64,000 bases of DNA, from positions 5,828,001 through 5,892,000 of the forward strand of contig JANJGN010000026.1 in NCBI GenBank assembly GCA_026770705.1, given 5' to 3'. Under the pieces are notes generated by a model, which saw nothing but the letters and a program-made list of their open reading frames with translations, was not told the origin of the DNA and searched no databases. This document shows positions 1-64,000 of the stretch, piece by piece. The translations under genes and the position numbers were made by a program. The stretch comes from Isurus oxyrinchus. Lineage: Eukaryota. Each line of letters opens with the position of its first letter. Positions within the stretch are counted from its first letter, which is position 1.

Positions 1-3000
1 TGGGTTTCTCCCTCTCTCTCATTTATTAATTAATTCCTCCTCTATTTTCACACTGGGTTCCTGTGTCTTTATTATATTAATTAACTTCCTCCTCTGCATT
101 CTCACTGGGTTGCGCTCCTTTTCTCCAATTTATGAATTATATTCCTCATTGGTTTTCATAATGGGTTGCTCTCTTTCTAATTTATTAATTACATTTGTTC
201 GCTATTTTCACATTGGGTTGCTATCTCTCCCTCGAATTTATTAATTACATACCTGCTGCATTTTCACATTGGGTTGCTCCCTCTATTCTATTATTTACAT
301 TCCTCCTCTCTATTCGGACTTGGTTGCTCTCACTCTCTAATGTATTGAAAACATTTCTCCTCTATTTTACACTAGGTTTCTCTCTCTCTAATTTAGTAAA
401 TACATTCCATCTCTCTTTTCACACTGGGTTGCTCGCACTCGCTCTAATTTGTTAATTACATTCCTCCTCCATTTTTACAATGGGTTGCTCTCTCTCTCTA
501 ATTTATTAAAAACATTCCTCCTCTGATTTCACATTGGATCTCTGACTCTCTAATTTATTAATTACATTGCTCCTATATTTTCACACAGGGTTACTCTCCA
601 TAATTTATTAATTACTTTCCTCCTCTATTGTCACACTGGGTGTCACTATCTCTCTCCCTAATTTATTAATTACATTCCCCCTCCATTTTCACACTGGGTT
701 GCTCTCTCTCTCTCTCTCTCTCTCATTTAGTAATTACATTCCTCCTCTATTTTCACACTGGCGTTTTTTCTGTCTCGAATTTATTAATTGTATTACCCCT
801 CTATTTCCAGGATATGTTTCTCACGCTCTCATATTCAGTACATTCCTCCTTTATTTTCACACTGGGTCTCTCTCACTAATTTACTCATTACATTCCTCCT
901 CAATTTTCACACTGGGTTGCTCCCTCCCTCATTTATTAATTAATTCGTCCTCTATTTTCACATTGGTTTCTCATTCACTCTCTAATTTAAAATTAGATTC
1001 CTCCTCTATTTTCACACCAGGTTATTCACTCTAATGTATTACTTAAATTCCTCCTTTATTTTCACACTGGTTTGCTCTAATTTACTAAATACATTCCTCC
1101 GCTATTTTCACATTTGGTTACTGTCTCTCCCCCTCTCTCTCTAATTTGTTAATTACATTTCTACTCTATTTTCACACTGTGTTACTTTCTCTCTCTCTCT
1201 AATTTATTAATTACATTCTTCAACTGTTTTGACACTGGGACTCTCTCTCTCGTTTATTAATTACATTCCTTCTCTATTTTCACACTGGGTTACTCTCTCT
1301 CTCCCTGATTTATTAATTACATTCCTTCTCTATTTTCACACAGAGTCTCTCTCTCTAATTTTGTCATTACATTCCTCATCTATCTTCACACTGGGTTTTT
1401 CTCACTATTTTATTAAATACATTCCTCCTCCATTTTACACTAGGTTTTTTTCTCTCCCTCTAAATTATTAATTACATTCCATTTCTTTGTTCACACTGTG
1501 TTGCTCTATCCCTCTAAATTATTAAATATATTCCTTCCCTATTTTCAGAATCTGTCTCTAATTTGTTAATTACATTCCTCCTCTATTTTCACACTGGGTT
1601 GCTCTCTCTTATTTGTAAATTACATTCATCCTCCATTTTCACACTGAGTTGCTCTCTCTCTTTCTCTAATTTATTAATTACATTCCTCCTCCATTTTCAC
1701 ACTGGGTTACTCTCTCTCTCTAATTTACTAATTACATTCCTCCTCTATTTTCACACTGGGTTACTCTCTCTCTCTAATTTACTAATTAATTTCCTCCTCT
1801 ATTTTCACACTGGGTTGCTCTCTCTCTCTAATTTACTAAAAGCATTCCTCCTCCGATTTCACAATGGGTCTCTCTCTCTCTAATTTACTGATTAGATTCC
1901 TCCTCTATTTTCGCAATGGATTTCTCTCTCTCTCTCTCTAATTTAACAAATAAATTCCACCTCTATTTTCTGGGTTGTTCTATCTCTCTCATTTATTAAT
2001 TAATTCCTCCTATTTTCAAAGTGGGTTTTTCTCTCATATATTAATCACATTCCTCCTCTATTTTCACATTCGATTAATCTCTTTCTCTAATTTATTAATT
2101 ATGTTCCATGTCTATTTTCACACTGGGTTTCTCTTTCTCTCTAAATTATTAATGACATTCCTCCTCCATTTTGACACTGGGTTTCTCTCTCTCTCTAAAT
2201 TATTACATTCTTCCTCTATTTTCACACTGGTCTACTCCCTCTCTATCTAGTTCATTAATTACATTCCTCCTCTACTTTCACACTGGGTTAATCTCTCTCA
2301 AATTTATTAATTAAATTCCTGCTCTATTGTCATACCTTTTTACTCTCTCTCTCTCATTTATTAAGTCCATTCCTCCTCCATTTCCACAATGCATTGCTCT
2401 CTCTCACTCTCTCTAATTTAATAATTACATTTCTCCTCTATTTTCACACTGGGTTACTGTTTCAAAATTATTAATTACATTGCCCCTCTACTTTCAGGAT
2501 GCGTTTCTCACTCTCTCTTATTCCTCCTTTATTTTCACACGGGGTTGCTCACTCTAATTTATTAATTACATCTGTCCTCTATTTTCACATGGGGTTGCTC
2601 TCTCTAATTTACTTTTTACATTCCTCCTCCATTTTCACACTGGTTTGCTCTCTCCCTCATTTATTAATTAATTCCTCCACTCCTTTCAAATTGGTCTCTC
2701 TATCTCTCTCTCTAATTTATTAAATAATTAATTTATTAATTAAATTCCTCCTCTAATTTCACACTGGGTTGCTCTCTCTTCCTCTAATTTATTAATTACA
2801 TACTTGTTCTATTTTCACACTAGGTTGCTCTCTGTATTTTATTAATTACATTCCTCCTCTATTTTCACACTGGGTTTCTCTCTCTCTAATTTACCCATTA
2901 CATTCCTCCTCTATTTTCAAAGTGGTTTTCTCTCTCTCTAATTTATTAATTAAATTCGTCCTCTATTTTCACACTAGGTTACTGTCTCTCCCTCTCTCTC

Positions 3001-6000
3001 TCTAATTTATTAATTACAATCCTCCTCTGTTTTGATGCTGGGTTAGTCTCTCTCTTGAATTTCTTAATTACATCCCTCTTCTATTTTCACATTGTGTAAT
3101 TCTCTCTCTCTCTCTAATTCATTAATACCATTCCTCCACTATTTTCACACTTGATTACTCTCCCTCTCTAATTTATTAATTAGATTCCTCCACTTTTTTC
3201 ACAATGGGCTACTCTCTCCCTCATTTGTTAATTAGGCTCCTCCTCTGTTTTCACACTGGGTTGCTCACTCTCTAATTTATTAATTACATTCCTCCTCTAT
3301 TTTAACACAGGGCCGCTCTCTCTCCCTCTCTCATATATTAGTTACACTCCTTTACAATTTTCACACTGGGTTACTCACTCTCTCTCTCTCTCCACTTTAT
3401 TATTTACATTCCTCATCTATTTTCACACTAGATTACTGTCTCTCTCTGTTTTATTAATTACATTCCTTCTGTATTTTCACAGAGGATCACTCTGATTTAC
3501 TCATTACATTGCTCCTCTATCTTCACACTGGGTTGCGCGTTCTCTCTCATTTATTAATTAATTCCTCCACTCTTTTCACACTGGGTTTTTCTCTCTCTAA
3601 TATATAAATCACATTCCACCTCCATTTTCACATTTGATTACTCTCGCTCTCTAATTTCTTAATTATATTCCTCCTCTACTTTCACACTGGGTTACACTCT
3701 CACTCTCTAATTTATAAATTGCATTACATGTCTATTTTCACAATGGGTTAATCTCGCTCTAACTTATTATGTTCCCCCTCTACTTTCGCCCTGGGTTTCG
3801 CTCTCTCTCTAATTTATTATTTTAATTGCTCCGGTATTTTCACACAAGGTTACTCTCTCGAATTTATTAATTACATTCCTCCTCTATTTTTACACTGGGT
3901 TTCTCTCTTTCTCTCAATTATGAATCAGATTCCTCCTCTATTTTCACAATGGGTTACTCTCTCTCTATCTACTTCATTAATTACATTCCTCCTCTACTTT
4001 CACACTGGGTAAATCTCTCTCTAATTTATTAATTCCATTCCTCCTCCATTTTCACACTCGGTTACTATCTGTCTTGAAGTTATTGATTAAATTACCAATC
4101 TATTTTCAGGATGCATTTCTCACTCTCTCTTATTCAGTACATTCCTCCTCTATTTTCACACTGGGTCGGTCTCTCTAATTTACCTATTATATTCCTCCGC
4201 CAATTTCACACACTAATTTCCCTCCCTCGTTTATTAATTAATTCCTCCTCTATTTTCAGGTTGGTTTTTCTCTCTCTCTCTCTAATTTATTAATTACATT
4301 CCTCCTCAATTTTCACGCTAGGTTTATCTCTTTGCTCTAATTTATTAATTCCATTCCTCCTCCATTGTCACACTGGGTAACTCTCTCTCTGTAATTTATT
4401 AATTACATTTCTCCTCCATTTTCACACTGGGTTACTTTCTCTCTCTAATTTATTTATTACTTTCCTCCTCTATTTTCACACTGTGTTGCTCTCTCCCTCA
4501 TTTGTTAATTAATTCCTTCCCTATTTTCAGATTGGTTTCTCTTCCTCTCTCTTTCTAATTTGTTAATTACATCCCTTTATTTTCACACTGGGTTATTCTC
4601 TCTCTCTAATTTATTAAAAACATTCCTCCTCTATTTTCACACTGGGTTGCTCTCTCTCTCTCTCTAATTGATTACTTACATTCCTCAACTATTTTCACAA
4701 CGGGTTGCTCTCTTTCTCTCTCATTTATAAATTACATTCCTCCTCGATTTTCGCCCTGGGTTTCGCTCTCTCTAATTTATTACTTACATTGCTCCTGTAT
4801 TTTCAGACAGGGTTACGCGCTCAAATTTATTAATTACATTCCTCCTCTATTTTCACACAGGGTTTCTCTCTCTACCTTATTAATTATATTCCTCCCCTAT
4901 TTTCACACTGGGCTGCTCTCTTTCTCTCTCATTTATAAATTACATTCTTCCTCTATTTTCACACTGGGTTGTTCTCTCTCTATTTAGTTCATTAATTAAA
5001 TTCCTCCTCTACTTTCACACTGGGTTAATCTCTCTCTCTCTAGTTAATTAACTACATTCCTCTTCTACTTTCACACGGGGTTGCTCTCTCTAATTTATTA
5101 ATTACATTCGTCCTCTAATTTCACACTGGGTTACTCTCTCTAATTTACCCATGACATTCCCCCTCTATTTTCACACTGGGTTGCTCTCTCCTTCATTTAT
5201 TAATTATTCCTCCTCTATTTTCAGATTGGTTTCTCTCCCTCTATCTCGCTAATTTACTAATTAATTCCTCCTCTAATTTCACACTGGTTTAATCTCTAAT
5301 TTAGTAATTATATTCCTCATCTATTTTCACATTGGGTTGCTCTCTCTTCCTCTAATTTATTAGTTCTATACCTGCTCCATTTTCACACTGGGTTGCTCAC
5401 TGTATTTTATTAATTACATTCGTCCTCTATTTTCACACTGCATTACTTTCTCTCCCTCTCTCGCTCTAATTTATTAAATACAATTTTGCTCTATTTTCAC
5501 AGTGGGTTATTCTCTCCCTCTCTAATTTATTAATAACATTCCTCCTCTATTTTCACACTTGATTAGTCTCCCTCTCTAAATTAATTATTACATTCCTCCC
5601 TTATTTTCACAATGGGTTACTCTCTCTCTCTAAATTATTATTTACATTGCTCTTGTATTTTCACAATGGGTTACTCTCTCGAATTTATTAATTACATTCC
5701 TCTATTTTCACATTGGGTTGCTCTCTCTTCCTCTAATTTATTAATTACATACCAGCTCCACTTTCACACTGGGTTGCTCTCTCTAATTTATTAATAACAT
5801 TCCTCTTCTATTGTCACACTGGATTGCTTTTTCTCTTGAATTGATAATTACAATCCTCCTCTATTTTCACATGGGGTTACTATCTGTCTTGAATTAATTA
5901 ATTACATTACCCCTGTATTTTCAGGATGCGTTTCTCACTCTCTCTTATTCAGTACATTCCTCCTCTATTTTCATACTGGGTTACTCTCTCTAATGTATTA

Positions 6001-9000
6001 ATTACTTTCATCCCCTATTTTCACACCGGGTGGCTCTCTCTAATTTACTCATTACATTCCTCCTCTATTTTCAAACTTGTTTGCTCTCTCCCTCATTTGT
6101 TAATTAATTCCTCCTCTATCTTCACATTGGTTTCTCTCTCTCTAATTTATTAATTAGATTCCTGCTCTATTTTCACACACGGTTACTCTCTCTAATTTAT
6201 TAATTATATTCATCCTCTATTTCACACTGGGTTGCTCTCTCTCCCTCTAGTTTATTAATTACATACCTGCTGCATTTTCACACTGGGTTGCTCTCTCTAT
6301 TTTATTAAGTACATTCCTCCTCTATTTTCACAATGGATTATGTCTCTCCCTCTCACTCTCTAATTTACTTATTACAATCCTCCTCTATTTTGACACAGGG
6401 TTAGTCTCTCTCTCTCTCTCTCTCTAATTTATTAATTACTTTCCTCCTCTATTCTCACACTAGGTTACTCTCTCTCTCTCTCTGATTTATTAATTACATT
6501 CTTTTTCTATTTTCACACAGGGTCTCTTGCTCTAATTTAGTTATTACAATCCTCCTCTATCTTCACAATGAGTTGCTCTATCTCCCTCATTTTGTAATTA
6601 ATTCCTGCATTTTCACAATGGTTTTTTCTCTCTCTAATCTATTAATCACATTCCTCCTCTATTTTCATATTTGATTACTCTCTCTAATTAATTTACCAAT
6701 TATATTCCTCCTCTACTTTCACACCTGGTTACACTGTCTCTGTTTAATTTATTAATTACATTCCATGTCTATTTGCACACTGGGTTGCTCTTTCTCTAAA
6801 TTATTAATGGAATTCCTCCTCTATTTTCACACTGGGTTACTCTCTCTCTAAATTGTTACATTCCTCCTCTATTTTCGCATTAGGTTTCACTCTTTCTGTA
6901 ATTTATCAATTACATTGCTCCTATATTTTCACACAGGGTTACTCTCTCTAATTTATTAATTATGTTCCTCTATTTTCACACTGGGTTCCTCTCTCTCTCT
7001 CTCATTTATTAATTAATTACTCCTCTATTTTCACAATGGGTACTCTCTCTAAGTTATTAATTACATTCCTCCTCTATTTTCACACTGGGTCACTCTCTCT
7101 CTAATTTATTAATTACATTCCTCCTCTATTTTCACGCTGGGTTGCTCCCTCTGATTTATTAATTTTATTTTGCCTCCATTTTCTCACTGGGTTACTCGCA
7201 CTCTCTCTTATTTATTAATTACATTCAGCCTCTATTTTCACACTGGTTTCTCTCTCTCTCTCTCTCTAATTTATTAATTAGGTTCCTCCTCTACTTTCAC
7301 ACAGGGTTTCTCTCTCTCTCTAAATCTTTTTACATTCCTCTATTTTCAAACTGACTACTCTCTATCCTACTTATTAATTTCATTCCTCCTCTATTTTCAC
7401 AGTGGGCTACTCTCTCTCTAATTTGTTAATTACATTCCTCCTCTATTTTCACACTGGGTTACTCCCTCTTTCTCTCTTTATTTTATGAGTTACATTCCTC
7501 CTCCAATTTCACAATGGGTTACTCTGTCTCTCTAATTTATTAATTACATTCCTCTATTTTCACACTGGGCTACTCTCTCTAATTTATTAATTGTATTCCT
7601 CCTCTATTTTCACACTGGGTCACTCTCTCTAATTTATTAATTACATTCCTCCTCTATTTTCACACTGATTACTCTCTCTCTCTCTTACTTATTAATTTAA
7701 TTTCTCCTCTATTTTCACACTGGGTTACTTGCTCTCTAATTTATTAATTACATTCCTCCTCTATTTTCACACTGTGTTGCTCTCTCCCTCATTTGTTAAT
7801 TAATTCCTTCCCTATTTTCAGATTGGTTTCTCTCCCTCTCTCTTTCTAATTAATAATTACATCCCTCTATTTTCACACGGGGTTATTCTCGCTCTCTAAT
7901 TTATTAATAACATTCCTCCTCTATTTTCACACTGGGTTAGTCTCTCTCTCTCTCTAATTGATTACTTACATTCCTCATCTATTTTCACAATAGGTTGCTC
8001 TCTTTCTCTCTCATTTATGAATTACATTCCTCCTCTATTTTCGCCCTGGATTTCGGTCTCTCTAATTTATTATTTACATTGCTCCTGTATTTTCAGACAG
8101 GGTTACGCGCTCAAATTTATTAATTACATTCCTCCTCTATTTTCACACTGGGTTTCTCTGTCTACCTTATTAATTACATTCCTCCCCTATTTTCACACTG
8201 GGCTGCTCTCTTTCTCTCTCATTTATGGATTACATTCCTCCTGTATTTTCACACTGGGTTGTTCTCTCTCTCTCATTTATGAATTACATTCTTCCTCTAT
8301 TTTCACACTGGGTTACTCTGTCTCTATTTAGTTCATTAATTAAATTCCTCCTCTACGTTTATACTGGGTTAATCTCTCTCTCTCTCTCTAGTTAATTAAC
8401 TACATTCCTCTTCTACTTTCACACGGGGTTGCTCTCTCTAATTTATTAATTACATTCGTCCTCTATTTTCACACTGGTTTACTCTCTAATTTAGTAATTA
8501 TATTCCTCCTCTATTTTCACATTGGGTTGCTCTCTCTTCCTCTCATTTATTAATTCCATACCTGCTCCATTTTCACACTGGGTTGGTCACTGTATTTTAT
8601 TAATTACATTCCTCCTCTATTTTCACACTGCATTACTTTCTCTCCCTCTGTCTCTCTAATTTATTAATAACATTCCTCCTCTATATTCTCACTTGATTAG
8701 TCTCCCTCTCTAATTTAATTATTACATTCCTCCCTTATTTTCACAATGGGTTACTCTCTCTCTCTAAATTATTATTTACATTGCTCCTGTATTTTCAGAA
8801 TGGGTTACTTTCTCGAATTTATTAATTACATTCCTCTATTTTCACATTGGGTTGCTCTCTCTTCCTCTAATTTATTAATTACGTACCTGCTCCACTTTCA
8901 CACTGGGTTGCTCTCTCTAATTTATTAATAACATTCCTCCTCTATTGTCACATTGGATTGCTTTCTCTCTTGAATTGATAAATTACAATCCACCTCTATT

Positions 9001-12000
9001 TTCACATGGGGTTACGATCGGTCTTGAATTAATTAATTACATTGCCCCTGCATTTTCAGGATGCGTTTCTCATTCTCTATTATTCAGTACATTCCTCCTC
9101 TATTTTCATACTGGGTTACTCTCTCTAATGTAATAATTACTTTCATCCTTTATTTTCACACTGGGTGAATCTCTCTAATTTACTCATTACATTCCTCCTC
9201 TATTTTCAAACTTGTTTGCTCTCTCCCTCATTTGTTAATTAATTCCTCCTCTATCTTCACATTGGTTTCTCTCTCTCTAATTTATTAATTAGATTCCTGC
9301 TCTATTTTCACACACGGTTACTCTCTCTAATTTATTAATTATATTCATCCTCTATTTCACACTGGGTTGCTCTCTCTCCCTCTAGTTTATTAATTACATA
9401 CTTGCTGCATTTTCACACTGGGTTGCTCTCTCTATTTTATTAAGTACATTCCTCCTCTATTTTCACAATGGATTACGTCTCTCCCTCTCACTCTCTAATT
9501 TACTTATTACAATCCTCCTCTATTTTGACACAGGGTTAGTCTCTCTCTCTCTCTCTAATTTATTAATTACTTTCCTCCTCTATTCTCACACTAGGTTACT
9601 CTCTCTCTCTCTCTGATTTATTAATTACATTCTTTTTCTATTTTCACACAGGGTCTCTTGCTCTAATTTAGATATTACAATCCTCCTCTATCTTCACAAT
9701 GAGTTGCTCTATCTCCCTCATTTTGTAATTAATTCCTGCATTTTCACAATGGTTTTTTCTCTCTCTAATCTATTAATCACATTCCTCCTCTATTTTCATA
9801 TTTGATTACTCTCTCTATCTAATTTACCAATTATATTCCTCCTCTACTTTCACACCTGGTTACACTGTCTCTGTTTAATTTATTAATTACATTCCATGTC
9901 TATTTGCACACTGGGTTGCTCTTTCTCTAAATTATTAATGGAATTCCTCCTCTATTTTCACACTGGGTTACTCTCTCTCTAAATTGTTACATTCCTCCTC
10001 TATTTTCGCATTAGGTTTCACTCTTTCTGTAATTTATCAATTACATTGCTCCTATATTTTCACACAGGGTTACTCTCTCTAATTTATTAATTATGTTCCT
10101 CTATTTTCACACTGGGTTCCTCTCTCTCTCTCTCATTTATTAATTAATTACTCCTCTATTTTCACAATGGGTACTCTCTCTAAGTTATTAATTACATTCC
10201 TCCTCTATTTTCACACTGGGTCACTCTCTCTCTAATTTATTAATTACATTCCTCCTCTATTTTCACGCTGGGTTGCTCCCTCTGATTTATTAATTTTATT
10301 TTGCCTCCATTTTCTCACTGGGTTACTCGCACTCTCTCTTATTTATTAATTACATTCAGCCTCTATTTTCACACTGGTTTCTCTCTCTCTCTCTCTAATT
10401 TATTAATTAGGTTCCTCCTCTACTTTCACACAGGGTTTCTCTCTCTCTCTAAATCTTTTTACATTCCTCTATTTTCACACTGACTACTCTCTATCCTACT
10501 TATTAATTTCATTCCTCCTCTATTTTCACAGTGGGCTACTCTCTCTCTAATTTGTTAATTACATTCCTCCTCTATTTTCACACTGGGTTACTCCCTCTTT
10601 CTCTCTTTATTTTATGAGTTACATTCCTCCTCCAATTTCACAATGGGTTACTCTGTCTCTCTAATTTATTAATTACATTCCTCTATTTTCACACTGGGCT
10701 ACTCTCTCTAATTTATTAATTGTATTCCTCCTCTATTTTCACACTGGGTCACTCTCTCTAATTTATTAATTACATTCCTCCTCTATTTTCACACTGATTA
10801 CTCTCTCTCTCTTACTTATTAATTTAATTTCTCCTCTATTTTCACACTGGGTTACTTGCTCTCTAATTTATTAATTACATTCCTCCTCTATTTTCACACT
10901 GTGTTGCTCTCTCCCTCATTTGTTAATTAATTCCTTCCCTATTTTCAGATTGGTTTCTCTCCCTCTCTCTTTCTAATTAATAATTACATCCCTCTATTTT
11001 CACACGGGGTTATTCTCGCTCTCTAATTTATTAATAACATTCCTCCTCTATTTTCACACTGGGTTAGTCTCTCTCTCTCTCTCTAATTGATTACTTACAT
11101 TCCTCATCTATTTTCACAATAGGTTGCTCTCTTTCTCTCTCATTTATGAATTACATTCCTCCTCTATTTTCGCCCTGGATTTCGGTCTCTCTAATTTATT
11201 ATTTACATTGCTCCTGTATTTTCAGACAGGGTTACGCGCTCAAATTTATTAATTACATTCCTCCTCTATTTTCACACTGGGTTTCTCTCTCTACCTTATT
11301 AATTACATTCCTCCCCTATTTTCACACTGGGCTGCTCTCTTTCTCTCTCATTTATGGATTACATTCCTCCTGTATTTTCACACTGGGTTGTTCTCTCTCT
11401 CTCATTTATGAATTACATTCTTCCTCTATTTTCACACTGGGTTACTCTGTCTCTATTTAGTTCATTAATTAAATTCCTCCTCTACGTTTATACTGGGTTA
11501 ATCTCTCTCTCTCTCTCTAGTTAATTAACTACATTCCTCTTCTACTTTCACACGGGGTTGCTCTCTCTAATTTATTAATTACATTCGTCCTCTATTTTCA
11601 CACTGGTTTACTCTCTAATTTAGTAATTATATTCCTCCTCTATTTTCACATTGGGTTGCTCTCTCTTCCTCTCATTTATTAATTCCATACCTGCTCCATT
11701 TTCACACTGGGTTGGTCACTGTATTTTATTAATTACATTCCTCCTCTATTTTCACACTGCATTACTTTCTCTCCCTCTGTCTCTCTAATTTATTAATAAC
11801 ATTCCTCCTCTATATTCTCACTTGATTAGTCTCCCTCTCTAATTTAATTATTACATTCCTCCCTTATTTTCACAATGGGTTACTCTCTCTCTCTAAATTA
11901 TTATTTACATTGCTCCTGTATTTTCAGAATAGGTTACTTTCTCGAATTTATTAATTACATTCCTCTATTTTCACATTGGGTTGCTCTCTCTTCCTCTAAT

Positions 12001-15000
12001 TTATTAATTACGTACCTGCTCCACTTTCACACTGGGTTGCTCTCTCTAATTTATTAATAACATTCCTCCTCTATTGTCACATTGGATTGCTTTCTCTCTT
12101 GAATTGATAAATTACAATCCACCTCTATTTTCACATGGGGTTACGATCGGTCTTGAATTAATTAATTACATTGCCCCTGCATTTTCAGGATGCGTTTCTC
12201 ATTCTCTATTATTCAGTACATTCCTCCTCTATTTTCATACTGGGTTACTCTCTCTAATGTAATAATTACTTTCATCCTTTATTTTCACACTGGGTGAATC
12301 TCTCTAATTTACTCATTACATTCCTCCTCTATTTTCAAACTTGTTTGCTCTCTCCCTCATTTGTTAATTAATTCCTCCTCTATCTTCACATTGGTTTCTC
12401 TCTCTCTAATTTATTAATTAGATTCCTGCTCTATTTTCACACACGGTTACTCTCTCTAATTTATTAATTATATTCATCCTCTATTTCACACTGGGTTGCT
12501 CTCTCTCCCTCTAGTTTATTAATTACATACTTGCTGCATTTTCACACTGGGTTGCTCTCTCTATTTTATTAAGTACATTCCTCCTCTATTTTCACAATGG
12601 ATTACGTCTCTCCCTCTCACTCTCTAATTTACTTATTACAATCCTCCTCTATTTTGACACAGGGTTAGTCTCTCTCTCTCTCTCTAATTTATTAATTACT
12701 TTCCTCCTCTATTCTCACACTAGGTTACTCTCTCTCTCTCTCTGATTTATTAATTACATTCTTTTTCTATTTTCACACAGGGTCTCTTGCTCTAATTTAG
12801 ATATTACAATCCTCCTCTATCTTCACAATGAGTTGCTCTATCTCCCTCATTTTGTAATTAATTCCTGCAGTTTCACAATGGTTTTTTCTCTCTCTAATCT
12901 ATTAATCACATTCCTCCTCTATTTTCATATTTGATTACTCTCTCTATCTAATTTACCAATTATATTCCTCCTCTACTTTCACACCTGGTTACACTGTCTC
13001 TGTTTAATTTATTAATTACATTCCATGTCTATTTGCACACTGGGTTGCTCTTTCTCTAAATTATTAATGGAATTCCTCCTCTATTTTCACACTGGGTTAC
13101 TCTCTCTCTAAATTGTTACATTCCTCCTCTATTTTCGCATTAGGTTTCACTCTTTCTGTAATTTATCAATTACATTGCTCCTATATTTTCACACAGGGTT
13201 ACTCTCTCTAATTTATTAATTATGTTCCTCTATTTTCACACTGGGTTCCTCTCTCTCTCTCTCATTTATTAATTAATTACTCCTCTATTTTCACAATGGG
13301 TCACTCTCTCTCTAATTTATTAATTACATTCCTCCTCTATTTTCACGCTGGGTTGCTCCCTCTGATTTATTAATTTTATTTTGCCTCCATTTTCTCACTG
13401 GGTTACTCGCACTCTCTCTTATTTATTAATTACATTCAGCCTCTATTTTCACACTGGTTTCTCTCTCTCTCTAATTTATTAATTACATTCCTCCTCTATT
13501 TTCACGCTGGGTTGCTCCCTCTGATTTATTAATTTTATTTTGCCTCCATTTTCTCACTGGGTTACTCGCACTCTCTCTTATTTATTAATTACATTCAGCC
13601 TCTATTTTCACACTGGTTTCTCTCTCTCTCTCTCTAATTTATTAATTAGGTTCCTCCTCTACTTTCACACAGAGTTTCTCTCTCTCTCTAAATCTTTTTA
13701 CATTCCTCTATTTTCACACTGACTACTCTCTATCCTACTTATTAATTTCATTCCTCCTCTATTTTCACAGTGGGCTACTCTCTCTCTAATTTGTTAATTA
13801 CATTCCTCCTCTATTTTCACACTGGGTTACTCCCTCTTTCTCTCTTTATTTTATGAGTTACATTCCTCCTCCAATTTCACAATGGGTTACTCTGTCTCTC
13901 TAATTTATTAATTACATTCCTCTATTTTCACACTGGGCTACTCTCTCTAATTTATTAATTGTATTCCTCCTCTATTTTCACACTGGGTCACTCTCTCTAA
14001 TTTATTAATTACATTCCTCCTCTATTTTCACACTGATTACTCTCTCTCTCTTACTTATTAATTTAATTTCTCCTCTATTTTCACACTGGGTTACTTGCTC
14101 TCTAATTTATTAATTACATTCCTCCTCTATTTTCACACTGTGTTGCTCTCTCCCTCATTTGTTAATTAATTCCTTCCCTATTTTCAGATTGGTTTCTCTC
14201 CCTCTCTCTTTCTAATTAATAATTACATCCCTCTATTTTCACACGGGGTTATTCTCGCTCTCTAATTTATTAATAACATTCCTCCTCTATTTTCACACTG
14301 GGTTAGTCTCTCTCTCTCTCTCTAATTGATTACTTACATTCCTCATCTATTTTCACAATAGGTTGCTCTCTTTCTCTCTCATTTATGAATTACATTCCTC
14401 CTCTATTTTCGCCCTGGATTTCGGTCTCTCTAATTTATTATTTACATTGCTCCTGTATTTTCAGACAGGGTTACACGCTCAAATTTATTAATTACATTCC
14501 TCCTCTATTTTCACACTGGGTTTCTCTCTCTACCTTATTAATTACATTCCTCCCCTATTTTCACACTGGGCTGCTCTCTTTCTCTCTCATTTATGGATTA
14601 CATTCCTCCTGTATTTTCACACTGGGTTGTTCTCTCTCTCTCATTTATGAATTACATTCTTCCTCTATTTTCACACTGGGTTACTCTGTCTCTATTTAGT
14701 TCATTAATTAAATTCCTCCTCTACGTTTATACTGGGTTAATCTCTCTCTCTCTCTCTAGTTAATTAACTACATTCCTCTTCTACTTTCACACGGGGTTGC
14801 TCTCTCTAATTTATTAATTACATTCGTCCTCTATTTTCACACTGGTTTACTCTCTAATTTAGTAATTATATTCCTCCTCTATTTTCACATTGGGTTGCTC
14901 TCTCTTCCTCTCATTTATTAATTCCATACCTGCTCCATTTTCACACTGGGTTGGTCACTGTATTTTATTAATTACATTCCTCCTCTATTTTCACACTGCA

Positions 15001-18000
15001 TTACTTTCTCTCCCTCTGTCTCTCTAATTTATTAATAACATTCCTCCTCTATATTCTCACTTGATTAGTCTCCCTCTCTAATTTAATTATTACATTCCTC
15101 CCTTATTTTCACAATGGGTTACTCTCTCTCTCTAAATTATTATTTACATTGCTCCTGTATTTTCAGAATGGGTTACTTTCTCGAATTTATTAATTACATT
15201 CCTCTATTTTCACATTGGGTTGCTCTCTCTTCCTCTAATTTATTAATTACGTACCTGCTCCACTTTCACACTGGGTTGCTCTCTCTAATTTATTAATAAC
15301 ATTCCTCCTCTATTGTCACATTGGATTGCTTTCTCTCTTGAATTGATAAATTACAATCCACCTCTATTTTCACATGGGGTTACGATCGGTCTTGAATTAA
15401 TTAATTACATTGCCCCTGCATTTTCAGGATGCGTTTCTCATTCTCTATTATTCAGTACATTCCTCCTCTATTTTCATACTGGGTTACTCTCTCTAATGTA
15501 ATAATTACTTTCATCCTTTATTTTCACACTGGGTGAATCTCTCTAATTTACTCATTACATTCCTCCTCTATTTTCAAACTTGTTTGCTCTCTCCCTCATT
15601 AATTAATTAATTCCTCCTCTAGCTTCACATTGGTTTCTCTCTCTCTCTAATTTATTAATTAGATTCCTGCTCTATTTTCGCACACGGTTACTCTCTCTAA
15701 TTTATTAATTAAATTCATCCTCTATTTCACACTGGGTTGCTCTCTCTCCTTCTAATTTATTAATTACATACTTGCTGCATTTTCACACTGGGTTGCTCTC
15801 TCTATTTTATTAAGTACATTCCTCCTCTATTTTCACAATGGATTATGGTCTCTCCCTCTCACTCTCTAATTTATTTATTACAATCCTCTTCTATTTTGAC
15901 ACTGGGTTAGTCTCTCTCTCTCTCTAATTTATTAATAACATTCCTCCTCTATTTTCACACTAGGTTACTCTCTCTCTCTCTGATTTATTAGTTACATTCT
16001 TTTTCTATTTTCAGACAGGGTCTCTCGCTCTCATTTAGTTATTACAATCCTCCTTTACCTTCACAATGAGTTGCTCTATCTCCCTCATTTTGTAATTAAT
16101 TCATGTATTTTCACAATGGTTTTTTCTCTCTCTAACCTATTAATCATATTCCTCCTCTATTTTCATATTTGATTACTCTCTGTATCTAATTTATCAATTA
16201 CATTCCTCCTCTACTTTCACACTTGGTTACACTGTCTCTCTTTAATTTATTAATTACATTCCATGTCTATTTGCACACAGGGTTGCTCTTTCTCTAAATT
16301 ATTAATGACATTCCTCCTCTATTTTCACACTGGGTTACTCTCTCTCTAAATTATTACATTCCTCCTCTATTTTCGCATTGGGTTTCACTCTTTCTGTAAT
16401 TTATCAATTACATTGCTCCTATATTTTCACACAGGGTTACTCTCTCTAATTTATTAATTATGTTCCTCTATTTTCACACTGGGTTCCTCTCTCTCTCTCT
16501 CTCATTTATTAATTAATTACTCCTCTATTTTCACAATGGGTTACTCTCTAAGTTATTAATTACATTCCTCCTCTATTTTCACACTGGGTCACTCTCTCTC
16601 TAATTTATTAATTACATTCCTCCTCTATTTTCACTCTGGGTTGCTACCTCTGATTTATTAATTTTATTTTGCCTCCATTTTCTCACTGGGTTACTCGCAC
16701 TCTCTCTAATTTATTAATTACATTCAGCCTCTATTTTCATACTGGTTTCTCTCTCTCTCTCTCTAATTTATTAATTAAGTTCCTCTTCTATTTTCACTCA
16801 GGGTTTCTCTCTCTCTATTTTTTTTTACATTCCTCTATTTTCACACTGACTACTCTCTCTCTTACTTATAAATTTCATTCCTCCTCTATTTTCACAGTGG
16901 GCTACTCTCTCTCTAATTTCTAGTTTCACACTTATTTGCTCTCTCCCTAATTTGTTAATTACATTCCTCCTCTATTTTCACACTGGGTTACTCCCTCTTT
17001 CTCTCTCTATTTTATGAGTTACATTCCTCCTCCAATTTCACAATGGGTTACTCTGTCTCTCTAATTTACTATTTACATTCCTCTATTTTCACACTGGCTT
17101 ATTCTCTCTAATTTATTTATTACATTCCTCCTCTATTTTCACACTGGGTCACTCTCTCTAATTTATTAATAACATTCCTCCTCTATTTTCACACTGGGTT
17201 ACTTTCTCTCTCTCTGATTTATGAATTATGTTCTGCCTCCACTTTCTCACTGGGTAACTCGTGCTATCTCTAATTTATGAATTACTTTCCTCCTCTATTT
17301 TCACACAGGGTTTCTCTCTCTCTTTATTTTTTTTTTACATTCCTCTATTTTCACACTGATTACTCTCTCTCTCTTACTTGTTAATTTAATTTCTCCTCTA
17401 TTTTCACACTGGGTTACTTGCTCTCTAATTTATTAATTACATTCCTCCTCTATTTTCGCACTGGGTTACTCTCTCTCTAAATTATTAATTCCTCCTCTAT
17501 TTTCGCATTGGGTTTCACTCTTTCTGTAATTTATCAATTACAGTGCTACTATATTTTCACACAGGATTACTCTCTCTAAGTTATTAATTACATTCCTCTA
17601 TTTTCACACTGGGCTCCTCTCTCTCTCTCATTTATTGATTAATTACTCCACTTTTTTGACACTGGGTTTTACTTTCTCTCATTTATTCATTACAATCCAC
17701 CTCTATTTTCACACTGGGTTGCTCTCTCTCTCTCATTTATCAATTAAGTACTAATCTATTTTCACAATGGGTTACTCTCTCTAATTTATTAATTGCATAC
17801 CTCCTCTATTTTCACACATATTTGCTTTCTCTAATTTGTTATTTACATTCCTCCTCTATTTTCACACCGGGTCACTCTCTCTCTAATTTATTAACTACAT
17901 CCCTCCTCTATTTTTACACTGGGTTACTCTCTCTCTAAATTATTACATTCCTCCTCTATTTTCGCATTGGGTTTCACTCTTTCTGTAATTTATCAATTAC

Positions 18001-18908
18001 GTTGCTCCTATATTTTCACACAGGGTTACTCTCTCTAATTTATTAATTACGTTCCTCTATTTTCACACTGGGTTTCTCTCTCTCTCATTTATTGATTAAT
18101 TACTCCTCTTTTTTGACACTGGGTTTTACTTTCTCTCATTTATTCATTACATTCCACCTCTATTTTCACACTGGGTGGCTCTCTCTCTCTCATTTATCAA
18201 TTAATTACTCATCTATTTTCACAATGGGTTACTCTCTCTAATTTATTAATTACATTCCTCCTGTATTTTCACACTGGGTTGCTCTCTCTGATTTATTAAT
18301 TTTATTTTGCCTCCATTTTCTCACTGGGTTACACGCACTCTCTCTAATTTATTAATTACATTTAGCCTCTATTTTCACACCTGTTTCTCTCTCTCTCTCT
18401 CTAATTTATTAATTACGTTCCTCCTCTATTTTCACACAGGGTTTCTCTCTCTCTATTTTTTTTACATTCCTCTATTTTCACACTGACTACTCTCTCTCTT
18501 ACTTATTAATTTCGTTCCTCCTCTATTTTCACACTGGGCTACTCTCTCTCTAATTTATTAATTACATGCCTCCTCTATTTTCACACATATTTGATCTCTC
18601 TAATTCGTTAATTACATTCCTCCTCTATTTTCACACTGGGTTACTCTGTCTCTCTAATTTATTAATTACATTCCTCTATTTTCACACTGGGTTACTCTCT
18701 CTAATTTATTAATTACATTCCTCCTCTATTTTCACACTGGGTCACTCTCTTCCTCTAATTCATGAATTACATTTCTCCTCTTTTTCCACACTGGGTTACT
18801 CTCTCTCTCTAATTTATTAATTACATTCCTCCTCTGTTTTCACACTGTTTTGTTCTCCCTCTCTCTCTAATTTACTAATTACATCCCTCCTCTATTTTCA
18901 CACTGGGT
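1..18908. repeat. Satellite array, ~50-54 bp monomer with variable internal (CT)n; higher-order repeats of ~3.1-3.3 kb
   Basis: Continuous repetition of consensus TTTTCACACTGGGTTACTCTCTCTCTAATTTATTAATTACATTCCTCCTCTA. Near-identical ORF translations recur at 8017/11146/14385 and 10301/13540/16669 (spacings 3129 and 3239). The array runs off the left edge of the window. Confidence 0.97.
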
Positions 18909-19215
18909 ATCTCACCCTCTGCTGTACATGAGAATTTTGTATGCGCGCGCAGTTCATTCCCTCTTGTGATGTCAGACGCTTTAATCGCTCGCCCGTCGCG
19001 ATACATCCGTCAGATACCCCGCCGGTCTTTTTGACGCCCCTGGAATCCGCTACTTCCGGTCCCTTGCTTACCCACAATGGCGGTGGTGTTGATCTGTTTT
19101 GGAGCCAGATGGCGCGGTCAGGGCGCGTCCTAACTCGCCCTGGCACTGTGGGGAGATGCCCAGGCTTTTGTGCGGCTTGGTCGGAGTCAGCTTCTGTGGG
19201 TCATCTCAGACGGAG
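18909..19215. promoter_or_regulatory. Small CpG-rich island with promoter-type motifs
   Basis: Abrupt rise in GC and CpG between two AT-rich blocks. Motifs: TGCGCGCGCA (NRF1-like, 18942-18951), TCGCGA (~18996), ACTTCCGG (ETS/GABPA, 19052-19059), AATGGCGG (YY1-like, ~19076). Confidence 0.4.
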
Positions 19216-19489
19216 AATTATCCCTATTTTTTTTTAATTAGCCAGAGGGAAATTGACAATCGTCAATTAACCATTAACATCCTCTAAACTGATAAATGAT
19301 CAAAAATACTAATTAATTCCCCCAAATATTATCATAATCCAAAATTCAGCAATTTAACTGAGGTATCCTGAATCTTTCTATCTGATAATTGCAATTTAAT
19401 GCTTCAATTCATCATTTGGCAGGTTTAATTTCAACATTAAATCCACATCATGTCAATATCTATTTAATTTCATTCAAATGTAAACACAT

Positions 19490-20450
19490 TTAATGTTAAT
19501 ATTTATATTAAACTTACATTTACCCCAAATGAACAATTTAATAATCATATTCAGTTTAAATTTGTGTTCGTTCTGTGAATAAACCTATGGACGGATTTAA
19601 TTGCAACGTTTAAGGCTCATTGATCAGTTTGTCCACATTCGTGTTTTTTTTCCCCTGTCGATTTATCACATTTAATCATCATATTTAAACATGTTTGTTT
19701 TTTCTGTCAATTCACGTTTTATTATTAATATTTACTTTGTCTATAAGTGCCTCATATCAAATGGCACATTTAGCCTAAAGTAGAGTTTGTTCAGTCAATT
19801 AACATATTTAATAATTAGACTTACTTTACCTAAACTTGCATTTGTTCCGTCAGTTAACATATTTAATAATTAGATTTAATTTTTCTAAACTTGTATTTTT
19901 TCTGTCAGTTAACATATTTAATAATAAGACTCACTTTATCTAGGCTTACATTTGTTTTGTCAGTTAACATATTTAAAATGAGATTTAATTCATCTAAACT
20001 GGCATTTGTTCTGTCGTTGAAGCTATTTAGTATTCGTCTTCACGTTGTCTAAACTTGAGTCTTCTGCCAAAGAATATAGTTAGTGCTAATATTAAATTCG
20101 CTCAATTCGTGCTGTTTCCTGTTGATTAGCACAGTAATCATATCTTAAACGTGTTTACTCTGTCAATGTATGTATGTAATATTAATATGTATCTAAACTT
20201 GCGTTTGAATCAATTGGCAGATTTAATAATCATATTCCATTTAAACTTGCACTTATTCTGTTAATTCAATTTAATATCTGTTGGTCTTTCTTTTCATTTT
20301 CAAATTTAATATCTCTTCGCTCATTTATTTATTTTTGATATCTGTCTGTCAATTAACATATTTAATCACTTTTACTTTATCTAAACTTCTGGTTGTTCTG
20401 TCACTTAATGCTATACAATTTGGCTAAACTTGTTGCCACCTACCAATTAA
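19490..20450. repeat. AT-rich degenerate 55-bp tandem repeat
   Basis: Units like CTAAACTTGCATTTGTTCTGTCAGTTAACATATTTAATAATTAGATTTAATTTTAT start at 19830, 19885, 19940, 19994 and 20049, with more decayed copies on either side. Confidence 0.75.
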
Positions 20451-20679
20451 TATAACTTTTCAGCCGAATTGTTGAATTTTGATGTTGAATTTCATATCTT
20501 TTGCTAGATATTTCATTTCAGTAGCAATTTTCATATATTTTGAAAATTACTCAACTTGAGAATTACATTTAATATCTTTTGACATACGCATTTTCAATAT
20601 TCTGTTTAATTTCTTTTGGCAGGTCAATTTTCAATTTCAAATTTAATAATGGTTTAGTTTCTTTGCATAACCCACCATC

Positions 20680-20830
20680 TCCAGCTCCTATGCCAGAATG
20701 TTCAGCTGCGAATCCTGCCTTCCTTCATCCAAGTCTCAGTGATGGCTACTATATCACAATCCCACGTGTTAATCCTCACCCTTAACTCATCAGTTTTACC
20801 TGTAATACTCCTGTCATTAAAGTTGAGGCC
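20680..20830 (-). mobile_element. CR1-clade LINE ORF2 endonuclease fragment
   Basis: Minus strand reads RSITGKTDELRVRINTWDCDIVAITETWMKEG, the N-terminal APE motif typical of CR1 ORF2. Confidence 0.75.
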
Positions 20831-20859
20831 ATCCAGCCTTGCCTTACTCCCTTGAAGCT

Positions 20860-22990
20860 TAATACAGACATAGAGGATGGTTATATCAAGTAAAAATTAC
20901 AACAGAATGAAACTGCCCGAGATGCGCAAAAATGAAAGCATGCGATTTCTCCACTTCTCCAACTCTGTGTTATCCTGATTGTCTTCATTGTTCTTGTCCG
21001 GAGTCTCCTGCGGGCTCAGTTGACAGCTGGAATTGCCTGATGGACTTAGCGGTGAGCAGCAAAATCAGAATGAATGGGAGAAAAGGGTTAATGTGGGTTG
21101 AATTCAGTCATTGCGGCCCATGCAGGTAGTTTTTAAAATGTTACCTTTATAATGCAGAAACAAGGTGTATTATTAATTCTGTACATACGTCCATACGAAA
21201 AGTAAATGCTTTGTTTTATTGTTCCACAGGGCAATACAACCACGGTTCCCGCGTTCTCGGTGTAATTTAGGGATTGCAGCCGTTCATGAAGGTAGCTCAC
21301 CACCACCTTCTCAAGGGCAGTTAGGGACGGGCAATAGGCAGCGATTCCCACTTCCCATGAATGAATATTAACAAACAATATTTTGTCTTCAACATCTGGA
21401 AAGAAATGCGTATAAAACGACGGTTTCCATGTAGAAATGTAAATGACACCCAAACTCAAAGCAAGCGGAAAACTGCATACTGGCGTGATAGACAACAAAC
21501 TGAATGGAACACAAATTTCAGCAACCCCGTTTAACATCACCGCCATGACCATGACCCGGAGACCTGTCACCGCCAATCAACACCATGTAATAATGTAGTG
21601 AGAGATCAAACGTTATTTGAGACAGGATTACAAGCACTGCTAAGTATATCTGCGTGAGACAGGGCAAGGGCAGGAAAGTAATTGATTCTAATTGCAACAT
21701 AATAAAGGGAGAAGGAGAGAGCCTGAGAGGGAGAGTTGCAAGTCATCAACTATGTTGTTGGTATTTGTTTTTGTGTCCAAAACAAACATCCGAATGAACG
21801 TAAATCAGGTAAAATGCAAAGTAATATAAAATTATATAATTAGTTAAAGCGCCGAACAAGAAGGGGTAGCAAAAATCTTGAAACCAGAACGCGAATGTCG
21901 GCTAACCAAAGAGAATTTCACATCAGTAATCAATAAAAGAACAAATGCAAAAGATGGCATTCAACTTTTTCAATCAAACCATCAAGCAGAAGGAGCTGAA
22001 TAGACAATTACTGTTTCACTGAGTTTGCGGAGGAATTGTTGAATGGGAAGCATGTCGCAGGAAGGACCTTTGGTGTTTACTTGAATCATTGGAACTGGTA
22101 CATGATGAGGTCGCATTTGGAGAAAGGAACTCCTGCAATGAAACACTGTTTGTTAACACTTCGGTGCGAACCAACATCCCTTCAATAAATTCATTCATTA
22201 AATTCAGCCAGGAAACGTTCAATGACTCAAATCTCAAATTTAGTTAATCATTTGTATAAATTATTCTGCCAGTGTAGAAGCGAATGGCACAATATTTGCA
22301 CATGTACACAGTCATAACAATGTGATAACTCAGCCACAGTTACAGTGGCAGCAATATACTGCATCCATAGTTGTACCGTGATAACGGTGTGTCAATTCAT
22401 TAGCAGGAACAGTGTCAACAACTAAAACACTTCCACATGTACATTACGATAACAGTGTGATAATTTACCTTCAGTAACAGCGCCATTGACATAATAGGAC
22501 ACCATTCACAATGCGAGAGCTATGATATTTCATCACTGTCAACATGAAAATTCAATTGCATTTAGATCATGTAATAGTGTTATTTGGAAAGTGGATTTAT
22601 ATAATTAAAGCATTAAAATTGTATCAGTCACAGGAATATACTATAAATTCAGATGAGAAATTATAAAGCTAATGTCAAGATTGATGCTGATATTAAATGG
22701 CATTGTAAAAGTGGAAAAATGTACACAATCAATACCGAAAAAAAAGTTACTGGAGAAATTGTACCATGTAAAAGGCAGGAATTAAAACGGTGAATGGGGA
22801 AAATGCATCACAAATTGGAGAAAGGACACACGTAATGTGGAGATGCGCTATAGGTAAAATGGACAAAAATAATACAGCCAGCTAATGATCCTTGCCGCTA
22901 CTGACTTTCAAGGACTTTACCTGGAATTCCGATAGCTCCAATTACGGGATAGTAAATGGCAAAAACCAGGCCTGTTGGTACCCCGTGCAT
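20860..22990 (-). pseudogene. GPR139/GPR142-like GPCR pseudogene, two exons (exon 1 22990-22921; exon 2 from 21649)
   Basis: Exon 1 = MHGVPTGLVFAIYYPVIGAIGIP + G|GTAAAG (70 nt, same length and phase as the intact paralogue). Exon 2 follows cgcag| and gives fragments YLAVLVILSQ, AVMLNGVAEICVPFSLLSITPVCS, QMLKTKYC, MYRINNTPCFCIIK, PFLPFILILLL and ISGSFILL*, with frameshifts, stops, a LINE-tail insertion and no TM7. Confidence 0.88.
21270..21376 (+). mobile_element. 5'-truncated LINE 3' tail inserted into GPCR pseudogene exon 2
   Basis: TGCAGCCGTTCATGAAGGTAGCTCACCACCACCTTCTCAAGGGCAGTTAGGGACGGGCAATA...ATGAATGAAT. The same tail is at 50530-50697 and, inverted, at ~27.3 and ~29.8 kb. It splits the receptor sequence between ...KYC and TE... 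Confidence 0.8.
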
Positions 22991-23249
22991 TTCTAACTGA
23001 AGCTCTGCGTGCGTTCCACAATTCACTGGAAATGGTCAAAGTTATACCTCTTGATAGTCTCCAGGGGAAAAAAAATGTTGAATTGACTTTTTGTTTTAAT
23101 TAATGTGACTGTAACAAACAGATCAGTGCAGCTGTAGCTTGGCTGGTGGTTACGTTTTGATGGAAAATGTTCATTTCTTTTCTCAGGGGTCCTAACAAAG
23201 GGGTTTAAAGTGAATAACACGACGACTGCTATTACTTACTTTGAAAAAA

Positions 23250-24300
23250 AGGATGAATGCCCAGATTTCGGGTTCAGGCCAAAGTACTGAGCAATGCATG
23301 TTTTTTCCCAAAACCCAGACAGATTCTAAATCTTATTCATTAATCAGTCAGTGCTGTCCAAAATCAGATGCACAATTGTTCCAAATATCTCTCAGATTTT
23401 ACAGCCACGTTAGCGCAACAGTCTGCGTATTCATTGCGTCAGGCCCTGTTAAGCACTGTTGCATTCTGTGCGAAGAGTTTCAATTCCTCACCAACAATTC
23501 AGTACAGGCTTGCCCAGGCCATTGTCAGTTTACGCCATGTTGCGAGATACACTTCACGGTGAACCGGTCCAATAGAACTTCGTTACGTTCTGTGTGAACA
23601 TAGCCATAGCTTACGCTCACCTTCGTTGCCGATATGGTCTGTTTCCGTGTGCAATTTCAGTGAACTCTGCACCAGTTCAGCACAGGCAGATTCTGTATGT
23701 GCAGATCCAGAGCAAGTAATTCCATTCATGATGGACCATTTTAATTCAATGATGGGACCATGCATATATTCTGCAAAAGGTCGCCTTCAGCATACGTATA
23801 TGTTTTGTGCTTCTATCCAATTACGTACGTTTATATTCAATGCGGCCTGACCCTTGTTTAAATCAGGACACTTATATTCAGCTGGGTAAGCTATAACTCA
23901 GTATAGTGCGGTTCAACAATCCTATTGTCATTGTCGACTTGTGCAGCTTGCATTCTAAAGTTTTCGAGTAATTTCCTTGGCTCCTTTCCTTTTACTGTTG
24001 AGGGAGATGGCAGACAGCTCTGTCAAGAAACTTACTGTTTTGAAATTAGCCTTGAACCCAAAGCGAAATATTTCCAGTTGGAAAAGATGTTAATGGATTT
24101 CGCGCAAATACTTCATATCTGATAAGTGCCCGCGTGATCTGTACTGCTCTGCAGATGAGAACTGGGAATGCAAAACTGAAATCGAAACTCATTTTAGATA
24201 TCGATTTACAGCTTCTGATCTGTTTCAGCTGGGAGAATAATACTGCTACAGAACACAAAAGCAGTTCTTCTGGTGAGAATCAGAGTTACGATTTCCATGA
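23250..24300 (-). pseudogene. Possible heavily decayed ribonuclease-inhibitor-type LRR (NLR-like) coding relic
   Basis: Scattered minus-strand peptides FLTELSAISLNSKRKGAKEITRKL*NASC, LDRSTKHIRMLKATFCRI, HTESACAELV..HIGNEGERKL, IVGEELKLFAQ and ADCCANVA..LEQLCI resemble LRR-RI units. Many stops and frameshifts, so the match is weak. Confidence 0.25.
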
Positions 24301-25519
24301 CACTTCGTTTCTTTTCTGCCTTGCTTTCAAATCTGTCGCCGTTTTAATGCAAAACAATATTTAAAATAACCTGTGATTTTCGGATAGACTAGAGGCTCAG
24401 GCCTAACGTTAATGCAGTGAAGAAAGCACATTCCACACTGGCATGAAGCAATACCTAAACTCTAGTGCATAATGTAGTGAGAGCAACAGTGAAGAAGACA
24501 ACAAAATGGCCTTTTGGTGTCTTGAACCATCTTCATGAAGAGAACGTTACTTGACTGGTGCAAATTTCAAGCTGTAGGCATCTTCTGCCTAGTTTATTTT
24601 GCGAAATGTGGGGAATATAATCTCACATTCAAAGATATCACAAGCTTCCTACCACTTCTGTTGGCCTACAAGGAGAAAAGGATTGTGGATCCTCATTGTG
24701 GGATCATTGATTCAATGCCGGCGCAACAATACCGCATTGTGACGTCTTAAAATTATATGTGCCTAAATATGCTACTGTATATTAAGTTGACTGCGAATGG
24801 CATTGAGCTGCATTACCCGTTGGAGATTTTAATCGACAGACAGGCCAACATGGCTATGATACTTGCCCCAATGGAACACCCCTCCCCCTTCCTTAGAGCT
24901 CGATCAACAGTGGAAATCGGTGCTACTTGGCCCACATGGGAAAGCCCAGAATTTGCCAGCCCAGCGACAAACATTGGCACGTGGAAATCAGGAAATCAGT
25001 CGTCTGCAAGAATCGCGAACAAGAAGGCGACGAGACAAAGGGCCGGAAGCAGATTCAGTGCTGCAGCCTGATACCTGCACGGGAAGGACCGATAAGAGAG
25101 CTTCAGTTACACACAGCCGGAAAGATTCATTGTGCAACTGGAGGAAGGAACGCCGTAAATGCCTGCTGCAAAGCTCCAAAATTTGAACCAGATTGAGGTC
25201 AATAGAACCAATCATATAGCTAGCGACAGCCATAGTATCGAAGGCCTGAAGGTAAATATACAGCCAGGAAAAACGTGTAGGCAACTTGGCTGTGTTTTCT
25301 TCCATTTTCATTCTGAATATTTTGTGAATACATGAAAGTAAATAAAAGTGTTAAAAATGTTGGACGAGTCGCATTGAAATATCGTCTGAAGCAGGACCGG
25401 AGCCAATCTTTCTCTCTCTGTCATTCGATTATAACAGTGAGTGAGCATAATAGTAATTCATTCGCGTTAAGGCGCTTTGTGACGCCCTTAGGCCATGAAA
25501 GGACCTGTTGAAATGTAAT

Positions 25520-25610
25520 AAAATTTAAAATGGTGGAAAACTCAGCAGGTATGGCAGCGCCTGTGCAGACAGAAATAGTGTTAACTTTTCGAGCCATTTA
25601 TGACTCCTTA
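25520..25610 (+). mobile_element. Short interspersed repeat fragment (likely Penelope-like element end); second copy at 60880-60980
   Basis: AAAATGGTGGAAAACTCAGCAGGTATGGCAGCGCCTGTGCAGACAGAAATAGTGTTAAC matches 60880-60980 within the window. Family assignment is from memory only. Confidence 0.4.
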
Positions 25611-26177
25611 AGTGTAAGTATCTGGTAAATCTAAACAATCATATGGAATGACGATAAGCATTTGTTCTTGCCGTTCTATCTTTTCCTCCTAGCCTCTGTG
25701 TATCTGGCTCAATCGCTTTTGCTCTCTCAGACTCTCTGCCTCTGACCCTATATATTGTCCGTCCTGTGTTCATTGTCTCCCTCTCTTCTCGTGATGCTTG
25801 GGAGCATCAAATGTTCATTGGAGTGAATCATGGAATGAGGCCCTGTGACTGTGAGGGAAGATCGTGTGGGATGGAATTGCACTGTATGGCGTTTAAAAGG
25901 ATGCAAGGTGATTTCATTGAAAACTCAGAAGCTCTTATGTAGCTTGGCAGGATGAATCATGGATGCAGTGTCCTCGGCTGGAAAGTCTAGAACCAATGGC
26001 ACAGTTCAGAGCTAAAATACCTTTCATGTAGGTCAGTGATGAGGAGGCTGAGTTATTTAAAAATCCCAGAGGGAAATTTTAAACAGCTGTGATAACCTAT
26101 AATTTTGAGTTTTGAGATGCGAGCCGAAATTCAGGAATTATACCACGACTTCTCGAGGTTTTACATGAAACTAAATG

Positions 26178-26500
26178 AAACATTTTAGTAATTTAAACAG
26201 GTTAAAACCATATATATACTTGGCTTCAAATTGCCACTATCATGTTTCTTAACAAATTCCCAAACTCATCTCCATTAAGGCAATAAAAACCCAGAGACTT
26301 AACCAAACACCAGCAAAACATTTTCACCTTATGAATTCAAATAAACATTTCAGTAATTTAAACGGATTAAAAACATATATACAATTGGCTTCAAATTGCC
26401 ACTATCATAATTCTTAACAAATTCCCAAACTAATCCACATTAAGGCAACAAAAACCCAGAGACTTAACCAAACACCAGCAAAAACGTTATCAATTCAAAA
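26178..26500 (+). repeat. 165-bp direct tandem duplication
   Basis: AAACATTT(T/C)AGTAATTTAAAC...GGCTTCAAATTGCCACTATCAT...CCCAGAGACTTAACCAAACACCAGCAAAA starts at 26178 and again at 26343. Confidence 0.9.
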
Positions 26501-26654
26501 TTAGTTTATTTTCGGTTTGGTTCCTATGGAGACGGTTGGAGGCTTGCAGCTGCCTTCTGATCTCACATTGCCTCTGCTTGGCACACCCAAAACTGGCTGA
26601 ATTTATACCTACCACCTCCCTTGAATATCATTATCATTGTAATCACTTTGACTG

Positions 26655-27727
26655 AGCCACAGCGAAAAAGTCAATACCGTACCATGCAGGATAGTGTGTG
26701 GAACTTGCTGGTGATGATGATCGCAAGCCTCCGCTACCCTTGTCCTTCGAGGCCGTGCAGGTCGCAAGTCCGGAGGCTGCAGTCGCAGCGCGCTTGGTGT
26801 TTATTTCCTTAATATCATGTGGACGTTACTGGCAATGCAAGTAATTGTTGCCAATGCTGAATTGCGCTTTGAGGGCTGTCCAGAGGCAACGGCTCTGCTG
26901 TGAGTTGGGATTTTTCATAGTATCAATTTTATTCATAATAAAAACATATTGTTCGATATCTGCTGGATAGGTGTCAGTTTTCATCCCAATTCTTGAATGC
27001 TGTATTCAAAAAATGCAAATGCACGTTATATTTACATGTCAAATCTAGCACACATCGAAGCACCCAGACGAGCTAGTTTTAATTCAATTAAGGCACGCTC
27101 ACAGACTAAACCTATATTTTAAAAGAAGAATATGTCCGAATGATGTTATATTTATTAATAGCTTAATGGCAGCGGTGCCCACTCAATAATCCATTTGGTC
27201 AAATTCTGTTTTGAAAATATATTTTTTCAGTGTTATGCAGCACACATTCCAACCAAATCGAAGGATGATTGCAATTTCAAAACGGTCTCCTTTCATGTAT
27301 TTCTACATTTAAGGGCTGTGTACGCCGCTGACACGGCCAGTATTGTCATTGACCATCCTCAGTTGTCCTTGGAAAAGCCGGGGTGTGCTGCCTTCTTGAA
27401 CCACTGCAGTCCATGTGGTGCAGCCGCACGCACAGTGCTGTTAGGAAGGGAGTGCCACGATTTTGAATCAGCCAGAGCGAATAAGTCAATACCGTACCAT
27501 ACGGGATAGTGTGTGGAACTTGCTGGTGGTCGTGATCCCAAGCCTCCGCTACCCTTAACCTTCGAGGCGGTGCAGGTCGCAAGTACGGAGGCTGCAGTCG
27601 CAGCGCGCTTGGTGTTTATTTCTTTAATATCATGTGGGCGTTACTGGCAATGCAAGTAATTGTTGCCAATGTTGAATTGCGCTTTGAGGACAGTCAAGAG
27701 GCAACGGCACTGCTGTGGGTTGGGATT
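26655..27727 (+). repeat. ~255-bp dispersed direct duplication (26655-26910 and 27470-27727)
   Basis: AAGTCAATACCGTACCAT...GGAGGCTGCAGTCGCAGCGCGCTTGGTGTTTATTTC...GAGGCAACGG occurs twice about 815 bp apart. Both copies span the same LINE/SINE junction. Confidence 0.9.
27290..27600 (-). mobile_element. LINE ORF2 C-terminus and 3' tail
   Basis: ORF 27359..27541(-) SKSWHSLPNSTVRAAAPHGLQWFKKAAH matches the C-terminus seen at 50472..50684. Confidence 0.8.
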
Positions 27728-27975
27728 AAATGTAGGCCAGGCCAGCGAAGGATTGTGGATTTCCTTTTCTAAATGGCATTGGCAAGCCAAACGTTATTTT
27801 ATGAGAATCGACGAATGGTTTCATGATGCCTATTACTGGAGCTACATTTCACTCCAAATGTTATTATTAGTTTGCTGAACTTATTAATTGTACTTAAAAT
27901 CCACTAGCTGGCATGACGACAACATTGGCCTGGACCCCTGGATTTATAATCTAGTGAGATTACTACTACACCACA
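27615..27975 (-). mobile_element. tRNA-derived SINE (elasmobranch type)
   Basis: Reverse complement begins GTGGTGTAGTAGTAATCTCACTAGATTATAAATCCAG (A-box-like head). The body matches the plus-strand copy at 61070-61370. Confidence 0.65.
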
Positions 27976-29229
27976 ATCTTGCTGCAATGCACCTGTTTGA
28001 TCGCAAAACACTACTGTCACTGTGCCTTTGTGGTGAAAGTGGTAGATGCTTAAATGGAGGATGAGGTGCTACTTAAATCAGTTGATTTTTTATCATGGCC
28101 GACTGGTCTAAAATAATGAATTTAGTTTCAAGCATTTAAAAATGAAATTGTCCGAATCTAAGCGCTCGTGGATTTGAACCGTTTCCCTTTCAATGTTTCC
28201 AGAACAATATCTTCAGTGAGGAAGGAAGAGCTGAAATGAATGCAGTGAAGTTTTTCATTTTGGTCGGGATAAAAGGGCAAATACGAGGTAGCATAAAATG
28301 CAAAACTCCATATGAATGCAGGGGCAGAAGGAACAGGTGCCCAAGTGCCAAATTAATTGAAGCTGGTTTTTCTTGGGAAGAAAGTTAAACCAAGCACACG
28401 ATATCCTGGACTGCATAAGTGGGGGCATCGAGTGTAATTGCGTTGAAGTAACGGTAAAAACACAAAAAACATGACGTACGCCTCCCGCCGAGCACTGTCT
28501 CAAGTTCTTGGCATTAACCTTAAGGAAGGCGTAACAGCATTCAAGGGGGTACAGGAATGTTTCACGATTGTGGTTCCTGGGAGACACAACTTCAATTACT
28601 TGCATAAAAAAGCTGCAGCAAGTTACTTTAACATTATCTCCCCGTAATAAATGCATGCATTCTCCTTTTGATTAACCTCCTTTTTTCATATGACTATTCA
28701 TTTTGTCCCAAATTATTATTTCCAGAAGCATCCCCATCGGCAAAATTAAGCTGATTTAGTGGCAATTTGATAACTTTGAAGTGCCACAACAGAAGAAATT
28801 TAGGAACCTATATTAAAACAAAGAACAATACGGAAACAGTCAGTGTGATCGTTGGACATATCTACATTTGCTGGAGTCATATCTGGGGGGAAAGGACGTG
28901 GCATTTGGTGGCCGGTTAGATCAGGCAATGGATATTATTCGAGAAGATTCTGGCTTTATGTCCTCGGATCAGCCCCATCTTCAGGTCCTTTGTTGTTGGA
29001 ACACTGTGACGAAAATGGCACAATATTCCAAGATCAGAGGATATTCAATAAGGATATTCATATGCGGCTAATAGCTATAATTAAAGATCAATGCAGACTA
29101 AAACAGAAAGAAATGGCAGCGGATAGAAGGCAGGGGGTAAAGAGCATGAAACACAATCGGAGATAAGATTGATGGTCAAAGGGCAATGTGCTGAAGCTTC
29201 ACCGCTTCATTATCAGCATTTTTGACAAC

Positions 29230-29740
29230 ACAATAAAAAGTCTGATATAAGGACGCACAACAAGGTTTATTACTTATAACCAGAGAGCTTAAACAAGAGG
29301 TAAGGATGGGATAACGTTTGCTGCAGTTATTTAATTAAAAAAAGGAAAAAAAAACTCTGGAGATACCACTTCCAGGTTATTGGGTGCATTTCTCAGCATT
29401 GCCTCTTAGAAAGAATACATAGGCCGTGGATGAATTCCCAGGATGTTAACAGGATTCCAAAGGTTAAAATATGAGAAACGAGAACACACGCCAGACTCCT
29501 TAACGATTGAACATGAAAGTTTTAAGCGGAAATTGATTGTGGCTCTCAGGATCTTTAAAGGAAATGAAGTTTAGTGGAACCGTGTTCCTTTGATGGGAGA
29601 GCATTGGACATGCGGCAAAACATACTTATAGTTACAGCCGGAGGATTGATAAAAGGAGGGAAATAATTATTCATGCAAAGAGCGGCAAAGTGTAAACGGA
29701 TCAACAATGCAAAAACTAAAACGATTTATCTCTTTATTTA
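29230..29740 (+). mobile_element. Decayed CR1 LINE 3' ORF2 fragment
   Basis: Degenerate CR1 post-RT C-terminal sequence, collinear by eye with 52300-52750. Confidence 0.5.
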
Positions 29741-29809
29741 ACATCAGATGGAGAGAGCTTTGGAGAGAGGGGGAGGGGGCGAAATATATCGAGTTAAGGC
29801 AAGTGTTTT

Positions 29810-30010
29810 TTTTTAAATCATTTCTAGAATGTGGGCTTCGTGGACTACGCCAGCACTGATTGCGCGTCCCTAACTGCCCTTTGGAGGTTCGCTGCCTTCC
29901 CGAACCGTTGCAATCCCTGTAGTACAGCTGCACCCAGAGTGATGCTTGATGGGTGTTCCAGAACTTTGCACCAGCGACAGTGCAGGGACAACAGTGAAAG
30001 GTTGAATGAG
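29810..30010 (-). mobile_element. LINE 3' end fragment
   Basis: Minus-strand peptides VAGAKFWNT and GLQRFGKAA followed by an A-rich tail; same family as 50530-50697. Confidence 0.7.
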
Positions 30011-31599
30011 GATACAGGTCGATCATGATAAGGATGAACAGCACAACAGCGTCGATGGGCTGAAAGAAAGATTCGTTTTTCACTCTCTTCCGAAACGACG
30101 TTTAGCAAACTGACTTCCCTCTTTCTTTTCGTTTCAATCCACAGATCCCCACAACTGTCTCTTCAACACATGAACGGACCTTACGCTATATTGCGCTATA
30201 AGAGAAATGTTGATTTTACAGCCGCATTACTGAATCGATGCTGCATACATGACCATATAATCGTAATACTGAAACTGTGACACAATAGGCTGAACGCTCT
30301 ATTCACCAGGCTTACGGTACGGCTGATCTGGGATCCGCTATATGTATGCTCTCTAACAAATACCCTGTGCTTCTACTCAAAATGTCGATTATAAAACAAG
30401 AACTGATATTATACACAAAATATTGATGGGATTACAAACATGCTGACCCGATGCCCATATCCATATTCCTAAAGCCCATAGAGAGATCATATAACCAAAG
30501 TTACTTCCCACAAATCGTTGCCTACAACAGATTATTGGCCTATTCCAGTTGCAAATTCATATTTCACAATTCCAATGTTTTAGAATATAACTTTTAGTCC
30601 CAGGAATTAATTCGTTCAGTGTATGATTAGTGGAAAATGTAACATGTGTTTATCTTACAAACCATCGTCGGAGGTGACTATACTTATAAAAAAGGGTGAC
30701 CCACCCCGGGAATTCTTGATGGAACCAGCGCTTCTGGAGAGAGGGAACTTATGTCATTTGGAGGCACAACTTATTTATCTGTGTTTCATAACCAAAGAGT
30801 CGTGTTGAAGGTAAGATTATTGGTGAATGCTTATGTTGGAGAAATCCAGCAGTATGCCACATTATCACAGTGATGTGTGTGGGATTGCTTTGCTTAATTT
30901 ATGTGTGTGTGTGCGTTTGTTCATAGAAAGATCCATGAAGCAATCAGCCAGCTTCCAACAGGCATATAGAAAGCATGTTCCATGAGCAGTAAATCAGCTG
31001 TGAGATGAACAGCTGTAGAGAAGCTTCGGGAGAATGGAAGTTATTCGTTTCGAGGAGGTGTACCTGAAGTTTAAACCCCGAAGCAAGAAGGCAGCTAGGA
31101 AGAAGCAGAAACTGCGGGGACCACGATCATGAAGTATTTAAATAAAATTGGAAAATCGCTTCGGCAAAATCTCATGGAGAAGTCGCCAAGAATTTTCATA
31201 CCTCAGAGAATTTCATCAAAACTGAGGACAACGAAAGTGAATTTCGGCTGGCTGTGGCTTACCTTGAGTAAGCCCTCACATAAATGAATGGCCTCGACCA
31301 AAAAAACTCTTCTTGGGAAGTAACAAGTAAACCTGTATTTCAGCAAAATTCTTTATAGAGTATTGACTTAGTGGGACTTAATTTGTTACGTTTTTTATAG
31401 AACAAAGTGCGTTTTCGTGTTTATAAACGTGAATTTTAGTGGAATAGATCTTTAAAGTAAGCACGTGGTTTTAGAATTTCACTTTAATTCTAAACTGTCC
31501 CTAATAGGCTCCTACAAAACCCCTGAACAGGTATCAAAGAATCACAGTTCCAACATCATACCACCCATGGGCAGAGCATATTGCATTGCAAATCTAGCT

Positions 31600-32700
31600 G
31601 AGGAACATTGGAACATAGGATCAGGTGTAGGCCATTCAACTCCCGCGAGACTGCTCTACCATGAAACTAGGTCACGGCTGACCACCTGCTTCAACGCCAT
31701 TTTCGCTCTCTATTCCCTTAAACCATGGTGTAATCAATGTCCAGAAATCTATCGATACCTCTTTTGAACATTCCTGTGACTGAAATTCCACAGCCATTTT
31801 GGGCAGTGAATTCTAAAGCTTCCAAACCCTTTGAATGAAGAAGATTCTCTTATCTGAGTCAAAAATGATTAGCTCTTTATTCTGAGACCGTGTTCACTAG
31901 TTCTTGATCCCACCAGCATGGGAAACTCCCTTTCCACATTCAATTATTTTTTAACACCTTGAGAATTCTGTAGGTTTCAATGACATCAATTTTCTTGCTT
32001 CTAATGTTATGAGAAGAGAGAACCAGTTTCCTGGATATCCCTTCAGAGACCAGTCCTGCCATCCCATAAATAAATCTGGTAAACCTCCGCTCTTTTCTCG
32101 CTACGGCAAGCGTAAGGAGACAAAAGCTATACACAATACTCCAGCTATGGCTAAACAAGGTTATGCAAAATTGAAGCAAAACTTGTTTACTCTTGCACGC
32201 AAACCCTTTTGTGATAAATGCCAACATATCCTTTGCCTTCCTAACTGATTGCTGCATGTTAGCTTTCAGTGACTTATGGATAATGACACGCGGGGCCATT
32301 TGGACATCAACACTTCCAAATTTCTGATCAGTTATGAAGTGCGCTCTGCATCTGTTTTTCCTACCACATTGGATAATCTGACCTGTATGGACAGTATATT
32401 CATTATTTCTGGTGCTTGCCAAGTCACTTGGGCCTGTCGAAACAGGCTTGAATCTTCTTTGCAACCTTCTCACAATTCGCATTCCCAACTAACTTTGTAC
32501 CATCAGCAAACTTTGAGATTAAACATTTAGTCCTCACATCCAAATCATTGGTATATATTGTGAATAGGTGGGACCAAGTACTGACCCTTGCATTCCACCA
32601 CAAGTCACAACCTGCCAGTCTGGGAATGAGGCAAATATTCCGTTTGTTGCTTTCATTCCATTAACCAATCCTCAATCCATGAAATTATGTGACCCCCTAT
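31600..32700 (-). mobile_element. CR1 LINE, 3' portion of ORF2 plus 3' UTR
   Basis: ORF 31940..32488(-) VIIHKSLKANMQQSVRKAKDMLAFITKG...RRFTRFIYGMAGL...DVIETYRILK; QGSVLGP at ~32570-32590; CR1-type 3' end near 31610. Confidence 0.85.
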
Positions 32701-33199
32701 ATCAGGGGTGTTTTGAAAAGTTATTTATCCCTTGGCTGAGGGCCGGTTGGGGTGTGTGTGTCTATGTCGGGTAGGGCGTTGTTAATTAATGGGGAAAGTT
32801 TGGATAGTTTAGGACGGTATCTTTCAGAGACAAACTATTGTGAGGAGTTCTTATTGAAACATATATGATGCTGAGGGGATTTCACAGGCTGAATGCTGGA
32901 AGGACGTCCCCCTCCTCCAACTAACACCTCACCCCCGTTTTACAGCATAAAGATAAGGGACTACGATTACATTTAATGGGTCTCTATTTTAAGAGGGAGA
33001 TGAGGAGAATTTTCCCTCAGAGAGTCGGAAGCCTTTGGAACTGACTTCGCTGAACAGGGGTCGAGGCAGTGTATTTGAATATCGCATCCCTTTTTACGAG
33101 ATTCCAGGTCCGAAGTCCCAAAATTTCTCTCTCCTTCCTTTCTTCAATAGTAGGGTCACACAAGGAAACATCTTATCTGCAAATACAGTTCGAGAATGT

Positions 33200-34320
33200 A
33201 TAGAAGCGAAAGGGTCAGTACCATGGCATCAACTATCTCTATAGCTGCTTCTTTAAACACCCTGGGATGTAGATCGTTAGGTCCCGGGGATATGTAGAAA
33301 TTCTATTCCACTAGTTCATCAAATACTATTCTTTCACAAATAGTTACTTCCTTCAGTTCCTGATTTTGACTGCCCATTTGGTTCCCTATTACTCCTGAGG
33401 GATTTCTTGTGATTTCCGCTGTGACGACATTGATAATGTAATTATTTATCTCCTCTACCATTTCCATGTGCTGCATGATACATTTTCCTGACTGCCTGTA
33501 ATGCAACCGCATCAGTCCTTGTGAAACATTTAATCTTATCAGACCTATAGAAACTGTTAGTCCATTCTTATTTTTCTTGTTGGTTTGTATTCATATTCTA
33601 TTCTCCCATCCTTGACTAGTTTATTGGTCCTCTTTTGGTGAATTCTAAAATGCTCCAAACTCAGTGGCTTGCTGCTTTTTTTTGGCAGATATATAAGTCC
33701 TTCTTTCATCTCATACTTTCATAACTTCCACTGTTAGTCATAGATGATTCACATTTTGTTTTAGGTTTTTTGCGCCTTTGGGGATTGTTTTGCTTTGTAA
33801 AGTATGTGTTAGGCATTTAAGTAATAGACATTGCTTGCCTACTGTCATTTACCTTCTAATGTGTTGTCCTCATCCATCACAGGAAAGGTGTCCCCAATAC
33901 CATGATTGTTTCCTTTGATTTGAATAATATTCTTGTTTTAGATTAAACATGGTTGTTGTCAAACGTAATGAACAATCTTCATACAATAGTCAGTCTTTCC
34001 TAAGGGTTCTTTCACAACAAAGTTATTAATTATCCCTCTCTCATTGGACAAAGCTACACCTAAAGTTACCTGTTTGCTTCCTCAACACCCTGCTCTCGTG
34101 CTTGTTACAGTGAATCTTCCAAGGCAATAGTGTTCATTGGGACAACCCAGTCGATAAATTGATTTAAATCTCCCTCTTCTTTTCTGATTTTCACAGTGTC
34201 CTAAAATCATTTGCTTACCTATAAACAACGCATACTTCAAGTTTCGGTCCTTGCTGTCTATTATCGCGACCCAAAGGGATACGACATCTTGTTCATCTGA
34301 CCTAAGATCCTCAGTCACTA
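33200..34320 (-). mobile_element. CR1 LINE ORF2 middle fragment
   Basis: SPGPNDLHPRVFKE-like motif at ~33250-33295(-), with linker and endonuclease-like sequence further upstream. Confidence 0.65.
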
Positions 34321-35609
34321 ACATAGTGCCTCACCCTTTTTAATCTGCATGTCCGACCTCTTTATTACGTTTAAACCTGCCCATCACAAATTTAGAGCAT
34401 CCATGAGTATGTTCTTTTTCTCCTGTGTGATGACTTTATTGCATTACAGCCCATACTCTCAACTGCTTCATCTCCAACGGTATTCAGTCATGGCCTATAA
34501 ATATAATCAATTTGTAGCAATTTAGAAAAAGTTGATGCTTATAAATAATGAAGCTGCGAATAAAGTTTCTGTCAACTTGAAATGAACAGAAAGTTGGAAG
34601 TTGCAGAATTGAAGAAAAAAAGGGGCAATGGAGAAAGTGAGAGGGAGAGAGAGAGCTTCAGATGGAGAGAGAAACACTTTGAAGGAGAAATATAAGGGAA
34701 ACGGTTAAAGGAACTGAACAACGTTTGAGAATTTCATTGGCCAGCAATTTAGTCCGTATATCACTGGCGTAAAAGAGTGGAATTCCTAAACACAAAAAGT
34801 CAGGTGCGGCTATTTAGAAAGAATGTTGGTAGCGGAAAAAAAGACTACGATGAAACATGGTGATTAGTTGCATTAATGTTCCTGGAGTCCTGAAAGATTT
34901 GTCAAAACTAGATATCACCATCAATACTATGAGGAAATTGGATTATATAACTTGGCCGGCAGTTAGTTATAAAAAGTCATCCATTTCAGTCATGCAATCC
35001 CAAAGTAAATGCATCAAATCAAAAACAATATGTAACTATGGGAAGCACTACTCTAGGCAGTTTATCACCATTAGGTCAAAAATGGACGAACGCAGTGTTT
35101 AATCTTTATAGAAGATATCAACTGTGCACTCAAAGAAAACCTATAAAAATTAACTTCAGACTCTTCCTGGACCGGCCTGCCAATCAGCAAGGCCAAAATT
35201 TCCGGGATGAAAAAGTAAATGTGCCCATTGGTCCCACCCAGTTTTCCAGAGGGAATTCAGAATCAATACGAAGGTGTGGGATTGGATTTATAAGTAGACT
35301 GGGCTAGGGACAGTTGGAAAATTCAATTACCTGAATGACAGGAAGAAATTAGGCGGGTTCATGCAGAACCGCGGTGAGTCTTCAGGGATGTGCTGGCTGG
35401 CACTCAAAAATAAGCAGAATTTAATTACATTCAAATTCACAACTCCCTACTGTGGCATTGGAAATCTTTGTAGTGATCCCAGTATCATACCAAAAGATCA
35501 CAATACACGCTGGTCAGGCACAATTAAATTCATGAACGTAAAGAGGGAAAATAGAATTGAACAAGCAGTGTACACATCGGCCGAATGCTGACTAAACTTT
35601 ATGTTCTTC

Positions 35610-35615
35610 TTTATT
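35610..35615 (-). other. Candidate polyadenylation signal of the GPCR gene
   Basis: AATAAA on the minus strand about 50 nt after the stop codon. Confidence 0.5.
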
Positions 35616-35664
35616 GTAATTAGAAACAGCAGCAGAATTATTGTAATAATTCATACAGCTATAT

Positions 35665-38341
35665 TCACTGTTTACGCCATTTCTTAATTAGATTTATAGC
35701 ATATTTAACTGCGTCCTTCAACTCTCCCCTGAATTTACTCTGGGTCCCTGCATAAATACACGGATTGGTGCAGGAACTCAAGAGTTGAAGCATGTACCCG
35801 CTTTCCTGCAGAATAAATTTCGGGTCATTGGAATTAGAACCTATTGAATAGTTATTGACTGTAATTTGTACAAATAGGAAATTTACAACATATGTCAACC
35901 AAAGCAGAAGGAAACTACCAGAAATGGTGAAGAGTAAAATGATGGACTTTCTGCGGTTCTCCATCTCTGGGTCGCTCTGATTATGTCCATTGTTTTGGGC
36001 TCGGAGTCTCCCCCGGGCTCGACTGGCTGATAGAATATGTCTGGCAGTCAGTACATTGAGCAGAAAAATCAGGATGAAAGGGAGACATGGAGTTAGAATA
36101 CGGTCCAGACAGTCAAACACCGTCCATGGGACGGAAATATGAGTGATTTCCCTAATTCTGCAGTGCCACGGTACATTATTGATGACATACATAGGGTCAT
36201 ATATGAAGTAAAAAGGGGCGTTTTTAAAGCAGAACAGCACACAGACCATTCCACTAACCACAGCTGCTGTTTCATGAGTGCAGTATTTCAATTTCAGCTT
36301 CTTGGAGCAAATGGCCATGAAGCGATCGAAGGTGAACGCAACCGTTAACCAGACAGAACTGTCTCTGGAAGTGCAGCTGAGGACAATTATCAGGCTGCAG
36401 GCAGGGGTAGTGGAAAGGAAACTCAGTGGGAAATAGATAGCGCGAAGCCGGCTTAATATCACAGCATTGATAATGACAAAGAGATCCGTCACCGCCATGG
36501 ATACCAGATAATAAGTGGTACATTTGGACAGACCGCACCTTCCTCGGGGTAGGATCACAATCGTCAATAGGTTAGCTGTAAGACATAGAGAAGGTCGGAG
36601 TTCGTAATCAGACACACAGTTACAACATCACTTTGGCGGCAATCAACACTGAAATTGATTGTTTTATCAATGCATTGCTCTTTATTCAACGAAGCAGATG
36701 ACTGTTTCAAATAAAACTGGAATGCGAAGCATAAAGGAAACGTAGCATTTCTTTCTTTTTGATTCATGCACATTTTATATATTAGAGAAGTAGAAGGAAC
36801 ATAATTCATATAGGTGTTAATGGACGAAATAACAACGTTAAAATAGAAGTAATTATAATAAAATACAACGTGTTGATTCATAATAAACCATAGTAAATGA
36901 TCACAATAAGAACTACAGAAGAACAGGAATAAAAGTAGAATGAAGCGAATGATATGAAGCAATATATGGTTAATAAGAAGGTTTTAATAAATATCGTTAA
37001 GGTTCATGGTTGAGGACATGAAAAACTTTCACCAATAATATTGGTTGAATGCGGATTCTACTCCTGTGGAAAGAAGTCAAGGAGAATCGGCGGTTTCTTT
37101 GCAGTACGCTAATGTACATTAATGGGAGCTGTTATCGGCAGCGAGATCCTGCTACAGTGGGGAGGGAGATTAGAAATTTCTCTGCATTTGATTCTGATAT
37201 ATACACTGGTTGATTGTTGTTTATGGGTTACAGACAGAAACATCTGATCTTCTAACAGTGATACCAGTTTCCTGTAATCGAAAAAGAGAACGACATCCAC
37301 TCAACTTTTCCTCAGACGGACGGCCGGCCTGACGGTCTTGCAGTTCTCCAGCAATGCACCGGGAGTACGGAGCTTGATTACAGACTCGGTATCTGGAACG
37401 GAGCTCAAACATACCGCCTTGTGATGAGGTTGCAGAATTTGCCCATACTTTTCAGGGAAACAAAGTGACTGAGTATGTGAGGAATGAGTTTCGCCTCTGA
37501 AAGATCGCATACAGCCTGGTAAATAACTTACATTTATCGGTAGAGTTGCTGAAGCAGTTAAAGATAATCGAGGATATCAGGGTCTATTCATTGTCTTCAG
37601 AAAAGTTCATTGATTATAATGTTATTATAACGTCGCTCCATGCAATATTAGCAACTACAAAAATGAGAAGTGTAAATAAAAAATTATGCAAATGCTCAAC
37701 ATTTTAAAAGGAGCTTCTTTCAAGATGGAAACAATATCAGAAAGGAAATGGTCATATCAGCCAGGTCCTGAAATTCAAACCTAGTTTAAAACCCCTGTAC
37801 ACATACTGCATCACATTGTCAAAAATATTAACACCATGGCTTTAAATATTTCTTGCTGCATTTCTATCACCTATAGCTATCTGTACCATTCACATGTAAG
37901 GAAAGTGGGCATTAAAAATCGCCAAATCAAGAGGAATATCCATGGAATTCTGAGGAGTGAATATAATTATGCAGCTCCAGAGCAGTTTTTAGATGTGGAT
38001 GTATTTTAACACGTCTTGAACATGCAACAGCATGTTTTAAAACACAATTTACTTGCTATAATACACAGAAAAATTACATCCAAACTGAATTCCTAATTAT
38101 CGAGACGCAGAAAGCAGGCAGTGGAGAGTATTGGTATTGCAGCAATGGAAGACAATGTTCATAAGGCAGTTGAGAGAAACAGCGTGAATTCTGTGGTAAG
38201 CAATCAGCAACTCATAGATAGCACAGTTAAGGACTGATTTCTCCAGTTATTCATTTTCGGCAAAAGTTTACCTGGAACACCGAAAGCTGCAAGTACAGAA
38301 TAATAAATGGCGAATGCTGGTACATTTCCTAGAGCATGCAT
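35665..38341 (-). CDS. Intact GPR139/GPR142-like rhodopsin-class GPCR, 326 aa, two exons: 38341-38272 and 36575-35665
   Basis: Exon 1 MHALGNVPAFAIYYSVLAAFGVP + G|GTAAAC joins in phase 1 to acceptor ttacag|CT AAC, giving ...GVPANLLTIVIL. Seven hydrophobic segments, TM2 MAVTD, TM3 FTFDRF, TM7 TNPCIY; no stops. The ORF-track start at 36615 is intronic. Confidence 0.92.
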
Positions 38342-38402
38342 TTTTTAAAGGTTAATATGCTGGTGTCCTCGCCCCTCTGATTTAAGCTGCGTGGCACACT
38401 CA

Positions 38403-38408
38403 TTTATA
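38403..38408 (-). promoter_or_regulatory. Candidate TATA box of the intact GPCR gene
   Basis: TATAAA on the minus strand about 62 nt upstream of the ATG at 38341. Confidence 0.45.
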
Positions 38409-40841
38409 TCCAATGCCCACCGCCAGAGGGGCAATTAACTTGCAACATCAAAGATGTTACTTACAGTCAGTTGAACAAACAAATTAATGCAGTCATTTTC
38501 ATGCTTATGCTAATTAAAACAACATAATGCACTCGAACCAAAACGACTACTTTCTAATGCAGCTTAAAAATATATAACTATATTTATACATAGTTGCAAC
38601 AAAATTTACCTGACTTGAAATGCTTTTAAGCTAAAAGTAAATGAAATGTTTTGTGAGGAACCTGTAGTTGGTTCACTTCCTATGACGTCTCAAATAACTT
38701 CTGATAAAGCGTCATAAAAATGTTTTGATCGCAAGTCTAAACTGTACAGAAGTGAAGGGATAGGTGCAGTGTGGCGCCCTTAGTGCTTCAAAATTCAGGA
38801 AGCATGGAACAGGAATTAACTGTTTTGTTTCAGACCGGAGGAAGTTAGCATTGGTGTTCCACATAAGTTGGCTTTAGGATCACTGCCCTTCTGATCATTT
38901 CATATAGGTTATGTTGCACTTTAAATAAACTTTGTCTCATCCCTTCGAAATATCATATTCTATTTTAAATGCCTGTATCAACACTTATAATTCTGTACGT
39001 TTTACTTTATGCCATTGTGTTATCAGTTCATGTGCCTTTTACCACAACTAAGGCATTTCTTCCTGTTTCTTACCACTTACAGTGGAATACATTAGAGTTT
39101 AAACTTAGGTTTTAGCTCTGTCAGATGGTTATACTCTATTTAAACCCATCTTCCCTTACATCTAGGATATTATGTTGTGTAGTGCCATGGTGCATTTTCA
39201 CTTCAACCTCTTTATATTTTATATCAGGCCACTGCATTATCTTTTTTTATATCAATAAGGCAACAGTGTTCACACAATGAAAATCGTGGGTACGACTGAC
39301 ACATGCAAAACAAACAAGCTACCCTAAAAGTAACTGAATCATAACTATTTCCACTAACGTCTGGCGCAACTGCTAACCCCTCGACTATTGCAGTTTCATT
39401 CAACTAAGGCCAATGGCAGCCATTCCAAACCCACCTTTCGTATTGAACCATCTTATTAAATTGTCTCAGTGCCTTTACAGTGCAGAAGGAGGCCTTTCGA
39501 ACAATCGAGTGTGAACTGACTCCCTGAAAGAGCATTCCACCTTGTCCCACTCCCTGAATTATCCTCGTAATCATGTACATTTTCTCCTTTCAGGTAGCAA
39601 TCCAATTCCCTTATGACTTCGCTTCAAAATCTTCTGCATTCATTTTAAAGGCCATATTCCACGCCAATGTTACCCTATTTAATGTAAGCCTATTTGCAAT
39701 CAGCACGTTGTGTTCTTTCACTTCTTACAGATTTTCCTATACTGGATCCAATTTCTCTATGTGCCTGTTTAGGGGTCTAGAGGGGAGATGGCAGGTGAGT
39801 TAAATGACAGAACGGATTCTTGAAATGCAGGTGGGATAGCAATAGGACAATTAAAAAAAAAACATAAATGGGTCAAGAGGAACCGGAATCAGTGTTGCTG
39901 GAATAATTGCCTACGGCTATTGTCCAGAAAAAAACAAATGGCAGGAAGGCGTATGATCTGAAATGGTTAAATTCAGTTTTGAGCCAGATGGCTGGACAAT
40001 TCCTAAAACTAAATTGAACTTTTGTTTCTTTGCTTACGTTGATTTTTAGCAGAAGAGTAGACAAGGTGCAGGGCAGAGGGGCATCAGTCGGAATGGGAAG
40101 CAGAATTATAACTGCAGCTGGATGAAATTGCAGGTTCACATGCGCATTTCGCCAAAGTTCCCACCAGAACTTTTATAGCTTTTCTGACACATCCTTCTCA
40201 TAACGCAGATGGGTCAGGAAGATTGGGAAGCATCAATTAGGTGGTCTGCATTTATACTGAGTCACCATCAAAGGATCTTTTCACGGTCTGATCAGGGAAG
40301 GTTTCTTCATCATTTCGCTGACCTTAGGACACGCCCATTATACTCTTCCCTGCAGCACTGCCGCAGTCAAATGTGTTCCTGCCACCGCCTCCCAGAACAG
40401 TTTGTGCGCAGTTGCCTGTGTGCTTCTGATCAAATGCAAAATTTTAGCATGGCTCGCCTCTCATCTCATCAGTTAGGATATAACAGTAGTCAGTTCCAAT
40501 GGCAAATACAAAAGGAATAAAATATAAGAATCTGCTTTTGCTTCCCTGTGTGTCGTGGATACAGCGTCACGATCAGCAAATAGAATGCAATACATTGAAA
40601 AAGGTTCAAGCAAATGGCTGGGTATACATGGAAAACATGGGGGAATATCAGTTGGAACAGAATGTGTGTAAATGGGAAGGTTTTGCACATCATTAACGCG
40701 ATGCGGGAATTGTAGAAGCTGTGGAGGCTACTTAAATAATGGAGCAGGGGGCAACGGAGAGAACGGTCACTTCGAGTTTCTGAAAGGTCAGGGGTCGATG
40801 CCTTTGTGAGGTCATCACGCTGAAGGTGGTCGTAATTTGAA

Positions 40842-41213
40842 CAGATTGTCAAATGTGGAGGCTAGAGGCGATAATGCTGTGTGCAAGGACCTGGAAACTT
40901 CAGCAGATTGTCAAAAGTGGTGGCTGGAGACAGTAACACTGTGTGCAAGGACCTGGAAACTTAAGCAGATTGTCAAATGTGGAGGCTGGAGTCAATAACG
41001 CTGCATGCAAGGACCTGGAAACTTCAGCAGATTATCAAATGTGGAGGCTGGAGACAGTAACACTGTGCGCAAGGACCTGGAAACTGCAGCAGATTGTCAA
41101 ATGTGGAGGCTGGAGTCCATAACGCTGTGTGCAAGGACCTGGAAACTGCCGCAGATTGTCAAATGTAGAGGCAGCAGACAGTAACACTGTGTGCAAGGAC
41201 CTGGAAACTTCAA
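40842..41213. repeat. 62-bp minisatellite x6 with alternating A/B units
   Basis: Units CAGATTGTCAAATGTGGAGGCTGGAG...GCAAGGACCTGGAAACTTCAG start at 40842, 40904, 40966, 41028, 41090 and 41152. Confidence 0.95.
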
Positions 41214-42429
41214 GGAAATGGGCAGGTAGCGGAGGCAGCTGGGAAATGCGTGAGACTCGATCTCTTCTGGAATGGATAAGGATAGAATCTTTCAGAATTT
41301 GGGGATATTAGATTTGGTTTGATTTTTGATTTGATTCAACAGCAACACGGGAGCATCAATATCTTATAACATTTTTTTAATTTGCTGCCCAATGAAGCCA
41401 ACTGTATCCATTCTCCCTCCAGCCGCCAGATTTCCCTTTGATGATCGGCTCATGTTTGAAATTGTATGCTGCCTTTTTACAATGACATTCAGAAACTAGC
41501 TTATAGTTTTTGAGGATTACTTAATTCGATCTTTTACAGCCGTGTTGTATTAAGGATCGGCAGTCAAATTAGCTTCTGCTTTCAAGGGTGCAACAGTGGG
41601 GAAGATCTAATGTTTGGACACCAGTCATACTTTGGGTCCGAAATCGATTTCCTTGATTGGTTTTTGTCAACTTTTAACCCCTTAGCCTTCAACTCTCCCG
41701 TATCCTCAATGCAGTGAAGCCATTTCACTGTATTTAGCAGTTTTCCTCATGAATGCAGGTGGAGGGGCCAACCCTATTCCGAATTCCACTGCAGCTTTAG
41801 CCTGGGGTCGCCAAGGTCCAAGCTCTGGAGTATTGTCACGAAGAGACACAACTGAAGACTTACCAATGTAGAGGCTGTTTGCTGACGGAGAGACATTTAT
41901 ATATATGGCTCTCGTTTTCACATCGCTGCTAGCCAACGACGAGGGCTAAAAATGAAATGCAAAGAACAAGCGCAAAGCATGCTAACTGCCTTCACCCACA
42001 CACTCGATGCATCACATCGACCAAATTGGAAACACAGTTTCCAGCATAGAAGAGCATTTGCACTTTGGAAATATTACTCTTTCATACATGCGTACCAGCA
42101 GTTCTCAGTCCATTTCGTAATTTTCATGAGCACCTGCGGATGCAATGCGTCTGGAATCGGATTTTTGCTCCCTCAAGAATGCGCTATTTTGCGTTTCTTT
42201 CAATACCAACTGCAAAAGGAAGTTAGAAAATGAATTCGTTATTCCTTGTTATTCGGCGAAAATTGGGGCAAAATACATATCAATAAGACTGTCATTCCAA
42301 ACTATGTGGTTATGTTGCTTCTCTTTTTCGTGGACCTATCGGCACCTTAGTTAATGTGTTCTAGGAGTGTTCATGCAACACAATTAATATGAGTTTCTAT
42401 GTCATTTGATACTTTCTGTTTATGTTCCA

Positions 42430-44940
42430 CATACTCACAGAATTGCCAGAGCGCAGAAGGAAGCATTTTGTCCCAACCTGTCTGCATCAACTGTTTCAAT
42501 AAGCAATTTACCAGCTTCATTCTCCCATCCACTCCATATATCCTTCTCCCTTTTCAGATACCAATCTAATTCCCTTAAATTGCCCCGATTGAACTTCTCT
42601 GCATGAAATTCTCAGGCACTGCTTTCCAGATCTTAAGCACTGCTGCATGAAACAGTCTTTTCTACTTTTGCTTATCTTTTCCAATTACTTTAAACCTCTA
42701 CCGTGTCGTTCTTGATTATTTCACGAGTAACAATAGTTCTCCATATTTACTCCACCCAGATCCCTAATGATTAAACTGCTTTTTCAATACTCTTCTTAGC
42801 CTTACTTTCTCTAAGGAAAACAGTCGTAGCTTTTCCGACCATCTCACGAGCTGAAGTTTATTATCCCTGTAAACATTCTCATGAATTATTTTTACACCCT
42901 CTCCAATGCCTTCACAAGCTTCCTGAATTGCGGACGCCCAGAACTGGACGCAACGCATCTACTAAAGCAGAGCTACTATCTTGTATGAAATCGGCATAAC
43001 TTCCTTGCTCGTGTAGTCAGTGCCCCTACTCATAAAGCCTAGGGCACTATATCTTTTATTAAACGCTGTCTCATAGTATCAACCAACATTAAGTGACTAA
43101 TGTACATATACAGCCAGGTCCCTCAGCTCCTGGGAAACCTTTAATTTATGCCTTTTATTTTATATAGTCTGTCCATGGTGGTCATATCGAAAAGAATAAC
43201 TTCGAAATTGTCCGTATTGAACTCCACTTGTCACCGGCCTTCCCATCCCTGCTACAAGTGTAATGTATTTTTGGAAATATAAGCCATCCTCACTGACACC
43301 TGGGGAACACCACTCAAAACCTTCCTCCCGCCCTCAAAATAAAACGAAGAACCTACCACCATCGGTCAGCCGATTTCGTATCCATGTTGCTACTTTTGCA
43401 TTTTGTCCATGGGCTATAACATGGCTCACAATTCTGTTGTGCAGCTTTGTATCAATTGTCCTTTGGTAAGCCTATGACCACCACATAAAAAGCTTTGGCT
43501 CCATCATACATCTAAGTTACTTCCTAAAAATACTCCAGCAAGTGATTTAAACATGAACTTCCCTTAGGAAATCCATGCTGGCTTTTCTTAGTTAACACAT
43601 ATTTGTACATGTGATTGTTTATTTTGTCTCAAATAACCATTCTAGAATTTTCCCAAGCACAGAAGTTAAACTGACGGATAAATTGTTTCTGGCATTTAAA
43701 TTTTCACTCGTTCATTGAACTAGTATCGATTGTAAATGTATAGTTTGCAATTCTGCAATCCTGTGAAACCACACCTGAGTCTATGGAAGAGTAAGAAATA
43801 ATGGCCAATGCCTCCACAATTTCAAATTGCAGTTCGCCGAGTACCCTTGGATGCAGGTCATCCGCTACTGTTGCTGTACCAAATTCAATACAGACATCCT
43901 ATTCCCATCAACACCGCCCAACACCTCAACACCCCCCCCCCCCCACTAAACCACTTATCTGTTATCGACCATTCTATTGTCTAAAATATCTCCCCTTTCA
44001 CCATGGCGTGATTCGTATCTTCTTCTGTTGTGAAGACCGATGCGAAATATTCATGAAATTCCCCTGTGCCTTAGGATGTAAATCCCTTTTTAGGTCACTA
44101 ATCGGTCCTGCTCCTCCTTTTACCACCGTTTCATCATGTATGTTCTTATAGCAAACTTCGAGAAAAGGAACGTTTTACATACTCCTGCCTTGTACTGCCC
44201 CTCTAAGCATATATTATCATTTGTGTTCATAAAAGGACTGACTCACCTCTTAGTAACCGCTGAAAATTTGCATTCCAGTAGAAGAGTTTTGAATTCCATT
44301 TCATGTTGACTAGCATCCGAAATTCATATTCTCTCTTTGCCAAAGTTATCGACCTCTTCACCAACCCACAACGCCCTGGTCCCTACGCCGAAACTATTGC
44401 ATCTCACTTGACCCATGCACCTGGCATGCACCCACTCACTTTGTTTCAACATAATCTCTATCCCCCTTGTCATTCAGTGAGCTCTGTTTTAGCCCTCTAA
44501 CTTTTGGTTAGCCTGTACCGAAAGAACCCCTCCTTTTAAAATTCCCCATCATTCATTTCCAATTCTTCCCGTCAGTCTTTTGTTCCATTTTAAACTGACC
44601 AGTATACTTCACATCACATTAAAATCATCGCTTTTCCAATTTAATCCCCTACTTTATATCGTTCCTTGCTTTTCTCTAGGGATAATCTAAATCATATCAC
44701 TTGATGATCAGACTTACCCAAATGTTACCCCACACAACCATGGTCTAGTTGACCCACATCATTTCGCAGCACCAACTTCAGTACTTTGCCCTTTTTAGTT
44801 CGGCCGAGTTGTATGTAACAATTAAGATCTCCTGAACACATTTCAGAAATTCCTTCCCATCCTTCCCCTTGTCCCTAACATTAGCCTAATCCATGCTTGG
44901 GCAATTTTTGCCTCCACAAATCACCACTCTAGTCTTCTTG
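42430..44940 (-). mobile_element. Decayed CR1 LINE covering much of ORF2 and the 3' end
   Basis: Minus strand has DDLHPRVL (~43840-43860), QHGFPKG (~43560-43580), GVPQ (~43290), CVQFW (42764..42958 ORF) and a 3' UTR near 42440. It abuts the intron remnant upstream of IgM CH3. Confidence 0.8.
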
Positions 44941-45000
44941 GCTACAGGCGTTCTGGTTCTGAAGGTGAAGTTCTGCTTGACTCTCACGTCTGTTTCACAG

Positions 45001-45309
45001 TTCCCCCCTCATTCCACAATCCAGAAATTACACTACTACAACCACGAATAGAACAGATCTTACTGGAGGCAACAGCGACCTCAATCTTAATCGTAACTAA
45101 TGCCCCTCGTGGAGACAAAGTTTCCTGGAACGAGGAACAGGAGCCTTTGAAATCAGAGGTTTCCGTCCAAACGGGTGACAGCCCTAACAGCGTGGTGAGC
45201 AACGTGAACATCTCAACACAAGCCTGGCTGAGTGGGGCTCAGTTCTACTGCGTGCTGAGCCAGCAGGTTCTGCCAACCTCTTTAAGACATTCCAGCCACA
45301 AGGAATGAG
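45001..45309 (+). pseudogene. IGHM: Immunoglobulin mu heavy chain CH3 exon (pseudogene)
   Basis: Acceptor tttcacag|, then [101 protein letters not shown], closely matching shark IgM CH3. The first Cys is lost and TGA at 45306-45308 precedes the G|GT donor. Confidence 0.93.
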
Positions 45310-45816
45310 GTGTTTGCTCAGATTGAAGCAATGAGAGAACCATTGTGTCTATTTCCGGTGTAAGTGTATGGGTTACTTTTGAACTGTACCATCCATTAAT
45401 CGACTACTCGGACTATTCAACTGGTCATTCCGCAGATAAACTCCCTGGAGACATAGATCATTCGGATAACGGGAAGATGGATAAATGGATGAATGAAAGA
45501 GGAAGTGAAGGATATGGCATGAGGTGTAGATGACGTAAAGCGGGAAGTGCCTTGTGTGAGCTGAAACACCAGCACAAACAAGTTGGGCCGAATGGACTTT
45601 AACTGTGCTCAGAACTCTAACTTTACAGTTCAGCAGTTTAAGTTCTCATAGAGGAGGATAGCGTATACATTTGCTCCTGGTTAGAAAATCGAACGGAGCC
45701 CGGGAGGAAAACCTTTAAAATTCATGGCGAATCACGTTTCATTCACATCTTACCACCAGTTGCATTGTCCCTGGAATTGTCCAATTTTTTAAACATTTTT
45801 GTAAAATTTTATGCAG

Positions 45817-46164
45817 TTAAATATCCACGGAAACCGTCCGTCGCCGTCCTCCTGCCCCCGGCTGAAGAAGTCTCCGTTCAGAGATTCATCTCCCTCAGCT
45901 GCTAAGTAAGAGGTTTCTCCCCCGGAGAGATATTCTTCAAGTGGACCGTCAATGACAAGCCGGTCAATCCGGGGAACTACAAGAACACCGAGGTGATGGC
46001 GGAGAACTGCAATAACTCCTTCTTCATGTACAGCCTGTTATCCATTGCAACGGAGGAGTGGGCCAGCGGCGCTTCTTACTCGTGTGTGGTGGGACATCAA
46101 GCGATTCCCTTGAAGATCATCAACAGAACGGTTGATAGATCCAGCGGTTAATTCATGTCAATGA
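45817..46164 (+). pseudogene. IGHM: Immunoglobulin mu heavy chain CH4 exon plus remnant secretory tail (pseudogene)
   Basis: Acceptor atgcag|, then [109 protein letters not shown], i.e. shark IgM CH4. TAA at 45903-45905; out-of-frame VNSCQ* at 46147-46164. Confidence 0.95.
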
Positions 46165-46404
46165 GAATCTATCGCGTATGTTTTGAACTTCAATATATGT
46201 AATGCAGTCCTTTTCCTCCATTCATGATATAAATACACAACTGCTTAATCAATTGTTGTTTCAGATCATTACAGATGTCGGACACAGTGTTGTACAAGTA
46301 GTGCCCGCAGCTGAGCAGAAGTTAGAGACGGACTAAAGTTCTTTAATCTCAAAATTCCCCACAGTTACTTCAGAAACTCTCCTTCTGCTTTGGCGAAACC
46401 CAAG

Positions 46405-46830
46405 ATCATAGGAACAGAGGTACATAGGATTCAGGAGTAGAAGTAGGCCATTCGGCCTCTCAAGCCTACTCCACCATTTGATTCGGTCATTATTAATGTG
46501 ATTGTGATCTAAACTGCCCTTTTCTGTCTGCCACAATGAACCATTAATTCCTTTGTAACAAAATGTTGTCTCACGCTGCCTTGAACAAATTCAATGACTC
46601 AGCTTCCTGGGGAAAGTGGTTCCACAGAATAACGCCCCTCTGGGAAAAGAATAAAATCTCCTCATCACCGTCTTACGAGGGAGACATTTCATCTGAAGCA
46701 ACGTCCTCTCGTTCTCGTCTTTCAACACAAGGAGAGACTCCTTCCAGTCCCCACCCCATCAAGTTCTCTCAGGATCTTATGTTTCAATAAGATCACTTCT
46801 CATTTCTAAACTCCAGTGGGTACAGCTGAA
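46405..46830 (-). mobile_element. CR1 LINE 3' end
   Basis: ATAGGAACAG...GTAGGCCATTCGGCCTCTCAAGCC (inverted CR1 3' UTR), then inverted FSQRGVILWNHFPQEA-like C-terminus. Confidence 0.75.
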
Positions 46831-47679
46831 GTGAGCTTTCCCTACATTTATATTCCATTCCGCTTGCAGTAATGGCCGACAATCCAGTTGCCTACCTATT
46901 CACCTGCTGTGCCGGTATCACAATGTTTTGTGATTCTGACAGATTTTGCATTTCCAACAAAGTTAGCACAGTTACATCCCGATATCTCCGCCTGTCGTGT
47001 TGTCTTCCCTTCAAAATTAAGGTCGGTTTTAAGTTGCAGCATCACACCCATTGAGAAGAGAAGCGTGGGCCAAAAGGCAACGTGTTAACCAGTGCACCTC
47101 CTATTCGCCGACCAGAGAGAGGGGAAAGGGCAAACATGAAATCCCAAAATTTGAGCAGAAAGTTTAGAAGGGGAAATTTCTCCGTTATATGACGCAGCTG
47201 CCAACAATACTAGTTTCTTGTCCAAAGATTTTAAACTTCCCTCATGATTATCCTCTTGCAAAGCATGTACTTAAACAACATGATATTTCAAAATTTTATT
47301 TTGACATTCCGAATTCGTTTAACCGTATCCATATGTACCTGGTGGCGTTTCCAGTAATGGAGAGCTGCCAGCCTCTGATTGGCTGACAGCAAGAGCTGCC
47401 AGAATTTGATTGGCTAACAGTTGTCAGCAGCAAGTTTTCCAACCAGATGTTGAACACCAAAAGTCCAAATTTCAACGAGTGCCTCATTTCCTCTGGTTTT
47501 ATCAGAGTTGTGTCCCCCATGATTCCGAGGCACAGCAGCAGATTTGTTGCTTGATGTCATTTTGCATCTTCGAGAAAGCACGTTTACTTGCCGAAAGATG
47601 AAAAATCGCCTCCATAATTCGTATCGGCAGGGCCAGATCTGGTTATTCGTATTCGGTGAAATTTGGAAAAAAACTTAAA

Positions 47680-48240
47680 ATCCTCAGAAACTGACACAGA
47701 CGTACATATGAACGCACCCACATACTCATATATACATAGAAACAAGCGCAGACATATATTACCCATTAGCGGGCTCATACAAGTAAGCGCAAACATAAAC
47801 GTGAACATTAACAGACTCAACAGCACACTTTGACGATCAGAGGAATACGGACATTATCACATACACTATCGTATACATTAACGAACATAAATGGCAGACA
47901 TACACGCACATTAACAGACCCACAACGACACGAAACAAAATGTTGAGGATGATGGAAATCTGAAGTGACAAGATGTAAATGTTGGAAATACTCAACATCT
48001 ATGTCCCTCCATTACTTTTGTTTTTTTCTTTACAGATGTTAACACATTCACAGACACACGCGGAGACACAAACGTCAACACGCTCGCACACACAAGAACA
48101 CAAACACAGACATAAACACCACAATGACACATGGACACACACACATCAACACATGGATGCCAACATCTATTATCGCACACATGCATTCATTAGCACAATC
48201 AAACACACTCATTGAAACACAAACTTTAACATACATGGAG
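47680..48240. repeat. CA-rich low-complexity region (decayed (CA)n)
   Basis: Dense ACAC/ACATA runs, which produce His/Thr-rich and Val/Cys-rich spurious ORFs. Confidence 0.7.
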
Positions 48241-50529
48241 CACAAAAGGACATTTAATTTTCCCTATTTGAAATGCATGAGATAATTTCTGCCTTTAATG
48301 TAATTGTATCCAATAATTTCCTTTCAGTTAGATTTCCATTTGTAAATAAGTAAATGTTCTCATTCTTTATTTATTATCGTTCCCTTTCCTTTAGATTGAG
48401 CGCTGTTCCCTCTTTCTGGGGTCTGTTACAGTATTTCATATAGTTGGTAGGTTAGAGCACAGGTGTTCTGTTTCCAATGTGAGGCTCAATCATTATATTC
48501 ATTTCTGTTATCTTTAAAATAGGCTTATCCTGTAAGATGTTCTGTGAAATTGTTAATAAATGTTGAATGAAAATTGGCAAACTATGACTTTGCTTAATCC
48601 CTTTCTCCGAGTCACATCGACACCGCTCCACTTTCCCGAATGCAGTTTATCTCCAGACAGGCATTTTTCTCCAGTCCTGTCATGGATGTGTTTAAACCCG
48701 AGGCCATCAGCATAAAAAAGTTTAACTTAGCCTTTTTATCGTAACATGCAGCTTGGAGAACCTCGGTGATTTCACTCCTTCTCTGGCCCCTCGCAGTTAC
48801 AGAACAGGTGATTCAAATTAACAATGCAAATGCTTCATCGCAGGACGATGCAGGACTGTATATAGAGGAAGGACACTTCTTTTACCTACGCCGTTAAACA
48901 ATTTCCCGGTTTGTAGATCACGGGTTAGATAAAGAGCAAAGTTCCCTCTACTTTGACCTATTAAACTCACGCAAGGTAGAGACTTCACCGAGCAGATATA
49001 TAACAAATATTGGACAGTTGGCACAAGCCATGGTGTGCGTCTTAGGTACTGGAGTACATCTGGCACATAAATCTCATCGAGCACAAATCTTGTGTTCCAT
49101 CTGACACGCTAGGCAGCAAAAGCACTGGAAATGATTCGGAGAGACTGCGGACAAAATTCTCTGTTTTGAATTTGGATTCTCAGCACCTGGAGCGTGGATT
49201 ATTTCCTGATTAAAAACAGAAAAGTCATATCAGTTCAACCAGAATCGGAGCAGTGAGATTTGACGTTTCGCCTGAGAGCTGGAAATGTCACAGTTCGAAC
49301 AGGTGCAGGACAAATGCCGAGGTGAAGATACGGATTGCGTGAAGGGCTGTGATGGGCGGTATAGCACTGACTATAGCGATGATGTTTCAAGGCAAAATCT
49401 AGCGGTAGTGGGGGAGGTTTTACTGTTTTCACCGACACAAATATCTCGCAGATCTGATTCCGAAACTCAAGTTAAATGACAAAAAGAACTTCTCGCTGAA
49501 TTTATTCAGTCCCATGACGTCAAAGGAGCTGAGCAGAAGGGAAGAAGGTGGATTTTTCTGGACCTGGTTGTTTGGTGATAGAATGACAGTGAAGGCAGCA
49601 GCAGTGAGGGTGGAAATGAAACAATTATAGAAAGTTACAACACAGAAATCGGCCATTCGGCCCAGCGTACTACTTCAAAGAGCAATTGTGATTGGTTGAC
49701 AAGGAGTGATATTTGTCCCAGTTTGAACAGCAGGAAGAAAAATCTACACCATTCCCACGCACATTTTGCACCGTCATCCCTTTAGTCCGTTACTTTCTCA
49801 TGCCTTGTAACCCATCACAGTCCTTCACTTTTGTCCTTTCACTCCCCTCTCTCCGCCTCTGGGCTTGTTTTCCACCTGTTACATCTCTGACTTTTCCAGC
49901 TCTGATGAAAGTTGATAGTGGATACAATACTTTGTACAATAATACCGGAAATAGGTAACTGTGTGTCACTTAGTGAGGACTGTCAAATTCATTAATGTTA
50001 GAAGCACATTACTCTTGAAAGTAGACGGGATTGCTGATCCCATAAGAGGCGTGCGCAAGAATTGGAACAAGAAGCAGATTATCTTCTGACTGGACCAGTG
50101 GCGGGAGTGAAGTTTAATAATTATCAAAATAGGAGGCAATCCAATAATAATGCATTCAGAGTCCAGTGTGATTATAGCAAAGGTACGTTTAAACTTGGTG
50201 TAACCAAGACAGTGTTCGACCCAATAATAACAGCCGCAGGATGCTCTGTATTACTGAACACATCACTGCATAAAGTGTGCTGATAGCATAGGCGGTATCC
50301 AGTGCACCAAAACCGAAGTTAGGGCGTGTGATTCCAGAAACATTGTAAATTTTTTGGCAGAAGAACGGAATCAAGGACCATTGAACTTTGAATGGAATAA
50401 GAATGATTTAACAACACAGACATGGGCTGGTGTGATCGGTACTGTGAACAGAACATGCCCATATTCAATAATTGACAGCACTCTCACTCCAGGGTCAAAG
50501 TTTATGGGTTCAAGTCTCCGTCCAGTTAA

Positions 50530-50697
50530 AATCATGGAACTCTCTCCCTAAGAACACTGTGGGGTTAGCTACACCATATGGACTGCAGTTGTTCAACAAG
50601 TCAGCTCACCACCATCATCTCAAGGGCAATATGGGATGGACAATAAATTCTGGCCCAGCCAGGGATCCCCAATGCCATCAATGAATTTTAAAAAAAG
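50530..50697 (+). mobile_element. LINE ORF2 C-terminus and 3' tail
   Basis: KSWNSLPKNTVGLATPYGLQLFNKSAHHHHLKGN followed by ...ATGAATTTTAAAAAAA. Confidence 0.8.
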
Positions 50698-51829
50698 ACT
50701 GCACCATAGAATCTGGATGGATTCTCCAGGTGTCAGTATAAATTGAACTTCATTTGCTTTTACGTTCTTTTTCCTAGTATTTTCTTACACTTAGAATCGA
50801 CGAGGGAATATAGCAGTCAGAGCAATTCTGCAGCTCCCTATCCAGCCAGGCAGCGGTTCCTGCAACATAATCATGAGATTGACATTTGTGTTCAATAAAA
50901 AAGAAAACTCTTCCATTTTGATGTACCAAGCAATTGGCGATTACAGGGCCTGGAGCAGACTGGATCCCGGAATGATAATGGTCACAGAGGCCGACTGAAA
51001 TATATCAGTGACAGAGGCCGTTGTTACCGCTTGAAGTCTTACATTGAGCGAGGTAGATGAGCGAAGAACATTGGATTTTAATTGTCAGACAAACAGGTGG
51101 AACGCCATTGTGTTTTGTGCATATTGCAGGGCCCTATGTAATGATGAGTGGAGCAGGGTGCTCTGTGATAAGATAGTAATGGGGAAGTATTGACTGAGGC
51201 CCGTGACTGAGAGTGACTAAGGATGGCTGTACCCAAGGGTGAGAAAATCAGGGCGTGGCGACTGCAGAGGTTTCTGATACCTGAGGTGACAGTGACACAT
51301 CTGTCAGTGGAACAGAAACGGATCTGTTGCTTCACAGCTTTTCTTGTACTTTAGGAGTTGGACAGAGGCACACGGGCCGAGTCTGGCCACGCAAAGAAAC
51401 CAACATTTTCAATCTTCCACTTGATGCTCATTGTCACTGAAAAGATCAAGTAACGAAATCGCCCCAGGGAAAAATTCTGTGCCACATAGTTTCAAGGAGT
51501 TGGTGATTCTCTGATAAGATTTCAATCCAGTGACATTCACTTTAAAGTTTATGAATAAACTCTTGACAGCTGCCTGACAATTATCAGCATTATATGTGCT
51601 GGCAATTTCAGGCGACAGGATGAGCCCACGATGCAAAGCATGTGATTATCATATTTTATTTGGGCACAGTAAAGTTCAGAGGTCGGTGCCGAAATGATGC
51701 TGCAACAAGAAGATACATAAATACAGAAAAGGAAACAGTAATAAAGGCATAAAATCATTGGAAAAGTCCAATCAGCACACGGTGCGTATGTCTACTCTAT
51801 TAAAAGTCTGTCCAATTAGTGACATTCCC

Positions 51830-52955
51830 CATAATGGTCAGGAAAGTGAGAACTCATGGGATACGGAGGAAGGTAACAGTTTGAATCCAAATTTGTCTCA
51901 GTAACAGGAAACAAACGGTAATCGTCAATGCATGCTTTTACGAAAGGTAAACGGTTCCCAGTGGTGTACCACAGGGCTCAGTGCTGGGCCCCTTGCTGTT
52001 CGTTGTATATATTAATAACTTAGAGTTAAATGTGGGAGACATGATTGGGAAATTTGCAGATGATGCAAACATGGCTGTGTAGTTCATAGTGAAGAGGATA
52101 GCTGGCGACTCCAGAATGATATCACTGCTTTGTTGATTGGGCGTCGAAATGGCAAATGGAAGTGAATCCAGACAGTTGTGAGGGCAAACAAAGCAACGGA
52201 ATACTCAATTAATTGGAAGTTATTGGGAGAGGTTGATAGGCGATACCTTGGGTTGCATGTCCACCTGTCCTTTAAGGTGGAAGAACAGGTAGACAAGGTC
52301 GTCAAGAAAGCAAAGGGACGGTTGTCCTTTATTAGGCGAGGTATTGAATACAAAAGCAGCGATTTAAAGATGGAATTGTGGTTCAGGTACAGCTGGAATT
52401 TTGTGTACAGCTCTGGTGATCACCTTACATGAAGGACATAATTGCTCTGCAGGCAGTGCAGAGGAGATTGACAAGAATGTTGTCAGGGCTTGGAAATTGC
52501 ACTGATGAGGAGAGATTGGACAGAGTAGGGTGGTTATCTAAAGAACAGGGGAGGCTAAGGGGTGAATAATTCAGGTTTTCAAAATAAGAGGGGTCTAGAT
52601 AGGGTCGACGGTAAAGACCTGTTTCTTGTAACTGAACGGTCACTTACCAGGACGGCATAGATTTAAGGTGATTGGTTGTGGTATTAGAGGGGACATGATC
52701 AAAAATTGTTCACCCAGGGGGTGGTGGATATCTGGAGGTCACTGCCTAAATTGGTGGGTGAGGCTGCAACACTCAACCCATCTAAAAGATACCTGGAACC
52801 GCAAACGAAATGCTGTAACTTGCAAGGCTACGGGCTAGGTGCTGGATATCGCGATTCAAATCAGCTGCAATCTCTCTTCATTTATCTTTTTAACCGGCGC
52901 ACGCACGACAGGCTGAATGGCCTCTTTCTGCACCATAACTTTTCTATGCCTCTAT
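51830..52955 (+). mobile_element. 5'-truncated CR1 LINE (RT domain to 3' UTR)
   Basis: SGVPQGSVLGPLLFVVYINNLELNVGDMIGKFADD at ~51960-52065; YLGLHVH...VDKVVKKA; 3' end GGCTGAATGGCCTCTTTCTGCACC...CTATG. Confidence 0.9.
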
Positions 52956-54309
52956 AATTATATTATCCAGCCGATTTTAAGCACGAAAGTATTTATCCCC
53001 TTTCCAAAGTTGAATTTTCTCCTTCCTCCATTTCGCACTGTGCATTGCAGCTCATGATAACTCAGTGTTAAAAAAAAAAACAGTTTTCCTCATCTCACCA
53101 TCCAGTTCAATTAATCTGAATCTAACCCCTCTGATCACTGATTGTTGCGCCAGTTGAAATCAGCTCTCTTTTTTTTAACTGCATTAAACTCTTAATGTTT
53201 TTGAGAATGTGTACTAAACAGGTAGAAGCAGAGAGAGAGAGAGAGAGATCCTGGAACTGAGAGACAGAGCATAAAACTGAGCGAGGGGAAAGGGAAAAAG
53301 GAAGAGGCGGTGAGAGAGAAAAGTTCAGCAATAAACCAAACAAGTAACACAATGAAAATGGCCAAAATACAAGGGAGCAAACGGTCACTTCCCGGCTTTA
53401 GAGAACAGGGAAAAATCAGTGACCAAAGACACATCCAGCTATGTCCTGGAATGGTAGCTCGAAACAGATCACAGCGGTTTTATTTGTAAATCTCACCAGA
53501 CTGTGATATGTGAGACTCTGCACTGACTCTGTGGCCAGACAAAGGCCGCCTTGACAGATGTTTCCAACAGATTATGGCCCCTGGATTTACTTCTCTGCTC
53601 AGAAGTTAGATGTGCGTAAGGAACCGGCAGCAGAGAAACAGGAAGTTGTGTTACCTGAGAATGGAACAGCAAGCGTCAGTTTCATGTTATCACCATGAAC
53701 AGTCTTCCTGCCTCTGAGGGTGAGCTCACTCTGACTGCATCAAGAAGCACGTCATAGATTGTTCCTACTTTTAACATTGCATTCAACTCCTTTCTCATGT
53801 CAAAGAAAGAAACGTATGGGCTTCTTTTTGTTTTAACCTATTGATTGAACGTCGAGGTGGAGTGAGGGTTACCAACTGGAGAAATGAGAGAAAATAAAAA
53901 TAAAAAATCCCTCCCGGATGAGTATTTGGATAAAGAATGTTTTAACTGAATCATATGTTGTCTGAGAGCGGGAGTAGAGAGTTTAAGAGATTAAATGGCC
54001 TCTGTGTGAGAGCGGGGTTAAATAATTAATGTTTTGCGGGACAAATTTTAGGTGAGTCAGTTGCTGTCTTGGAAAGAAAAAGAGGAACATTAGGGAAGCT
54101 GGTGTCTCAGAGAAAGGAGGGGGATGGGGGGAGAGATATAGATGGAGAGTGAGAGAGAGAGAGAGATAGGGAGAGAGGTTAAGTGAGTTCTGTGAAGCTT
54201 CAAGGAAGGGGGTAACTTTGCACAGTACAAGACAAGTGCGAATATGTCAACTTTAATACAACACGGGTTTTCACTGAGAAGAGTGAATAATTGTTCGCCT
54301 TTTGCCCTC

Positions 54310-54442
54310 NNNNNNNNNNNNNNNNNNNNNNNNNNNNNNNNNNNNNNNNNNNNNNNNNNNNNNNNNNNNNNNNNNNNNNNNNNNNNNNNNNNNNNNNNNN
54401 NNNNNNNNNNNNNNNNNNNNNNNNNNNNNNNNNNNNNNNNNN
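54310..54442. other. Assembly gap (133 N)
   Basis: Run of N. Confidence 1.
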
Positions 54443-55325
54443 GGTGGTGTTTAATGTAGTCTTAAATGAGCTGAGGCCTAGCGTGATGTAACAAAGCCAG
54501 CATTTTTGATTAGTCTAACCAAGGGAGAGCCTAGTGTAGTTTTAATAGACTTGGGCTCTAAGGTGATAAATGAGACAGGGGCTAATTTAATAGCAATAGA
54601 GATATAGACTTTTGCAATAGTAGGTGAGGCAGCTTCAGCTCTAATAATAACAGTAACAATATCTAATGCAGTGATAATTAAGACAGAATCTAGTGCAGCG
54701 ATTACGTATAAAATATCTGGAGTATAATATCTTGATACAGGGTTTGCTCAATATAAATTGAGACAGTGTCAAGTGCAGTCGCTGATGATACAGGGTTTGA
54801 TTAATATCAACTGCGACAGGGCCAAGAAAAGTGATTGACGATGTAAAGCTCTATTGGTATAAGTTATGACAGGGCCCAGTGAAGGGATTACTGATTAAGA
54901 GTCTTGGTGAATATTAACTGAGGCAGTGATTTGTGTTACAGGATATACATTTAAATTCATTGAGGCATTGTCAAGTGCAGTGATTACTGATGCAGGATGT
55001 CGATTGATATAAATTGGGACAGTGCCTGGTTCAGTGACGACTCATACTGTGCCTAGATAAATCTAAATTGAGAGAGTGCGGAGGGAAGGAATTAATGATT
55101 AAGAGTCTTGGTTAATATAAACTGGGACCGGGGCAAGTGCAGTCATTACTGATATAGGGTCTAACGTGATATAAAGTCGGACAGGGCCAAGTGCAGTTGC
55201 TGTTTTGAGATTAACGTAAACTGAGATGGTACCTAGAGAAGAAATTACTGACTAAGAGCCTTCGTGAATATAACGTGGGATGGGGGAAAATGCAGTTATT
55301 ACTGATATTGGGCCGGGTGAAATGG
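54443..55325. repeat. Diverged 54-bp (27+27) tandem array, left block
   Basis: Recurrent AACTGAGACAGGGCCAAGTGCAGTGATTACTGATA...TAATATA motif, related to 57130-60400. Confidence 0.75.
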
Positions 55326-55329
55326 ACCT

Positions 55330-56670
55330 CGGGGTGCTCTGATCATGAATCGATTCAAGACAAGCCTGATTGCAGTGACCAAAAGGGAGCCACTTTGCTG
55401 CCTGCCAAAGGGGAGATCATTGCAAGTATCCTCCTGAATCACACTCTAACCGTGACCGCAGAGCTCTTGACAGAGACGGAGTGTGATATTCGCCCATCGA
55501 GAGGCACCATGATGTTAACTGTGTGGCAAATCCACGGGAAGTACAAGGAGCAGCAACAACCGCTGCACACAGACATTCTCCGCATCGCAAAATCCTGTTC
55601 CTCTGCCAGTGCTGACGCCTTATGGAGCATCCTTGTCAAATTCGGCTGCCACCAGAAATTTCTCACCATTCTCCATTTATTCCTCGAAGGATTGCAATCC
55701 GTGAATCTTACAAATGGAACCAGTACAGACGGTATGTTAGTGATAAATGGTAACAGACAGGCTTCTGTCATCGCAACAAACCTCTCCTCATTGTTTCCTC
55801 AATGTAATAGTTCACCTTACCTCCAGCAGGTTACCCAGAGGCGTGGGGAAAATCTACAGTCAGAGGGGAAACCGAGACCACTTTCAATCCAAAACCAAAG
55901 CCTCCCAAACTCATTCATTAAGCTTCAGTAAGCAGGTGGCTCTTGCGTACATGCTGACTGAAATCTAAGCTCCAGGTCATTTCTGACACCTTCTTCGAAG
56001 GATATGAAAAAAATTGGCTTTTCAGTAAACACCCAGCAAACTGAGACCCACTTCTAACTAACTCCCAGGCCACAAAACCTCCCCCGTTGGCAAGACCCTG
56101 AAAACGTGGATCATCTTCCATATCTCCTGAGACTCTTCTCGGCGAAGACAGGATTGAACAACAAAATTCGTCGGTGAGTTCAACGCAACAGCTTAACCTT
56201 CCGCCGACAGACGATCAGAGTATTTGAGGACTAGAATTCCAAACACAAATCTCAGGCCATGGTTTACTGGCCAGCAGTGATCTCCGTGCACCTAAATGTT
56301 CCAGAGACCTGGACAATGAAGAGCAGGCACATCAAAGCTCTAGAGAATTAACAGCAGCGGTACTGTCAGAATGTTCTACAAATCCAATGTGAGGAAAGGC
56401 AGTCAAACAGCAGCATCCTCTCTCAAACCAACATGCCCAACAGAGAGTCCCTCATCGCTCAATACCGGCACTGCTGGGTGGAACATATCGTTCGTGTGTC
56501 TAATACAATTCCCTGAAATTAATTATTCCACGAGAAACTCTGTTGCAGCAGGAGGCAACAAAAGTGCTCGAGGTATGAGCTCAAAGCATCCCTGAACAGT
56601 TCGAACATATCCGCCAAATCATGGGGGTCCCTAATTTGTGGCCGAGCAAACTAAAAGAAGATTATTCAGG
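55330..56670 (+). mobile_element. RTE-clade LINE fragment (reverse transcriptase and C-terminus), decayed
   Basis: KGATLLPAKGEIIASILLNH...ELLTETECDIRPSRGT...EQQQPLH...ALWSILVKFGCHQKFLTILHL...GNRQASVIATNLSSLF follows RTE RT motifs (GISLL..GKI, ESQCGFRP, ALW.IL.KFGCP, GVKQGCVIAP). Confidence 0.85.
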
Positions 56671-56679
56671 AATGCTGAA

Positions 56680-57012
56680 GTCGACTAATGCCCTTCAGGT
56701 AAGTTCCTCCACGACCACTCAGCTCCTGATCTCATTACAGCCTTGGTCCAAATATGGACAAATGAGCTAAACTCTAGAGGTGAGTTGGGAGCAACTGCCT
56801 TTGAGATCACGGCAGCATCTTATGGTGTGTGGCATCAAGGAGTCTTGGCAAAACTGAAGCCAATGGGCAGCACAAAGAAAACTCTCTATTGGTTGGTGTC
56901 ATATGTAGCACGGAGGAAGATGGTTGTCGTTGTTGGAGATCAATGATCTCAGTTCCAGAACAACACTGTAGGAGTTCATTAAAGTAATGTTCTCGGTCCA
57001 ACCATCTTCAGC
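56680..57012 (+). mobile_element. LINE reverse transcriptase fragment (second, non-RTE family)
   Basis: HSAPDLITALVQIWTNELNSRGE..TAFEITAASYGVWHQGVLAKLKPMG...KMVVVVGDQ...VLGPTIFS. Confidence 0.8.
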
Positions 57013-57129
57013 ATTGTCTGCAGACCGTGCATTGGGCTTAACAGCCAGATCAGAACCTACAGAGGTTTCATGGCAGCATGTCATCCTCGATCATGAGGGA
57101 ATGCCTAAGAAAAAGGAGACAGTCTCTAC

Positions 57130-60100
57130 ATTAAGTTAGAATGAGATTAAGTTAGAATTCTGATTCAGCGTCTATATTAATATGAACGAAGGCAGTGTCT
57201 CGTGGAATGATTACAGAACCAGGAACGAGATCAGTATTAACTAAAATAAAGTCGAATGCAATAATAGCTTACCATACCCTAAGCATTATAAGCTGAGTCA
57301 GGGCCTAATGTAGTAATTATAGATACAGTGCTTCAGTTACTACAAACTGGGACAACGTCTATTACAGTAAATGCTGATACAGGGCCTAGAAAAGAATAAT
57401 CTGAGACAGGATCTATTTCACTGATCACTGATGTAGCGTCCAGATTAACATAAATGGAGACAGGGTCTATCAAAATGATTATTGACACATGATCTAAGTT
57501 AAAAAAGGGCGTATTACAGTAATTACCAATACAATGTCTGTATTAACATAAACTGAGACATGGTCCATTACAGTGATTACTGAAACAAGGTCTGTATTAC
57601 TGTAAACTGAGACAGTGTTCATTACAGTGCATACCGATACAAGTATTTGATTAACATAAACTGAGACAGGGCAAATTACAGTAATTAACAACACCACATC
57701 TGGATTAATATAAACTGAGACAGAGTCTATTACAATGATTTCTAATACAAGGGATGGATTCATATCAACTGATGCAGGGTCTGTTACAGTGATTACTGAT
57801 ACAGGGTCTGTATTAACAGAAGACAGGACAGAGACTATTACAGAGATTACTGATACAAGGTCTGGATTCATATCAACTGAGACAGTGCCTATAGTTTTTA
57901 CTGATACAGAGTACGGTTTAAACTAAACTGAGAGGGTCTGTTACAGTTATTACTGATACATGGTCTAGACTTTCATGAGCAGAGAGAGGGTCTATTACAG
58001 TGATTATCAATGCAAGGCCTCGATTGATATAAACTTCAGTGATTACTGGTACAATATATTGATTAATATCAACAGAAACAGGGTCTGATACCTTGATTAC
58101 TGCTACCATGTATGTTTCAATTTAAAGAGAGACACAGTATTTTACATTGATTAATGATACAAGATCTGTATTAATATATTTGGAAACATGTTCTATTTCA
58201 GTGGTTATGGATACAATGTCTGCATTAATATAAAGGGAGAAAGGGTCTATTGCAGTGATTACTGATAAATGGTATGGATTCAAATAAACAGAGGCAGGGC
58301 CTGTTATAGTGATCACTGAAACAAGATCTGTATTAATATAAACTGAGTCTGGGACTACTACAACGATTGATGATATAATGTATTGACTAATATCAACTGA
58401 GACAGAGTTGATTACAGTTACTATGTATGGATTGATATAAACTGAGTCAAGGTCTACTTCAGTGGTTACTGATACAACATATGGATTAATATCAACTGAG
58501 GCAGCGTCCATTGCATTGGTTACTGATGTAAGGCATGGAATAGTACAAACTGAGACAGAGTCTATAGCAGAGTTTGCTGATACAAGCACTAAACTGGTGT
58601 AAACTGACACAGGGCTTATTACAGTGACTCCTGCTATAGGCTCTGGATTGATAAAATCTGAAACTGGGTCCAGTACCATCATTACTGATATAGTTCCTGG
58701 ATTAATATAATCTGAGATTGGGCCTTGTACAATGATTACTGATACAGGGCCAAGATTAATATAAACTGTGACAGGGTCCATTACAGTTTTTACTCATACA
58801 AGGACTGCATTAATGTAAGCTGAGGCAGATTCTCTTTCAATGATTACTGATACAAGGTGTGTATTAATATCAACTGAGGCAGGGTCCATTACAGTGATTG
58901 CTGGTGCATGGTCTAGACTGGTGTAAACTGAGACAGGGTGTATTACAGCCACTAATGATACACAGTCTGAATTGATATAATGATTACTGATGCAGGGCCT
59001 AGTTTAATATAAACTGAGACTGGGCCTCCTGCAGTGATTCCTGATACATGGCATAGATTAATATAAACTGAGACATGGTGAGTTACAGTGATTTCTGATA
59101 CAAGGTATGGATTGGTATTAAAGGGGAAAGCATCGATCATTGCGTTTAGTCATAAAAGGTTTGGATTGGTGTAAACTGAGACAGCATGTATTAAAGTGAT
59201 TACTGATACAGGGTCTGGATTGATATAATTTGAAGCAGCTTCTATTACAATGATTACAGATACAGGGCCTAGACTATTGTAGACTGAGACTGGGCCTCAT
59301 ACAGTGATTACTGATAGTGATTATTATAAATGGAGACACAATCAATTTCAATAATTACTGATATGGAATCTGGATTAATAAAAATGGAGAGAGGGTCTAT
59401 TACAGTGCTTACTGCTCCATGGTATGGATTATGATAAACTGGAAAGGGTCAATTAAAGTGATTACTGATACAAGATCGGTTTTAATACAAACTGAGAAAG
59501 GGCCAATTGCAGTACTTACAGATACAAGGCATAGATTAATATCAAGTGAGATAGGCTCTATTACAGTGCTTATTGATACAGAGTCTAGATTAACATAAAC
59601 TGAGACAGGCTCCAGTACTGATGTAGCGACCAGATTACTAGAAAATGAAACAGTGTCTATTACAGTGATTACCAATACAATTTCTGTATTAATATAAACT
59701 GAGAAAGGATCTATTATGGTTATTACAGATGCATGGTATTGATGAAAATAAACTGAGACAGGGTCTTTTACAGTTATAAGTGATACATAGTGTAGATTAA
59801 CATAAACTGAGACAGGGTCTACTCCTTTGATTACTGATACAAGATATTGATTAATATCAACTGAGGCAGGTTTTATTATAGTGATAATTGTTACAATGTA
59901 TGTATTGATATAATCTGAAATAAGGTATATTACAGTGATTACTAATGCAAGGTCTATATTAATATGGACTGATAGAGGGTCTCTTTCAGTGGTTACTGAT
60001 ACAAGGTATGGATTAAAATCTACTGAGACATGGCCTATTACAGTGATTACATATACAATGTCTGTATTCATATAAACAGACACAGGGTCTAGTGCAGTGA

Positions 60101-60400
60101 TTATTGGTAGATGGCCTAGAGTAATATCAACTGCGACAGGACAGGAATTATTGATACTGGGCCCAGTTTAATAAAACTGAGGGAGGGACTAAAGTGATAA
60201 CCACTGACATAGCATCAAGTGTAAATCAAACAGGGATAAATCTAATGTGGAAACAATTGATGCAGGGCTTTGCTACATTTGGAAAGGGGCAGAGTGTAAC
60301 GAAGTTACAATTCATAGGTAACCTAGTGCAATATAAAGAGAGACAGGGTTTAGTATTACATCATTAGAAACATCATAATGTGCAATATAATCAGTGCATT
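57130..60400. repeat. Diverged 54-bp tandem array, main block
   Basis: Consensus CAGTGATTACTGATACAAGGTCTGGATTAATATAAACTGAGACAGGGTCTATTA. The minus strand reads (DPVSVYINPDLVSVITVI)n in ORFs 57494, 57918, 58122, 58952 and 59409. Confidence 0.92.
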
Positions 60401-61069
60401 AATATCAAACTACTGTACACACCTGCATCATTGATCCACCTGCCAGTGGAACAGTTTCTCCTTAATTATACAAAAAGTCCCTCACACATTGGACCATTAC
60501 TGATAGATCTGTCCTAAAATTCTCGATGATGAGGAGAGCAATCCTAGTTTCCCGTTGTGCAAATAGTTAGGTGCCGTGCAAACTTAAGTTCCAGGAAACC
60601 TTCTGTATTGTTTCTTCGAAATGATCATTTAGCAATCGCTGACACTGTTATGTTGGCCCAGTGGAAATACAATGCACTGTTACAAAAGGGTCAGGCTAAA
60701 ACATCGGGCTAGAGGTCAACTGATCCCTTACAACGTAATTGATGTGTGTAAGATTAGAGTCTGCTCCTGAAGATTAGATACAGAGAACCAAATGCTATAA
60801 TTTCAAAATCGCAACTGCAATATGTCCAATCCCGTGCATTAGTGGCTCTCATACTTGGCCAGTAACCCACTACTGAACAAAAAACAGAAAATGCTGTAAA
60901 GACTCAGCAGGCCTGGCAGGGTCTGAGGAGAGAGAAACAGAGTTAACGTTTCGATTCAGTATGACTCTTCCTCAGAGCCTCAACTGCAGATTGGAGGCAT
61001 GGCCAGTAGGGTGATCCTTCAGATGTGGCTTTGGTAATGTCACTTCAGTCTTCAGGAACAGCAGCAAAG

Positions 61070-61530
61070 AGGTACATTAACTGGGCTAGTAATACAGAGA
61101 ACATCACAAATGCTCCGGAGACGTGATTTATAATCCCACGACAGCTGCTGGCGTGATTTACGTTCAATTAATTCATTAAAACCGAAACTGGAATAAAATT
61201 ACTCATTGCATTAATAATCGAACAACCAAATTGCTGTACAGTTCCAACTGGCTCACTAATATCATTCAGGGAGGAAGTCTTACCCTTACCAGCCTGGCCT
61301 ACGTAAGACTCCAGCCCCACAACAACATGGTAGACTCTTAACGGCCTCTGGAATGGCCCAGAGGGCAATTTGTTTGGGTCAAAGCACATCTTGGAAAGTC
61401 AAATAAGAGGCGCAAGGCACAAACTGCAACTCTTCAAGATGTCGGCTCCACACCACTTTCTCAGGGGTACTTGTGGTTGGACAGTTAAGGTTGGCCTTGC
61501 TTTCGACGTTCACATCAAAAGAACAAATAA
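61070..61530 (+). mobile_element. tRNA-derived SINE followed by LINE-type tail
   Basis: CTGGGCTAGTAATACAGAG...AATCCCAC...CTGGCTCACTAAT...GGCCTACGTAAGACTCCAGCCCCACA...; tail CACCACTTTCTCAGGG...CACATCAAAAGAACAAATAAG. Confidence 0.65.
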
Positions 61531-61689
61531 GAACATCGTTCAAAGCTTTGCAAAATATTACGGATTCTCTCTATCTAAGATAAGGCCAGAAAATTTGGAA
61601 ATACACAGCATCAATCTCCGCTGACCCTATTTAACAGTGCAGGACAGTTTACCCCTTCATTTTTTGCCAAAATTTAAAGCGCAACTAAC

Positions 61690-61880
61690 ATCATTAATAA
61701 GCAAGTGATCTGGGCTGTTATCATATCTCTGTTAGTGGGAGCTTCCTGTGCACAAATTGCCTCCTGTGTTTCATACATGACACAAGTGATTATAATTCGA
61801 AAAAAGGTACATCAGTGAAGTCAAAATGATTTGGGACATTCTGACATGGTGGAATGTGCTATATAAACCCAAAGTTTTTA
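61690..61880 (+). mobile_element. Deu-domain SINE (SacSINE1/AmnSINE1-like) 3' part
   Basis: TTATCATATCTCTGTTAGTGGGAGCTTCCTGTGCACAAATTGCCT...TTTGGGACATTCTGA...GCTATATAAA resembles the DeuSINE tail. A smaller piece lies at 25430-25515. Confidence 0.6.
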
Positions 61881-62679
61881 CTAAACGTGAACATTTCAAA
61901 ACACACATGGTGATGTATTTGAAAGTCTGAGATTAATGTGATTATACGTCATTTCTCTGTTCATTATTTAAACATGTTTATGTTAAAGGTGTTAACTTTT
62001 TTCAGCGGAATATCAGGTTGTTCAAAATGCTTAAATGATTTAAGCAGCAGAACTTTCAGAAACATTTTTTTTATTTAATTACTTCTTTTGTATATAATAA
62101 ATAACATTTTTACCAATTGGTTTTCGGATAATTACGCTTCTGTCTTATATCATTCGTGAATATTTTTAAAATAAACTTGTTTTGAGCTGAAGATAATCAA
62201 CAATTGACAGTTGATCTGATTTTGCTGCCATGAACACCACTTTGAAACTAGTGAGGCGTTTATGTAAATAAACACAGAAATAGAAGCCTCAGAATAGAAT
62301 ATTGAGCGACAGAAATACTATAGATGTTTCCCCACCAACAGAAGATAGAAATGTCAACAGAGAGAAATGCAAATCACACAAAGGATTTCAGTAATGATTG
62401 ATATTTGGAATAACAATATAAAGATGATATCTGTATTCAAAACTGGCGAAGACTCCTTTGATCCCTGTATATAGCAGCATTGAAAATGTGTTTGCGGAGT
62501 TTCCTGCATTCTATCCCGCTCTGCCTCCCTTCCACTCCTATCCCAGTCGTGCCTTGGCTCTCTTTAATGTGTCATGGTATTTAACTCATGACATGAAGTT
62601 AGTATCTTACCAAAGTATATTCCCAGCCCTATTCATTGACTGTTAACCAAATAGATGGCTGTTCACAGAAGGAGCTTAA

Positions 62680-63015
62680 ATCTAAAATGTGCCTGTTGCA
62701 CTCAACAACGTGGGAGTATTTAATGAGACAGTCTAGAGAGACCACGACTCTGCATATTAACATTCCTTTACCTTCCTGTGAGTGATATATGGGACACTGT
62801 AGAGGGATCTTTATTCTGAATCTCATGGTGTTGTATCATCCGTGGGAGCCTTCGACTGAATCATATGTCTATGCAGTGCCATACATGTCCTGCAAGTGTT
62901 TGTCTGGATAGTTTACAGAGAGCTTTACTCTGTCCCTCACCCCGGAATTTGGCAATGAAGAGGCAGCTTTACTCTGTGCCTGAACTGCCCTGTATTTGTC
63001 CTTAGGAGTGTTTCG
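62680..63015. repeat. Decayed minisatellite (core AGAGGGAGCTTTACTCTG); inverted copy at 48850-49000
   Basis: Several imperfect copies of TGTAGAGGGA(G/T)CTTTA(C/T)TCTG...GGGAGTGTTT. Confidence 0.55.
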
Positions 63016-64000
63016 TTTTATTTCGGATTCACTGCATGAAATGGTGATCCAGACCGAATCCCTCATCACAGATGAAAAATATTTGGATGTTCACTTGAAG
63101 CAATGTTGCCTCAAGGGCTCTGGAGAAAAAGCTGGGAAATGGCAATAGACGCGATAGAACATTTCCAGCCATTATGGACAGGTTGTGAGGAATGCTCTCT
63201 TTCGGTGTGGCACATGTCTACCATTTTCAGATCCTATGAAGTGTGCTAAGGTCTCAGAACGTGTACAGTGGAGAGTAATCAGTTTGTTAACAGAGATCAG
63301 CACCTTTTGTAAAAACGATAAATTGGACAAATTATGAGCATTCTGTTTGTGATAAAGAAGATTAAGCAATAACCTCATCGCTGTTTCTGAGATGATGAGA
63401 GGTTTTGAGAGAATTAGCAGAGATAACCAATTCCTTCTGTTAATTGCGTCAATACCCAGTGAACATAGATTTAAATATATATATATGTATAATTTATTAG
63501 CAGAATTGTAAACGGGCGATGAAGAGAAATGTTTCGCTAGCAACTGGTTCCCTTTACATTACACCAGATCCTGCCTCAATTGTGACTCTATGAGTTCAAG
63601 TCGCAGTTTTAGTTTGGCTCAAACCTGTGAAATTTTTGGATACTTAAAATGGTATTTGCATTTGTATTACACTAGGCTCCACCACAGTTATGACTGTGCT
63701 AAACAAATCTTTGTTTCAGATCGGCCCCCGCATCAGTTATTACTACATCAGAGCATTTCTCTATTTATATTATAAAACTCTCTGTTTCAGTTATTAGTGA
63801 ACCATACCCCGTGTCTGCTTATTTCGCTCTGGAACATTTCTCAGTTAGTACTATACCAGGGTATGTGTGTGTTAGTATTACACTAGATCCTGTCTCTGTT
63901 GTTACTGCACTGGAGACTGTCTCTATTTATAATCTTTTACACTATGATTCTATTAAAATTACACTAGAGAATATATCTGTTCATATTTTACAATGGGCCG

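Follow-up and report, generated by a model that had tools for sequence, protein, structure and literature searches.

A local higher-order block in a 53-bp tandem array beside a promoter-like element of Isurus oxyrinchus, with the signature of unequal exchange

Introduction

A tandem array in which near-identical units of many monomers have been amplified raises the question of whether the array is centromeric or has only been expanded locally. It was examined here in a 64,000-nt stretch of the Isurus oxyrinchus genome (GCA_026770705.1, contig JANJGN010000026.1, positions 5,828,001-5,892,000 of the forward strand), the whole of which is called the window; C-numbers denote contigs of this assembly. 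In maize satellites, small, local, low-frequency higher-order repeats are described as common and unrelated to CENH3 position in the portion of the source available (PMC13011684). No paper on higher-order structure in shark satellites was found, most subscription papers lying outside the scope of the search.

Results

Layout of the array and its four-unit block

The array extends over 33.7 kb and 626 monomers, starting 14.8 kb before the window, which contains 354 of them (mean 53 bp, positions 1-18,920); the monomers are C/T-rich on the + strand and carry a variable (CT)n tract. The following features were delineated:

1..18920, + strand: tail of the array (18.9 kb of 33.7 kb), ~53-bp monomers
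4470..7760, + strand: old duplicate copy 1, 62 monomers, common to the sister array; halves 1a (4470-6064) and 1b (6065-7760)
7761..10887, + strand: extra unit H1, 59 monomers, 3,127 bp, 2a/1b hybrid judging by its letters; the sister array is without it
10888..14126, + strand: extra unit H2, 61 monomers, 3,239 bp, apparently the same 2a/1b hybrid as H1
14127..17449, + strand: old duplicate copy 2, 62 monomers, parent switch absent (control); halves 2a (14127-15567) and 2b (15568-17449)
17450..18920, + strand: 28-monomer right flank containing small duplications, one of them of 9 monomers

The block of ~60 monomers and ~3.13 kb reported in a preliminary description was recovered as four units of 62, 59, 61 and 62 monomers, and the variant considered diagnostic was located as an exact 40-mer at four sites (4482, 7773, 10900 and 14139; spacings 3291, 3127 and 3239). 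The accompanying statement that neighbouring monomers differ while the central copies are nearly identical also held: adjacent monomers inside a unit share 75% identity on average (64-92%), whereas alignment of H1 with H2 over 3,127 bases shows 5 substitutions and a single (CT) indel, apart from a net gain of two monomers in H2 near 13,300-13,600, a near-identity far beyond chance. The outer units, copy 1 and copy 2, are 3.6-5.7% diverged. With units more than 99% alike at best and monomers 75% alike, the amplified multi-monomer block formally qualifies as a higher-order repeat.

The same description had envisaged a homogeneous core between diverged, disordered edges, a picture that did not survive comparison of the whole array. 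Since 14.8 kb of array precede the window, the nearly identical stretch of 179 of 626 monomers (6065-15567) sits off-centre towards one end, the block comprising 29% of the array at 62-90% of its length. The flanks hold duplications of their own, of 9, 27, 31, 40 and about 140 monomers, and near-identical partners exist for 50% of the monomers in the right flank, compared with only 14% of the left-flank monomers in the window. Edits to the medoid monomer are equal for block and flanks (7.9-9.2). Right-flank monomers have their closest relatives mostly in the block or in the right flank itself, neither flank has the other as its closest relative, and the monomer comparison across the whole array identified no symmetric layers around the block.

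Hybrid units and the putative exchange interval

In both H1 and H2, copy-2-type letters come first and copy-1-type letters follow after a single 64-bp interval, whereas no parent switch was detected in the control, terminal copy 2 (14127-17449):

9170..9232, + strand: switch interval in H1 (flanked by copy-2 site 9169 and copy-1 site 9233)
12299..12361, + strand: switch interval in H2 (flanked by copy-2 site 12298 and copy-1 site 12362)

Each extra unit is accordingly a hybrid of two misaligned parents with one switch in homologous register, as unequal crossing-over predicts. From these letters, H1 and H2 are read as hybrids derived from an older two-copy duplication and bearing the signature of unequal exchange, which would be equally compatible with meiotic crossover, sister exchange or break-induced replication. 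At one discordant site within the 1b half, both hybrids carry a copy-2-type letter (9402 in H1, 12531 in H2). Each unit carries private substitutions, and the two-monomer insertion is private to H2.

Sister array and the 175-kb duplication

A sister array 165 kb upstream matches the window's array monomer for monomer and shares its older duplication of ~62 monomers (3.6-5.7% diverged), but contains once the 59-monomer segment (A407-A465) that is present three times in the window's array. Copy 1 differs from its sister counterpart by 0.5-0.7% substitutions. The 2a halves of the window differ by 2 substitutions in 1,439 among themselves versus 10 to the sister array, and the 1b halves by 3-9 in ~1,688 versus 8-11; nine letters common to all three 2a halves are missing from the sister array. 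The extra units are thus closer to one another than to the sister array, and were therefore gained after the arrays had split. The difference between H1 and H2 would correspond to about a million generations at 7e-10 per base per generation, a very rough figure based on a rate from another species given in the accessible part of PMC10587355.

These data also bear on a reading in which four units were ancestral, the sister array lost two and gene conversion kept the window's units alike. Unequal exchange yields deletions as readily as gains, and the copy-2-type letter at 9402 and 12531 would fit such conversion; however, the nine letters shared by the three 2a halves, their 2 as opposed to 10 substitutions and the single switch interval common to both hybrids argue against it, and it is considered improbable.

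The 175-kb duplication that comprises both arrays has a head-to-tail junction with 4 shared bases at C26:5,701,284, and no N gaps were found in the arrays or at the junction. Among the records listed, no contig or read bridges the junction; one contig ends exactly there, as at a fork, and one took the other continuation. Illumina depth on the duplication flank, from another individual and measured in 24 of 30 bins after 6 repeat or multicopy bins had been dropped, was 0.48x per run, where a single copy should give 0.38x and two copies 0.76x. Because the junction is unbridged and the depth is 0.48x, the sister array could be an allele, in which case the block would be a length polymorphism and the mechanism unchanged. 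The inner units, or the whole 175-kb duplication, might likewise be an assembly artefact (an over-expanded repeat, or alleles placed in tandem), as the near identity of H1 and H2, the unbridged junction and a depth closer to one copy than two would suggest. Set against this are the private substitutions in every unit, the insertion private to H2, the gap-free sequence with its defined junction, the contig ending as at a fork, and the occurrence of both letter types in the contigs of the sample to which that contig belongs (sister-type at 35 of 39 listed differences, window-type at 31 of 32 listed), so that an artefact appears hardly probable.

Promoter-like element and lectin genes

Two further features adjoin the array:

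18921..19250, + strand: CpG-rich promoter-like element adjoining the array end; GC 57%, CpG o/e 1.0
19251..20689, + strand: AT-rich sequence, 73-78% identical to lectin-gene copies; the similarity stops here

The element contains motifs which we take to be NRF1-, GC-box-, ETS- and YY1-like, and is designated promoter-like on the basis of its CpG content, these motifs and the exons downstream of its copies. At least 40 copies are present in the genome. In all 20 of the 40 listed copies that were fetched, an array of variable length lies directly upstream on the same strand, which is the position and length variation of a promoter-proximal VNTR, the promoter itself being putative; array and element occur in one orientation on C26, C39, C41, C56, C153 and C317. 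When array ends were located via the repeat itself, 8 of 10 stopped at the element, the exceptions being C180 and C317:622,811. Motif counts of 24-27 of 28 in the promoter-like copies are partly built in, the copies having been chosen by NRF1-like motif and upstream array. An unrooted tree of the copies gave the groups C26, C41 and C39/C56/C153/C317 and, lacking a root, indicates no direction.

A lectin-domain exon lies 14-25 kb downstream on the same strand in 19 of the 40 copies and upstream in 1; for 21 copies none is listed within 35 kb, some of these leading to a second lectin subfamily, 32% identical. Exons of a type II membrane lectin are present in order (short N-terminal exon, membrane anchor, neck, lectin-domain exons), scoring 15.5-22 bits as single exons, just under the Pfam cut-off of 22.6, and their best solved-structure matches include mincle, CLEC4A, CLEC10A and CD94. 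The genes are presumably type II membrane C-type lectin receptor clusters of the CLEC4/CD209/NK-complex type, which they resemble in exon order, the orthology being putative. An ancestral linkage of Ig/TCR and NK-complex lectins has been proposed (PMC10751288, as far as its available text goes). The window's copy differs from such clusters: it would be a gene remnant reduced to the array, the promoter-like element and the 1.4 kb that follow it, as no lectin exon was found after 20689 or in the 832 kb around the window. Orphan IgM-type exons are located 26 kb downstream of the array.

Other functions considered for the array were discarded. Hidden micro-exons were rejected, as TTTCAG occupies an acceptor-like position in no more than 30 of the 626 monomers and the minus strand offers no pyrimidine tract and has spacers of about 33 nt. 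As for an immunoglobulin switch-like region, most of the IgH-like exons listed for C26 are at 24-40 Mb and no V-D-J signal set was found near the array; for a structured RNA, no Rfam match was obtained in 17,000-24,000.

Distribution of the family and the centromere question

Searches with 32-mers and 24-mers returned no exact monomer match in the assembled sequence of C1-C25, the first matches being on C26, whereas a control LINE pattern in the same search was listed from C1. The repeat is estimated to total about 1.1 Mb, about 0.02% of the assembly, and arrays next to promoter-like copies range from 2.5 kb to 193 kb. C26 holds arrays of 105, 193 and 59 kb within 4 Mb, and an exact 24-mer occurs in 44-63% of monomers of the larger arrays versus 7% in the window's array. 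Of the unit's 3,068 60-mers, none recurs further upstream in its own array or in any of four other large arrays, compared with 2,099 of 3,068 in the sister array. In the arrays of 59, 105, ~170 and 193 kb no period dominates, the strongest applying to no more than 4% of positions, and the other arrays show many unrelated block sizes.

The preliminary comparison with alpha-satellite, in organisation and role, was not upheld: there are four copies over 13 kb in one array, off-centre, the unit is absent from the four other large arrays compared, the larger arrays lack a dominant period, no central core with older layers is seen, and within the assembled sequence the monomer is not abundant on all or most chromosomes. 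No CENP-B box was matched in the 626 monomers on either strand with up to 1 mismatch, for a motif that may not apply outside mammals. A centromeric reading, with the block as an alpha-satellite-like core or the array as the relic of such a core, would draw on the formal higher-order structure, on the three neighbouring arrays on C26, of which the larger are more homogeneous, and on the possible collapse of satellites in assemblies. However, alpha-satellite units number hundreds to thousands over megabases in the part of the source available (PMC5052062), and the unit here is private to the window's array, off-centre and without symmetric layers, in a family scarce in the assembly and fixed in position at the promoter-like cassette; this reading is therefore very improbable. 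Since the repeat lies directly before promoter-like sequences, it likely forms no centromere, although another, larger array of this family on C26 may do so.

Discussion

The block is best explained, with a probability of about 0.82, as a local expansion, likely by unequal crossing-over, within a 34-kb array that immediately precedes a promoter-like element belonging to a multicopy C-type lectin gene family, and likely has no centromeric role. The expansion would have started from an array fixed beside the same CpG-rich element in one orientation, as in the many copies on six contigs, and from the older ~62-monomer duplication that both arrays share. After the split, copy 2 of one chromatid would have mispaired with copy 1 of another, and exchange within the 64-bp interval would have produced H1, copy-2-type then copy-1-type; a further exchange, between units that were by then identical, would have given H2, to which slippage may have added two more monomers. 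The window's copy would be a remnant without lectin exons, and its array would therefore drift in length. The same process, acting at other offsets, would account for the varied block sizes in all the arrays examined. Such turnover is ordinary for a satellite, the link to a promoter being the curious feature.

Human insulin has a VNTR of tandem units of tens of bases just upstream of its promoter, variable in length. The present array likewise consists of such units before a putative promoter, but is found on at least 20 paralogous promoter-like copies and, at 2.5-193 kb, reaches satellite size. The local block duplications of varied size, without a dominant unit and unrelated to centromere position, resemble maize CentC and knob arrays, for which unequal crossing-over has been proposed to explain repeated units in the text available of PMC13011684; differences are the vertebrate 53-bp monomer, the one 59-monomer unit, the mappable exchange point and the promoter-like link. 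As in primate alpha-satellite, diverged monomers in fixed order form a near-identical larger unit, and variants there that differ by whole monomers are ascribed to unequal crossing-over (PMC5052062, in part); unlike in alpha-satellite, the unit occurs in 4 copies over 13 kb, the family is found on few contigs and makes up about 0.02% of the assembly, and no CENP-B box was matched.

It is conceivable, though unlikely, that the 53-bp array has been retained as a cis-regulatory or boundary module at a shark lectin-receptor promoter, a few kb long at working genes, from which a satellite family was born, freed on gene-remnant copies of the immunoglobulin-cluster scaffold and grown to 29-193 kb, building higher-order blocks, with the largest array possibly that chromosome's own centromere. 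Nothing fitting on satellites born at promoters was found in the literature searched.

Because the sister array keeps the earlier state, the origin of a higher-order unit can be followed back here to a 64-bp exchange interval. The process is a known one, shown cleanly, and higher-order structure alone is no sign of a centromere. One repeat standing before dozens of paralogous promoter-like elements, at lengths from 2.5 to 193 kb, forms a natural series that could be used to test the origin of satellites from gene-linked minisatellites and the tuning of lectin-gene expression by array length.

Structure of the four-unit block

The window covers positions 5,828,001-5,892,000 of contig C26. Its bases 1-18,920 form a single array of ~53-bp monomers, which was cut into 354 monomers, and positions 4470-17449 hold four tandem units (copy 1, two extra inner units H1 and H2, and copy 2) of 62, 59, 61 and 62 monomers, respectively. 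The diagnostic monomer variant reported in the preliminary description was recovered by exact search of the window as a 40-mer with four occurrences (4482, 7773, 10900 and 14139). Its contrast between unlike neighbours and near-identical central copies was also confirmed, adjacent monomers within a unit being 75% identical versus 5 substitutions per 3,127 bases between the two inner units, which are further set apart by a net insertion of two monomers and by a (CT) indel. The block thus exists, and formally it is a higher-order repeat (HOR).

Origin of the extra units

A sister array (28.6 kb, 530 monomers) lies 165 kb upstream on the same contig (C26, JANJGN010000026.1), within about 175 kb of sequence duplicated head to tail, and is colinear with the window's array monomer by monomer, except that sister monomers 407-465 are tripled in the window's array. 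An older duplication common to both arrays comprises copies 1 and 2, which diverge by 5.6-6.1% and 3.6-3.7% and were divided into halves:

Window 4470-6064: half 1a (copy 1)
Window 6065-7760: half 1b (copy 1)
Window 14127-15567: half 2a (copy 2)
Window 15568-17449: half 2b (copy 2)

The halves of the window's array run 1a1b, 2a1b, 2a1b, 2a2b. Its three copies of 2a are 2 substitutions apart from one another and 10 from the sister array; for its three copies of 1b, the figures are 3-9 and 8-11. Between window and sister, arrays and flanks diverge by 0.5-0.9%. Informative-site painting located a switch from copy-2 to copy-1 letters in both extra units (between 9169 and 9233, and between 12298 and 12362) and no parent switch in the terminal copy, a few isolated sites being discordant with this pattern. 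The extra units are hybrids with one common switch interval, and their gain is younger than the split of the two arrays. Judged from sequence, the sister array appears to represent the earlier state of the window's array; it has its own multiplications of 22-27 monomers elsewhere. Copy 2 would have paired out of register with copy 1 and exchanged within the switch interval to give the first hybrid, which a second exchange would then have duplicated.

At C26:5,411,913-5,544,022 and C26:5,525,938-5,872,143, respectively, 66 kb and about 175 kb of sequence are duplicated head to tail at 98-99% identity; the two duplications are nested, and the second terminates at window position 44,143. The junction of the 175-kb duplication (C26:5,701,284) is gap-free with 4 shared bases and private changes are present in every unit of the block, which favours block and duplication, known from the assembly, being real sequence. 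Contigs of one sample carry both kinds of letters: the sister type at 35 of 39 listed differences, the window type at 31 of 32 listed. However, the sister array may be an allele, since none of the records listed bridges the junction and the depth of a second individual is 0.48x per run, where one copy predicts 0.38x and two copies predict 0.76x; one contig ends exactly at the junction and another follows the other continuation. If it is an allele, the block is a length polymorphism and the mechanism of unequal exchange is unchanged.

Layout of the array and distribution of the family

The window truncates the array, which starts 14.8 kb earlier and has a full length of 33.7 kb (626 monomers). 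A homogeneous core with diverged edges of disordered monomers, as first described, was not found: the near-identical part (6065-15567, 179 of the 626 monomers) lies close to the downstream end, monomers of block and flanks lie at the same distance (7.9-9.2 edits) from the medoid monomer, and the flanks contain duplications of 9, 27, 31, 40 and about 140 monomers. Left-flank monomers have their nearest relatives upstream and right-flank monomers in the block, the flanks not being each other's nearest relatives; there is no core between symmetric old layers.

In the whole assembly (GCA_026770705.1, 4.98 Gb), exact search found a monomer 32-mer at 3,425 sites and a 24-mer at 7,990. Neither matches contigs C1-C25, since both match lists begin at C26 and that of a control LINE pattern at C1. 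Five large arrays on C26 (105, 29, 34, 193 and 59 kb) and an array of about 170 kb on C180, of which 10 kb is left out of the counts, contain 3,232 of the 32-mer and 4,003 of the 24-mer matches; of the remaining 24-mer matches, 1,024 fall in sampled small arrays and 2,963 are unplaced. The family totals roughly 1.1 Mb of assembled sequence (0.02%), a count that collapsed or unassembled arrays escape. In the four other large arrays, none of 3,068 block-unit 60-mers and no dominant period was found.

The largest and most homogeneous arrays (C26:7,358,276-7,551,142, 193 kb; C180:832,427-1,004,000) are packed with recent block duplications of many sizes. If any array of the family had a centromeric role, these would be the leading candidates. 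The C180 array and the 59-kb array share 95% identity in their upstream flanks.

Neighbouring features

Window 35,665-36,627, minus strand: long open reading frame encoding a 7TM domain of the rhodopsin family
Window 44,940-46,148, plus strand: two orphan IgM-type constant exons
C26 about 5,759,700-5,764,200 (L014:1692-6200), minus strand: non-rearranging antigen-receptor-like pseudogene
Window 57,506-60,137: tandem array of a 54-bp repeat
C26 5,808,700-5,813,160: tandem array of an about 58-bp repeat, adjoining the 53-bp array at its upstream end
C26:5,260,001-5,272,000: unrelated tandem repeat, period near 3.9-4.0 kb, just ahead of the 105-kb array

The 7TM frame has paralogues at 5.40, 5.69, 5.80, 6.00 and 6.05 Mb of C26. 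In the first orphan exon the first cysteine is missing, an in-frame stop precedes the second, and an inverted copy (93%) lies at C26:6,043,362; IgH-like exon clusters are many in the assembly, which indicates a cartilaginous fish, probably a shark. The pseudogene comprises a leader exon, a frameshifted V exon with a J-like segment already attached, and a single C1 exon, which has UrIg2 among its top structure matches.

Comparison with known satellites

No CENP-B box was found in the array. Alpha-satellite units number hundreds to thousands of repeats over megabases in PMC5052062; the resemblance to primate alpha-satellite initially suggested did not hold for the features tested, the block having four units and no symmetric layers. 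It instead resembles the HORs described in maize satellites; these are small and local and, according to PMC13011684, their positions do not follow CENH3. In the zebra shark genome paper, simple tandem repeats are commoner on short chromosomes, and centromeres appear, in the part seen, only in a reference (PMC10620051). Literature searches gave, among the papers listed, none on the 53-bp repeat or on shark HORs. The block is real, its mechanism is already known, and it probably has no centromeric role.

Promoter-like element and lectin genes

Window 18,921-19,250: GC-rich promoter-like element adjoining the array end (CpG o/e 1.0 versus 0.28 in the array)

We take the motifs of this putative element to be NRF1, GC-box, ETS and YY1 sites, and the position of the array to be like that of a promoter VNTR. 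Eight of ten array ends located via the repeat terminate at the element in the same orientation, the others being C180 and C317:622,811. At least 40 element copies were listed from 68 candidates (C26, C39, C41, C56, C153, C317), and in each of the 20 copies retrieved the array lies immediately upstream on that strand, with lengths ranging from 2.5 kb to over 7.5 kb. Downstream of C39 and C41 copies, a short first coding exon precedes a membrane anchor, which is followed by a neck and finally by two lectin-domain exons. The lectin-domain exons show weak similarity to Pfam Lectin_C, with E-values of 0.0003-0.03 that fall short of the cut-off, and match structures of mincle, CLEC4A, CLEC10A and CD94. 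A lectin-domain exon lies 14-25 kb downstream of 19 of the 40 copies and upstream of one; two further copies lead to a second lectin subfamily, 32% identical.

A single lectin-domain exon is present in about 45 close copies across C39, C41, C56, C153 and C317, often in convergent gene pairs of two subfamilies with a common promoter-like element and first exon, and a further lectin-domain family lies on C43. PMC10751288 proposes that Ig/TCR genes and NK-complex lectin genes were linked ancestrally.

The similarity of the window's copy to these cassettes stops at 20,689, and no lectin exon was found in the 832 kb around the window. Partial lectin exon sets, one with a stop, follow the 193- and 59-kb arrays; the longest arrays thus sit on gene remnants. 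Since these cases are few and confined to one scaffold, this is an association from which no cause is inferred. The link between the repeat and the promoter-like element is the part worth following.
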